Source: Nostoc punctiforme PCC 73102 (GTDB taxonomy: Bacteria > Cyanobacteriota > Cyanobacteriia > Cyanobacteriales > Nostocaceae). Taken from it: a DNA stretch of 32,000 nucleotides. The position numbers and the translations under genes were made by a program. The stretch spans positions 3,210,001 through 3,242,000 of the forward strand of contig NC_010628.1 in the NCBI RefSeq assembly GCF_000020025.1, written 5' to 3'. Positions 1 through 32,000 of the stretch are shown here, in pieces (position 1 is the stretch's first letter; every line of letters begins with the position of its first letter). Below the pieces are notes generated by a model that worked only from the letters and a program-made list of their open reading frames with translations, did no database searches and had not been told where the DNA came from.

Positions 1-1404
1 GAGGGTGTGCAGTCCATCCAAAATATGAGCTTGATTTTTGATATTGGCGGACAAACTAAAACCCGCTCAACTACCACTACTGAGGATGGGGCGACGGTTA
101 AAGTTGTTGACGAGATTTGGGGTTTCGTTTGCTATGCCGCTCAAATTTATGATGATAGCCGCGATCGCCTTAATGGCAATCCTAATGATTATTGGGTGTG
201 CTTGAAGCGGACAACCACAGATTACACCTACGACGAAGATACTGGCTACTTACTTTCTACTGCAACATCTGGCTATAATACTGTACGCTTCCGCCAAGAA
301 TCAGCGGACAATCCCGAAACACTGGGGATGGATTCAGGCGATCCAGAACTCGATTTGTATAAATTTATTCAAATACCAGTTCTTGGGCGCACTAGCTACT
401 ACCTCAAATTGATGCCTGAATACAGTAGCGAGGGGTTATTTGAATTAGTAAAAGTGTGCAACAGAGACGGTACTAGTACACTTCAGCCGCTAATTAATCC
501 AGACTACGCGCCGCCGTACTATGTGGAGTATGAGCGCACGGAATCAGTCGCGTTTGCAAGTCGCCCCAACCCAGATAATGAAGGTAGAACCGGAAGTGAA
601 GACGACCCCCTTGCGCCTGATTTAACTGCAGGGGAAGAATCAAAATTTGAAGCTTTCACTCAAGTGACTGTTGCTACATACCAACAAAAGTTAATAGGGT
701 TTGAGGGTGGCTACCCAACTTACGAGCGCGGGGAAGAAAATACACCCCAAAAGTTCACCAAGTACATCAAACAATTCAAGGCTCAAGGCCCCGCGATCGC
801 CACTGCCCTAGAAGAAATCTCAATTGAAGAGGGCACTGGAGAACTGCCCACAGCCACTAGAAGTCCACCACAATTTACCAAAGAACAACCTGCTGAAAAA
901 CCTAATAAAACCGAAGAGGAGAAACAGAAATATCGGTATTTTCTGCAAACTGCGGGGTATACGGCGGCCGCCCCGATTAATGGCAGTGAAAGCTTCCCCT
1001 TAGCTAAAACTTTTGAGCAAGCGCTGACTGCTGCTCGGTGTAAATTGGCTATTGAAAATTGGAGAAATGGATTTACAGAGACGTTGCAAGTTGGGGGGAA
1101 TTTGGGGATTCGAGAGGGCGATCGCTTTAACTACACTTGCAATGGTGAATTTCGCCAAAGGATAGTACTAGGAGCGCAAACTACACTCAATATTTTGGGC
1201 GCGGTTGACGGTGTGCCTAAGGTGACTTCTGTTACTTCCCTCACATTGGGGCGATGGATGTTGCCAGAGTTGACTTATAGTAAAGTGCCAGTGCCCAAGG
1301 AGCCGAAAGCGCCTAGATTTAATATCACCGTAACTGATGTGGTAAGCGCCGAACTAGGCAGTATTATTGATTGGGCGAAGATTAGAAGTAGAAGAAATCC
1401 TTAG
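1..1404 (+). CDS. Hypothetical protein, 5'-partial (frame open to window edge)
   Basis: Track ORF 7..1404 begins at a GTG. The same frame has no stop back to nt 1, so the gene probably starts upstream of the window. It is the only long plus-strand ORF at this end and converges on the minus-strand tail operon. It contains HIP1 sites. No family recognised by eye. Confidence 0.55.
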   Translation, partial: EGVQSIQNMSLIFDIGGQTKTRSTTTTEDGATVKVVDEIWGFVCYAAQIYDDSRDRLNGNPNDYWVCLKRTTTDYTYDEDTGYLLSTATSGYNTVRFRQESADNPETLGMDSGDPELDLYKFIQIPVLGRTSYYLKLMPEYSSEGLFELVKVCNRDGTSTLQPLINPDYAPPYYVEYERTESVAFASRPNPDNEGRTGSEDDPLAPDLTAGEESKFEAFTQVTVATYQQKLIGFEGGYPTYERGEENTPQKFTKYIKQFKAQGPAIATALEEISIEEGTGELPTATRSPPQFTKEQPAEKPNKTEEEKQKYRYFLQTAGYTAAAPINGSESFPLAKTFEQALTAARCKLAIENWRNGFTETLQVGGNLGIREGDRFNYTCNGEFRQRIVLGAQTTLNILGAVDGVPKVTSVTSLTLGRWMLPELTYSKVPVPKEPKAPRFNITVTDVVSAELGSIIDWAKIRSRRNP

Positions 1405-1576
1405 TTATTTTTATTATGTACACCACTGCTAAAGTAGCCGAACCTTGGCGATCGCTATTCCCCAAAATCAAAGAATCTACTACCAGTATTGAAGTTACGG
1501 TGCGCGGTCAAAGTTTCACAATTGAGATTCCCAAGAGGCGATCGCAGGTCACTACCAACAGAAATTTACAATTTCG

Positions 1577-3103
1577 CTAGCCTGAAAATGTCTTTTTCTT
1601 TTTATCTTCATTGAAAATTGTTGGCTGCGCTAATCGCTTGACAATTGTAAATTCTTCATTTACGACATCTTTGAAATCACCAACTCTTTTAAGTTTACTG
1701 TAGGGCACAAATAAATCCTTGTTTTCCAAAGGTGGCGGCATTTCACCCACGTTCACGGGCTGGTAATTAACATCTGGGAAAACGCTTGCATTTATTGGTG
1801 AAGAGAATATTGCATCGTTTGGCGTTAAAGTGGTATTTTCTTCGCCTTCCAAAAACTCTTCTTTGATAAAGATAAAAACTTGTTGCCTGTAGGGATAATC
1901 TAATGCAATATCATAAGTACCGGGGATATCTACTTTCAAAACAATGCCGCCAACAGAACCATAAGCTGTAAATGGTTTGTCTCCACTTGGCATTGGTTTT
2001 TGCCCTGTGGCGGGGTTTGTCGGATTAATGCTTGCTGAAATATTTGCCCAAAACCCGCCACTCAAAATTAATCCCACTTGGTTGTTTTCAAAAAGCCATA
2101 ACAGACCTAGATTACAGCATGGATTAACTCTTGAGCTTAAATTATTTATATCTCCTAAATCCCAAATTACAATTCCTTTGTCTCTTGAATTGGCGCTAGA
2201 ATCACCATCGCTATCTTTAACTCCAGAGATTGCTAAATACTTTATAGTGCCAGATGAATTTTGATACTTTATGCAGAATGAAATTGTTTCATCGAAAAAG
2301 CCTAGTAATTGATTGCTGGATTGCACTGAATCAGTAATTGTTGGATTAATTATTATAAAAGGATTGGTTGTGGTTGACAAAGGCATCTGGATACTAATAT
2401 TTGTTATTTGATTAACCCTATCTTTGCATCCAATAGAATCTACTTGACAATATCCACTAGCATAGTCATAAATAACTCCTTCCAATATTTCTTCTCTAGC
2501 AGATGCTGTTAACAGCTTTAGAGTTTTGTCCGAGCCATACCCTAGGCTATAATAAGCACCATTTAATACGCTTTCGTCAAACTGCTCTCTTGTATTCCTA
2601 CCAATATCAAATGTATTTAACCTAGTTGTTTTAAATCCTAAAATTAATACTTGAGGATTTAAAAAAATCAAATCTGGAACTTCTTTTTTAATAGTGTAAA
2701 CACTGTTTTTGATTTCACAAATATAATATTTATTATTTGACTCTATTGGGTAAAGAAAAGGGTTGCTATTGGGGTCAACCCCGATAGGGTAATAAACATC
2801 GATAATAATAGCTATACCTAAATCAGTAACTTTTTTGATGGGAACCGATCGCCTATATTCAATAATTCTTCTACTGCTGGTATTTTCCGTTTCATTGGCA
2901 GCACCAGTGAGATACCAATTACCTTTGTCAGTGAGAAGGGCGATCGCCTCTCCTGCTTCTAGGTTAGTTAAATAGGTTGCTCTAACATTAGCGCCGCTAA
3001 CTCTCAAGCTTACCGTTTGTGCGGCAACCCCTTTGGGAACCCGAACGGTAAGCATATTGGTGATAACAAATAGCTTTTTGAGTTCTTCAAAAGTAACCAT
3101 CAA
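1577..3103 (-). CDS. Distal tail protein, candidate receptor-binding protein (508 aa), AT-rich
   Basis: Last gene of the minus-strand tail operon, with a 4-nt start/stop overlap with the upstream gene at 3100-3103. N/S/T/I/Y-rich, beta-looking sequence. Markedly AT-rich except for the 5' ~160 nt. Function inferred from position only. Confidence 0.6.
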   Translation of the reverse strand: MMVTFEELKKLFVITNMLTVRVPKGVAAQTVSLRVSGANVRATYLTNLEAGEAIALLTDKGNWYLTGAANETENTSSRRIIEYRRSVPIKKVTDLGIAIIIDVYYPIGVDPNSNPFLYPIESNNKYYICEIKNSVYTIKKEVPDLIFLNPQVLILGFKTTRLNTFDIGRNTREQFDESVLNGAYYSLGYGSDKTLKLLTASAREEILEGVIYDYASGYCQVDSIGCKDRVNQITNISIQMPLSTTTNPFIIINPTITDSVQSSNQLLGFFDETISFCIKYQNSSGTIKYLAISGVKDSDGDSSANSRDKGIVIWDLGDINNLSSRVNPCCNLGLLWLFENNQVGLILSGGFWANISASINPTNPATGQKPMPSGDKPFTAYGSVGGIVLKVDIPGTYDIALDYPYRQQVFIFIKEEFLEGEENTTLTPNDAIFSSPINASVFPDVNYQPVNVGEMPPPLENKDLFVPYSKLKRVGDFKDVVNEEFTIVKRLAQPTIFNEDKKKKTFSG

Positions 3104-3741
3104 AAATCTGCGCTAACGTTTTCGTAGCCAAAAAATCCACTTGGGCTACTACTGGGTGCGGGATGAGCTATCCAAGTGTCTCTTGTGCCATCCGACCCAT
3201 ATATTAACTTTCCACCTGAATAGAAAGTGCCACTGTAAATCCCCACAACCCAGTATTGAATTGTATTTGCCGATCCTGGGGGGAACTGGGAATTGTTACC
3301 AAGTCTGTAAATTTTAGCAGTCGCTCCCCCCGATATAATTTCAATTTCGTTACCGTATACTTGCTCTACTGGTATGCGTATTTCTATCGGGGGCGAAGAA
3401 TTAGATCCACAAACCAAGATTCTTTCCCCAAAGCTCGCATTGTATGGGGTTTGTGTGGTTAGCACGGTTAAAGGAGCAGCGCCGCCGCCACTATCATTGT
3501 TATTGCTTGCACCATACCGATGCCATCTACCCACCCCGTCATTTGGGGCAACTATTGATGGTAGGCTTTCTGCTGTCGATGAGGAACTATTGTATCTATA
3601 CCAACTTGAACTTCCAACGCCATCATCCAAAACCGTCAAGAAAAGGTTAGGTACACGCTTTGGAGTTGTAGAATTATTTAAAGTTTTTAAAACGGTGATG
3701 CTAGCAACTGATAGAGAATCGGTAATAAAAGCCATATTCAA
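3100..3741 (-). CDS. Tail fibre-like protein (213 aa)
   Basis: Translationally coupled on both sides (overlaps at 3738-3741 and 3100-3103). Ser/Gly/Asn-rich. The N-terminal pattern (ASITVLKTL...LFLTVLDDG...WYRY...NDGVGRWHRY) resembles N-termini of phage fibre/spike proteins, from memory only. Confidence 0.55.
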   Translation of the reverse strand: MNMAFITDSLSVASITVLKTLNNSTTPKRVPNLFLTVLDDGVGSSSWYRYNSSSSTAESLPSIVAPNDGVGRWHRYGASNNNDSGGGAAPLTVLTTQTPYNASFGERILVCGSNSSPPIEIRIPVEQVYGNEIEIISGGATAKIYRLGNNSQFPPGSANTIQYWVVGIYSGTFYSGGKLIYGSDGTRDTWIAHPAPSSSPSGFFGYENVSADF

Positions 3742-5786
3742 ATATATATAATATTGCCATCTGAACTTACTACAATATTGCCCGAACTATCTATCAATAT
3801 TCTTTCAAAATTAACCCCACCACCCGTAGCTGGGGGAAAGGCAAAAGTTAAATAGGCGTGGGTAATAGTTCCAGCATTAATTACAGTGGGCGGTTCACCC
3901 TCATCTAAAATAGTAATTGCAGGGTTAACCTCAATTGTCCCCGGCTCTAATTCTCCTTCAAATTCATAAACGCATGGTGGGGATGCGTGGCTAATTGAGG
4001 TGATTTGGTTGCCATCGTAAACAAAACTGTAAGATACGCGGTAACTGGTAGATGGGAAGTTGCCAGTAATTGCAGGCGCGATCGCCCCTGTCAATGGCGC
4101 AAATAAAGAGAAATCGTCGTCAGCAAATAGTAAATCGCTGACGACACCCGCAGCCCAATTACTGATAGTAAATTGCTGTGAACTTGCGGCCACCACGCCA
4201 AACCCAGAGAAACGGCGGATTTCTAGAGTATCCTGTCTTTGTAAATAAATATTTACACTGAAGGGATTAAACAACCCTTTGTTTTTGCTGATATCATCTG
4301 CGATCACGTCTGGGTAATTAGCGCGAATCATTCCCACGCCATTTACTGTGCAAGGATAAGAAAGAATTAGAGTAGCTCCCGCAGTTATTGCGACGTAGCC
4401 ACTCCAACCACCAGGAGAGCTTTCCCCCGCCAGAGTAGAAACGATCGCCCTTATTCCTTCACTACTAGTTCGCGTATAACTTGGTGATTCCGTAAAAACG
4501 TCTCCATTGCCATTAATAACTACTTTTTGTCCTGCTAAATTTGGTTGCAGATTCCCAAAAGTCCGCCGAGGTTTTTCAGGTGGGTTATAGCTGCCAATTA
4601 AGGGTATCCCTCTCAGCACATCGTAACTTAGCCCAAAATTGGGCACTACTCGATAGCGATCGCCAACATCAATAATTACTCCGCCAACTGTTTGCGTATA
4701 CGACAAAAGTAACCCTACAGGGTTGTAGTCGCCCGATTGCACGCGGGTTGCTGGGAATACACCAATGATGTCTTTTACAGTGAATTCAGCAGCTGCAAAA
4801 AATGGTTTTACTGCAAGGGCGATCGCCTCTGTTGGCTGTAAGTCGTCAATTGTAATAAAAGGCGTGGTTAGTTTTGGTGTCCAAGGGAAGTCTGCACCGC
4901 AATTTGGGAAGTCCCGCCCATCACCATCTTGGGTTCTGATGCTGCCATCGGCTTTCACAAATCCGATGAACTTCACCATGAATAAGCCACTGAGCAGATC
5001 GGGACTACGCTTGTTATTGTATTCCAACTCAATTCCAAACTCTGTCCCCGCCGGAATTGCGTTTGGACTGTCATTGTAAATCCAATATTTTGCCTCCCAC
5101 GCCGGGAGATACTTACTTAAAGTTTCCCCTGGATAAGGGGGAGTGGGAATTGTGGTAATTGGATTTATTGAATTGATGGGGCGATCGCTCCCCACCCCAG
5201 CACGAGTATCGCTCACGTAGGTTGATGGGCCGCCAACTCGTACCCACTGGCCAATATCAGCGGCAATTACATCTGGAGATAAAGGTAAATTTGAATTAGC
5301 GCGATACTCCACAAAAATTGAGAGGGCGGTAATAAATCGCACTTGCCCGTCAAGGCGATCCGCTCCACTAGGAAGGCTCCCTACGCTGGTCACGGAAGGA
5401 GCTAACGCAGTGTGAATACTGCGGGTCAATTCTAGGACTGCTGGCAACAGTGTTTTTACCGACTGCGGTTCAATACCAATGCCGTATTGGAATGCAGCGA
5501 CGCGAGCAATTTGGACGTGAGTGGAGGGGTCGTTTGTCACCCCAGCACTGACAACAAAATAATGTACATCCCAACCATCGGGCATTTCGGGGATGGTGAT
5601 GATGATTTTTTGATTGGTGGAGTAGGCGATCGCACCACTTACACTTGGCTTATTGAATCCAGCGCGGTTTTGTAGTTGGAAAGAAAAATAAATTGTTCCA
5701 GCAGTGAGACTACCGCCGTTAGTAGCGCCAACATCAAACAAGGGGCAAGTTTCACCAACTCCGGCATATTGGGCGATTAATGCCAT
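3738..5786 (-). CDS. Large tail-tip/baseplate or fibre protein (682 aa)
   Basis: Largest ORF downstream of the tape measure gene. Shares nt 5786 with the end of the upstream gene and is coupled to the downstream gene. Beta-rich composition. Function by position only. Confidence 0.6.
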   Translation of the reverse strand: MALIAQYAGVGETCPLFDVGATNGGSLTAGTIYFSFQLQNRAGFNKPSVSGAIAYSTNQKIIITIPEMPDGWDVHYFVVSAGVTNDPSTHVQIARVAAFQYGIGIEPQSVKTLLPAVLELTRSIHTALAPSVTSVGSLPSGADRLDGQVRFITALSIFVEYRANSNLPLSPDVIAADIGQWVRVGGPSTYVSDTRAGVGSDRPINSINPITTIPTPPYPGETLSKYLPAWEAKYWIYNDSPNAIPAGTEFGIELEYNNKRSPDLLSGLFMVKFIGFVKADGSIRTQDGDGRDFPNCGADFPWTPKLTTPFITIDDLQPTEAIALAVKPFFAAAEFTVKDIIGVFPATRVQSGDYNPVGLLLSYTQTVGGVIIDVGDRYRVVPNFGLSYDVLRGIPLIGSYNPPEKPRRTFGNLQPNLAGQKVVINGNGDVFTESPSYTRTSSEGIRAIVSTLAGESSPGGWSGYVAITAGATLILSYPCTVNGVGMIRANYPDVIADDISKNKGLFNPFSVNIYLQRQDTLEIRRFSGFGVVAASSQQFTISNWAAGVVSDLLFADDDFSLFAPLTGAIAPAITGNFPSTSYRVSYSFVYDGNQITSISHASPPCVYEFEGELEPGTIEVNPAITILDEGEPPTVINAGTITHAYLTFAFPPATGGGVNFERILIDSSGNIVVSSDGNIIYI

Positions 5787-6607
5787 TAAACTTGTCTCCC
5801 TAATGCAGTTTGCAATGCTTGAACTGCGCTATAAAATGCAGTAGCTTGTGTTGGTGTAATGCCAGTTCCAATGCTGTGAAAGCCGCAAATTAAATTAGAA
5901 TTTCTTCCAAAAGCAGATCCCGACCAACTACCAAATATAGAAACTTCAGCAGTGGATAAAGCATTAGTAGTAAAAGCCGTATCAATTCCTACTTGATTGC
6001 CTCTATAAAATAAATACCCCAAGTTTGCAGCAGTATTAGAACCTATCAAATGTCCAGGAACTATGTTGTTTGCGTAAGCTGCTACAACTTCAGCACCAGA
6101 ACCAAGAACTGACTGGACGTTATTGCCATTTCTTTCTAATCTAAAATTCCCAACACTATTACATCCAAGATATGCAGCAGGACTAGCCCCTGTTACTGCT
6201 CCTGCATTCCTAGCATATACGCTCAAATGCTGATTAAAAGAAGTAGTAAGTTGAACGCTAGGAATAAACCCAGTTTTTAAATATTTAGTTCCGCTGGTAT
6301 CACCAGTCAATCCAGTGGTTTCTGAGTAATTACCAGGAGCAAAGCCCACATTTGTCAGTGAAGATTGAATGTTACCTGGGTATTTCAATTTAACTAAAGC
6401 TGCTGCTAATTCATTACCTGCATACGGCGCAATTTCTAATAAAGAATCCCAGAAATTGTTTAGTTTAGCAGTGGTAATAAAAGTATCAATAGCATTTAAG
6501 CTGGAATTTGATATACTCCCGCCTACTGCAATTATTCTATTTTTGAAGCTAGTTATATCGGAATTAAGTTTAGATGTACCTAGTTTTGAGCCAATAATTA
6601 GTGCCAT
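5786..6607 (-). CDS. Tail-associated protein (273 aa), possible lectin-fold/fibre component
   Basis: Sits in the tightly packed tail operon, abutting neighbours at 6607/6608 and 5786. G/S/N/A/T-rich. Lower G+C than the head genes. No motif firmly recognised. Confidence 0.55.
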   Translation of the reverse strand: MALIIGSKLGTSKLNSDITSFKNRIIAVGGSISNSSLNAIDTFITTAKLNNFWDSLLEIAPYAGNELAAALVKLKYPGNIQSSLTNVGFAPGNYSETTGLTGDTSGTKYLKTGFIPSVQLTTSFNQHLSVYARNAGAVTGASPAAYLGCNSVGNFRLERNGNNVQSVLGSGAEVVAAYANNIVPGHLIGSNTAANLGYLFYRGNQVGIDTAFTTNALSTAEVSIFGSWSGSAFGRNSNLICGFHSIGTGITPTQATAFYSAVQALQTALGRQV

Positions 6608-7063
6608 CTAATTTAATGCCTCTTGCACCTCTTGTTCGTTTACGGGATAAATTTTTAGTTCTTCAGCACGCGACTGCCCAGGTATTTGAGCCTGCCAATT
6701 TGGATCGGGTTCTGTAAGCGCAAGTAAAGCTGTGAGATTATCTTTACTATTTTGAGATATAAAAGTCTTCACTATTTCAAATAGTATTGAAATATTTATT
6801 CTGTCGTTTGCATTGATGACCATTTCAATTCTGTCTAGCAACCCCGGTATTTTAAATGTTTCTAAAGCTTCTTGCGGCGTTATCCCTTGTTGGAATAAAT
6901 CAACCAAAGTTAATTGTTTTGGTAATTTTTCTTGTGGTACGGGATTATTGATTAGCGGTTTTTGATTCAGCAGAGAAGCGATCGCGGGAAAATTCTGCGC
7001 TGTTACCAATTGCTCGTATTCTGATAATTCGAGTTCGTCTCTAAGGATTGTAATTTTACTCAT
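6608..7063 (-). CDS. Hypothetical tail-operon protein (151 aa), possibly a fibre assembly factor
   Basis: 4-nt overlap with the upstream gene (7060-7063). Helical, acidic, non-structural-looking sequence placed among fibre-like genes. Function is a guess. Confidence 0.5.
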   Translation of the reverse strand: MSKITILRDELELSEYEQLVTAQNFPAIASLLNQKPLINNPVPQEKLPKQLTLVDLFQQGITPQEALETFKIPGLLDRIEMVINANDRINISILFEIVKTFISQNSKDNLTALLALTEPDPNWQAQIPGQSRAEELKIYPVNEQEVQEALN

Positions 7064-7617
7064 AATGTGTAGTAATGGAATGCGTAATTAACTGAATTTG
7101 CACCGGATAAGCTAAGGACTAATGCTGTATTCGCGTCTAATCTTAGTTCTCTATTTAAAAAGTAATTAATGGCTAAACCGTCCCCCTGATTTTGACATAA
7201 AATTCTTTCTTTCGTCGTAGCACCGGATTTTAATATTATGGTTGTTGCGGTACTTGCTTCAAGTTGAATTTTTAAATAGCTAATATTTATTGATATTCCC
7301 GTTCCAGGTGCGGCAATAATCGTATTGTCTCCAACAGTGTTGATTGTCCCAGCAATTATTGTGATAGCAGGTCTATCAAAGAGTGTTGCTAGTCTTTGCA
7401 GCAGTCGCTTGAAAAGGCTAATCAGGGTTGCATTAGCAGTGTCGCTATTTGCCGGGATATCTGAAATTGTCCCAATGGCTGAAGAATCACTTGCAGCGAT
7501 ATCCAGTTTTCCGTTAGCCCCAACAGCGATCGCCCTTACCTTGCCATCTGCATCTACCCCGCCTATTACGTGAGTTTGTAAAGTTCCTGTAGAATCATTC
7601 CCATTTTCAAATCCCAT
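7060..7617 (-). CDS. Small tail protein with shared N-terminal module A (185 aa)
   Basis: N-terminal 37 aa (MGFENGNDSTGTLQTHVIGGVDADGKVRAIAVGANGK) match the N-terminus of ORF 8507..8890 at 30 of 37 positions. The C-terminal domain is different. TAATG overlap with the upstream gene at 7617. Confidence 0.6.
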   Translation of the reverse strand: MGFENGNDSTGTLQTHVIGGVDADGKVRAIAVGANGKLDIAASDSSAIGTISDIPANSDTANATLISLFKRLLQRLATLFDRPAITIIAGTINTVGDNTIIAAPGTGISINISYLKIQLEASTATTIILKSGATTKERILCQNQGDGLAINYFLNRELRLDANTALVLSLSGANSVNYAFHYYTL

Positions 7618-8186
7618 TATCTTGCTAACCTGTATTGAATTAAAGCAATGGGCGCTCTTATGTTGGGAGCTAAAGCAGTTTTTACAAAAGTGGTATTAAA
7701 TCCTGCGCCCAACTTTGAATATTTGGTATTAATTGCATTACTACTTTTACAAATATAATCGGTAGTCTCCCCTCCATTGCCAGCGGTAATATTGATTGAT
7801 TGTAAATTTGACGTGGTGTTTCTAAACTGCAACGCCCAGTAATTTGCAGCGCTCAAATTACCAGACAAGACGCGAAACATTCCATGAATTTTGTATAGAT
7901 AAATATCATAATCGTTGCCTTGGTTGAAAGGAATATTATCAGTTGTGGCAGAAATATCGCCAATCACGCCGCCAATTAATACTCCCTGTCCTGACCAAGC
8001 ATGAATTGATTGCTGATACAGTTTTCTAGATAGCCACAAAGATCCATTCCAAAACCACTCCATTACTAAGTCGTTGTTTGCATCGACTTCATTGTGGCGA
8101 TCGCCCCGATTGGGTGACAAGGGAACACCAATAGAAGTAGTTTCTTTTATAGTTATTTGAGGCGTAAAACTAATATCGGTAGGCAT
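7617..8186 (-). CDS. Tail fibre-like protein (189 aa)
   Basis: In the tail operon. The N-terminal GDRH...EWFWNGSLW pattern resembles fibre N-terminal motifs, from memory and weakly. Function uncertain. Confidence 0.5.
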   Translation of the reverse strand: MPTDISFTPQITIKETTSIGVPLSPNRGDRHNEVDANNDLVMEWFWNGSLWLSRKLYQQSIHAWSGQGVLIGGVIGDISATTDNIPFNQGNDYDIYLYKIHGMFRVLSGNLSAANYWALQFRNTTSNLQSINITAGNGGETTDYICKSSNAINTKYSKLGAGFNTTFVKTALAPNIRAPIALIQYRLAR

Positions 8187-8209
8187 GCTTCAAGTCCGCA
8201 GAGGAACGA

Positions 8210-8497
8210 TTAGGAAAGTGAGGATATCCAAAAGGTTGTGCCAGTAGCAGTTGCAGCTGCATCTTTTGTCGGGTCGTAAGCGATCGCTCCTATGGTGTCG
8301 TTTCCTGTAGTTTCCCAAGAAAGCCCTTGACCGGGTACTATATTAGCTCCTAAGACAATGCCATTTTTAGTTCCCGCATTGTAAATAAAAACTGATTTTG
8401 CCCCCGCCGCTATACTCCCTGCTGTTGTTACAGTTAAATATCCGGGCGCTCTTTGGACACCTGCGACTGTTGATTGAGCTTGATAACTAATAGCCAT
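8210..8497 (-). CDS. Small tail protein consisting of module B only (95 aa)
   Basis: Residues 13-77 align without gaps to residues 53-117 of ORF 8507..8890, with 28 of 65 identical. The shared block includes TGNDTI. Confidence 0.55.
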   Translation of the reverse strand: MAISYQAQSTVAGVQRAPGYLTVTTAGSIAAGAKSVFIYNAGTKNGIVLGANIVPGQGLSWETTGNDTIGAIAYDPTKDAAATATGTTFWISSLS

Positions 8498-8506
8498 ATT
8501 TACTCC

Positions 8507-8890
8507 TTAAGTCAAAGTAACTAACATGAAGATTGTGTCTGTTGCATTATAAGAAATTTCAGCTATTGTGTCGTTACCTGTTGCTTCCAAAGATACCGAA
8601 TCCCCCGGCAAAAATTCGGTTTCAAGAAGCAATCCAGCAGATCCTCCAATATTGGCAACAAAAACCATTTTTGTCCCAGCAGGGATAACATTTTCGTCAC
8701 TGACTTTTTTAATATCGGGTTTTCTTTGTATTCCCGAATCAACAGGTGTAATACTAACACCTTCACCAATTGATTGTATCCTTCCATTTTCGTCAACAGC
8801 GATCGCTCTAACTTTGCCTTGAGAATCTACCCCACCTATTAAGTAGGTTTGTAGAGTCCCTGTAGAGTCGTTGCCGTTTTCAAATCCCAT
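8507..8890 (-). CDS. Small tail protein with modules A+B (127 aa)
   Basis: The N-terminus is paralogous to ORF 7060..7617. The C-terminal 65 aa are paralogous to ORF 8210..8497. Lies 2 nt downstream of the preceding gene. Confidence 0.6.
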   Translation of the reverse strand: MGFENGNDSTGTLQTYLIGGVDSQGKVRAIAVDENGRIQSIGEGVSITPVDSGIQRKPDIKKVSDENVIPAGTKMVFVANIGGSAGLLLETEFLPGDSVSLEATGNDTIAEISYNATDTIFMLVTLT

Positions 8891-8892
8891 AT

Positions 8893-9465
8893 CTACTTAA
8901 GTCTTAAATTAACTTCAGTGAAAGTGAGCGACCAATTACTATTTATATAATTTTGGTCGTAGCCAAGAGGTGGAGTTTCATCAATAATCATTTCTCCATA
9001 TCTAACTGTGGCTAATCTATTGTTGTAAATAAAGCGATCGCCTAATTCCACACTACAAAAGTCAACTACCTTGATTGGGCTGAATTGATTGTATTTACTA
9101 GACTCCGAAATCAGGATTAATTTTTGTAAAACCTCCAGAATTACTCGCTCTTTTTGAATAACTGTTGCTTTAAATCCCCGTTTAATTGTACTTGCACCAT
9201 AGCCAGTACGACTAAAAGTAGTCTTCAAACCTGGGCTATCCCCTAATCTATTTGTTTCTGGTGAATAGTCGGTGAATAATTTTAAATAAACATAGTTATT
9301 TGTGTCTGTTTCTTGATAATGGGTAGGGTCAAATAAATAAAACCATTTAGATGCAATTTGCAAATCCTCAATGACTGCAACGGGAGTTAGTACTAGCAAT
9401 GGAAGTCTGGCTAGTTTTCGCTGACAGTTAATTTGAGCATTGGCGATCGCTTCTAATATGGTCAT
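8893..9465 (-). CDS. Tail-tip protein immediately after the tape measure gene (190 aa), Dit-position
   Basis: ATGA start/stop overlap with the tape measure gene (9462-9465). The distal-tail-protein call rests on position only. Confidence 0.55.
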   Translation of the reverse strand: MTILEAIANAQINCQRKLARLPLLVLTPVAVIEDLQIASKWFYLFDPTHYQETDTNNYVYLKLFTDYSPETNRLGDSPGLKTTFSRTGYGASTIKRGFKATVIQKERVILEVLQKLILISESSKYNQFSPIKVVDFCSVELGDRFIYNNRLATVRYGEMIIDETPPLGYDQNYINSNWSLTFTEVNLRLK

Positions 9466-12400
9466 GATCTTTGTATCAAAACTCCTAAATCATATAATTC
9501 TTTTCTAATATCTGTCACTGTTTGAGTAGCTGCTTTTTTGGCATCATCTCCATTAAAATTATTGACAATCGAGACTGGTACATTTGCCTCCGTTGGTGTT
9601 GATAGTTTTTGTTCTACTAAGGTATTGAGTTTATTCACTGCCTCAATAATTCCCGCTTGCCCCAAAGTATTTAAATCTTGGGAGGATAGTTTTTGTGGTA
9701 GCTTATAACCAAACTCCTGAAACCTACTTAATTGATCCTGACGGAACTTTTCAAAATCAGGGAATTGTAATTGTAAAGATGGAGTTTCAGGATTGATTCT
9801 GTTGGCGACTCGATCCGCTCTAAACTGCTGCAAAGGTTCAAGCGTACCCTCTCCAAGAAAGCGAGATTTGGTTGCTGCAACAAACGCTTCCCCTGTGCTA
9901 CCAACTTCATCTCTCCCTACACCCAGCGCACGGGATAAGGAGCGATCGCGGATATCGCGCAATAACCGCCGTCCTTCCCTTGGGTTAAGAGATTGAGCAA
10001 ATTCTACCTGTGCTTGGTCGCGCTGTAAAAGCGATCGCTCATTAAAACTTTGCTTTTCTAATCCCCCTAGTGTTGATTGAATTTTTCCCTGCTGGTCTAA
10101 CAGTCTCCCCGCGAACTTAGTACTAATTGCTTCCTCTACCTTTGCTTGCAAATTAAGCTGTGCAGCTTCAATACTTTGGGGTGTGGCATTGGGGTCGAGT
10201 TGGGCTTTTGCAAGGTCGGATTGGGCTTGAGCAATACCAGCTTTACTTTGCGCTTGGGATACACGATTACGAATTTTCTCTTGTTCTAATTGTGCTGCTT
10301 GCTGGGCTAAATTTAAATCTAGTACCTGACCTTCTATAGTTAGTTGCCTCTCTAGAGATTGAATTTTAATAGCTGCAATTAGTTGAGCAATGTCTTTTCT
10401 TTGGCGGTCATTTTTAGATAATTCAGAGGCGATTTGCAATTCACCTGTAACAAAATCTACCCGCCCTTTGACGAAGGTTTGAGTGGCTTGTAGTACGCTT
10501 TTTTGCTGGTCGTAAGCTTTGGATACAGCTTCACTCTGTTGGATTTGAATTTGTCCCGCTAGGTTAATTCGCTGGGATGCTAATTCAATATCCTTAACCT
10601 GCTTTTCGATACCCGCTTGCACCTCACGGCGACGGGTAAGGGTTAGCTCAATTTGGGCATCAGTTTGCGCTATTCCTTGTTTTATGTTTAATTCCTTTTG
10701 GGAATTCTCAGCAATTTGAGACTGCTGAACTTTGGAGCGTTCAAGGCGATCGCCCTGTTCTTGTAACAAATCTGATTGCTGTTGCGCCCCTTGTATCTGT
10801 AGCTCAATAGCTTTGATTTCTTCAGGCGATCGCTTATCTCGATTCGCCCTAATTAACTCTAAATTTAACTCCGCCAATTGGCGTTGATTTTCAATCTTCT
10901 GAATTCGGAGTTGAATTGTTTCCCGCTCTAAATTCAACTTGTTAATTTGGGTTTGAGTTGCAAGTGATACTTGCTCTTGCTGCTGAGTTACTGCCAGATT
11001 TTTAACTTTATTCTCGGCAATTTGGGTTTCAATTGCGGCACGCTTCTCTAAGTCTCCAGTGAATTTGAGTTGGTTTTGTAGTCCTGATTCAGTCGCCTGG
11101 TTGAGTACGCCCTGTAATTGATTAGCGGAATTTAGTAACTGCGATCGCTGTTCGATATCTTTGGATTGGGAATCAACACCACTGCTTTGGCGTTGTAAGG
11201 TGAGGGTTTGCAGTTGCGTAGTATTGGCAATGATGCGCTTTTGGCGTTCTTGTTCTAAGTTGAGTAGGCGCTCGACTTCTGCGGCTTCTTGCTGTCTGAG
11301 TTGAGAACGAGCGATCGCAATTTTGTTGCTGAGTTCTACACTGGTTTGACCTGATTTATTGAAGTCTTGAACCAAGTTATTGAGGCGATCGCGGGAAGCT
11401 TTAATCTGAATTTGAGATATCTGGGTTTGGGCATCTCGCTCAGTAATTTGGCGCTCAGACTGACGCGCTTTGATTTGTTCAATCTCAATATTAAATGCCT
11501 CCTGGCGCAATCCTCGCCGCTTCTCCAGTTGGCGATTATCTTCAGCCGTTACCGTTTGCTCGATTTGCACCCTAATGGCGGCTGCTTCTCTTTCTAACTG
11601 TGCCTTACGAACTGGGAATTGAGCATACTCCTTAATCTCAATTTCCTTTTGAATTAGTGTTTCTCTTATGCCTTGGAGTTGAATTTTGGCAATTTCTTTT
11701 TCAGCGTCTTCCGTACTGATTACTCTCTGTTGCTGCTGCAACTTAACTCGTTCAGCCCCTACTTTAAGTTCTTCTGAAATCTGTTTTGAATTCGATTGAG
11801 CAATCTCTGATATTTGTCCGGTAGCTGCAAGGCGATCGCTCTGGGATAACCTAAAGCCTTCCGTGCCATCGGGTAGTTTGATTTTGTCGTCTCTAACTGC
11901 TCTTAACCGTTTTATGACCTCTGCCTCTGCTGCCCCTGTAGGTGCAAACAACGGTTTACCGTCTTGGGTTGGCCCTGCTAGTTGCTCAAATAATCCACCT
12001 TGGTAAGATTCTAAAACCTGTGATTGCAATTGTGTCGCTTCATTTCTTAGAGTAGAAATATCTTTGAGGAATGGGGTAGCTTTGCCTTGGGCATCAAGTT
12101 TAAATTGTTGCCCAAAGTTAGCTTGAGCATTGCCCAAAGCTTGCCCCAAGTTCGACGATTCGGTGATTGCTCTTTTTAGTCCGGGAAGGGTTTCGGTATA
12201 GTATTTTGTAAACTCTTCCCGCCCTGCTTTGAGTGCTTCGTTGCGTTTCTCTAGGGTTTGGCGTTCGGTTTCGAGTAGTTTAATGCGATCGTCAAAAGTT
12301 GCCTTAAGCTCAGGGTCTTTGATACCCTCGGAGACTTTCTTTTGTTCCGCAATATTTTTCTCAATTCCAGAAATTAAATTTTCATTCCTGGCTTTTTGAG

Positions 12401-15400
12401 CATTGAAAATTTGATTTTCCCGCTCTAAATCATCAGCAGTTAGCTTTGTCCCCTTCCTTAGTTTTTCATTGGTTTCTGAAGTTAAACCCAACGCACTACG
12501 GTACTGATTAATTTTTTCCGCAGTGGCTAGCGATTGCTCACCTACAACATCAAGGGCTATTCCAGTCTGACTGAAATTTTGGATTAACCTATCAGATTCT
12601 CTATTTTGTCCAGTTTTGGACACCGCCCCTGCCGGATCTGTAAAGACAGTTGGGTTTGTCGTGAAAGCTGCTAGAGAATTTGCGGCAAGATCAATCGAAC
12701 TTCCAATTGTCCCAGGTATCCCCCCGAAAAATTCCCCAACGCGATCGCCAAATCCTTTTTCTGGCGTTCCGGTTGCACCTTGGCGAATTGCTTCTAGCTG
12801 AGATTTAAACTCCTCTAGTCCCTTAGTAGTTAATTGCCCCTGATCGCCTACTCTCGCCAAGGTTTCACGGAGTTGGTTGAATTGCCCAGTGGTTAGATCG
12901 CCGGATAATCTCAGTTGCTCAAGACGCGATTCTACCTGGGTTGCTGATGCATCGGGGACAATTTCAGCTTTGAATTGCAGTAAGCGTTTCTCCGTCCCAA
13001 ACTGCTTAAATAAATCTGTATCCTGTTTGAGGACTTCCCCTAACCCTGTGGCAGCTTCATTTGCGGCTTTTCGCAAGCCAAATAAATCTTCTCTGAATAT
13101 GGCGATCGCTGCTGCTCCAAGTGCAAGCAATGGGCCAAGCGGGCCAAGTGTACCCAGTAATCCTGAAATTGCATTGCCAGCTACACCAAAACCACCTTTA
13201 AGCAGATTGAGACTGCCAACTACCCCACCCTTAAGGACATTGGCGAGTAGTCCAGAACTACCAGAAAGCAAACCTTGCGCTGTTGCCAGCCCCCGTGTCA
13301 AACCTGTGTTGATAGTCTTGAGGCTGATTTCGGTCGTCAGTAATGTATTAATTGCCCCCAACGGGCCAGTGGTTCCGAATAATACGTTTCTGCCAAATAT
13401 CCGCGTTTGTGCAAGTCCTCGTTCTGCAAGTTCGTCAGCAGTTAAAACTACGGTGTGTGTGGCCGTTGCTGTAGTTGCAGATGCAAGTACGGTGGCTTGA
13501 GCAGCGATCGCCCCTGTTGCTTTTGTAGCTCCCTGTTTTACATTTTCATAAGCGATCGCTACCGTCGCCCCCGCATCAATAGACTTGATATTTTCAAAAC
13601 TAGAGGCTACTGCCTTCCCAACAATATCTGCCTCTTGCTTAATCCGCCCCAATCCAGATGCAAAGGGTTTACCATCAGCCCCTAATATTTGCGGTGGGGC
13701 AAAAGCCCCCACTGCTTCAGCAATCCCTAGACCAACATTTTTGGCACTTTGAGCAACTTCTCCCAAGGGGAGACGCGAAACGCGATCGGCTACTGCCTTC
13801 TTCCCTTGTTCTGCTGCACCTTTGGTATCGAGTCCGGTAAAGCCCGCAATGTTCTTGTTAAATACCTCACCCGCTTTGTTGCGAACTGCGGCGGCAGCTT
13901 TGGTGACAATATTTTGTTTCTCAAGCGCTCCCGTTGTTGCCTCTACACCAAGTCGAAACCGTTGGTCAATGCCAAATAGTTGTAATGCAACTGCTACCAG
14001 CCCTTTGCGCTGCACAATCAACTCTTTGATGACTGCCAACTCTTTCCCTAGTTGACCGGATAGCAGCAGTGAGATTGCCCTAACTTGCAAATAAGTTGAT
14101 GCCAGGGTGAGCATCGTTTGAAATAGGATCGTTACCGCGCTTGCTGTGGCGCGGGTCGTAATCTGAAATACGATAAACTGTCCAACTGCTTGCTTAACTG
14201 GTTCTGGTAGTCCGCTAAAAAAGTTAGCAATTTTTTCTAATACATCAATACCAGGTTCAAATACTGGGGCAACAGAAGCGGCGATTTTAATGATTAATTC
14301 TTGGAACTTGTTGGCGATTTGTTGAAATTTGGAGATGCGATCGCCTGTAGCAATTTTAAATACTTCATCTAAACTACTAGCACTTGCACTATTGACACTT
14401 TGCAAAGTAGATGAAAGCTTTTGCCCGTCTTGAGCGAGCAGTGCCAATACTGTACGGAATGCTACCTCTTCCGGGAAAATATCTTGCAATACCTTGGCAT
14501 TTCCACCGGCTGCTTTATTGAGATCGATCAGCGCTTGGGTAAAACCTTTGGCTTGAATTTCTGCTTGGTCAAAACGGATCTTTTGTCCATTGAGTGAGAG
14601 TTTATCAAGTGCCTTTTGCGCTTCTGGTGTCTTTTGAATGATAGTCCCAGCAATTCGCTGTACTCCGGTTAGTGCGGTTGCAGTATTCACCCCTTGAGTT
14701 GTTAGCACTGCTGTACTTGCGGCAAGGTCAGTTAATCCAATTCCTGCTGTTTTGGCGCTCGTCGCGGTTTGTCCAAATCCCAGTGATAACTCTTGGATTG
14801 TTGTCAAACCAGATTCAACAATACTATTTAAGATTGCGGCTGCTTTGCCGGATTCACCGGCTGATAACTGGTAGGCGTTAAGGGTTTTAGTCAGGAGTCG
14901 CAACGTTTCACCAGGATCGGCAGACGATCCACCAGCTTGCCCAATACCCACCAGCTTTAGCCCATTTGTTAAAACCTGTTGTGAGTCGGCGGCTTTGGTG
15001 AATCCTGACGATAAAACCTCGTACTGTCCGGTTAATGCATTTGTAGAGGAGACAGTATTGTTTAATTGCTTGTTTACAATATCCTGAACTTGGAAGGCGT
15101 TTTGTAACTGCTCTTGCTGGTTGGCGCGGAGAGCATTACCTGCTGCGTCAAAGTTAACGTTACTTCTAAGAATGGTTCCCGCACGGGACGCTGCTTGTTC
15201 AAATCTTCCTAAATTTTGTACTGCCGATATCGCAAAGGCATCTAATGAGGCTTCACTACCTTTAACGGCATCAGTGAGAGTGTAAAAGTCCTCAATACCC
15301 TGAGTACTAACCCCAGACGATCGCAACAAATCTAAAGTTTGCGGTATCCGAGCGTACACTGCCGCCGCATCCTGTACGCCCTTAGCAAAGGTGAGCGCCT

Positions 15401-15686
15401 GCCCACCAAGAAAGGTAATGTCAGACAGTGCAGAGAAAGTTTTAAGCGCCTTTGAATTGACATCAGCTAACTTTCCAATTGCGCCACCAAACTTTTGGGC
15501 ATTCTCAGTACCAAGGACAAATTGACCAATTGAAGACTCTGAAGCTTTTTGTAACCCTTTGAATCCCGCAGCTAGTGCAGCAGTACCGATGGTTAACCCT
15601 GTAAAACCAAGAGAAATATTGTTGACGGTAGCGATCGCGCCGTCATCAACTGCTTTCAATCTTAGGGTGGTAGTGGTATCTGCCAT
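9462..15686 (-). CDS. Tail tape measure protein (2074 aa)
   Basis: Giant ORF. The N-terminal third is A/G/T-rich and contains a hydrophobic glycine-zipper stretch (GGVVGSLNLLKGGFGVAGNAISGLLGTLGPLGPLLALGAAAIAIF). The rest is a Q/E/K/R/L-rich coiled-coil-like sequence. Coupled tail-tip genes follow. No sheath-sized ORF is present in the window. Confidence 0.9.
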   Translation of the reverse strand: MADTTTTLRLKAVDDGAIATVNNISLGFTGLTIGTAALAAGFKGLQKASESSIGQFVLGTENAQKFGGAIGKLADVNSKALKTFSALSDITFLGGQALTFAKGVQDAAAVYARIPQTLDLLRSSGVSTQGIEDFYTLTDAVKGSEASLDAFAISAVQNLGRFEQAASRAGTILRSNVNFDAAGNALRANQQEQLQNAFQVQDIVNKQLNNTVSSTNALTGQYEVLSSGFTKAADSQQVLTNGLKLVGIGQAGGSSADPGETLRLLTKTLNAYQLSAGESGKAAAILNSIVESGLTTIQELSLGFGQTATSAKTAGIGLTDLAASTAVLTTQGVNTATALTGVQRIAGTIIQKTPEAQKALDKLSLNGQKIRFDQAEIQAKGFTQALIDLNKAAGGNAKVLQDIFPEEVAFRTVLALLAQDGQKLSSTLQSVNSASASSLDEVFKIATGDRISKFQQIANKFQELIIKIAASVAPVFEPGIDVLEKIANFFSGLPEPVKQAVGQFIVFQITTRATASAVTILFQTMLTLASTYLQVRAISLLLSGQLGKELAVIKELIVQRKGLVAVALQLFGIDQRFRLGVEATTGALEKQNIVTKAAAAVRNKAGEVFNKNIAGFTGLDTKGAAEQGKKAVADRVSRLPLGEVAQSAKNVGLGIAEAVGAFAPPQILGADGKPFASGLGRIKQEADIVGKAVASSFENIKSIDAGATVAIAYENVKQGATKATGAIAAQATVLASATTATATHTVVLTADELAERGLAQTRIFGRNVLFGTTGPLGAINTLLTTEISLKTINTGLTRGLATAQGLLSGSSGLLANVLKGGVVGSLNLLKGGFGVAGNAISGLLGTLGPLGPLLALGAAAIAIFREDLFGLRKAANEAATGLGEVLKQDTDLFKQFGTEKRLLQFKAEIVPDASATQVESRLEQLRLSGDLTTGQFNQLRETLARVGDQGQLTTKGLEEFKSQLEAIRQGATGTPEKGFGDRVGEFFGGIPGTIGSSIDLAANSLAAFTTNPTVFTDPAGAVSKTGQNRESDRLIQNFSQTGIALDVVGEQSLATAEKINQYRSALGLTSETNEKLRKGTKLTADDLERENQIFNAQKARNENLISGIEKNIAEQKKVSEGIKDPELKATFDDRIKLLETERQTLEKRNEALKAGREEFTKYYTETLPGLKRAITESSNLGQALGNAQANFGQQFKLDAQGKATPFLKDISTLRNEATQLQSQVLESYQGGLFEQLAGPTQDGKPLFAPTGAAEAEVIKRLRAVRDDKIKLPDGTEGFRLSQSDRLAATGQISEIAQSNSKQISEELKVGAERVKLQQQQRVISTEDAEKEIAKIQLQGIRETLIQKEIEIKEYAQFPVRKAQLEREAAAIRVQIEQTVTAEDNRQLEKRRGLRQEAFNIEIEQIKARQSERQITERDAQTQISQIQIKASRDRLNNLVQDFNKSGQTSVELSNKIAIARSQLRQQEAAEVERLLNLEQERQKRIIANTTQLQTLTLQRQSSGVDSQSKDIEQRSQLLNSANQLQGVLNQATESGLQNQLKFTGDLEKRAAIETQIAENKVKNLAVTQQQEQVSLATQTQINKLNLERETIQLRIQKIENQRQLAELNLELIRANRDKRSPEEIKAIELQIQGAQQQSDLLQEQGDRLERSKVQQSQIAENSQKELNIKQGIAQTDAQIELTLTRRREVQAGIEKQVKDIELASQRINLAGQIQIQQSEAVSKAYDQQKSVLQATQTFVKGRVDFVTGELQIASELSKNDRQRKDIAQLIAAIKIQSLERQLTIEGQVLDLNLAQQAAQLEQEKIRNRVSQAQSKAGIAQAQSDLAKAQLDPNATPQSIEAAQLNLQAKVEEAISTKFAGRLLDQQGKIQSTLGGLEKQSFNERSLLQRDQAQVEFAQSLNPREGRRLLRDIRDRSLSRALGVGRDEVGSTGEAFVAATKSRFLGEGTLEPLQQFRADRVANRINPETPSLQLQFPDFEKFRQDQLSRFQEFGYKLPQKLSSQDLNTLGQAGIIEAVNKLNTLVEQKLSTPTEANVPVSIVNNFNGDDAKKAATQTVTDIRKELYDLGVLIQRS

Positions 15687-15691
15687 AGGAT

Positions 15692-15804
15692 AAGGCAGGA
15701 GGCAGAAGGCAGGAGGCAGAAGGTTTATCCTGTTGCGCTGGAATAGGTGGCAATTGGAAGTATTTGCTACTCCCTTCTGCCCTCTGCCCTCTGCCCTCTG
15801 CCTT
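15692..15804. repeat. Inverted pair of STRR-like heptamer arrays forming a long imperfect hairpin
   Basis: Left arm 15692-15723 is AAGGCAGGAGGCAGAAGGCAGGAGGCAGAAGG. Right arm 15772-15804 is CCCTTCTGCCCTCTGCCCTCTGCCCTCTGCCTT. Position-by-position pairing gives 27 Watson-Crick pairs, 2 G-T pairs and 3 mismatches over 32 nt, with a 48-nt loop. The hairpin ends 5 nt from the tape measure start codon. Confidence 0.85.
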
Positions 15805-15867
15805 TATTCCACTACAGTTTAGCTAGTGGTTGTATAAAGCACTAGAGGCTAGTCAATATTGTCATAT

Positions 15868-16044
15868 TTAAGATCCACTTTCGACCAATTCATAGAGAAG
15901 CGATCGCACTTTTTCTTGCCACTCTGGAATCGCTTGAATTTTTTCTAAAACAGATGGTTCAATTCTCAAGCTCAGTTTTGCGTCTCTGGGTTCTGCTCTG
16001 TCTGTAGTAAATTTTCCTTGATTATTTCGTATTTTTTGCATCAT
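15868..16044 (-). CDS. Putative ribbon-helix-helix (CopG/Arc/MetJ-type) DNA-binding protein, 58 aa (below the ORF-track cutoff)
   Basis: Hand translation gives MMQKIRNNQGKFTTDRAEPRDAKLSLRIEPSVLEKIQAIPEWQEKVRSLLYELVESGS, with the stop at 15868-15870. KLSLRIEPSVLEKIQAI fits an RHH beta-strand plus helix 1. GGAGGTGA lies directly upstream of the tandem ATGs (16048-16052). The gene is divergent from the 16227 gene. Confidence 0.5.
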   Translation of the reverse strand: MMQKIRNNQGKFTTDRAEPRDAKLSLRIEPSVLEKIQAIPEWQEKVRSLLYELVESGS

Positions 16045-16076
16045 TCACCTCCAATTACCTCTATTGTATGTCAGAA

Positions 16077-16090
16077 CCACGTCCCCGTGG
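16077..16090. promoter_or_regulatory. Operator-like 14-mer, copy 1 (CCACGTCCCCGTGG)
   Basis: The 5-bp arms CCACG/CGTGG are inverted around TCCC. It lies just upstream (in the minus sense) of a TACAAT-like -10 (plus-strand ATTGTA, 16063-16068) for the RHH gene. It matches copy 2 at 11 of 14 positions. Confidence 0.4.
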
Positions 16091-16148
16091 TATAGAGTCT
16101 TTTGATGGTAAATGGTTAAAAATACAAAATTATTTATGCAAAACTCTC

Positions 16149-16177
16149 TTTACATCCATGTCCCCACGGATTATAAT
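16149..16177 (+). promoter_or_regulatory. Near-consensus sigma70-type promoter (TTTACA - 17 nt - TATAAT) with operator-like 14-mer copy 2 in the spacer
   Basis: The -35 is TTTACA at 16149-16154 and the -10 is TATAAT at 16172-16177, with a spacer of exactly 17 nt. The spacer contains CCATGTCCCCACGG (16156-16169). The inverted repeat CATCCAT/ATGGATG (16153-16159 / 16176-16182) brackets the -10. An AAGGAGGTGA Shine-Dalgarno sequence (16213-16222) follows, 7 nt before ATG 16227. Confidence 0.55.
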
Positions 16178-16226
16178 GGATGCATGAGGGAAAAAGTTAC
16201 ACCCTCGAAATTAAGGAGGTGAGTAA

Positions 16227-16421
16227 ATGAGTCAATCAGGAAATGGAAAAAAAGAAGATGTTAAGCCGTCGGACATTGATATCTTCGAGAAGGTTGAAAA
16301 CGAAAACCCATTAACCGAAGACCAAAGGTGGTTCAAAGAGAACCTTGGTACAGGTGAACGGGAAATCGAGATCAACCCACCTGAGCTAGATGGTTCCGAG
16401 GATGAACCTCAAGAAGGCTAA
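16227..16421 (+). CDS. Small strongly acidic protein (64 aa; 19 D/E vs 7 K/R), candidate DNA-mimic/anti-defence protein
   Basis: Has an ideal SD (GGAGG, 7-nt spacing) and its own strong promoter, with a terminator downstream. The charge count was taken from the track translation. The function is inferred from composition and context only. Confidence 0.6.
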   Translation: MSQSGNGKKEDVKPSDIDIFEKVENENPLTEDQRWFKENLGTGEREIEINPPELDGSEDEPQEG

Positions 16422-16431
16422 TCCATAGTGA

Positions 16432-16539
16432 GGCAGCGCGGTCTTCTCCCAAAGGGAGAGGCTAACGCCTTTCCTTCGGAACGCTACGCGAACGCGGAGC
16501 GTCTCGTAGAGAAGGGGGTTTCCCCCAGGAGTGACTGCC
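16432..16539 (+). repeat. ~108-nt multi-hairpin element (dispersed cyanobacterial small repeat/MITE-like, or a structured RNA)
   Basis: The closing stem is GGCAG (16432-16436) / CTGCC (16535-16539). Five short hairpins lie inside it: TCTCCC-AAA-GGGAGA (16445-16459); TTCC-TTC-GGAA (16471-16481); CGCT.CGCG-AA-CGCG.AGCG (16482-16501); TCTC-GTA-GAGA (16502-16512); and GGGGG-TTT-CCCCC (16514-16526). It is CG-rich relative to its flanks. Confidence 0.5.
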
Positions 16540-16554
16540 GAACCACGAAGTGGA

Positions 16555-16582
16555 GAAAACCCCTACCCCAATAGGGGTTTTC
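16555..16582. terminator. Intrinsic-terminator-like hairpin with A-tract/T-tract (potentially bidirectional)
   Basis: GAAAACCCCT (16555-16564) pairs perfectly with AGGGGTTTTC (16573-16582), giving a 10-bp stem and an 8-nt loop. The GC core is followed by TTTT. It lies inside the GTG-started N-terminal extension of track ORF 16550..16927. Confidence 0.5.
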
Positions 16583-16615
16583 AATGCTTTACCCATTTTA
16601 TCAAATTCAGCGAGT

Positions 16616-16927
16616 ATGAATGATTGCACTATTGTTTATCCAAGCTACTTCCGAATTTTTGAATGCAGAGTAGGGCGCTGGTTCATTAAAGATACAGAAA
16701 TTTTCATAGGGACTGAAAACCCAATCAAAGATAATGATATTGCTGCGCTTTATGGCGTTACCGAGCAAGAGGTGGTTATCAACCTGTTCCGTGTCAATGG
16801 CGGGAAATCCGGTTTTTATCTCGCAAATTTGAAGGATAAAGGATATTACTACTGTGGGCAAAACAGGGAAGACCTAAAAGCCAAGCTGCGAACGCTTGGC
16901 ATTGGGCGCGAAGATCCGATCTCCTAA
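16616..16927 (+). CDS. Hypothetical protein (103 aa from ATG 16616; the track gives 125 aa from GTG 16550)
   Basis: In-frame ATG at 16616, downstream of the terminator-like hairpin. No family recognised. It ends 1 nt from the stop of the convergent 60-aa gene. Confidence 0.5.
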   Translation: MNDCTIVYPSYFRIFECRVGRWFIKDTEIFIGTENPIKDNDIAALYGVTEQEVVINLFRVNGGKSGFYLANLKDKGYYYCGQNREDLKAKLRTLGIGREDPIS

Positions 16928-16928
16928 A

Positions 16929-17111
16929 CTACCGCTTGTATTGCTGTTCTATTTCTTTGTCTTTTTTTAGTACGCCTTCCAGTTGCCTTGCGGCATCATC
17001 TGCTGGTTGGCGTTTTAAGTATTCGCACCCCATAAACATCACAAGTAGGGCGATCGCCGCACCCAGCGCTACCCATTGTTTTTTAGAAATATTTTTTAGG
17101 TCAAAATTCAT
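16929..17111 (-). CDS. Small single-pass membrane protein (60 aa)
   Basis: Hydrophobic segment WVALGAAIALLVMFMG, followed by Cys and a highly charged C-terminal tail. Could be a holin-like, lipoprotein-like or small-toxin-like peptide. Lies first downstream of terL. Confidence 0.5.
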   Translation of the reverse strand: MNFDLKNISKKQWVALGAAIALLVMFMGCEYLKRQPADDAARQLEGVLKKDKEIEQQYKR

Positions 17112-17322
17112 ACTAGTCAGTTATGTACTGGGTTTATTATTCCCACACTGATATCACTTTTAGTATTTCTTCGGCTTGCAATGCAGGCATATAGCTACTT
17201 CTAAAACAAAATATAAATTCCCGCCTGTTCCCAATATTTCGGAGACCCTGCAAAAATTGCCTGACGGTACTTTCAAGCATTTTTGCTTTTCGCTTCGGAG
17301 ACCCTCAAAACAAGGTTTCATG

Positions 17323-18954
17323 TTAACTAAACAATTTATGCAATTCTTCCATCTCAGAATTAGTCTCAGCTTGCAATGCCGTAGCCGCGTCTTGCGGCAC
17401 TCCTCCCAATTCCATTGGGTTCGTTAGGGCAATAATTACGGCTTCCGAGTCTGGGCTTCTCCCTAATCTGGATTTGGTTTTATCCTTGGGTTCACAGAAG
17501 ATTTCATCTTTGGTATTCGTACTATATCTTGTAGCAGTCAAATCTTGGAATACATACTCTTCATTTTCCAGAGGAGCGATCGCTATTCTCCCACCCATCA
17601 ATAGTTCTCGAAACTGCCAGTACAACTCTGCCTTGAGGTTAGTAAATTTCTGCTTTGGTTCCTCTTTTTGTTTTTTCTTCTTGTAGCTGGGGACATCCCC
17701 AAAACGACAAGGCAAGGCTTGATACCCGGTTTTTTTGAGTTTAGCGAGTGTCCCAGCGCCAACTCCGGTATTATCCACAGCAATTGAGTAACCAGTACCA
17801 AGTAGCTTAATTTGACTTGCTGCAATATCGGCGGCGCGTTCTGTGTCGAGTAAGTCTCCCTTGGTGGGGTGGATTTGCACTTCGTACAATACTGGCCCGC
17901 GTAGCAGTGCCAAAGCGTGAGGATCGCCGCCGTCGCCAACATCTAAGCCTAATCTCCAAGGGTAACGCTTGGCGATCGCATCCCAATATTGTGGATTTTG
18001 ATCGTAGAGCGATCGCGCTTGTTTGAGTAGGGTGAGTAGGATGATGCCGTCTGCTGCATCTTCTGCGTATTCACCCATCACCCGCCCTTTCCAATATGCT
18101 GAAGTTTCAAACTTCTCTCGCCGGACTCGTTCTATCCAATCAATTGAGATTGCGCCGGGGATGCGATCGCGCGGGAATTCTGGCGGCCACTCTTGCTGTG
18201 GTTTAATTTCTCCATCTTCATTGATGATATGTTCGGCTACTTCAGGTTTTAATCTGTAAACGCCATCAGCACACAGTTCATAGGCCCACGAAACATTAGG
18301 GTGACTGAACGCAGAAACAGTCAGGCAACGCTTATCTAGTTTACAAGTCTTAGCAAATTGCGACTGCGGATCTACTGGGTTCCCTATCCTCAATCCCCTA
18401 TTATCTGAGCCAGTCAAACAAGCAATAAACCCGTTATCAATCTGTGGTGTTATCCCGTCCGCTTCATCCTCAATCAGCAATTGCTTTTGTCTATGCTGAC
18501 CCTGAAAGGAATTCTCTGAATAATCACGACTAGTTATGCCAAATGCGTACACAGTCTCAGAAAACAGCAGTTGCATAATGTCGCATCTACCGCCCAATTT
18601 GGTTTTGTGCAAACCGTGAATTTTTCGCAACTCTGCCCACAGTATCCACTTAACCTGATCTTCACTAGGTGCAGTAGTAATTGCCACACCGCCCACGCAA
18701 AACAGGAAATAGATTACAAGTAATGAAGCGATAAAGCTTTTCCCGGTTCCGTGTGCTGCTTTGACATTGGTGATAGGGCGATCGCGTACTGATTCAGCTA
18801 TTATTGTTTGCTCGTTAGTTAGCTCAATACCCAGTTCGTTTTTAAAAAAACCTACCGGATCGTCAGCGTACTGGGGAAAGGGGATAGGACGCGAACCACC
18901 ATGAACTAGTGCGGCATATTTAGATGACGAGGTTTTAAGTTTGGCTAGTCCCAT
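17323..18954 (-). CDS. terL: Terminase large subunit
   Basis: Walker A-like AAHGTGKS and Walker B-like LLIEDEADG. The C-terminal RNase H-like nuclease region begins LGLDVGDGGDPHALAL. Size is 543 aa. Sits in a cluster with the small subunit. Confidence 0.9.
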   Translation of the reverse strand: MGLAKLKTSSSKYAALVHGGSRPIPFPQYADDPVGFFKNELGIELTNEQTIIAESVRDRPITNVKAAHGTGKSFIASLLVIYFLFCVGGVAITTAPSEDQVKWILWAELRKIHGLHKTKLGGRCDIMQLLFSETVYAFGITSRDYSENSFQGQHRQKQLLIEDEADGITPQIDNGFIACLTGSDNRGLRIGNPVDPQSQFAKTCKLDKRCLTVSAFSHPNVSWAYELCADGVYRLKPEVAEHIINEDGEIKPQQEWPPEFPRDRIPGAISIDWIERVRREKFETSAYWKGRVMGEYAEDAADGIILLTLLKQARSLYDQNPQYWDAIAKRYPWRLGLDVGDGGDPHALALLRGPVLYEVQIHPTKGDLLDTERAADIAASQIKLLGTGYSIAVDNTGVGAGTLAKLKKTGYQALPCRFGDVPSYKKKKQKEEPKQKFTNLKAELYWQFRELLMGGRIAIAPLENEEYVFQDLTATRYSTNTKDEIFCEPKDKTKSRLGRSPDSEAVIIALTNPMELGGVPQDAATALQAETNSEMEELHKLFS

Positions 18955-19518
18955 CTATCCAAAAGGATTGGAAATATCCAGCCTAGTAATAACACAGTCT
19001 TCTTCGTAAGTTCTTAAAAATTCCCATGCTTGCTTGTTCCATCTAGCATCAGCAAGTGCGTTGTGTTCGCCTTTGTCTTGTTTTGGTAATTCTGGATCGC
19101 CTAGCTGTTTACACCATTGCTTGATGTCGTTGGCGTACATTGGGAACCCTTTGGGAAGGTCAATCATTGCCCCAAATAACTGACAGAAGGCCACCCAATC
19201 GTAATCAGCATAGTATCCCCAAAATTCTGGCTTCCACCCTTCCTCAAAATGTGGCTCTTTGGGATACCAGCTTAGAAACCTGACAATACTGGTAGCGATC
19301 GCCTGTCTTGTTTTCCATCGATCGCTACCAGTGCAAGTTAAAAAGTCGCCTTCTAAGTGAGGGAGAACGTTTGCTTTAACCCAATTACTTGCTCGACTGA
19401 AATCACATTCAGCATTTTGAAAATATAGCTCACGCCCATCTTCGGCAACTATGCCAATTGAAATAAGCTCTATTGTACGACCATCTTCAATAAATTCTGT
19501 ATCTAGCCAGTAGTGCAT
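18955..19518 (-). CDS. DEDDh 3'-5' exo(ribo)nuclease, Rv2179c-like
   Basis: The N-terminus MHYWLDTEFIEDGRTIELISIGIVAEDGRELYF closely matches the Rv2179c family N-terminus as I remember it (DTEFIEDGRTIELISIGVVAEDGRE). Further acidic motif YADYDW and H-x4-D motif HNALADARW. Abuts the terL start. Confidence 0.8.
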   Translation of the reverse strand: MHYWLDTEFIEDGRTIELISIGIVAEDGRELYFQNAECDFSRASNWVKANVLPHLEGDFLTCTGSDRWKTRQAIATSIVRFLSWYPKEPHFEEGWKPEFWGYYADYDWVAFCQLFGAMIDLPKGFPMYANDIKQWCKQLGDPELPKQDKGEHNALADARWNKQAWEFLRTYEEDCVITRLDISNPFG

Positions 19519-19544
19519 AAAATTATTAAGGTTATGTGATTTAT

Positions 19545-19561
19545 AAGCGATCGCCTACTAA
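19545..19561. repeat. 17-nt direct repeat copy 1 (AAGCGATCGCCTACTAA)
   Basis: Identical to 19781-19797. Contains HIP1. Lies between the stop of the 71-aa ORF and the exonuclease start. Confidence 0.8.
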
Positions 19562-19562
19562 T

Positions 19563-19778
19563 TTAGATGATGATTTCTTGAGCAAAAGCAAAAGGAACAT
19601 ACGCAATACCTCTTGAGGATTGTGCCATCAATCCTTGTTGAACCAATTGTGAAACGTCCACAGCATACTGCTTTGGTATACCGTCCACAACTTCCACAAC
19701 ATCAAAAACCTGCTCTACAAAATTGTTAAACCACATTTGATAGCGTTCTGTATCTGGTTGTGTGATTTTAATTTGCAT
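19563..19778 (-). CDS. Hypothetical protein (71 aa)
   Basis: ORF between terS and the exonuclease, bracketed by the 17-nt direct repeats. No family recognised. Confidence 0.5.
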   Translation of the reverse strand: MQIKITQPDTERYQMWFNNFVEQVFDVVEVVDGIPKQYAVDVSQLVQQGLMAQSSRGIAYVPFAFAQEIII

Positions 19779-19780
19779 AA

Positions 19781-19797
19781 AAGCGATCGCCTACTAA
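19781..19797. repeat. 17-nt direct repeat copy 2 (AAGCGATCGCCTACTAA)
   Basis: Identical to 19545-19561. Lies between the terS stop (19809) and the start of the 71-aa ORF (19778). Confidence 0.8.
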
Positions 19798-19808
19798 CTA
19801 TCACAATC

Positions 19809-20402
19809 TTAATCTGGTTTACCAATCGTTCTCAACTCTTCTTCCATCCTCCCTATACCCTCACCAATTACTCTTGCTTGCTCTGGTGTTGCTACACCTT
19901 CAGCCAACAATAATTGCACCGCATCAAGTACAGGAATATCTTTAGGATACAACCGTAGTCGCTTCATTAATTTTTCTAACGCTGACAATTTATCATGCAT
20001 CGTTACCGTTGTTGTGGTGGTAACTCCGTCTTTACTTAAAGTTTTGGATACTGTAATACTTTTTACCGAAGCCTTGGCGCGATCGCCCCACTCCTCAGAC
20101 TTCTTGATTTTTATGTTATCGCCATCGTACTCTAAGATATCAGTGATCCTTGAAAGGGCGATCGCTGCTACCTCAGCAATAATTTTTACCTCAGACAGTC
20201 CCGCAATTTCCCCTAGATAGGCTTGTATCTTAGTGTTTCTTAGTAGCGCACAAGCGCTTGCAGCAGCGGAGTTATCGTTTTTGACATTGTATCCTGCTCT
20301 GATATATGCACGAGTTTTATTGAGGTCTTTGACGTACTCGTGACAAAACCTCAGTTGCAAGTCTGTTAATTCTTGTGGGTTAGTTTTCTTATCCCCAGGC
20401 AT
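19809..20402 (-). CDS. terS: Terminase small subunit (Terminase_2-like)
   Basis: The N-terminal LTDLQLRFCHEYVKDLNKTRAYIRAGYNVKNDNSAAASACALLRNTKIQAYL fits the small-terminase HTH pattern (LT.KQ..F..EY....N...A...AGYS). Same strand and cluster as terL. Confidence 0.85.
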   Translation of the reverse strand: MPGDKKTNPQELTDLQLRFCHEYVKDLNKTRAYIRAGYNVKNDNSAAASACALLRNTKIQAYLGEIAGLSEVKIIAEVAAIALSRITDILEYDGDNIKIKKSEEWGDRAKASVKSITVSKTLSKDGVTTTTTVTMHDKLSALEKLMKRLRLYPKDIPVLDAVQLLLAEGVATPEQARVIGEGIGRMEEELRTIGKPD

Positions 20403-20503
20403 TGATCAATAAGGGCGAAGTAATCTAACTTTAACCTGAGACGCTATGCCAGTGAATGAGTAAACACCCCAATTAGGTAATGATTTGGTAGGGAATTTAA
20501 TTT

Positions 20504-20860
20504 ATGGCTAGTTGGTCAACAATCGACAGGGAAAGTGAGTTCTATTCAATCTTTGGTGAGGAAAGAATACCTATACTTTCTATAGTTCCAATCATCCCAA
20601 GAGTTGCAGGATCGCCGCCGTGCTACGTAGTATTAGGGCGTGAACTACCGCCACACATGGTAGAACAGCTAGCCATTAAATTGTTTGATGTGTGGCGACC
20701 AGAATGTGAGTCATTGCAAATGGCGACTGACTACATATTGAAAGGACTGCCATTAAAAACCAGTCATTTTAATGGGTGCGGGACGGATGATTATTTTCAA
20801 ATGCAGATGGGAACAGCTTTAAACGCTGCAATCCATTTTGCTTACAGCGATCGCCCATAA
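20504..20860 (+). CDS. Hypothetical protein (118 aa), plus-strand cassette gene 1
   Basis: Opposite orientation to all flanking virion genes. Its stop codon lies inside the left copy of the 25-nt inverted repeat. No family recognised. Confidence 0.5.
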   Translation: MASWSTIDRESEFYSIFGEERIPILSIVPIIPRVAGSPPCYVVLGRELPPHMVEQLAIKLFDVWRPECESLQMATDYILKGLPLKTSHFNGCGTDDYFQMQMGTALNAAIHFAYSDRP

Positions 20861-20871
20861 CAAGCGATCGC
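20847..20871. repeat. 25-nt HIP1-N9-HIP1 element, left copy (GCGATCGCCCATAACAAGCGATCGC)
   Basis: Perfect reverse complement of 21754-21778. Each copy can also fold on itself, because the two HIP1 octamers are self-complementary (8-bp stem, 9-nt loop). Confidence 0.85.
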
Positions 20872-20886
20872 CATAAACAACGAACA

Positions 20887-21099
20887 ATGCAAACCACAAA
20901 ATTACAAAGATTTTTGCTTGGTGTTGATCTTATTAGGCGTTACGAGGTAGACGCAGAAATAGGGGTTAATCACGGATTTATTAACATTGGTAGTTACGAG
21001 ATTTGCTACTCGAAGATGCCAGACCATGAATGCGCCTTAATGAAGCAGTGGGGATGGGTTGAAGGTAACGGGGGTTGGTCATTTTACACTGTGGATTAG
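20887..21099 (+). CDS. Hypothetical protein (70 aa), plus-strand cassette gene 2
   Basis: ORF inside the inverted-repeat-bounded segment. No family recognised. Confidence 0.45.
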   Translation: MQTTKLQRFLLGVDLIRRYEVDAEIGVNHGFINIGSYEICYSKMPDHECALMKQWGWVEGNGGWSFYTVD

Positions 21100-21201
21100 G
21101 AAGCGTAGGCGCTCGATCGCTCACTACCGCAACGCTCACGTCAACTCCTATCTCTTGCTCAAGTATTGGTATAGTTAGTCTGTTGTGTTCAAGCATCTAG
21201 T

Positions 21202-21753
21202 ATGGCAGAAGAAGGAGTATGGGTAGTTTCTTGGACGACTCCAGAGTTTGAGCCAATTGTTAGGGTTTCCAAAAACGATCAGGAAGTTTCACTATCTTCG
21301 TTTGCAGCTACCCAACACGCGATCGCTATTTTTAATGCTGCTGCTTACGCCGAATCAGAAGTGGCGCTATTTAAGGCTTTAGTCCCAAATGTGCCTAAAG
21401 GATTTGGTAAGCCTAGCAAAGATGTACAAATGGCATTGATGATGCTAAAAATGCTACGAGATAAACGGGAACCTTTGCCTAGTAATATTAGCGGTATTTT
21501 TGGATTTAATACTCAAAAACCTTTAGTAGAGATTGATTACGGAAAGTTTAAATTACAGTATGAATTAGATGAAGTCAGGTTTCACGCTGCATCACTACTA
21601 GAAGCAGCAGAAGCGGCGAGGTTTGATGCCTTCTGGTTTAAGTTTGGCAACCAAGAGTTAGGATTAGAAGAATTAGAAATACTTGGCATTGTTCAAAAGT
21701 ATCGTCTTTACAAACAGAAATACTCAATTGAAGCAATGTTCAAAAAGTCTTAA
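21202..21753 (+). CDS. Hypothetical protein (183 aa), plus-strand cassette gene 3
   Basis: ORF inside the inverted-repeat-bounded segment. The right repeat copy starts 1 nt after its stop codon. No family recognised. Confidence 0.55.
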   Translation: MAEEGVWVVSWTTPEFEPIVRVSKNDQEVSLSSFAATQHAIAIFNAAAYAESEVALFKALVPNVPKGFGKPSKDVQMALMMLKMLRDKREPLPSNISGIFGFNTQKPLVEIDYGKFKLQYELDEVRFHAASLLEAAEAARFDAFWFKFGNQELGLEELEILGIVQKYRLYKQKYSIEAMFKKS

Positions 21754-21778
21754 GCGATCGCTTGTTATGGGCGATCGC
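21754..21778. repeat. 25-nt HIP1-N9-HIP1 element, right copy (GCGATCGCTTGTTATGGGCGATCGC)
   Basis: Perfect reverse complement of 20847-20871. Sits between convergent genes 21202..21753 (+) and 21787..22173 (-). Confidence 0.85.
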
Positions 21779-21786
21779 CCGTCAAC

Positions 21787-22173
21787 TTATTCTGCTGGAG
21801 GATCGTCTCTGGTATCTCCGGCCGCAGTAAGAAAAGCGTCTAGGTGAACTACGTTCTCTTTCTTGGCCACATTCAGCGATGGCGTAACACCACCCGCTGC
21901 GTAGGTTGTGGCGTTGCCTGCAAAAGCGTAAATCAGAGAGCTAAGAGTAATAGTAGCCTCAGTATCCGACTCTAGTATTGAATAGGGTAATACTACGCGG
22001 AATAGTACTTTATTAGCAGTCCCCCCACCATCTAAGGTGACAGGGGTGTAAATATCAACAATAAAACTTTCATCTGTACCATCGGCGATCGCGGCTGTTA
22101 AGGGCAAGCTTTTTGCTGTTTTGGGCGCATTGGTCAACCTGTTGAAAGTTTCAGTTTTCGTCATCGTCGTCAC
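21787..22173 (-). CDS. Hypothetical virion-module protein (128 aa)
   Basis: Last minus-strand ORF of the head-to-tail-tube operon. Overlaps the upstream ORF by 23 nt. T/A/G-rich. No family recognised. Confidence 0.5.
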   Translation of the reverse strand: MTTMTKTETFNRLTNAPKTAKSLPLTAAIADGTDESFIVDIYTPVTLDGGGTANKVLFRVVLPYSILESDTEATITLSSLIYAFAGNATTYAAGGVTPSLNVAKKENVVHLDAFLTAAGDTRDDPPAE

Positions 22174-22414
22174 TCCACATAAAGTCTTTTACGTTCACCG
22201 TCTTTTGTTCGCCAGTGGCTGACTGGAATACTAAAGTTTGTTTACTGTGTTCTTTCAGCCATTTTTGAGCTTGTTCGCGCTCGTATTCTTCCTCTCGTTC
22301 CTTGGGGTCGCGGCGTAGTTCTACAGTTTGTTCCAAAAGGTCGTTGAGGAATTGGACGGGGAAGGATTCAACTAGATACGGAACTAACCCGCCTTTACCG
22401 TAAGCCTCAATCAA
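22151..22414 (-). CDS. Downstream (T-like) part of the tail assembly chaperone pair; probably expressed as a -1 frameshift extension
   Basis: The track ORF starts at a TTG, not an ATG. Its frame is the -1 frame of ORF 22429..22989 and stays open upstream to 22639, as I checked codon by codon. Acidic C-terminus DDDDEN. Confidence 0.5.
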   Translation of the reverse strand: MIEAYGKGGLVPYLVESFPVQFLNDLLEQTVELRRDPKEREEEYEREQAQKWLKEHSKQTLVFQSATGEQKTVNVKDFMWSDDDDEN

Positions 22415-22428
22415 TAAAGCAAATAAAT

Positions 22429-22989
22429 CTACTTCGAGATTGCCGGAACTTCTGACACTGGCTCTGCTTGAATCTGCTCTAGCGTTTGTTCTAATTTTGC
22501 CATTCGCACCTTGCGGCTTTCGTCCTCCCTCTCCCGTACCAGACGGAACAGGGTTGCCGAAAAATTTATATCGTGAATCTTGGCGATAAGGGAAGGGTCG
22601 TTGACCAGATTGCCGTTTGCGTCTTTTTCTCGCTCTAGATTATCTTTGATGTTTTCCGAAAAAAATATCCTGCCAAGTTGAGCTAAATCTGAAGAGTTGG
22701 CGATCGCCTCTATATCAAATCCTGGCTCAGGTTGTCCAACTACCGGAAGGATGGCCGCGAGTTTAACCATATTCTCCCATGTGGACTTATTAACCAAGAG
22801 GTGGGCTAATCGCCCGTCATGCTCTACAAAATCTCGTAGTAGCTTTTCTTGATAATGGATAACTTCAGATAGTCCGCCCTTTTTGCTTTTAAATGGGGCG
22901 GGGCGAACTGTTATCTTTTTGCTGGGGTCGCCGTTTTCATTCCAGTAAATAACTTCAAATTCTGGGTATTCACGTTTGACATTGGTCAT
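22429..22989 (-). CDS. Tail assembly chaperone (gpG-like, 186 aa)
   Basis: Lies immediately downstream of the putative tube gene. Contains an in-frame slippery heptamer, with the downstream ORF in the -1 frame. The call rests on position and frameshift geometry. Confidence 0.55.
   Translation of the reverse strand: MTNVKREYPEFEVIYWNENGDPSKKITVRPAPFKSKKGGLSEVIHYQEKLLRDFVEHDGRLAHLLVNKSTWENMVKLAAILPVVGQPEPGFDIEAIANSSDLAQLGRIFFSENIKDNLEREKDANGNLVNDPSLIAKIHDINFSATLFRLVREREDESRKVRMAKLEQTLEQIQAEPVSEVPAISK
22561..22567 (-). promoter_or_regulatory. Candidate -1 programmed frameshift site A-AAT-TTT
   Basis: The minus-strand codons are ATA AAT TTT (I-N-F of ...HDINFSA...), giving X XXY YYZ = A AAT TTT in the zero frame. 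After a -1 slip the reading continues AAA TTT TTC... in the open -1 frame. Predicted fusion is about 279 aa. Confidence 0.35.
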
Positions 22990-23023
22990 TGGTCATTGGT
23001 CATTAGTCATTGGTCATTGGTTG
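22982..23023. repeat. STRR2-type heptamer array (TTGGTCA x ~6, one unit TTAGTCA)
   Basis: The sequence is TTGGTCA TTGGTCA TTGGTCA TTAGTCA TTGGTCA TTGGTTG. The chaperone start codon (22987-22989) lies within the array. On the minus strand each unit reads ATGACCA. Confidence 0.9.
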
Positions 23024-23099
23024 ACTGATAATTGCAAAAACGCCCGATTAGTTTACTAATGTATGCGAGTATAACTAATGTTTTTATACCTAACTTTGC

Positions 23100-23894
23100 C
23101 TAGTTATCGCAATACACCGTACTTGCTAGTTCGTAAACTTTGTATGGCTCGCAAACTCCCAGTCCTGACAGATCAAACTTTATCTCTAAGTTGTCAGCTT
23201 TAGGATCGAGCTTGGAGCCAGAAGGGTCAATCTGAGCAGAATAAACCTCGACCAAGGTAACGGTGTCGTCACTAGATCGAGCAATAATATTGATTATTTG
23301 CGTACCTAAAGATTCTTCTGATACGGTTCTTGCCGCGATCGCAGGCAAAGGAACCTTAATATGCGTTATTTGGTTGAGTAAATTGGTAGAGAATTTTTTG
23401 GCGAAATTAGCTCCAATCGCAAAACTATTATCAGTACTTGGGCTGAAACTGTCATAAGGTTGTTGAATTAGAGGCAAAACGTCTTGATTATCAGCAACAA
23501 TCGACGCAGAGGTTTGCACATCTTTGACTACACCATAACCAACCTTCCCTGTTGGTGCGCCTGGGTAGGTTAATTTTCTAATTTTTAGTTCTTTAGGAAG
23601 AATGAGATTGTCAAAAGTGCTACGGGTAATTTTTCTGCCACGCTGCAAAGCATAAAGGTCAAGCGTTGAGCCTGAATAGGTCAACGTTAAAACGGGCTTG
23701 AAACCCTTAACATTGTTGCCAATATTTGTTTCTCGGCCGTAAGCGTCACCTCCTGTAATTTTTTCGACATCTGGGTTGTCATCAATAACAGCATTGGTAG
23801 GCAGTCTTCCCGCCCGGACTACCCCTGTCTCCTCATCCGTTATGGTCATACCCATCACACCCGACCATTTTCTGATATAACTCTTTTCACTCAT
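23100..23894 (-). CDS. Putative major tail (tube) protein (264 aa)
   Basis: Sits after the neck genes and directly before the chaperone pair. No sheath-sized ORF nearby. The call is by gene order only. Confidence 0.5.
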   Translation of the reverse strand: MSEKSYIRKWSGVMGMTITDEETGVVRAGRLPTNAVIDDNPDVEKITGGDAYGRETNIGNNVKGFKPVLTLTYSGSTLDLYALQRGRKITRSTFDNLILPKELKIRKLTYPGAPTGKVGYGVVKDVQTSASIVADNQDVLPLIQQPYDSFSPSTDNSFAIGANFAKKFSTNLLNQITHIKVPLPAIAARTVSEESLGTQIINIIARSSDDTVTLVEVYSAQIDPSGSKLDPKADNLEIKFDLSGLGVCEPYKVYELASTVYCDN

Positions 23895-24378
23895 TGCACC
23901 CGATATCCTCTGTTATTTCAAAATTTACTAGTAAAAATGTATACACTGGTTCGCCGTTGAGCGACATCACCCGGTACTCAGCTTTAATCTGGCTTTCAGG
24001 GTCGAAACTTGGGCAACATCCCCGATGGTTAATCCCGTACTCTCTCATAAGTGAATCAATATTAACCGCAACCCATCTTAAAATCCCTGGTATCCGTTCT
24101 TCATCTGGAAAACTCAGACAATATCCTATGGTCATCTGAGTGGTATTTTGCCCCCAAGTGAAGTTATCGGTATTTCGGTATACCTTCAATAGCGGGAACG
24201 AGGATAAATCAGCAGGAAGGGAGTTGTAGCAAATCGCGTGACGCACTGCTACGATTCCCGTCTTCAATTCACCAATGCGATCGTTGAGTCCATCTTTGAT
24301 GTAGGTGGCGATCGCCTGCATTGATGGATCGATCGTGGGAAGGGCGAGTTCGGGGAATGTGGAAGTTGACCAAACCAT
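23887..24378 (-). CDS. Neck/tail-terminator-position protein (163 aa)
   Basis: 8-nt overlap with the tube gene start. Position is consistent with a tail terminator or head-tail joining protein. No motif firmly recognised. Confidence 0.5.
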   Translation of the reverse strand: MVWSTSTFPELALPTIDPSMQAIATYIKDGLNDRIGELKTGIVAVRHAICYNSLPADLSSFPLLKVYRNTDNFTWGQNTTQMTIGYCLSFPDEERIPGILRWVAVNIDSLMREYGINHRGCCPSFDPESQIKAEYRVMSLNGEPVYTFLLVNFEITEDIGCNE

Positions 24379-24380
24379 AG

Positions 24381-24620
24381 CTATTGTTCAGCGTTCAGAT
24401 TTTGCCTAATTTCATCAACCGTTATCCCTTGATTTGCAAACATTCGGGCTTGCTGTAAAGCAAAAATTGCAAACTGCTTACATTGAGGATCTTCGATTTC
24501 CACATCAACAGCTTTAGCAAACTCTAGCGCCAGTGCGTTAATTCTGTCGTGCTTGCGGACGCGATCGCTCCCTGGCGTAGGAGGATGATAACGAAAATAC
24601 TCTTCGATTGGGATATCCAT
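24381..24620 (-). CDS. Small YHPP-motif helical-hairpin protein (79 aa from ATG 24620), Acb2/Tad1-hairpin-like by eye
   Basis: The sequence MDIPIEEYFRYHPPTPGSDRVRKHDRINALALEFAKAVDVEIEDPQCKQFAIFALQQARMFANQGITVDEI fits the remembered family pattern F.YHPP....H..I....A..V....P....A...L..A.M[WF]AN..I. The track start at 24704 would overlap the upstream gene by 61 nt. ATG 24620 leaves a 23-nt gap. Confidence 0.5.
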   Translation of the reverse strand: MDIPIEEYFRYHPPTPGSDRVRKHDRINALALEFAKAVDVEIEDPQCKQFAIFALQQARMFANQGITVDEIRQNLNAEQ

Positions 24621-24643
24621 AATTAGCTTGACCAAGCCATAAG

Positions 24644-24988
24644 TTAATTTACGATAGAACCAAGTCCAACAGCGATTGCCCCCACTGCTAAACGACGATG
24701 CCATGTCCCTGGCTCTTTATCTTCTGAATAAACCTTAGAAGTTGCCCAAACCGTATGCCCATCAGCGTCAGGGTAATCATTAGTTCCATCTATAAAAACA
24801 ATCAAGTTTGAATAGCCCTGAGCTATTAATTCGGGCGATACATCTCGCCATAGTTTCACAATAATTGCAGGTCTAATTTCACCTTTATTTCTGCCATCTG
24901 GCAAGACATACAAAACGTGAGTTCCTTCCGTTATTCCAGTCAATTTCTGTGACATATTCACCTCTTGATTATTAAAATTATTTGACAA
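24644..24988 (-). CDS. Small accessory protein (114 aa, or 103 aa from the second ATG at 24955) with a hydrophobic C-terminus
   Basis: The pattern THVLYVLPDGRNKGEIRPAIIVKLW...NLIVFIDGTND...GTWH resembles a small beta-barrel family common in phage accessory regions, from memory. The C-terminal AVGAIAVGLGSIV is glycine-zipper-like. Confidence 0.5.
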   Translation of the reverse strand: MSNNFNNQEVNMSQKLTGITEGTHVLYVLPDGRNKGEIRPAIIVKLWRDVSPELIAQGYSNLIVFIDGTNDYPDADGHTVWATSKVYSEDKEPGTWHRRLAVGAIAVGLGSIVN

Positions 24989-24998
24989 ACGATCGCTG

Positions 24999-25457
24999 CT
25001 AACCTCCCAAATATCCAGCTACATAAGCTGCAACTTTCTCAAGTAGCGCCGGATGCCAAAAAAGGAAAGGGCGATCGCGTTGCAACCTAGAAGCTTTGGC
25101 AAGTGCCGTACCAAATACGAGTTCAGTTTCAGTCACCTCAAATACTTCATAAGGGTTTCCTGCCGCCGTCATGCTTTGGAGTAGTTCGCCAGTGTCGCGG
25201 AGGATCTGACCATTACGACGGATGGGACGAGCAAGTAAGTATTCATTACTCAAAGCTTCCCAATTCTCACCGCCCAGTACTTCACCACCTGTTTCTGTGG
25301 CGGGGGATGACTGGAAGCGTAAATCCACATCTTCTTGGATAAGTAACCGGATAGCGGGGCCAGCTTCCCTAATATCCTGCACTCTGAGTTTGATACCTTG
25401 CAGAAGTTCCGAAGCTTTTTGTAAGTCGCCTGTATTAATTTCAAGTGTTAATCCCAC
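24999..25457 (-). CDS. Virion morphogenesis / tail completion protein (Mu G / P2 gpS-like)
   Basis: The pattern DLRFQSS...GENWEALSNEYLLARP...GQILRDTGELLQSMT...ELVFGTALAKASRLQRDRPF fits the Phage_tail_S-type consensus as I remember it (RF...W..LS......IL.DTG.L..S......V.GT). Confidence 0.6.
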   Translation of the reverse strand: MGLTLEINTGDLQKASELLQGIKLRVQDIREAGPAIRLLIQEDVDLRFQSSPATETGGEVLGGENWEALSNEYLLARPIRRNGQILRDTGELLQSMTAAGNPYEVFEVTETELVFGTALAKASRLQRDRPFLFWHPALLEKVAAYVAGYLGG

Positions 25458-25731
25458 TAGCGATCGCCTCCTTTATTGCTTTGGCTATCTGGTCAATAGA
25501 TGAGGGCGAAAGCTCTGAATTATGTGCATAACCATGCCCAATATATTGACCAACAAGTTGAGGTGAATCACTGTATGAGCGGTTAATTATTTCTAGCGCT
25601 TGAACGACATCACCAAGATTTCGCGGTGTCGCTCTTAGTGCAAGTAATCGCTCCAATAAGCTTCTTAAATACTGTTCCGCTTCGCTTATTTCTTTGATAA
25701 TTTGCTCGTTATCTGGCTGCATTGATTTCAA
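25441..25731 (-). CDS. Hypothetical helical protein (96 aa)
   Basis: ORF in the neck region, overlapping the downstream gene start by 17 nt. No family recognised. Confidence 0.5.
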   Translation of the reverse strand: MKSMQPDNEQIIKEISEAEQYLRSLLERLLALRATPRNLGDVVQALEIINRSYSDSPQLVGQYIGHGYAHNSELSPSSIDQIAKAIKEAIASGINT

Positions 25732-25751
25732 GTGTTAATTCGATCTAGTTT

Positions 25752-28400
25752 TTAGCTGTGTGCCTTGTAGCGGTAGTAGTCTATAGGGGTAAACCCAGTA
25801 ACCGCAGAAAGGGCAAGCCCCGCACCTGCAATCAAACGCTTACGTTTTGCCTTTCGGACTATAACGGTTTTGCCTTTTTTTGTGCGGCGAGTGTAAGTGC
25901 TGCTAAAATTAGCCGAGCAACAACAGTGGCGTTTCAAAACACGGCGTTTAAGTCTACGTTTCAATCCTGCGAAAAACGCGGTCTTGGGGTTTCCCCAAGT
26001 GGAGCGATTTTTCAAGACAGTACCAAATTCCGCCGTTTTAATTGGGTGGCGAGACGCTGCAATGCTATTACCACCAATTCGTCTTTTAGCGACTCTAGAA
26101 CCGCTTCCTTCTCCGAATTTGTAAGTATGCTGTAAGCTGGCAAGGACTTCATCGTATACCTCCTTTTCTACTTTTTTGGGATTCTCACCATTGGCTATGC
26201 GTTCAGAGGCGCGGTTAATTGCGGTTGATGTTGCACCTGATAAGTTCTTTTCTTTATCAAAGGCATCAAGCGCTTTGGATGCTGTCTCTGAGATTTCGGC
26301 TGATTCAGCTACATTTATCTGGTTGCCAGCCTTAGCCAAATCTTCAGCAGCACGCGATCGCCCCACTGTGCCAAATAGCTTTTTCTCTCTAGCTAGTTGA
26401 CGTTTAATCGAAGCTTGGATTTGCGCTTTTTCCACAGCAAGCGATCGCGTCTCTGGAGAAAATCCAAGCAAGTCAAACAACCCACCTTGGGATTCCTGCA
26501 CTTTAGGAGCGCCAACCACCATATCGGTTAATTCCTGGATGGTATCGTTGTTAATTTTCTTTCCTCGTTTCTCCTCCTTCTCAATCAGGTCTACCAATTC
26601 TTGCTGCTGTTTGTGGTCTTTGAGTGCGTTACCAATTGTCACGGCTCGTTGTTCGGGTAGCGTTCCCTGTACCACGCGGAAGAATAATGGTTCATTAAGT
26701 CGGGATAAAGCTAAACCATCAGTAGCAATTTTTTCACGCATTGGTATGCCCTTGCGTTCTAAATCTTCTCGACTCACTCCAGAATCGCGGAAGAATTTAG
26801 CAGCATCTAATGCATTGCCACGACCCTCAGCTATGTTAGTTAAAGCACCAACAGCGCGGGCTTCTTGCGGAGATTTGGCTTTGATGAATTTAGCAGTCAT
26901 GGTTTTGACACCAAGCGCCTTGGCTCGTTCGGTGCGGTTGTGACCATTCACTACATATACTTGCTTGTCCTTGGGATCTTGCCAAACTTGGATAATGCCA
27001 GCTAAGTTTGCATCCCAAGTTTTAACTCCAGAGAGGGAGCCAACTGAACCAGTAGAAGTTTGAGCGCCCAAGATTTTGTATTGAAAGCGTTTCGGGTCAA
27101 CTTTTAGCTTTGACACCTCCACTTCAGCAATACCACTAGAAAGTACCTGCCTTGCTCCAACGCTAGCAGCTGCTTGGGTTAGTTGTAGTTTTTCCTTTTG
27201 GGACTTTAACTTGGCTTGGCGATCGCCTACCGATTGTAATAGTTGGCGATCGTAGTCGTTTTGAGGGAGTCTCCCTTGCTGGGCATCACGGTAAACTTGG
27301 GCGCGTTGCTTGGTGTACTGCTTGTAGGTGATTGGAGTTTTGGTTTTGATTCCCGTTTTTGGGTCGGTGTAGCACTTGCGGTTGTAGGGGATGAAGGTTT
27401 TACCGCATTGCCAACCACCACGCCCAAACTCTATCCTTCTGCCATCTGCCCTCTGCCCTCTGCCTTCATTAAATTCAGCGCGGCGTTTGATGCGTTTTTT
27501 GAATAGTGGCAGTCCACCTTGTAAATCTTTGTCGTATGCTAACGGGTTGAATAGGGAAGTTTGAGTATTTTTCTGAGCTTGTTGCTCAGTTTTGAGTTTA
27601 GCCATCCGCGCTTTTTTGGCTTGTTCTTCCCATGATTTAATTCGGGATTGGTCGCCTGACTTTTTAGCCTCAGCTAACTCTTGATTGGCGTAAGCTTCAC
27701 GGTCAGCAGCCGATTTAAGGTCTTCAGCTTTGATGAGCTTTTTATTAGATTCCTTGGGTGGGGGCGGGGTGTCTTTGTCGTTCCCGTCTAGGTTTAAGGC
27801 TGGTTTATCCTTTACTCCAAATCTTTGTGCTAACTCTGGATACCCCTGTTGTAAATCTGGGTATCCCTGCTTGGCTGCATTGTGGTTAACTTTGCTCCAA
27901 ATTTCGGCATACTTACCTTTGTTGAAATCGTCAAAAGCTTTTCCAGTTGTCTCTTTATCTTTTTTTCTAGTGGCACTGCTAGCTGCACGGGAAAGGCGAT
28001 CGCGCTCCGTACTCACCTGCTCGTATTCACGATAAACATCAGGTGGTAGGTAATCTTTTAATCTATCTTCATACTGATTAACTGTTAATTCTTTAGGATT
28101 GTCTAACTCTTTTAATTTAGATGCCCATTGAGAGCGCTGTTTTTGAATATCAACAGATGGTGGTTTATTTTTCCATCCTGGTACAGCAGCCCGACGGCGA
28201 TCGCGTATAGCCTGCTCTCTATCTTTATATAGCGTTTGTGCAGCTTTACCCTTAGAACCGACAATCTTCTGGTAAACCTGATAGTTAATTGGGGTCTTTA
28301 ACCGTTTACCAGTCTTGGGGTCAGTCCAACATTTGGCGCGATTAGGGATGAAAGTGCCACCACAAGGCCAACCAAATTCGGCGCGGCTGTAATCGGACAT
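25752..28400 (-). CDS. Large multidomain protein with a ParB/Srx-like domain (882 aa from ATG 28400; 906 aa from the track start 28472)
   Basis: ParB-N-like motifs: VSKLKVDPKRFQYK and YVVNGHNRTERAKALG (GxxR...A). Two ~40-aa Cys-containing modules (GWPCGGTFIPNRAKCWTDPKTGKRLKTPINY and GWQCGKTFIPYNRKCYTDPKTGIKTKTPITY) plus a degenerate third. K/E/Q-rich linkers. Basic plus hydrophobic C-terminus. ATG 28400 avoids a 50-nt overlap with the upstream gene. Confidence 0.75.
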   Translation of the reverse strand: MSDYSRAEFGWPCGGTFIPNRAKCWTDPKTGKRLKTPINYQVYQKIVGSKGKAAQTLYKDREQAIRDRRRAAVPGWKNKPPSVDIQKQRSQWASKLKELDNPKELTVNQYEDRLKDYLPPDVYREYEQVSTERDRLSRAASSATRKKDKETTGKAFDDFNKGKYAEIWSKVNHNAAKQGYPDLQQGYPELAQRFGVKDKPALNLDGNDKDTPPPPKESNKKLIKAEDLKSAADREAYANQELAEAKKSGDQSRIKSWEEQAKKARMAKLKTEQQAQKNTQTSLFNPLAYDKDLQGGLPLFKKRIKRRAEFNEGRGQRADGRRIEFGRGGWQCGKTFIPYNRKCYTDPKTGIKTKTPITYKQYTKQRAQVYRDAQQGRLPQNDYDRQLLQSVGDRQAKLKSQKEKLQLTQAAASVGARQVLSSGIAEVEVSKLKVDPKRFQYKILGAQTSTGSVGSLSGVKTWDANLAGIIQVWQDPKDKQVYVVNGHNRTERAKALGVKTMTAKFIKAKSPQEARAVGALTNIAEGRGNALDAAKFFRDSGVSREDLERKGIPMREKIATDGLALSRLNEPLFFRVVQGTLPEQRAVTIGNALKDHKQQQELVDLIEKEEKRGKKINNDTIQELTDMVVGAPKVQESQGGLFDLLGFSPETRSLAVEKAQIQASIKRQLAREKKLFGTVGRSRAAEDLAKAGNQINVAESAEISETASKALDAFDKEKNLSGATSTAINRASERIANGENPKKVEKEVYDEVLASLQHTYKFGEGSGSRVAKRRIGGNSIAASRHPIKTAEFGTVLKNRSTWGNPKTAFFAGLKRRLKRRVLKRHCCCSANFSSTYTRRTKKGKTVIVRKAKRKRLIAGAGLALSAVTGFTPIDYYRYKAHS
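27439..27466. repeat. In-frame heptamer array CTGCCAT CTGCCCT CTGCCCT CTGCCTT inside the ParB-like gene
   Basis: Four 7-nt units. 27434-27467 matches 15772-15805 (the right arm of the intergenic hairpin) at 31 of 34 positions in the same orientation. On the minus strand it encodes EGRGQRADGRR. Confidence 0.85.
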
Positions 28401-28422
28401 TCTAAACAGTACCGTTCCCACG

Positions 28423-28962
28423 TTAGATCCCCCAATCAATAGAACTGGCAGCAGCCGGATTTCGCTGCTCAACTATGCTATAGCTACGGCTAACAACATC
28501 GGGTATCTCTCCTCTCTTAGGTACTCCCGGTAGAACCATAGGCTCAACTCGATTGAATGCAGTTGATGGTGGAGGAGCTAATCCAGGCAACGTAATCCCG
28601 ATCGCCTGACACTCTTCCTTGGCTTGCTTAAATAGGATCGCACCATACCCCTGATCGCCCCCCTCCCCTTGAGTTTGCTGGTAATGGGTACTCATAATTT
28701 CAGCAACCACAAATTTCTCAACAATGGATGCAAGAATTCTCAATGATTGGGTAGCATCGTTAGGGACAGGTAGCTCATAGAGCATAGATAGAGCCATGTC
28801 TAACTTGGCTTCTACCTGTTCGCCAAGTTGCTCGTATAAAGAGTAATCAACTTGTTTTGCTCCGAGTGCTTGGGTTTGCCCTAGTGTCGGTGGCCCATTG
28901 TTTAGTTCAAGGCGGTTTTTGAGGCGACGGGCGATCGCCTCTGGAGTTGTGTATTTAAGCAT
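28423..28962 (-). CDS. Head-tail connector-like protein (DUF1320 / Mu gp36-like), 179 aa from ATG 28962
   Basis: The N-terminal MLKYTTPEAIARRL and the central ...VEAKLDMALSMLYELPVPNDATQSLRILASIVEKFVVAEI resemble the DUF1320 pattern as I remember it. ATG 28962 overlaps the upstream stop by 8 nt (AATGCTTAA), consistent with coupling. The track start at 29010 is less likely. Confidence 0.5.
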   Translation of the reverse strand: MLKYTTPEAIARRLKNRLELNNGPPTLGQTQALGAKQVDYSLYEQLGEQVEAKLDMALSMLYELPVPNDATQSLRILASIVEKFVVAEIMSTHYQQTQGEGGDQGYGAILFKQAKEECQAIGITLPGLAPPPSTAFNRVEPMVLPGVPKRGEIPDVVSRSYSIVEQRNPAAASSIDWGI

Positions 28963-29284
28963 TGGGATTGTAACCTGTGTAGCCTCTAGCCTTAATTTGA
29001 TACCTACCAACGTTACCTTGAGCGGTTATCCCTAAACCTCGCTCCCCTATACTTGGGCGAAATTCCTCACGGATGTTACGGCGATCGCTCCTCACAGAAC
29101 CCACACCTAAACCGTAGGCTTCACCTTTATCAATAGGGACGGATAGCCTAGCAGAAATTCGCCCCCGTTCAACCTTGAGACGATTCCTTGATTTGCGGAC
29201 AATTTGTTGCTTGCCGTTGCGGATGCGGGTGTAGGTAGAAGAGAAATTAGCTTGGCTGAATAACGCTACCAGTGGGTAATTCAT
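28955..29284 (-). CDS. Highly basic small protein (109 aa; 16 R + 5 K vs 7 D/E)
   Basis: The charge was counted from the track translation. The N-terminal ANFSSTYTRIRNGKQQIVRKSRNR matches the C-terminal region of the ParB-like protein. It overlaps the upstream gene by 38 nt. Confidence 0.55.
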   Translation of the reverse strand: MNYPLVALFSQANFSSTYTRIRNGKQQIVRKSRNRLKVERGRISARLSVPIDKGEAYGLGVGSVRSDRRNIREEFRPSIGERGLGITAQGNVGRYQIKARGYTGYNPNA

Positions 29285-29768
29285 CGGTTATCGCCTGCCC
29301 AAAGAGTGTTTGATCGAATAGCAATTTATCTGAATAAGTTTCCCACTTCAGATTTTTACCAAGGGGGACGCGTAGCTTTAAATCTTCCAAGCTAGTAAAG
29401 GGAGATTTTACTCGCTCCTCTGCTACCTTTTTGGCAACAACAATGCTGACACCTTCAAGGGCAGCGATCGCCTCTATGGTTGCGTCGTTAATGTGAATCC
29501 TTTCAGGAGTAGGGACTACCACAGTAGAAGTTCCGTAATTAACTTGCTCGTTGTTGGGAGTTTCTGCACCAATTTTTATAATGGTTTCTTCAAAACTGCC
29601 AGCAAAGGGGCTAAACGTTGGGATATCTGGGGAACCTTGAGTAACATATTCTTCAGTTAGTAGTGCCGTAGGCAATTCACCTGGCTTATATTCCCGTGGA
29701 TGGTAAAAGTTGCCTTGATACTGTGCGTGTTTTTTCAGCGTTACAGGTTGATTTGGATCGATTGTCAT
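29247..29768 (-). CDS. ComEA-type helix-hairpin-helix DNA-binding domain protein (173 aa from ATG 29768)
   Basis: IHINDATIEAIAALEGVSIVVAKKVAEERVKSPFTSLEDLKLRVPLGKN fits the ComEA HhH consensus (NiN.A..eeL..LpGIG...A..Iv.yRe..GpF.s.eDL..V.GIG). ATG 29768 forms an ATGA overlap with the capsid gene stop. Confidence 0.65.
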   Translation of the reverse strand: MTIDPNQPVTLKKHAQYQGNFYHPREYKPGELPTALLTEEYVTQGSPDIPTFSPFAGSFEETIIKIGAETPNNEQVNYGTSTVVVPTPERIHINDATIEAIAALEGVSIVVAKKVAEERVKSPFTSLEDLKLRVPLGKNLKWETYSDKLLFDQTLFGQAITDELPTGSVIQPS

Positions 29769-30904
29769 CACGCCACCTTCCTTGCTGCTAGCTGCTTGGG
29801 TTGTGCAATCCAAGGAATCATTCTGCCTACTGCGTAAGAGCGGCTTTCCGGTGGTGAAGATTTTAAAGTTTCTTCACTTTTAATAAAGATTCCTGGTTTG
29901 CCTTTAGCTTCAATCGTGGGGCCAAATAAACGTTTGCTCATGCCTTTGGTTAAGAAAACATAAGTATCGTTGGGGAAATATCGCCCTCTAATATTTTGCC
30001 CTGGCGCGATTTCAATTTCATACTGAGCATCACTAACCCGGAGTTTAGGAATTTTCAACTCAGTGGTAATTTTCTCCAAAATTGTTTGCCCGACCATTGC
30101 TTGCACAGATGAACCAGGGACGTTGTTGATTATCCCTAAACCGAGTGCGTAGTTGCGGGTTGATTGTTGCCTGAGCAAGTTATCCATCAAGTCTTGCGAT
30201 AACACGGTTTCATCTGGATAGTAGCCATTGAGATCGTAGAATGCGCGTGCGTGCCGCTGCAAATTGTCTATACCATTGGCGTTAGTGGCATCAGTCCAGA
30301 TAGCGCTGCCTAAAGTGTTACCAGTCAAAGGGGCCGGGAATAAAGTTGGCTCGGTATTGTATTGCAAGCGAAAGCGGGAACCCGATCGCGTATCGGTAAA
30401 GTCGCATAGTCCAGTAGTGACGGTTTGCCACCACAAAACATTAGCGGTTTTCACAACTCTAGGTTGGAGACTGTCTACCGTACCAATTAGCAGATCCACA
30501 AAATAGCGGGGCATATTCTGCATTTGCGCCAGTTCCATCATCCGGATCTCATCTTCTTCATTGAAGATGTGGGAGATCGCAATCTTACCGAACGACGAAC
30601 CTTCAATTTTGGTCAAGCGACCTGCACGGGTTTGGGGGATTTCTTGACCTGTGGCAATGATAGACGCGATCGCCATGTTCCTTTCGATCATGTATTCCAA
30701 CACCCGGAAATCGTCGGTCATTTCCATCGGTGCGTACTCATCAGGGATGATGTATTGGTCAAGCAGTTTCATATCAGGCTGCTTACCTTCGGTTTTGAGG
30801 CGAATTTCCTTATTAGGATCGACCAAGAATGCGCTTGTATTGTCAATCAGCGCATCTATCTTGGTTTTAATTCGGGCTGTATTGAGAAATTTTGCAATAG
30901 ACAT
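29768..30904 (-). CDS. Major capsid protein (lambda gpE-like, tentative family)
   Basis: 378 aa, preceded by a decoration-like gene as in the lambda D-E order. The C-terminal pattern YFPNDTYVFLTKG...PPESRSYAVGRMIPWIAQPKQLAARKV parallels lambda gpE FLPDNTMVLGN...DPAREFTMIQSAPLMLLADPDEFVSVQL, from memory. Confidence 0.7.
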   Translation of the reverse strand: MSIAKFLNTARIKTKIDALIDNTSAFLVDPNKEIRLKTEGKQPDMKLLDQYIIPDEYAPMEMTDDFRVLEYMIERNMAIASIIATGQEIPQTRAGRLTKIEGSSFGKIAISHIFNEEDEIRMMELAQMQNMPRYFVDLLIGTVDSLQPRVVKTANVLWWQTVTTGLCDFTDTRSGSRFRLQYNTEPTLFPAPLTGNTLGSAIWTDATNANGIDNLQRHARAFYDLNGYYPDETVLSQDLMDNLLRQQSTRNYALGLGIINNVPGSSVQAMVGQTILEKITTELKIPKLRVSDAQYEIEIAPGQNIRGRYFPNDTYVFLTKGMSKRLFGPTIEAKGKPGIFIKSEETLKSSPPESRSYAVGRMIPWIAQPKQLAARKVA

Positions 30905-30944
30905 TTTAGGTTGGGAACTGGGGATTAGGGGCTAGGGATTAAAA

Positions 30945-31877
30945 TTAACCGCCTGTGTAAATCGGTATGAAACTGAGTCGGGGCATGGACGCAACGATGT
31001 GTCCATCAATATAGGGCAAAGCTAAAGTATTGATTGCTGCCATGTTGTAACCAGCGATCGCGTCTCCCCTATCCTGCCCCTCGTCATCGGTGAGGTAATA
31101 CTCGTGAGTGAGAATACACAGTGGTGTATCGGTGATAGTTCCAATTTTTGTACCAATAACTTGGTTTCCATTAGAACTAGAAGCGGTAATAGTCAAAGCG
31201 CCTACAGGTGTTGTGACTGCTACAACTGCCGTACCTGTACTACCACCAGTACCTTGAGCTACGCTGCTCGTTACGGTAAAAACCGCTCTATTCTGACGGT
31301 GAGTGAAAGTAATCACAGCACCGGCAACAGTGGCATCAATATCAGCCCAACTTGAAGTTTGTGATTTTTGGGCATCGAATGCAGTCTTTAATCCAGTGGC
31401 GACATCACTAGGTACTGTAGTTGTGGCAGTAAATCCAAAAGAAATGCCGTCTGCGGTGAGAGTGAAAATGTTACCGACTGCTGGGGAGGCGATCGTTACT
31501 GTAGTAGTTTGCGGCCCATCTGTGGCAGAAACTGCGGTTACTGTTCCAAAAGCTGCCGCACTTGCGTTTACTACCGCAGCATTTTCAGCAGTGGGAGTGC
31601 TTGAAGGCGTACCAATTACTTTGAGAACATCCCCTGGTTTAAATGCCCAGGGATTATTCACAATCACGGTGGTTGCATCGCTAGCATAAGGACTGATAAT
31701 TTTCGCCCTTGGCAATATGCGGTTAGCAGTAGTCAATATACTGCCAGGTAATATACGCCGATGACCGCCAATTTTAGCGATATCAGTAGGTGTAATATAT
31801 CGTCCATACAGTCTCTCGGTGTTGACGTTGTTGTATAGGACTGGGCGCTCAATTCTGTAACTGTAGCGAGTAAGCAT
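30945..31877 (-). CDS. Head decoration-like protein with an inserted T/A/V-rich domain (310 aa)
   Basis: Lies immediately upstream of the capsid gene. The N-terminal ILPGSILTTANRILPRAKI and the C-terminal region resemble decoration (gpD-like) proteins. The central ~150 aa are T/A/V/S/G-rich, Ig-like-looking repeats. The call is by position and weak motif resemblance. Confidence 0.5.
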   Translation of the reverse strand: MLTRYSYRIERPVLYNNVNTERLYGRYITPTDIAKIGGHRRILPGSILTTANRILPRAKIISPYASDATTVIVNNPWAFKPGDVLKVIGTPSSTPTAENAAVVNASAAAFGTVTAVSATDGPQTTTVTIASPAVGNIFTLTADGISFGFTATTTVPSDVATGLKTAFDAQKSQTSSWADIDATVAGAVITFTHRQNRAVFTVTSSVAQGTGGSTGTAVVAVTTPVGALTITASSSNGNQVIGTKIGTITDTPLCILTHEYYLTDDEGQDRGDAIAGYNMAAINTLALPYIDGHIVASMPRLSFIPIYTGG

Positions 31878-31917
31878 GGTTTTGTATTACGAAATATTAA
31901 GACCAATTGGTCTTGGT

Positions 31918-32000
31918 TTATTGGTAGCCGTGGCGAGAACGGTAATTGCTTACAAATTCTTTGCTTTCTTCTTTTTCGTGAGCATCGACATCAATCGTCT
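31918..32000 (-). CDS. 3' end of an upstream minus-strand gene (frame uncertain)
   Basis: Two minus-strand frames are open to the window edge. One ends ...TIDVDAHEKEESKEFVSNYRSRHGYQ* with its stop at 31918-31920. The other ends ...MLTKKKKAKNL* with its stop at 31950-31952. I cannot choose between them without upstream sequence. Confidence 0.3.
   Translation of the reverse strand, partial: TIDVDAHEKEESKEFVSNYRSRHGYQ

Follow-up and report, generated by a model that had tools for sequence, protein, structure and literature searches.

A predicted two-gene operon with an acidic first cistron on mobile elements of filamentous cyanobacteria

Why should a small gene for a very acidic protein lie between phage late genes, pointing the other way? 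The question arises from a 32,000-nt stretch of the Nostoc punctiforme PCC 73102 genome (NC_010628.1, positions 3,210,001–3,242,000; assembly GCF_000020025.1), here called the window. The gene belongs to a plus-strand cassette flanked by two minus-strand structural genes, those for the large terminase subunit TerL (17323–18954) and the tape measure protein (9462–15686). An earlier note, made from the letters of the window, described a self-contained unit of promoter, gene and terminator, classed it as a phage moron, and proposed that its product is a DNA mimic or anti-CRISPR protein. The orientation against the structural genes and the reading as an independently promoted accessory gene both hold. 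The self-containment does not: a conserved 103-aa gene begins 33 nt past the hairpin that was taken to end the unit, and a scan of the window found no promoter between the two.

Comparison with relatives makes the acidic ORF the first cistron of a two-gene operon that is conserved on cyanobacterial mobile elements. The cassette is an accessory operon of phages, plasmids, and defence loci in filamentous cyanobacteria. Its predicted layout comprises, in order: a promoter; an operator within the promoter spacer; a 5' stem-loop; a perfect Shine-Dalgarno sequence; the acidic ORF of about 64 codons; a GC-rich hairpin; and an ORF of about 103 codons (Table 1). A small regulator gene lies nearby.

Table 1. 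Features of the cassette, in window coordinates
Feature	Position	Strand	Remarks
Divergent 58-aa gene, putative repressor	15868–16044	–	ORF; ribbon-helix-helix (RHH)-like by eye only
Operator copy 1 (putative), CCACGTCCCCGTGG	16077–16090		on the side of the regulator's own promoter
Sigma-70-type promoter (predicted)	16149–16177	+	–35 TTTACA 16149–16154; 17-nt spacer; –10 TATAAT 16172–16177; 11/12 match
Operator copy 2 (putative), CCATGTCCCCACGG	16156–16169		within the promoter spacer
5'-terminal stem-loop of predicted transcript	16185–16207	+	arms GAGGG 16186–16190 and CCCTC 16202–16206
Shine-Dalgarno sequence, AAGGAGGTGA	16213–16222	+	4 nt 5' of ATG 16227
Acidic 64-aa protein gene	16227–16421	+	ORF; 19 D/E and 7 K/R, net charge –12
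125-nt small dispersed repeat	16429–16553	+	MITE-like hairpin element that encloses a second, nested element
Intercistronic hairpin, GAAAACCCCTA-CCCCAA-TAGGGGTTTTC	16555–16582	+	11-nt arms 16555–16565 and 16572–16582; 6-nt loop
103-aa partner gene, second cistron	16616–16927	+	ORF; 21 homologs

Codon comparison marks the acidic ORF as a genuine protein-coding gene, kept by purifying selection. Its dN/dS ratio against Nostoc relatives is 0.03–0.07, and the window copy differs from that of locus L001 by 14 synonymous and 3 non-synonymous changes. The size and composition given in the earlier note are correct. Twelve close homologs were found, and a profile search of 1.84 billion proteins returned only three small relatives. 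The family proteins can be aligned along an N-terminal xQSNGNG, hYE, a W, TGERE, and an acidic tail; net charge over the last 60 residues ranges from –8 to –18. An AlphaFold2 model places one helix at residues 31–40 and leaves the rest as coil, at low confidence (pLDDT 65.6, pTM 0.25); the alignment behind it holds 13 sequences only, so the model does not prove disorder.

As the earlier note had it, the acidic protein resembles nothing known. Pfam returned nothing at E ≤ 0.1, the best PHROGs match was an unannotated family (E = 0.083), PADLOC and NCBIfam gave no match, and a PDB profile search gave nothing relevant. The proposed DNA mimic or anti-CRISPR function finds no homology in these five collections. 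The protein shares the strong negative charge of Ocr, ArdA, Arn, Ugi, and AcrIIA4, without similarity to them in sequence or fold in these searches; the profile searching that the note had suggested matched no known mimic.

The second gene is no less distinctive. Beyond the homologs counted in Table 1, it occurs at 46 further metagenome loci and 8 IMG/VR loci, and its products have 24 invariant residues. The AlphaFold model is beta-rich (pLDDT 71.8), and neither sequence nor model has a match in Foldseek, PDB, Pfam, NCBIfam, PHROGs, or PADLOC. The protein contains the pattern GFY..(10)..YCG, which we take to resemble the GIY-YIG motif. Assignment as a GIY-YIG nuclease was dropped: there is no Pfam match, and no room past the motif for the catalytic Arg and Glu.

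Of 48 informative distinct loci, 38 combine acidic ORF, hairpin, and the gene of about 103 codons in one predicted operon; the median gap is 69 nt, and the pairing extends to partner identities as low as 35%. That the acidic gene is so strictly paired with one conserved partner suggests that two proteins act together, which the first reading of the sequence had missed. The partner gene stands without the acidic ORF in the other ten loci (for example L154, L147, and L133), its conserved residues kept. Within Nostoc the acidic gene is 95–98% identical and the partner 69–88%; the two genes thus have different histories, and give no clear sign of an interface that evolved in close step.

Could the unit nonetheless be a monocistronic moron, its hairpin terminating efficiently and the 103-aa gene separately expressed or silent? 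The hairpin is strong, T-rich sequence follows it in many members, and the second gene's Shine-Dalgarno sequence is weak in the window. Against this, only 24–55 nt separate the hairpin from the second start codon across members, with no promoter found there; the gene order is kept in those 38 loci; and the second gene, with its invariant residues, is well conserved. The monocistronic reading seems very improbable. No plus-strand terminator was found 3' of position 16927.

The hairpin itself is a recurrent feature. Of 34 distinct regions between the two cistrons, 31 contain a GC-rich hairpin with a T/C-rich tail (median z = –3.0), its structure kept and its sequence varied. In the window it forms a perfect 11-bp stem, as the earlier note's terminator-like hairpin implied, but the terminator scan made no call, because the T run sits inside the stem. 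The hairpin is probably an attenuator or partial terminator, as judged from its sequence and placement. It is not a dispersed repeat, for it occurs in cassettes only.

The promoter deserves similar scrutiny. Hexamer agreement alone is not rare: the window holds two 11/12 promoter matches where 0.76 are expected, and 20% of null sequences reach two. Support for the near-consensus promoter proposed earlier comes instead from position. The –10 hexamer is position-conserved across 25 non-redundant cassettes, and a TTGAC-type –35 hexamer is present in most. The claim stands, on sequence evidence.

Just downstream, a stem-loop begins 1–9 nt past the –10 hexamer in all 25 non-redundant family members (5–9 nt in 22 of them). 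The stems, judged sequence by sequence since a MAFFT alignment misplaced the 3' arm, show compensatory changes: GAGGG/CCCTC; AAGGG/CCCTT; GGGAAC/GTTCCC; and GTAGGAAC/GTTCCTAC. The Shine-Dalgarno sequence that follows is perfect in the window, as first described, and kept in nearly all members. A leaderless 12-codon upstream ORF (ATG 16184 at the predicted +1, stop 16220–16222) is unlikely to be coding: in L001 its frame is broken by a 1-nt indel, and in L003 there is no ATG.

The operators tie the cassette to its neighbouring gene. The 14-mer occurs twice in the window, against 0.05 expected by chance. Elsewhere too there are two copies per locus, spaced 78–80 nt, and they are restricted to loci with the 58-aa regulator. 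That regulator has 16 homologs, all from Nostoc, other Nostocales, or metagenomes; its gene always adjoins the acidic gene and a partner of about 103–106 aa, together with two GTCCCC operators. Loci L003 and L181 carry a 72-aa regulator instead, and a different palindrome, CCCGGTTAACCGGG, at the same place in the promoter spacer. Four regulator types are swapped between cassettes: the unclassified 58-aa; 72-aa; HTH_26; and a MAGRKKLDR..HARV type. The small regulator gene beside the operon is thus exchangeable from cassette to cassette, each type accompanied by its own putative operators, in agreement with the regulator-operator logic first proposed for the divergent gene and the 14-mer. The accompanying assignment of that gene to the ribbon-helix-helix class found no backing in Pfam (nothing at E ≤ 10), in NCBIfam, or in the PDB (no relevant match to a five-sequence profile), and none of the 16 homologs has a Pfam domain. 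The sole regulator with a verified helix-turn-helix domain is that of L131 (HTH_26, E = 3.5e-18).

Where is the cassette found? It lies beside TerL in four phage-like genomes: the window; L001; L181/L182; and L185/L186. Its orientation relative to TerL in the window and L185 is the reverse of that in L001 and L181. Further cassettes reside on ten cyanobacterial plasmids, and genes for RecD/TraA helicase, DNA cytosine methyltransferases, and nucleases are among the neighbours of plasmid copies. One adjoins a telomere resolvase gene, one is near a SocA_Panacea gene, one lies inside a CRISPR array, and others are beside host genes; no terminase is near the plasmid, host-gene, or CRISPR-array copies. 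Partner-only copies occur in an HsdR-YgjP-[gene]-GmrSD restriction operon, beside a PIN gene, and within or next to CRISPR arrays. Family members are also associated with cas genes, and the cassette is linked to CRISPR arrays of DR5 type. Among cultured phages, no DNA similarity to the region and none to the partner protein was found.

These contexts bear on two simpler views of the cassette. Like a phage moron in the lambda/HK97 sense it has its own predicted promoter and a hairpin and runs against the TerL and tape measure genes around it, and its position and orientation vary among homologous TerL loci; no cassette-free relative was retrieved, and no flanking repeats that might explain mobility or inversion were found. 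It differs from a moron in being bicistronic rather than a single promoter-gene-terminator unit, in forming a three-gene module (regulator plus bicistronic operon), and in occurring also on plasmids and at chromosomal defence loci. The proximity to TerL in four different phage-like genomes might alternatively signal element housekeeping, either a packaging or genome-end function tied to terminase or a small expression regulator, with no role in conflict. This is quite unlikely: plasmids, host-gene neighbourhoods, and a CRISPR array also carry the pair, far from any terminase gene; its orientation relative to TerL is not fixed; and it has its own predicted promoter and putative repressor.

We favour, at a probability of roughly 0.4, a conflict module in which an over-produced acidic protein would bind or neutralise its partner. 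The regulator would bind both 14-mers and repress its own promoter along with the cassette promoter, so that steady-state expression is low and a burst follows when repressor is absent. The 5' stem-loop and perfect Shine-Dalgarno sequence would give strong output of the acidic protein. The intercistronic hairpin would pass only part of the transcripts to the second gene; such partial read-through would leave the acidic protein in excess. The acidic, largely disordered protein would then bind and neutralise, or otherwise control, the folded 103-aa partner. In the last and weakest step, the pair would serve prophages and plasmids as a conflict module: toxin-antitoxin-like; abortive infection; or exclusion defence. 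Purifying selection, the alignable acidic proteins, the conserved pair and hairpins, the failure to find a promoter between hairpin and second gene, operator/regulator co-variation, and mobile or defence-linked contexts are consistent with this proposal.

Among known systems, tripartite toxin-antitoxin loci with a separate regulator offer the nearest parallel. Examples are omega-epsilon-zeta of plasmid pSM19035 and paaR2-paaA2-parE2 of Escherichia coli O157 prophages; PaaA2 has 63 residues. The cassette likewise combines a dedicated small putative repressor; a first protein that is small, acidic, probably disordered for the most part, and devoid of a DNA-binding domain; a second protein of about 100 residues; carriage by prophages and plasmids; and a neutraliser expected in excess. 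Its two small genes are adjacent and co-oriented, the upstream product being acidic and, in a low-confidence model, disordered. The mostly coiled model with a single helix recalls disordered antitoxins.

The differences are substantial. Neither cassette protein has sequence or fold similarity to a toxin or antitoxin, and neither resembles any such family or any defence family in Pfam, PHROGs, PADLOC, PDB, or NCBIfam (nor, for the partner, in Foldseek); in particular, the downstream protein falls in no toxin superfamily in Pfam, NCBIfam, PADLOC, PDB, or Foldseek. The regulator gene, divergent or upstream, forms its own transcription unit and is exchangeable. Type II toxin-antitoxin pairs are normally translationally coupled, and a 55–105-nt gap with a hairpin, which replaces that coupling here, is unusual. 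Partner-only copies are frequent, whereas a toxin should not occur without its antitoxin; ten of 48 loci with the partner alone and its residues kept do not fit easily with a toxin dependent on this antitoxin. An intervening hairpin does have a precedent in ToxIN, a type III system, where the antitoxin part and the toxin gene are separated by a terminator-like hairpin that fixes how much of each is made. The cassette shares that arrangement and differs in its upstream element, a protein whose gene is under selection at the codon level rather than an RNA repeat array.

A different reading of the same parts is an anti-defence burst. On entry into a naive cell without repressor, a flood of acidic protein, driven by the strong promoter, 5' stem-loop, and perfect Shine-Dalgarno sequence, would inhibit a nucleic-acid-targeting host defence (restriction, CRISPR I-D/III-D, or a RecBCD-like system) by DNA or RNA mimicry or by direct binding; the 103-aa protein would act as co-factor or as a further inhibitor, and the regulator would then shut the operon off in the manner of Aca proteins. 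The acr-aca and other repressor-gated anti-defence loci resemble the cassette in their strong promoter with repeats for a small putative regulator, small acidic first gene, mobile setting, and burst-then-shut-off logic. The protein's strong acidity, the exchangeable regulators with their operators, the helicase, methyltransferase, and nuclease genes beside plasmid copies, and the linkage to DR5-type arrays all speak for such a role.

So may the hairpin. The window-type hairpin is partially similar to the reverse complement of DR5 repeats (14 of 16 nt), and that of L001 matches the reverse complement of the L129 repeat over 30 columns (p < 0.002). The ATTGAAAC handle is missing, and more distant family hairpins lack DR5 similarity. 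RNA anti-CRISPRs (Racr) and solitary CRISPR repeat units (PMC10651486) provide the comparison class for 16555–16582; membership calls for repeat mimicry that includes the crRNA handle, and the hairpin does not show it.

Several observations weigh against an anti-defence burst, which we regard as possible though doubtful. No anti-CRISPR, Ocr, or ArdA family matched in PHROGs, Pfam, or PDB, and the acidic-protein model, at its low confidence, is not compact. The cassette's regulator gene does not lie downstream within the operon. All the acidic proteins belong to one homologous family locked to one partner, without known Acr or Aca homology, unlike the variable Acr proteins that accompany a conserved Aca. 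Partner-only copies sit inside host defence operons, and the cassette lies among structural genes, not in the early region. Moreover, CRISPR arrays of these cyanobacteria are often broken up by DNA insertions (bioRxiv 10.1101/2020.04.14.041012), and the link to CRISPR may therefore be a coincidence.

Defence and toxin-antitoxin loci are very numerous in Nostoc and its relatives, yet we are aware of no counter-defence factor of their phages or plasmids that has been characterised by experiment; a brief literature search on such factors turned up nothing beyond a reference to predicted type III-D anti-CRISPRs. A bolder and unlikely version of the anti-defence reading is that the cassette represents the first such family of heterocyst-forming cyanobacteria, the over-produced acidic protein, with or without its partner, blocking DR5-type (I-D/III-D) CRISPR or restriction. 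If so, traces of the interaction between cassette and defence would survive in the DR5-like hairpin and in the copies that lie within CRISPR arrays.

Whether its role is defence or counter-defence, the module is a ready candidate for experiments, with Anabaena PCC 7120 or Nostoc punctiforme as host. It combines two new protein families with predicted swappable repressor-operator pairs, 5' stem-loop, and attenuator hairpin, and it is compact and widely spread, with copies in prophages and plasmids and within or adjoining restriction and CRISPR loci. The promoter-operator sets could serve as tight expression switches for cyanobacteria.

One part of the unit as first described has another origin. 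The tail of about 108 nt after the acidic ORF is highly structured, as claimed (–80.3 kcal/mol, z = –5.8), but it belongs to a mobile repeat insertion and lies outside the conserved unit. The 125-nt element is a MITE-like small dispersed repeat inserted between ORF and hairpin; it is missing from L001–L007, L128, and L134, and among homologous cassettes only the window has it. A riboswitch or small RNA is ruled out by this absence from all relatives. Rfam at the gathering score gave no hits in the whole window, and at an E-value threshold only chance-level hits in 15700–17000 (E of at least 0.23); a tRNA scan gave nothing relevant. A 15-mer of the repeat has 122 genome matches: 44 contain the full element, nearly all in cyanobacteria, and 78 do not. 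A 21-mer had no matches in IMG/VR. L093 carries the outer element without the nested one. The 125-nt element resembles the small dispersed repeats of Nostoc genomes (Elhai et al. 2008, Genome Res 18:1484, as cited in PMC3116915) in being short and hairpin-forming, in its many dispersed copies in Nostocales, in nesting, and in its absence from orthologous sites. Short-read contigs of the same strain break at the 125-nt repeat.

The acidic gene, located between the genes for the large terminase (TerL) and the tape measure protein and on the strand opposite to theirs, had been described in an earlier note as a self-contained single-gene unit. It has company: a 103-aa partner gene follows, and no promoter-like site was found between the hairpin and the partner ORF in the window. 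The protein database has 21 homologs of the partner, and further copies were found in metagenomes (46 loci), in IMG/VR (8 loci), and on 10 plasmids of cyanobacteria. In 63 loci that together encode 50 distinct partner proteins, a strongly acidic ORF of 59-71 aa (net -8 to -18 over the last 60 residues) precedes 38 of these proteins at a median gap of 69 nt; 10 lack it, and for the other 2 the upstream sequence is too short to judge. All 12 close homologs of the window acidic protein that could be placed lie upstream of a partner gene. This evidence indicates that the unit is a two-gene operon, here termed the cassette. That it is truly monocistronic is improbable, less likely than either functional reading weighed below (protein binding or anti-defence).

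Features of the cassette and its phage-like surroundings (window positions)
Feature	Position	Strand	Remarks
Tape measure gene	9462-15686	-	2074 aa
Divergent gene, putative regulator	15868-16044	-	58 aa
-35 element	16149-16154	+	TTTACA
-10 element	16172-16177	+	TATAAT; 17-nt spacer; 11/12 promoter match
Shine-Dalgarno	16213-16222	+	AAGGAGGTGA
Acidic ORF	16227-16421	+	64 aa; 19 D/E, 7 K/R
Repeat-element insertion	16429-16553		125 nt; from alignment with locus L128
Hairpin	16555-16582		perfect; 11-nt arms
Partner ORF	16616-16927	+	103 aa; starts 33 nt after hairpin
Large terminase gene (TerL)	17323-18954	-	
Exonuclease gene	18955-19518	-	
Small terminase gene	19809-20402	-	
Portal gene	25752-28472	-	
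Major head protein gene	29768-30904	-	

The elements that the earlier note had listed for the first cistron are all present: near-consensus promoter, perfect Shine-Dalgarno sequence, acidic ORF, and hairpin. Comparison with relatives shows the 64-aa ORF to be a genuine gene: in codon comparisons with four of them dN/dS is 0.03-0.07, and the window and L001 (one of the retrieved loci, numbered L) differ at 14 synonymous and 3 non-synonymous positions. Its product has 12 protein homologs (62-97% identity), and all the named ones are from Nostoc. Searched by profile, 1.84 billion representative proteins yielded only three small relatives; the other four matches, to several short stretches of long proteins (1069-3752 aa), are taken to be compositional. 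The acidic protein has no match in Pfam, PHROGs, PADLOC, NCBIfam, or PDB families, and it, the partner, and the 58-aa regulator all lack a described family. The AlphaFold2 model of the acidic protein (13 sequences; pLDDT 65.6, pTM 0.25) shows one helix at residues 31-40 and coil elsewhere. Family-wide, the acidic proteins align through an N-terminal x-Q-S-N-G-N-G, a hydrophobic-Y/F-E motif, a Trp, T-G-E-R-E, and an acidic tail.

The start position of the acidic ORF is not ATG in at least nine cassettes: it is ACG in L146, L150, L151, L152, L153, L174, and L184; ATA in L137 and L185; and ATT in L183. These codons stand at the usual distance 3' of a perfect Shine-Dalgarno sequence and 5' of the conserved x-Q-S codons. 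An in-frame stop lies just upstream of the ACG in L146, the one case checked.

Two 11/12 promoter matches occur in the window versus 0.76 expected, which is not significant alone; the promoter call has weight because it is conserved among relatives. Non-coding architecture was compared over 25 non-redundant cassettes. In most of them the -35 is of the TTGAC(A/G) type and the -10 is TATAAT-like, with 17 nt separating the two. In 22 a stem-loop starts 5-9 nt 3' of the -10, where the transcript is predicted to begin, with a perfect Shine-Dalgarno sequence downstream. The 5' stems show compensatory changes (GAGGG/CCCTC, AAGGG/CCCTT, GAGAG/CTCTC, GGGAAC/GTTCCC, GTAGGAAC/GTTCCTAC), and their folding z values are mostly -2.5 to -7.7. 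A stem of at least 6 bp separates the two genes in 31 of 34 distinct intergenic regions (median z -3.0); its structure is kept and its sequence varies across the family. The hairpin has a T/C-rich, TTTCC-like tail, with the second start codon 24-55 nt beyond. From what is known of 5'-terminal stem-loops and intrinsic terminators, the 5' stem-loop would stabilize the mRNA, and the hairpin would attenuate transcription into the partner gene.

The predicted transcript start is also the ATG of a 12-codon ORF (MREKVTPSKLRR; 16184-16222), whose TGA stop is 4 nt upstream of the main ATG. Most relatives keep 'ATGAGGG' at this point, and the reading frame is not kept (a 1-nt deletion in L001; ACA in L003). 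The 5' stem-loop of L193 (ATGAGAG...CTCTCAT; 3766-4000, minus strand) has a second, perfect hairpin in its loop, AAAAGTCTGAGCGGAAG...CTTCCGCTCAGACTTTT, apparently a further small repeat insertion; the outer stem is undisturbed.

The 'structured tail' of the earlier note is indeed strongly folded (z = -5.8), and does not belong to the unit: the fold reflects a 125-nt repeat element that homologous cassettes lack. Every one of these has its hairpin within about 10 nt of the acidic stop codon, and the gap between the two genes is 61-76 nt in nine close cassettes versus 194 nt in the window. The outer part of the element reads GAGGCAG[CT]GCGGTCTT...GGGGGTTTCCCCC...GTGACTGCC. A 15-mer from it has more than 120 matches in the genome collection; 44 of the 122 read contain the whole element, nearly all cyanobacterial (including Nostoc, Tolypothrix, Halotia, Moorena, and Crocosphaera), and the remainder are chance matches in other phyla. 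L093 carries a near-identical outer element without the inner 68 nt, and other copies contain related inner pieces, so the insertion in the window consists of two elements, the second nested inside the first. Contigs from short reads of the same strain break off within it, 118-182 nt upstream of the partner gene. The insertion is consistent with the small dispersed repeats reportedly described in Nostoc by Elhai and colleagues in 2008 (cited in PMC3116915).

The divergent gene and promoter-spacer repeat had been read as regulator and operator, which the distribution of the 14-mer CCANGTCCCCRYGG supports. It is restricted to loci with a homolog of the 58-aa gene, with exactly two copies per locus, 78-80 nt apart: the promoter spacer holds one, and the other lies on the side of the divergent gene. 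The label 'RHH' is still a guess, since the 58-aa protein has no match in Pfam, NCBIfam, or PDB. Other cassettes have other candidate regulators: a different divergent gene (72 aa) in L003 and L181, with the palindrome CCCGGTTAACCGGG in the same promoter spacer; an HTH_26 protein in L131; and a co-directional 63-75-aa 'MAGRKKLDR..HARV..' protein in L136, L198, and L199. The 58-aa-type regulator and operators are joined to quite different alleles of the pair in L193 and in the Nostoc sp. UHCC 0926 plasmid L191, so regulator-operator unit and cargo recombine. Among known repressor-gated accessory modules, this architecture stands as a distinct variant.

The cassette adjoins TerL in the window, L001, L181, and L185; the order is homologous TerL, cassette, portal in L001 and L181, and in the window and L185 cassette and TerL converge. 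Other settings are a prophage edge (L003) and the vicinity of a telomere resolvase (L131) or a SocA_Panacea gene (L006). Plasmid cassettes lie beside genes for RecD/TraA helicase, DNA cytosine methyltransferase, and HNH and GIY-YIG nucleases. Partner genes without the acidic ORF lie beside a PIN gene (L158), before Uma2 genes (L133, L187), and in an operon row in L154 (127-6329), where the order is HsdR (type I restriction R subunit), YgjP-like metallopeptidase, partner (after a 3-nt gap), and GmrSD_N (type IV restriction). In L197 (pANACY.03, 4001-7566), such a gene, a distant homolog, has a WYL gene as its neighbour and csx18-cas1-cas2 at a distance of 1.7 kb.

Three loci touch CRISPR arrays with DR5-type repeats (PMC4916379): in L136 (1022-4720) a 2.1-kb segment with the whole cassette lies between repeats 21 and 22; in L133 (2201-6353) repeats flank the partner gene; and in L129 (5732-6000) the partner gene begins 26 nt past the last repeat. 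Array fragmentation is reported to be common in such cyanobacteria (bioRxiv 10.1101/2020.04.14.041012), so this link receives only moderate weight. The anti-defence role proposed in the earlier note is favoured by the CRISPR links, the plasmid neighbourhoods, and burst-type regulation. It has neither homology nor structural support, and is less likely than the protein-binding reading below.

The hairpin itself (window 16555-16600; L001 10204-10250) resembles the reverse complement of the DR5 repeat (CCCCAATAGGGGTTTT versus CCCTAATAGGGATTTT), and therefore has sense orientation on the late-gene strand. Alignment of the L001 hairpin with the L129 repeat spans 30 columns (p < 0.002 by shuffling). 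The ATTGAAAC handle of the repeat is absent from the window-type hairpin. L133 has the same hairpin inverted, co-oriented with its CRISPR array.

The anatomy of the cassette is well supported; its function is not. The preferred reading, with a probability of roughly 0.4, is a two-protein mechanism in which the acidic protein binds or controls the partner, as in the tripartite toxin-antitoxin or abortive-infection modules that the cassette resembles. This is suggested by several features of the system: an acidic protein always paired with the partner, likely disordered, and expected in excess; a dedicated repressor; and mobile-element and defence-island contexts. The main evidence against a toxin-antitoxin-like module is the frequency of partner-only copies and the lack of a toxin-like fold. 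A housekeeping role is improbable, ranking below both protein binding and anti-defence.

The window is phage-like cyanobacterial DNA, and the palindrome GCGATCGC is abundant in it. Genes on the minus strand (9462-31877) stand in an unusual order: head, portal, small terminase, exonuclease, large terminase, [cassette], tape measure, tail genes. A 60-aa ORF (16929-17111, minus strand) lies between the cassette and TerL and is predicted to encode one hydrophobic helix (WVALGAAIALLVMFMG); it recurs immediately 3' of the partner gene in L188-L190, contigs with an identical partner protein. Between the tape measure start and the 58-aa gene, tandem heptamers AAGGCAG/GAGGCAG and the complement CCCTCTG form an imperfect palindrome with 32-nt arms (15692-15804), and a 94%-identical copy of one arm occurs inside the portal gene region (27435-27470). 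A 109-nt direct repeat (7509-7617 and 8782-8890; 80% identity) is located at the 3' ends of two ORFs of the tail region, both on the minus strand (7060-7617 and 8507-8890). Finally, perfect 25-nt inverted repeats (GCGATCGCCCATAACAAGCGATCGC and complement; 20847-20871 and 21754-21778) enclose 882 nt with a 183-aa ORF (21202-21753, plus strand), which may be a small mobile or invertible segment.

Follow-up and report, generated by a model that had tools for sequence, protein, structure and literature searches.

Npun_R2601 of Nostoc punctiforme, a predicted ParB-fold protein encoded among prophage virion genes and a candidate head-packaged cargo protein

Introduction

Polyvalent proteins that carry ParB-fold domains and are encoded beside virion genes have already been described (Iyer et al. 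2017, PMC5512222). The Dar proteins of phage P1, which include the ParB-fold protein DdrB and the methyltransferase DarB, reside in the virion (PMC9024508, PMC5512222), and the N-terminal 30 aa of DarB are enough for capsid targeting (PMC9024508).

The window analysed here (the whole 32,000-nt stretch of DNA) contains Npun_R2601, which resembles the P1 Dar genes in two respects. Like DdrB, its product is a large phage protein with a predicted ParB/Srx-superfamily domain, encoded among late/virion genes, and its sibling cargo genes carry DNA methyltransferases (compare DarB). Unlike P1 DdrB, the core of Npun_R2601 retains the ParB HTH-type helical domain, and its N-terminal Cys module and basic tail are without a P1 counterpart. 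Membership of the DdrB-ParB family (Pfam PF18763) was rejected because neither the query nor 25 homologues matched, the P1 DdrB control giving 2.1e-39, and because hhalign against P1 DdrB aa 25-200 aligned with 31 DdrB-ParB homologues returned a probability of only 0.07% (P=0.69). In addition, polyvalent proteins combine two or more distinct effector domains, and in Npun_R2601 a single enzyme-type domain is recognisable besides the two Cys modules and the tail, so that it is at best a minimal polyvalent protein.

We put at about 0.55 the probability that Npun_R2601 is a prophage cargo protein of the polyvalent kind, packaged into the head and injected with the DNA. Injection of head-packaged cargo is a known strategy, of which this protein would most likely represent a new version.

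Gene structure and prophage setting

Npun_R2601 is an unbroken ORF of 906 codons (25752-28472, minus strand), whose numbering is used below. The protein of about 900 aa proposed here by the first-pass annotation is genuine, and all peptides quoted for it lie where they had been placed. The start codon is most probably the GTG at 28421 (codon 18), neither 28472 nor the annotated Met25, because this GTG lies 1 nt past the TAA stop codon of the upstream gene and is preceded by a GGGGGA run, and because the N-termini of homologues ('MGxVLF...') align from codon 18.

25752-28421, minus strand: revised Npun_R2601 gene (889 aa including the GTG start; stop codon 25752-25754)
28472 and 28400, minus strand: alternative starts (end of the mechanical ORF and the NCBI start Met25, respectively)

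The gene lies between those for the major head protein and a Neck1-type neck protein, within a late structural operon, tightly coupled to its upstream gene. The host prophage is siphovirus-like and contains terminase and tape-measure genes, the latter encoding 2,074 aa. No ParA-type match was found among approximately 30 proteins of the window that were scanned with PHROGs or Pfam.

A ParB-type core

The conserved core consists of three parts, the first of which contains the positions of the three ParB boxes.

26793-27131, minus strand: ParB/Srx-type N-terminal (NTP-pocket) domain (aa ~448-560)
aa 459-466: box I position, DPKRFQYK, invariant
aa 509-513: box II, NGHNR, with R513 aligned to the second Arg of GERR
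aa 545-552: box III, TNIAEGRG, with N546 aligned to the Asn of ENLQR
26400-26792, minus strand: helical domain aligned to the ParB HTH/DNA-binding domain (aa ~561-691)
26103-26399, minus strand: C-terminal helical part of the conserved core (aa ~692-790)

The last part extends to approximately aa 776-792 in portal-fused and standalone homologues, and one homologue (P0070) shows a weak match to Pfam HTH_ParB. All but one position of NGHNR are invariant in the family, and the motif retains the conserved arginine of the GxxR pocket (R513), the invariant polar residues being those of DPKRFQYK and NGHNR together with N546, E549, and D556.

When an AF2 model of the core (pLDDT 80) was compared with the PDB using Foldseek, the top 24 matches were all ParB, Noc, KorB, or pNOB8 ParB (E-values of 9e-5 to 5e-2; probability of at least 0.97, and 1.00 in the top 19; approximately 180-240 columns). 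Matches to ParB/Srx-fold proteins that are not clamps, such as sulfiredoxin and serine kinase, also appeared but ranked lower. In BFVD, the top matches were to proteins from phages, 831-1,484 aa long and with a single exception over 1,000 aa (E-values of 2e-25 to 2e-7); several are named 'large polyvalent protein associated', and ordinary phage ParB/Srx proteins rank next. Alignment of the core by hhalign with 10 authentic ParB/KorB proteins, each encoded next to a ParA or AAA ATPase gene or within a plasmid partition locus, was co-linear over 222 columns with a score of 32.4 (P=0.0013), whereas shuffled controls scored 13.8-20.1 with a maximum of 24.3. In this register, boxes I-III and the HTH line up, GERR stands opposite GHNR, and the Asn of box III is kept. 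Pfam ParBc was matched neither by the query at E<=1 nor by the 25 homologues at E<=0.1, and PDB sequence searches (phmmer and hmmsearch) revealed no ParB similarity. Thus, the ParB/Srx domain proposed earlier at about nt 26790-27130 stands at the level of the fold and, weakly, in profile-profile comparison, but not in Pfam or PDB sequence searches. On the evidence of the predicted model, the core belongs at the fold level to the ParB/Srx superfamily, whose members, sulfiredoxin included, have an alpha/beta N-domain fold in common, and it would represent a ParB-fold family that is absent from Pfam and keeps the ParB N-domain plus HTH architecture.

The core resembles the canonical CTP-dependent ParB/Noc/KorB clamps in the co-linearity of its N-domain and HTH-like domain over approximately 220 residues and in retaining, in register, the Gly and the second Arg of box II as well as the Asn of box III. 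Unlike these clamps, it lacks a ParA partner among the window proteins scanned and shows no C-terminal domain recognisable as one for dimerisation, carries GHNR for GERR and TNIAE for ENLQR, is missed by Pfam ParBc, and is encoded in a virion module, with relatives in which it is fused to portals. Given GHNR in place of GERR and the lack of a ParBc match, nucleotide binding by the core is not assured. The identity of a partition ParB (ParABS) was rejected because no ParA gene was found in the scan of approximately 30 window proteins and GHNR and TNIAE replace intact GERR and ENLQR. The first-pass annotation had likewise denied a partition role, reasonably so in view of these features and of the location in a late structural operon.

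The two-cysteine module and the N-terminal region

Upstream of the core, the protein contains two copies of a small module, each preceded by a leader or its remnant.

28374-28421, minus strand: N-terminal leader (aa 18-33, MGTVLFRMSDYSRAEF)
28266-28373, minus strand: Cys module copy 1 (aa 34-69, GWPCGGTFIPNRAKCWTDPKTGKRLKTPINYQVYQK), with two invariant Cys
28137-28265, minus strand: conserved basic helical extension of the N-terminal unit (aa 70-112, ...SKGKAAQTLYKDREQAIRDRRRAAVPGWK)
27483-28136, minus strand: K/A/L/D/E-rich region (aa 113-330)
27417-27482, minus strand: degenerate internal leader (aa 331-352, RAEFNEGRGQRADGRRIEFGRG)
27309-27416, minus strand: Cys module copy 2 (aa 353-388)

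The module had been described as thrice repeated. Two copies are real, with a score of 139 between them against 23.8 +/- 4.6 for shuffled sequences (z=25; reached by none of 2000 shuffles), but the third, at aa 814-836, was rejected: it scores -0.4 bits against the module HMM, its pairwise z values are 4.1 (copy 1) and 1.6 (copy 2), and it has just the 'AEFG' tetrapeptide and 'NPKT' in common with the module. Copy 1 is predicted to form two beta-hairpins with one Cys in each (pLDDT 82-89 across the module), and no fold match was found in the PDB. A zinc ribbon or zinc finger, which would need four metal ligands in one domain, usually as two CxxC knuckles, was rejected, as no more than two Cys of the module are invariant (C-x10-C); the position occupied by D or H (TDP or THP) may offer a third metal ligand. 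The module is rare, occurring in 51 clusters among 1.84 billion (1.84e9) representatives, and constitutes a previously undescribed small two-cysteine N-terminal module. In 66 of the 68 proteins bearing it, the first copy begins within 130 aa of the N-terminus. The ParB-type core is absent from 33 of these 68 proteins; in all 35 that have both, a module (copy 2 in Npun_R2601) precedes the core by 64-75 aa. DNA methyltransferases, an ART, and a peptidase are among the other payloads that the module heads, and in one relative (L005) a gene for a module plus methyltransferase adjoins one for a module plus ParB in the same slot.

A 'VLF...A[E/N/D]F' or 'YPxLAxF' pattern also directly precedes the module in other cargo proteins, and the N-terminal unit as a whole appears to be a folded element of approximately 95 aa with two invariant cysteines. 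The region from aa 18 to about 300 shares 36-46% identity with the N-terminal regions of the cargo proteins P0061 and P0064-P0067, of which P0064, P0065, and P0067 have methyltransferase domains. What had been taken for long K/E/Q linkers is, over the first 200-300 aa or so, a conserved N-terminal region common to methyltransferase-carrying cargo proteins; no domain was recognised in aa 113-330. In the orthologue P0002 (85% identical), the internal-leader position still resembles the N-terminus of a gene (VVLFRMASNAEF).

This arrangement resembles the capsid-targeting sequences found in P1 DarB and in the internal proteins of T4 in that a short N-terminal element encoded in the head-gene region is common to different payloads of one phage lineage. 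Unlike those targeting peptides of 10-30 aa, the candidate element here is a folded unit of some 95 aa with its cysteine pair, and the module is also found inside the protein, where its spacing from the ParB core is fixed.

The basic tail

25755-26102, minus strand: basic tail (aa 791-906; K+R 30, D+E 2; net +28 over 116 aa)
25917-25925, minus strand: Cys cluster CCC
25836-25916, minus strand: basic motif SANFSSTYTRRTKKGKTVIVRKAKRKR
25791-25835, minus strand: Gly/Ala-rich hydrophobic segment LIAGAGLALSAVTGF
28955-29284, minus strand: neighbouring 109-aa gene (N-terminus MNYPLVALFSQANFSSTYTRIRNGKQQIVRK)

The CCC triplet, the basic tail, and the hydrophobic segment noted in the first-pass annotation are all present and are kept in close homologues; the tail also holds the 'TAEFG...NPKT' pseudo-copy. 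The hydrophobic segment, glycine-zipper-like in its sequence, is 15 aa long with a 19-residue hydropathy of 1.37, and homologues contain hydrophobic stretches of 20-23 residues. The unit of basic motif plus hydrophobic segment is C-terminal in Npun_R2601, P0002, P0004, and L010, and N-terminal in P0077 and P0081. Separately, the N-terminus of the 109-aa neighbour was observed to combine leader-like and basic motifs, as in the tail of the 889-aa protein.

Relatives of the core

The core family is patchy, with 34 loci in approximately 186,000 species genomes. In several phyla, the core is fused at the C-terminus of Mu portal, lambda portal, or Mu-F proteins, and it is also found with zeta toxin, methyltransferases, 2H, and helicase in ORFs of up to 3,575 aa from many phyla; fusion to Mu-F, portal, zeta toxin, 2H, and helicase is a feature shared with polyvalent proteins. 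Some homologues are labelled 'ParB-like chromosome segregation protein' by JGI pipelines. In the Prochlorococcus podophage P-SCSP1, a homologous core lies inside a 2,563-aa protein encoded downstream of the tail-tube genes, and the authors of that genome guessed that such genes encode internal virion proteins (PMC9860041). This homologue occupies the gp14-16 position, as do internal core (ejection) proteins of the T7 gp16 type, an assignment that is positional only. T7 gp16 itself showed no similarity, and the Npun_R2601 prophage is siphovirus-like, unlike T7-type podoviruses. Because of the portal and Mu-F fusions, the gp16 position in P-SCSP1, and the 'large polyvalent' phage proteins, the proposal of the first-pass annotation that Npun_R2601 is a candidate virion-borne, DNA-associated factor gains strong support from comparative architecture, short of proof.

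Discussion

As a cargo protein, Npun_R2601 would be made late alongside the virion genes, enter the capsid, and pass to the next host together with the DNA. Its anatomy can be read accordingly in four parts. A lineage-specific N-terminal unit, composed of the short leader, the putative double beta-hairpin module, and basic helices, would be a shared adaptor that brings varied payloads into the procapsid, a job for which phages of other phyla may instead rely on a core joined covalently to the portal or Mu-F. The second module may be a relic of fusion between two module-headed cargo genes. The core of approximately 340 aa has the predicted ParB architecture of an NTP-pocket N-domain and an HTH-like helical domain, and the fourth part is the very basic tail with its Cys cluster and hydrophobic segment. 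After ejection, the core may bind the incoming (or host) DNA under nucleotide regulation, as a clamp or shield or as a nickase, and the tail may in addition bind DNA non-specifically or make contact with a membrane. By analogy with the anti-restriction Dar proteins that P1 packages into its head, such binding by the core would aid the survival and establishment of the genome. Parts of this scheme allow other readings: the fixed spacing of 64-75 aa could mean that the module serves the core, e.g. in dimerisation or DNA binding, and is not a packaging adaptor, and the hydrophobic segment may instead anchor the protein in the membrane of the producer cell.

In several phyla the core is joined covalently to Mu- and lambda-type portals at their C-terminal end, which would place it at the portal, inside the head, and would also suit a role in structure or assembly at the portal vertex. 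A ParB-type clamp of this kind would grip the end of the packaged genome, or whichever DNA goes through the portal first or last, and would be required to terminate packaging, retain the DNA, or orient its ejection, with the basic tail binding packaged DNA. The location of the gene between capsid and neck genes, the NTD plus HTH architecture typical of DNA clamps, and the tail charge of +28 are consistent with this role, which we nevertheless regard as rather doubtful: most phages are without the core, contrary to an essential part in assembly, the family is patchy, and in giant proteins the core is also paired with effector-type partners (zeta toxin, methyltransferases, 2H, and helicase).

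The co-occurrence with zeta toxin and ART domains would in turn suit a toxin-like ParB-fold nuclease or NTPase, injected or expressed late, which attacks host or competitor DNA or nucleotide pools and does not protect phage DNA. ParB/Srx domains of conflict systems are often non-specific nickases or NTPases, roles in NTP sensing or degradation or as DNases are preferred for polyvalent ParB domains by Iyer et al. (PMC5512222), and the invariant polar constellation (DPKRFQYK, NGHNR, N546, E549, and D556) would fit such activities. However, the best structural matches are the HTH-containing DNA clamps ParB, Noc, and KorB, with non-clamp ParB/Srx folds lower, and the acidic metal-binding pair typical of nucleases is not assignable without coordinates, so that this activity seems unlikely. 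Very unlikely, in our estimation, is a non-virion late protein tethered to the membrane of the producer or lysogenic cell by its C-terminal basic-plus-hydrophobic unit and acting, e.g. in superinfection exclusion, in the handling of prophage DNA, or in its partition-like positioning. A run of basic residues with a Gly/Ala-rich hydrophobic segment behind it is tail-anchor-like, the hydrophobic stretches of 20-23 residues in homologues and the JGI name carried by some of them pointing the same way, but the segment of Npun_R2601 itself is short (15 aa; 19-residue hydropathy of 1.37), no ParA was found among the window proteins scanned, the gene lies within a late structural operon with tight upstream coupling, and the portal and Mu-F fusions make a capsid location far likelier.

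The injected-cargo reading can be extended to a stronger form, which is possible but tentative. The core would then be a genuine nucleotide-switched ParB-type DNA clamp that travels in the capsid, free in this prophage and portal-tethered in other phyla, and loads onto the phage genome at entry, while the two-cysteine unit of approximately 95 aa would be a new transferable capsid-targeting tag, possibly a metal-bridged dimerising one, by which prophages of Nostocales carry interchangeable anti-defence payloads (methyltransferases, an ART, and a ParB-fold protein).

To our knowledge, almost nothing is known about phage counter-defence in filamentous cyanobacteria. If Npun_R2601 is an injected cargo protein, the strategy of head-packaged effectors represented by P1 Dar and the polyvalent proteins would reach the prophages of these organisms, and the annotation of Npun_R2601 and its relatives would be corrected in both start codon and function. 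A ParB-fold family repeatedly joined to portals would also give a handle on the role of a ParB-type nucleotide switch in the capsid, and the rare Cys module found on methyltransferase, ART, and ParB-fold cargo would be a candidate packaging tag that may be usable for protein delivery.

Gene boundaries of Npun_R2601

An open frame of 906 codons was found on the minus strand at 25752..28472, and its product is identical in sequence to Npun_R2601 of Nostoc punctiforme PCC 73102. Every peptide quoted from this frame in the first-pass annotation was located at its coordinates. The NCBI entry for Npun_R2601 is an 882-aa hypothetical protein with its start at Met25 (nt 28400), but translation probably begins at neither 28472 nor Met25. 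Codon 18 of the frame is a GTG (nt 28421), which lies 1 nt past the TAA stop codon of the upstream gene and is preceded by a GGGGGA run, and the N-termini of homologues ('MGxVLF...') coincide exactly with this codon. Therefore, the gene most likely spans 25752..28421 and encodes 889 aa, and the NCBI start is probably 7 codons too short. Residue numbers refer to the 906-codon frame. A literature search on Npun_R2601 and the neighbouring genes found no report.

A two-cysteine module heading diverse payloads

Npun_R2601 contains two copies of a ~36-aa two-cysteine unit (Cys module), at aa 34–69 and aa 353–388, which align with a score of 139, compared with 23.8 ± 4.6 for shuffled sequences (z = 25). 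When the window was translated in all six frames, an iteratively built HMM of the module matched two sites and no others, both within this ORF. The first-pass annotation, which had picked out a real feature and read most of it well, described the module as thrice repeated; the proposed third copy, at aa 814–836, was ruled out. This segment scored −0.4 bits against the module HMM, gave pairwise z values of only 4.1 and 1.6 against the Cys-module copies, and has only 'AEFG' and 'NPKT' in common with the module, which is thus repeated twice.

Among 42 sequences, the two Cys residues (C-x10-C), two Gly residues, and one Pro residue are invariant, and the consensus is F-G-[WY]-x-C-G-x-x-F-I-P-x-x-x-K-C-[WY]-T-[DH]-P-K-T-G-x-x-L-K-x-P. 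In the AF2 model of aa 18–125 (mean pLDDT 71; 82–89 across the module), the module is predicted to form four short strands arranged as two hairpins, each with one Cys, followed by helices. The conserved N-terminal unit is ~95 aa long and takes in the leader, the module, and basic helices.

A word-indexed homologue search with a 51-aa module profile yielded 52 candidates and 2 matches; because this method is unfit for short queries, it was replaced by an HMM search run exhaustively against 1.84 billion representative proteins, in which the Cys module was found in only 51 clusters. Of the 68 full-module proteins compared, 55 have their first module beginning within 60 residues of the N-terminus and 66 within 130 residues, and 33 lack the ParB-type core described in the next subsection. 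The payloads include DNA methyltransferases, an ADP-ribosyltransferase, an M90 peptidase, DUF6321, and a Tudor-like domain. Where module and core occur together (35 proteins), a module is always located 64–75 aa upstream of the core. In the genome-scan loci, full Cys modules were found in Nostocales loci only.

The first ~200–300 aa of Npun_R2601 are 36–46% identical to the N-terminal portions of further module-headed cargo proteins (P0061 and P0064–P0067), three of which contain methyltransferase domains. In a related prophage (L005), a gene for a module-headed methyltransferase (P0065, 1,001 aa) adjoins a gene encoding a protein with two modules and the core (P0003), and the two share one slot, between the capsid, helix-hairpin-helix, and small genes and the neck genes. 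The homologue P0004 (564 aa) of Nostoc CHAB 5836 exhibits a plain leader, module, core, and tail organization, and P0002, an 85%-identical orthologue, still carries an N-terminus-like leader, 'VVLFRMASNAEF', on its internal module. From the P0002 leader, the single-module form P0004, and the L005 neighbours, the two-module layout of Npun_R2601 is therefore best explained by the fusion of two module-headed cargo genes.

A ParB-type core

Pfam searches of full-length Npun_R2601 gave sub-threshold noise only, with no ParBc or ddrB-ParB match; none of 26 family members matched either of these profiles, and phmmer and hmmsearch against PDB sequences returned only coiled-coil noise. The ParB/Srx-type domain proposed from the sequence nevertheless stands on a Foldseek search with an AF2 model and on profile–profile alignment with controls. 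The model of aa 425–800 (pLDDT 80, pTM 0.70) gave 24 best PDB matches that were all ParB-family proteins (ParB, Noc, KorB, and pNOB8 ParB), with E values of 9e-5 to 5e-2 and probabilities of ≥0.97, the top 19 reaching 1.00. The ~180–240 aligned columns correspond to the N-terminal nucleotide-binding domain and the HTH domain of ParBs.

The core profile was also aligned by hhalign with ten authentic, annotated plasmid ParB/KorB proteins, giving a score of 32.4 (pairwise P = 0.0013) over 222 co-linear columns. The controls were far below this: reversing the alignment gave 17.1, shuffling columns 13.8 ± 2.7, and shuffling blocks 20.1 ± 2.0 (maximum 24.3). In this register, D459-P460-K461-R462 is placed opposite ParB NPYQPR, G510-H511-N512-R513 opposite GERR (box II), and T545-N546-I547-A548-E549 opposite ENLQR (box III), and the HTH helices align as well. 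The core residues aligned to ParB motifs are invariant or almost so within the family. The core resembles the architecture of clamp-type ParBs more closely than that of sulfiredoxin, but it departs from the ParB boxes at two GERR residues out of four and over most of box III, so that its nucleotide specificity, and even nucleotide binding, are putative. As judged from the model and the alignments, the core is a ParB architecture with a conserved pocket and putative nucleotide binding.

Relatives and fusion partners of the core

In PHROGs, aa 429–756 match phrog_21 ('portal protein') towards its C-terminus, at positions 998–1322 of 1362 (E = 5e-59). This group evidently takes in portal–core fusions, in agreement with the homologue list, in which the core is located C-terminal to Mu-type portals (P0056, P0062, and P0063) and lambda-type portals (P0058–P0060); one lambda-portal–core fusion gene lies directly after the GpA terminase gene. 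Other fusion partners are Mu-F (P0057), zeta toxin, and methyltransferases.

A scan for the core using one genome per species identified 34 loci in cyanobacteria, Acidobacteria, Planctomycetes, Verrucomicrobia, Myxococcales, Gemmatimonadales, Nitrospiraceae, and others. In most of them, the core is embedded in ORFs of 500–3,575 aa, and co-occurring domains include Portal_Mu, Phage_Mu_F, Zeta_toxin, 2H phosphoesterase, and ResIII helicase. One 1,740-aa protein of a Myxococcales MAG (L038, 5843–11062) has Mu-F, zeta toxin, and two cores in tandem. A standalone 544-aa core protein (L006) is also encoded in a phage structural module; the same head module (L006, 1–1790 and 16974–17635) contains several cargo-type proteins, with a portal–inorganic pyrophosphatase (InPase) fusion and a large protein that matches ART faintly. 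Cyanophage-like core genes (53–69% identity) were found on contigs binned to an archaeon (Woesearchaeota MAG, L014) and an alphaproteobacterium (Acetobacteraceae MAG, L009); these are probably phage contigs placed in the wrong metagenome-assembled genomes.

In BFVD, the entire 376-aa core matches uncultured-phage proteins of 831–1,484 aa (hits 1–10, all but one >1,000 aa; E = 2e-25 to 2e-7), several of which are named 'Large polyvalent protein associated domain-containing', and ordinary phage ParB/Srx proteins rank lower than these matches. Among isolated phages, the core is present (31% identity, E ~1e-30) in the 18 Prochlorococcus P-SCSP1 podoviruses, within a 2,563-aa protein encoded downstream of the tail-tube genes, in the position of T7 gp14–16. 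The internal-virion-protein role proposed by its discoverers was a guess based only on its size and position (PMC9860041). A literature search on ParB-fold domains in ejection proteins found nothing specific.

Polyvalent proteins, including those with a DdrB-like ParB (a ParB/Srx domain), were defined by domain network and genomic context (Iyer et al. 2017; PMC5512222), and the same network and context surround the present core. Membership of the core in DdrB-ParB was rejected, as single-sequence and family-profile hhalign were both negative (P = 0.69 for the core profile versus P1 DdrB and 31 DdrB-ParB homologues). Pfam ddrB-ParB detected P1 DdrB, the positive control, at 2e-39 and did not match Npun_R2601. 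The core is a separate, unannotated family that has the fold and the biological setting of DdrB-like ParB.

Basic/hydrophobic C-terminal tail

The tail (aa 791–906) contains 30 Lys and Arg residues and 2 Asp and Glu residues. It comprises a Cys cluster, A[KN]F, (S)TYTRRTKxGKxxIVRK, a basic stretch, and a Gly/Ala-rich hydrophobic segment. The full unit is C-terminal in Npun_R2601, P0002, P0004, and L010, whereas in P0077 and P0081 the basic motif and hydrophobic part are N-terminal, upstream of a Cys module. The unit behaves as a movable cassette. The hydrophobic segment consists of 20–23 residues in homologues; that of Npun_R2601, LIAGAGLALSAVTGF, is only marginal as a transmembrane segment (15 aa, 19-residue hydropathy 1.37). 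A neighbouring 109-aa gene (28955..29284, minus strand) opens with 'YPLVALF..ANFSSTYTRIRNGKQQIVRK', i.e. leader-like and basic motifs of the Npun_R2601 tail, and its homologue in Nostoc CHAB 5836 (L008, 8210–9184) runs on into a copy of the basic-plus-hydrophobic cassette.

The pattern [AI][EN]F[GNS], defined post hoc, occurs five times in Npun_R2601 (0.07 expected). It was not accepted as a set of protease cleavage sites, being post hoc and having two of its five occurrences within the repeated module. It is missing from the capsid and scaffold-like N-termini, and no prohead protease was identified; the pattern is a lead only, e.g. for processing sites.

Other genes of the prophage

The following features were found in the window:
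7–1404 (plus strand, opposite to the structural operon), edge ORF matching phrog_15468 (unknown function, profile length 1,704; E = 6e-108)
7060–7617 and 8507–8890 (minus strand), two tail-region ORFs with near-identical N-termini ('MGFENGNDSTGTLQT[YH][LV]IGGVD..GKVRAIAV')
17323–20402 (minus strand), small terminase gene, and an RNase H-like ORF (phrog_2259, E = 1e-56) abutting a 543-aa large-terminase-like ORF
29247–29813 (minus strand), helix-hairpin-helix (HHH_3, ComEA-like) protein gene directly after the major capsid gene

The near-identical N-termini point to local duplication. The terminase ORFs, flanked by tail-proximal genes and the gene for a 2,074-aa tape measure, lie downstream of the head and neck genes; this arrangement is unusual. 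The nuclease part of the terminase may have been split off as a separate ORF. The helix-hairpin-helix gene is syntenic in the related prophage (L005, 5668–6132); a DNA-binding protein of this kind is unusual in a head module. [quoted passage not shown]

Possible function of Npun_R2601

The proposed mechanism is based on the position of the gene in the late operon of a prophage, the ParB architecture and conserved pocket of the core, the fusion of the core elsewhere to portal, Mu-F, and effectors, and the sharing of the N-terminal unit by diverse payloads. Npun_R2601 would enter the procapsid with the N-terminal unit as adaptor and would exit with the DNA; the ParB-type core would then act on the DNA in a nucleotide-regulated manner, and the basic tail may provide additional affinity for DNA or membrane. 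The methyltransferase cargo and ParB-fold cargo in one slot of L005 mirror DarB and DdrB of P1, and this analogy suggests that the incoming genome may be protected against restriction.

A structural role, as a genome-end clamp close to the portal, is possible at rather low odds. A toxin of the nuclease or NTPase type is unlikely, and a membrane-tethered factor acting outside the virion is quite improbable. A partition function, already discounted in the first-pass annotation, is unlikely because a scan of some 30 window proteins found no ParA, boxes II and III are altered, the gene belongs to a structural operon, and relatives have the core fused to portals.

The class proposed here, phage proteins of the polyvalent type that are packaged in the head and carry a ParB-fold domain, is already known. 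The new elements are a ParB-fold family outside Pfam, which keeps the layout of the ParB N-domain and HTH and recurs in fusions with portals; a rare, unassigned two-cysteine N-terminal unit heading interchangeable payloads in Nostocales prophages; and a movable basic/hydrophobic tail cassette.

Follow-up and report, generated by a model that had tools for sequence, protein, structure and literature searches.

A modular, strongly basic protein from the head-neck gene region of a cyanobacterial prophage as a candidate polyvalent cargo protein

Why should three genes for proteins of apparently DNA-binding character lie directly downstream of a capsid gene, and could their products travel with the phage chromosome? 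An earlier note on this DNA had proposed that a helix-hairpin-helix (HhH) protein, a small basic protein and a giant protein with a ParB/Srx domain form a co-packaged system that coats or delivers the genome. The window, that is, the whole stretch of 32,000 nucleotides that was analysed, contains 66 HIP1 sites, and its own protein was found on an 8.2-Mb contig, from which we take it to be a cyanobacterial prophage; the major capsid protein (MCP), TerS, TerL and a 2074-aa tape-measure protein (TMP) are found in the phage context. The genes considered here would be the head-to-neck part of the late operon in a siphovirus-like prophage of a Nostoc-type chromosome. On its upstream side the cluster is anchored by the MCP (29768..30904, on the minus strand, as are all the features below; 378 aa), which matches phrog_29 (1e-12) and the annotated MCP of Pseudanabaena phage PA-SR01 (tblastn, 26% identity, E 8e-22). 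Its N-terminus, MSIAKF, contains the tripeptide A-x-F, which is not kept in the MCP of the related locus L001.

Downstream of the capsid gene follow the genes of the HhH protein (29247..29768, 173 aa), the basic protein (28955..29284, 109 aa), a conserved 179-aa protein whose fold has no known match (28423..28962), and the giant basic cargo protein (25752..28421, also given to 28472), which has 889 aa when read from the GTG at 28421 and 882 aa from the ATG at 28400 that gene callers choose; its N-terminus MGTVLFRM... lines up with the starts of its relatives. Independent gene calls on two other assemblies recovered the same set of 173, 109, 179 and 882 aa, which confirms the gene content and order given earlier. 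The HhH, basic and giant genes are genuine, and purifying selection on them matches in strength that on the capsid gene (dN/dS 0.08-0.13 for the three, with 0.09-0.13 for the HhH and 0.08-0.11 for the basic gene; MCP 0.07). The overlaps at 29247-29284 and 28955-28962 had been read correctly, while that at 29768 is a one-base TGATG and not a four-base ATGA; from such coupling the earlier note concluded that the proteins are made together with capsid proteins. Tight packing is normal for late operons and gives no evidence of a dedicated three-protein system. It was an overstatement that siphovirus head modules typically lack such a set, since ParB-bearing polyvalent proteins near virion genes were already described, DdrB-like ParB domains occurring in phage polyvalent proteins encoded beside virion genes (Iyer et al., 2017; PMC5512222).

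The giant protein is strongly basic (174 K+R against 102 D+E) and consists of a leader, two copies of a Cys-hairpin module, a charged spacer of helical character, a pair of ParB/Noc-like domains and a C-terminal module. The leader, of 16 aa (MGTVLFRMSDYSRAEF, 28374..28421), ends in A-E-F and is proposed to be a capsid-targeting propeptide; directly behind it comes the first copy of the type A Cys-hairpin module, GWPCGGTFIPNRAKCWTDPKTG... (28257..28373), of which distant relatives have a four-Cys version. The second copy (27303..27416) follows RRAEF...RRIEF, opens the ParB module, and was modelled as a beta hairpin with a pLDDT of 82-87. Charged residues, helices and low complexity mark the N-terminal 300-aa module, which matches no family. 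At the other end, the proposed delivery module (25791..26031) consists, in this order, of a TAEF junction, a basic peptide, CCC, a SANF junction, the type B motif SSTYTRRTKKGKTVIVRK, which is basic and beta-hairpin-like, and the Gly/Ala-rich hydrophobic helix LIAGAGLALSAVTGF.

The only recognisable effector-type domain is the ParB-like pair, a predicted ParB/Noc-like N-terminal domain with a helical DNA-binding-type domain (26481..27143; AF2 and Foldseek), whereas classical polyvalent proteins have more. The AlphaFold (AF2) model, with a pLDDT of 77.5, was matched by Foldseek to Noc (7nfu, E 6e-6, TM-target 0.54-0.57), to ParB (6t1f, TM-target 0.59-0.60) and to KorB (8qa9), at E values of 6e-6 to 1e-3 over about 220 columns; further matches are ParB proteins of phages in BFVD and, at E 0.09 over 91 aligned columns, sulfiredoxin (6ky4). 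The motifs DPKRFQYK, NGHNR and NIAEGRGNxxDAAKFF are invariant in the core, N-G-H-N-R being so in 30-32 homologues and following the second of the long strands in the model. No ParB family model was found in the giant protein at E<=0.1 (Pfam ParBc and ddrB-ParB; NCBIfam) or in its 32 aligned homologues at E<=0.01, and a PDB hmmsearch gave no match. By its predicted, not solved, structure the core falls within the ParB/Srx fold superfamily; in other words, the domain named earlier stands as a predicted fold, and not as one that any sequence model detects. The likeness to chromosomal and plasmid ParB, Noc and KorB, which are CTP-dependent DNA clamps, comprises the predicted N-terminal fold and the adjacent helical domain, next to box I-like and box III-like motifs; the invariant GHNR, with its Arg, may correspond to the GERR of box II (GxxR, with the active-site arginine). 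However, the core has only 13-19% identity to these proteins, parS is not recognisable, a C-terminal dimerisation domain is not identified, and the core is embedded in a cargo protein of a virion module.

The relatives place the core repeatedly among virion proteins. Homologues are fused to Portal_Mu, a lambda-type portal (Phage_portal_2), Phage_Mu_F, Zeta_toxin and MTases; the match to phrog_21 is confined to positions 998-1322 of the 1362 of the profile; and the fold neighbours in BFVD exceed 1000 aa, several being named [quoted passage not shown]. In the T7-like cyanophage P-SCSP1u the core lies inside a 2563-aa gene at the position of T7 gp16, where, as the authors of PMC9860041 speculated, genes may encode internal virion proteins. 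In the window, as in three related loci (L001, L007 and L008), the giant gene has the MCP gene on one side and neck genes on the other, and the standalone homologue of L002-L004 lies between the portal and capsid genes. The cargo of L007 is a 649-aa protein with no ParB, that of L008 a 564-aa protein with leader and ParB only, and that of L001 a 1001-aa protein of phrog_15406, a DNA methyltransferase family (2e-214), accompanied by a 953-aa ParB protein. The C-terminal module is kept in the 649-, 564- and 1001-aa proteins and their middles differ; the relatives swap a middle (ParB, DNA methyltransferase or unassigned) between the same N- and C-terminal modules, which appears to be a new feature. 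Four large proteins of the cargo type bear the leader, and so do, in L001, L007 and L008, small proteins of 156-201 aa beside a putative protease; this group is very small, and no more members came to light when viral and metagenome data were scanned for the N-terminal module, which limits the power of the comparison.

The modules are joined by a recurrent motif. A-x-F occurs six times in the giant protein against 1.1 expected (p<0.001), four times at module boundaries; the scaffold-like protein has it as well, and the putative protease carries it at its C-terminus. The extended form (F/Y)PxLAxF characterizes the ParB-cargo homologues of other lineages and the whole basic109 family, to which the basic protein belongs; neither form was found in the P-SCSP1u protein. 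The position of the motif, at N-termini and module boundaries, is kept across lineages with saturated synonymous divergence. The leader and these junctions look like signals for capsid targeting and protease processing, again an apparently new feature. The putative protease of the relatives, whose gene lies outside the window, has a weak match to phrog_976 (1.4e-4 over 60 residues) and none in Pfam or the PDB. In nearly all homologues the type A module follows or precedes the Phe of A-x-F without a gap, so the Phe could have a structural role in that module and not mark a cleavage site.

The basic protein has exactly the 21 K/R against 7 D/E counted before, with a net charge of +14 in 109 aa and a pI of 11.3. 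It begins with MNYPLVALF-SQANF, two junction motifs, followed by the type B motif SSTYTRIRNGKQQIVRK and a 75-aa Gly/Arg-rich core. Pfam, PHROG and NCBIfam gave no match, a PDB profile search noise only, and a comparison with L27 was negative. No kinship with histones, HU or protamines was found, net charge being the sole resemblance; of the protamine- or histone-like character once proposed, the charge remains and the relationship in sequence or fold does not, and “DNA coating” is an argument from charge only. The counterparts in L007 and L008 have grown into arrays of 219-320 aa, and basic109 appears to be a new feature as well, a tiny family of modular basic arrays with the same motifs as the giant protein. 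These common motifs make co-packaging plausible and, since the junction and type B motifs are the same in both, the delivery set most likely includes the basic protein as its second, small internal protein of the head.

The HhH protein fits the proposed set less well. Its HHH_3 domain (29373..29501; PF12836, 27.4 bits against a cut-off of 27; aa 105-147 of a 188-aa ORF) bears out the ComEA-type assignment, the earlier limits of 29352-29495 being roughly right, and it is present in 9/9 homologue clusters, which are the only ones and all belong to the same phage group. Profile matches of the domain are 9yi2 (2.4e-7), the ComEA-related 2duy (0.01) and the HhH repeats of EEPD1; the resemblance to the (HhH)2 of ComEA, to Pfam HHH_3 and to 2duy covers the C-terminal ~45 residues, at the Pfam threshold, and in the sister prophage L007 the minor head protein MuF has this domain too (E 3e-12). 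Unlike the ComEA type, the protein is acidic (pI 4.9) and lacks a competence context, its hairpins look degenerate (E-G-V-S in hairpin 1 and P-L-G-K in hairpin 2, compared with the canonical G-I-G, a G-hydrophobic-G hairpin of the kind that contacts the DNA backbone), and the N-terminal two-thirds, a conserved beta region and a disordered linker, have no known relative; the AF2 model of the HhH region is of low confidence. Leader, type A and type B motifs were not found in it. Adjacency apart, nothing connects this protein functionally with the other two, and it is probably a separate minor head-associated protein, DNA-contacting or structural. As for the 179-aa protein, its gene (dN/dS 0.06) retains its synteny in L001, L007 and L008, and it may, by position alone, be a head-tail adaptor; the position agrees with its description as connector-like, although similarity to adaptor families (HK97 gp6, SPP1 gp15, Mu gp36) is absent, and Pfam, PHROGs, NCBIfam and the PDB gave no match.

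Other readings of the giant protein must be weighed. It could act inside the infected or lysogenic cell, unpackaged, as a partition, silencing or transcription factor of the ParB/KorB/Noc kind or as a nuclease, its place in the late operon being incidental and the common motifs being interaction or localisation elements. The best structural matches are indeed bona fide chromosomal or plasmid proteins (ParB, Noc and KorB), with the helical DNA-binding domain matched as well, and free-standing ParB-like proteins exist in many phages (BFVD ranks 11-50); however, there is no ParA partner, the gene is placed between those for head and neck, homologous cores occur in covalent fusion with portal, MuF and the gp16-position protein, and the same slot, with the same ends, holds non-ParB cargo, which makes this reading unlikely.

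We consider equally improbable that the proteins form an ejection or membrane conduit, the type B motif and the Gly/Ala-rich hydrophobic helix inserting in the host envelope, in function comparable to gp14-16 of T7 or the ejection proteins of P22, and the basic modules lining the channel or escorting DNA through it with no coating of the chromosome. Such hydrophobic segments, of 15-20 residues, do follow type B in four different proteins; type B plus helix is found on the C-terminus of the giant protein, on the expanded basic proteins of L007 and L008 and on the 156-201-aa leader proteins; and the gp16-position protein of a podovirus embeds the ParB core. Yet the 109-aa protein of the window has no hydrophobic segment, and in siphoviruses this function normally falls to the TMP, which is present here. 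There is a similarly small chance that we are dealing with ordinary unrelated head genes (decoration or cement proteins, an assembly chaperone, a moron) that acquired common motifs by recombination or duplication among neighbours. This would suit an HhH protein with none of the motifs, the overlaps typical of late operons, and the variable basic arrays and cargo middles, which denote frequent recombination; it does not suit the enrichment of A-x-F, its conserved position despite the saturated divergence, or its presence in the scaffold-like and putative protease proteins.

The explanation that we regard as the best, at roughly even probability for the whole including delivery, is that the giant gene encodes a modular, strongly basic “polyvalent” cargo protein, and the common signal-like motifs suggest that it and the basic protein are packed in the phage head and enter the cell together with the DNA. 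The giant protein would be targeted into the procapsid by the leader, the type B module or both; the prohead protease would cut it at the A-x-F junctions, which take the form (F/Y)PxLAxF across the wider family; the pieces would be retained within the head, close to portal and DNA, and would exit with the genome, the ParB-like module then binding, clamping or nicking DNA. Its purpose would be to protect or establish the incoming chromosome, as is thought for P1 DdrB/DarB. Packaging, cleavage, ejection and DNA binding are all inferred. Fusions, gp16 position, fold neighbours and swapped cargo support, indirectly but from several sides, the co-packaging and delivery of the giant protein. The earlier observation thus stands for the most part, and its interpretation is supported in part: the co-packaged delivery system has indirect support for the giant protein, is plausible for the basic one, and need not include the HhH protein.

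The P1 Dar-like logic named in the earlier note fits the giant protein, the concept being already published: P1 DdrB is processed and incorporated into the head (PMC5512222). Like the polyvalent proteins and the antirestriction cargo DdrB/DarB of P1, the giant protein is a large multi-module protein among virion genes with a ParB/Srx-type domain and with predicted processing and head incorporation; its relatives are fused to portal and MuF, its fold neighbours bear the polyvalent name, and a sister phage has a DNA methyltransferase in the same slot, comparable to DarB. In contrast to polyvalent proteins, it matches no Pfam family (ParBc and ddrB-ParB included), lacks a zincin-like peptidase, has its own leader, Cys-hairpin and type B modules, and its processing is proposed at A-x-F by the prohead protease and not by an internal metallopeptidase. 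The internal proteins of T4 carry a capsid-targeting sequence that is cleaved by gp21, and they resemble the present set in the short N-terminal leader on several different proteins encoded with head genes, in their small size and basic character, and in that the prohead protease is proposed to remove the leader and the proteins to be injected together with the DNA. The sequences, however, are not similar; where T4 has L/I-x-E, the present motif is A-x-F or (F/Y)PxLAxF, and it also lies internally between modules, as in a polyprotein, and is known from sequence alone.

In summary, the common motifs suggest a head-loaded and injected cargo, which is a known strategy, in a cyanophage form that had been undescribed. 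A more general idea, which is speculative and on balance rather doubtful, is that tailed cyanophages of this group package protease-matured basic “core” peptides and swappable effectors from polyprotein-like precursors, under a common grammar of N-terminal leader, (F/Y)PxLAxF cleavage junctions and type B anchoring motif, which would be analogous to the maturation of adenovirus core proteins and to the capsid-targeting sequence of T4, and independently evolved. If true, this grammar could serve for loading cargo of any kind into the heads of phages.

Four related prophages, that of the window and those of L001 (a 44.7-kb assembly contig), L007 (Nostoc sp. ChiSLP01) and L008 (Nostoc sp. CHAB 5836), in which the gene order of the window is kept, share a slot between the gene of a 179-aa protein and the neck genes, and the proteins encoded in this slot have differing middles. 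In the window the cargo consists of a charged spacer and a ParB-like module, in L008 of the ParB-like module only (564 aa), and in L007 of an unrelated 649-aa protein without ParB, while L001 carries two proteins, one of 953 aa with ParB and one of 1001 aa that matches phrog_15406, a family of DNA methyltransferases (2e-214). The ends, on the other hand, are common property: (i) a 16-residue leader, M-G-x-V-L-F-(R/T)-M...A-x-F, begins all the cargo proteins of the four prophages; (ii) a Cys-hairpin module, GWxCGxTFIPxxxKCxTDPKTG (type A), is found in most of them; (iii) and finally, the C-terminal module of most is composed of CCC, A-x-F, a basic motif with the consensus S-S-T-Y-T-R-R-x-K-x-G-K-x-x-I-V-R-K (type B) and a Gly/Ala-rich hydrophobic helix. 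The L001 ParB protein ends at a junction of TAEF plus a basic peptide, without the type B module, and the 1001-aa protein lacks CCC but keeps both the type B motif and the helix. The CCC stands directly before the last A-x-F junction at 25914–25922 (−) in the window, at ~14555 in L007 and at ~14710 in L008.

The same leader also starts proteins of 156–201 aa in L001, L007 and L008, whose genes are flanked by those of a putative prohead protease and of an acidic scaffold-like protein. Carriers of the leader form a tiny group, to which extra scans added no members: no further carriers of leader or type A were found in viral contigs, by single-sequence or alignment queries, and the only matches in metagenome contigs, two of 22 residues within glycosyltransferase loci, are spurious.

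Around the slot the content also varies. Directly after the ParB cargo lies a 96-aa gene (25441–25731, −), perhaps encoding a partner specific to this cargo; it has a homologue in L008, where the cargo is ParB, and none in L007, where it is not; in L001 a different gene, of 137 aa, follows the cargo. Among the neck genes, an ORF at 24381–24704 (−), listed as 107 aa and probably of ~78 aa from the start MDIPIEEY, matches the Acb2/Tad1 hairpin domain (PF24729, E 3.4e-11, 43.6 bits, cut-off 27) and is a candidate anti-CBASS/anti-Thoeris nucleotide sponge; its place in L007 is taken by a different 98-aa gene.

That the locus is a prophage in a Nostoc-type chromosome follows from the 66 copies of the cyanobacterial HIP1 palindrome GCGATCGC in the 32-kb window, the phage structural genes included, and from the presence of the window's own proteins on an 8.2-Mb contig. 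Nearly all genes are read from the minus strand, among them those of the major capsid protein (MCP, 29768–30904; phrog_29 at 1e-12, and 26% identical to the MCP annotated in Pseudanabaena phage PA-SR01, E 8e-22), the small and large terminases (TerS, 19809–20402; TerL, 17323–18954), a 187-aa ‘RNase H’ protein of phrog_2259 between the two (18955–19518), and a 2074-aa tape measure protein (9462–15686). The terminase genes (17323–20402) sit between tail-chaperone-like genes and the tape measure gene rather than opening the head module, an order that L001 repeats, and the late operon is split between tail and terminase genes by two opposite-strand genes (20504–20860 and 21202–21753, +), probably morons, for which family searches gave no informative match. 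The plus-strand AT skew is strongly negative at 10–12 kb and 27–28 kb, because the minus-strand coding there is rich in Lys, Glu and Gln. Megablast with 10 kb of the sequence found no isolated phage in GenBank with similar DNA; a genome scan with the MCP returned two Nostoc relatives only, and the corresponding scan of viral contigs gave no match.

The cargo protein of the window (25752–28421, −; 889 aa), whose start is placed by alignment with relatives at the GTG at 28421, had been described in the earlier note as a giant protein with a ParB/Srx domain. No sequence model sees this domain, as hmmsearch against Pfam, NCBIfam and PDB was negative throughout, but the predicted structure of residues 345–800 (pLDDT 77.5) recovers it, matching Noc, ParB and KorB in a fold search (E 6e-6, TM on target 0.54–0.60, ~220 columns) over the N-terminal domain and the adjoining helical domain. 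The invariant motifs of this core, DPKRFQYK, NGHNR and NIAEGRGNxxDAAKFF, appear to be placed where ParB boxes I–III would be. The label ‘portal protein’ for the gene (25752–28472) can be rejected, since the match to phrog_21 (5e-59) covers only profile positions 998–1322 of 1362, where fusion proteins have their non-portal tail; the mislabel arises from the existence of portal–ParB fusions.

Homologues of the core are found as standalone proteins of ~544 aa in the head modules of other cyanobacterial phages, fused at the C-terminus of portals of Mu and lambda type, of the minor head protein MuF and of a Zeta toxin, and as a segment of a 2563-aa gene at the T7 gp16 position of the Prochlorococcus podovirus P-SCSP1u, where the authors speculated that the genes encode internal virion proteins (PMC9860041). 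At the level of fold, the relatives are segments of viral proteins longer than 1000 aa, several of them named ‘Large polyvalent protein associated domain-containing protein’. These settings place the giant protein in the polyvalent-protein class of Iyer et al., 2017 (PMC5512222), in which proteins with ParB/Srx domains are encoded beside virion genes and predicted to be packaged and injected; the prototype, P1 DdrB, undergoes processing and becomes part of the head. L002–L004, the group in which the ParB-like protein stands alone at 544 aa, have a portal with a fused inorganic pyrophosphatase (InPase) domain (e.g., L002 2411–4405), and downstream lies a 649-aa protein with a faint ADP-ribosyltransferase match; both can be read as further polyvalent-type cargo.

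The modules are separated by the motif A-x-F, in its fuller form (F/Y)-P-x-(L/I/V)-(A/C)-x-F, which occurs six times in the giant protein against 1.1 expected (p < 0.001), four of the copies lying exactly at module boundaries. The scaffold-like protein contains two copies, the putative protease has it close to its C-terminus, and in other cyanophage lineages the homologues of the ParB cargo bear it at N-termini and junctions. The junctions may be sites of proteolytic maturation; the candidate protease of the relatives, whose gene lies outside the window, has only a weak PHROG match and found no support in Pfam and PDB searches. Alternatively, A-x-F might be no cleavage site, its Phe belonging instead to the fold of type A. 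The P-SCSP1u protein was found to contain neither the junction motif nor the type A module; T7-like phages are not known to have a prohead protease. We regard it as rather unlikely that the leader and junctions form a true code for protease-matured core proteins and cargo loading.

The earlier note had joined the giant protein to two others downstream of the capsid gene as a co-packaged set. The gene set itself (173, 109, 179 and 882 aa) was called independently in two other assemblies, and the overlaps at 29247–29284 and 28955–28962 are right, but the capsid/HhH junction is a one-base TGATG and not ATGA, and the ‘connector-like’ label of the 179-aa protein (28423–28962, −) has no match in Pfam, PHROGs, NCBIfam or PDB. 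Constraint on the HhH, basic and giant genes is as strong as on that of the capsid (dN/dS 0.08–0.13 vs. 0.07, with synonymous divergence of at least 1.0), and the small basic ORF is thus a real gene.

The basic protein (28955–29284, −), with its 21 K/R, 7 D/E and pI of 11.3, has the charge ascribed to it, and runs from a MNYPLVALF-SQANF start through a type B motif into a Gly/Arg-rich core of 75 residues. Its orthologues reach 219 aa in L007 and 320 aa in L008 by gaining a hydrophobic helix, a further small basic module and additional copies of the type B motif. When 1.84 billion representatives were searched exhaustively with HMMER, only 11 proteins came back at E ≤ 0.001, 10 of them modular arrays of this sort, the weakest (P0090, 1437 aa, E 6e-4) looking spurious. 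An L27 or Prp-type relationship, suggested by the F-then-small-residue leader and a ‘TRNGK’ motif, was discarded (hhalign probability 0.2%; only noise in the PDB profile). As it shares the motif grammar of the cargo, this small basic protein is probably an internal one, which may serve in DNA neutralization or ejection.

The helix-hairpin-helix domain of the 173-aa protein (29247–29768, −) is likewise borne out: HHH_3 passes the Pfam threshold (27.4 bits, cut-off 27), the domain is present in 9/9 homologue clusters, and a search with the family profile reaches 2duy, a ComEA-related protein, and the HhH repeats of EEPD1. The protein is acidic (pI 4.9), its hairpins are degenerate, and its predicted structure (pLDDT 55.8, confident only in the N-terminal 45 residues) is too poor for a fold search. 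It contains no leader, type A/B or junction motif, tblastn against phage records gave no match, and the searched literature yielded no ComEA-like virion proteins. The MuF protein of L007 carries a clear HHH_3 domain (about 3e-12), which makes DNA contact through HhH within the heads of this group plausible. The MuF genes of L007 (936–5030) and L008 (1826–5974) encode 1364–1382 aa, with a ComEA-type HHH_3 (3.3e-12) and a long coiled coil, and the C-terminal part of the sister-prophage MuF weakly matches P1 Hdf-like antirestriction (phrog_1620, E 0.007).

In the mechanism that seems most likely, the leader and/or the type B module would bring the cargo into the procapsid, the prohead protease would cut it at the A-x-F junctions, and the fragments would remain within the head, at the portal and next to the DNA, as the portal and MuF fusions of the relatives suggest, to exit together with the DNA. 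The ParB-like module would then bind, clamp or nick the DNA and so protect or establish the genome, and the methyltransferase cargo of L001 would act like P1 DarB. Such a set would resemble in function, as had been proposed, both the Dar/Ddr cargo of P1 and the internal proteins of T4, which bear a capsid-targeting sequence.

The general idea is already known and fits the published polyvalent-protein concept. Undescribed in the searched literature are this ParB-like family, missed by curated models and mislabeled ‘portal’, the conserved end modules with swappable middles, and the leader and junction grammar shared with the modular basic protein family. If the motifs do not direct packaging and processing, the locus would be an ordinary, lineage-specific head module. 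If they do, they would constitute a simple, transferable code for loading siphovirus heads, which would account for how cyanophages exchange cargo for anti-defense or genome establishment (ParB-like, methyltransferase, unknown) at a single genomic slot, and would offer a first way into the function of a ParB-like module that current pipelines miss or mislabel as ‘portal protein’, and that is widespread in cyanophages, including the abundant marine Prochlorococcus podoviruses.
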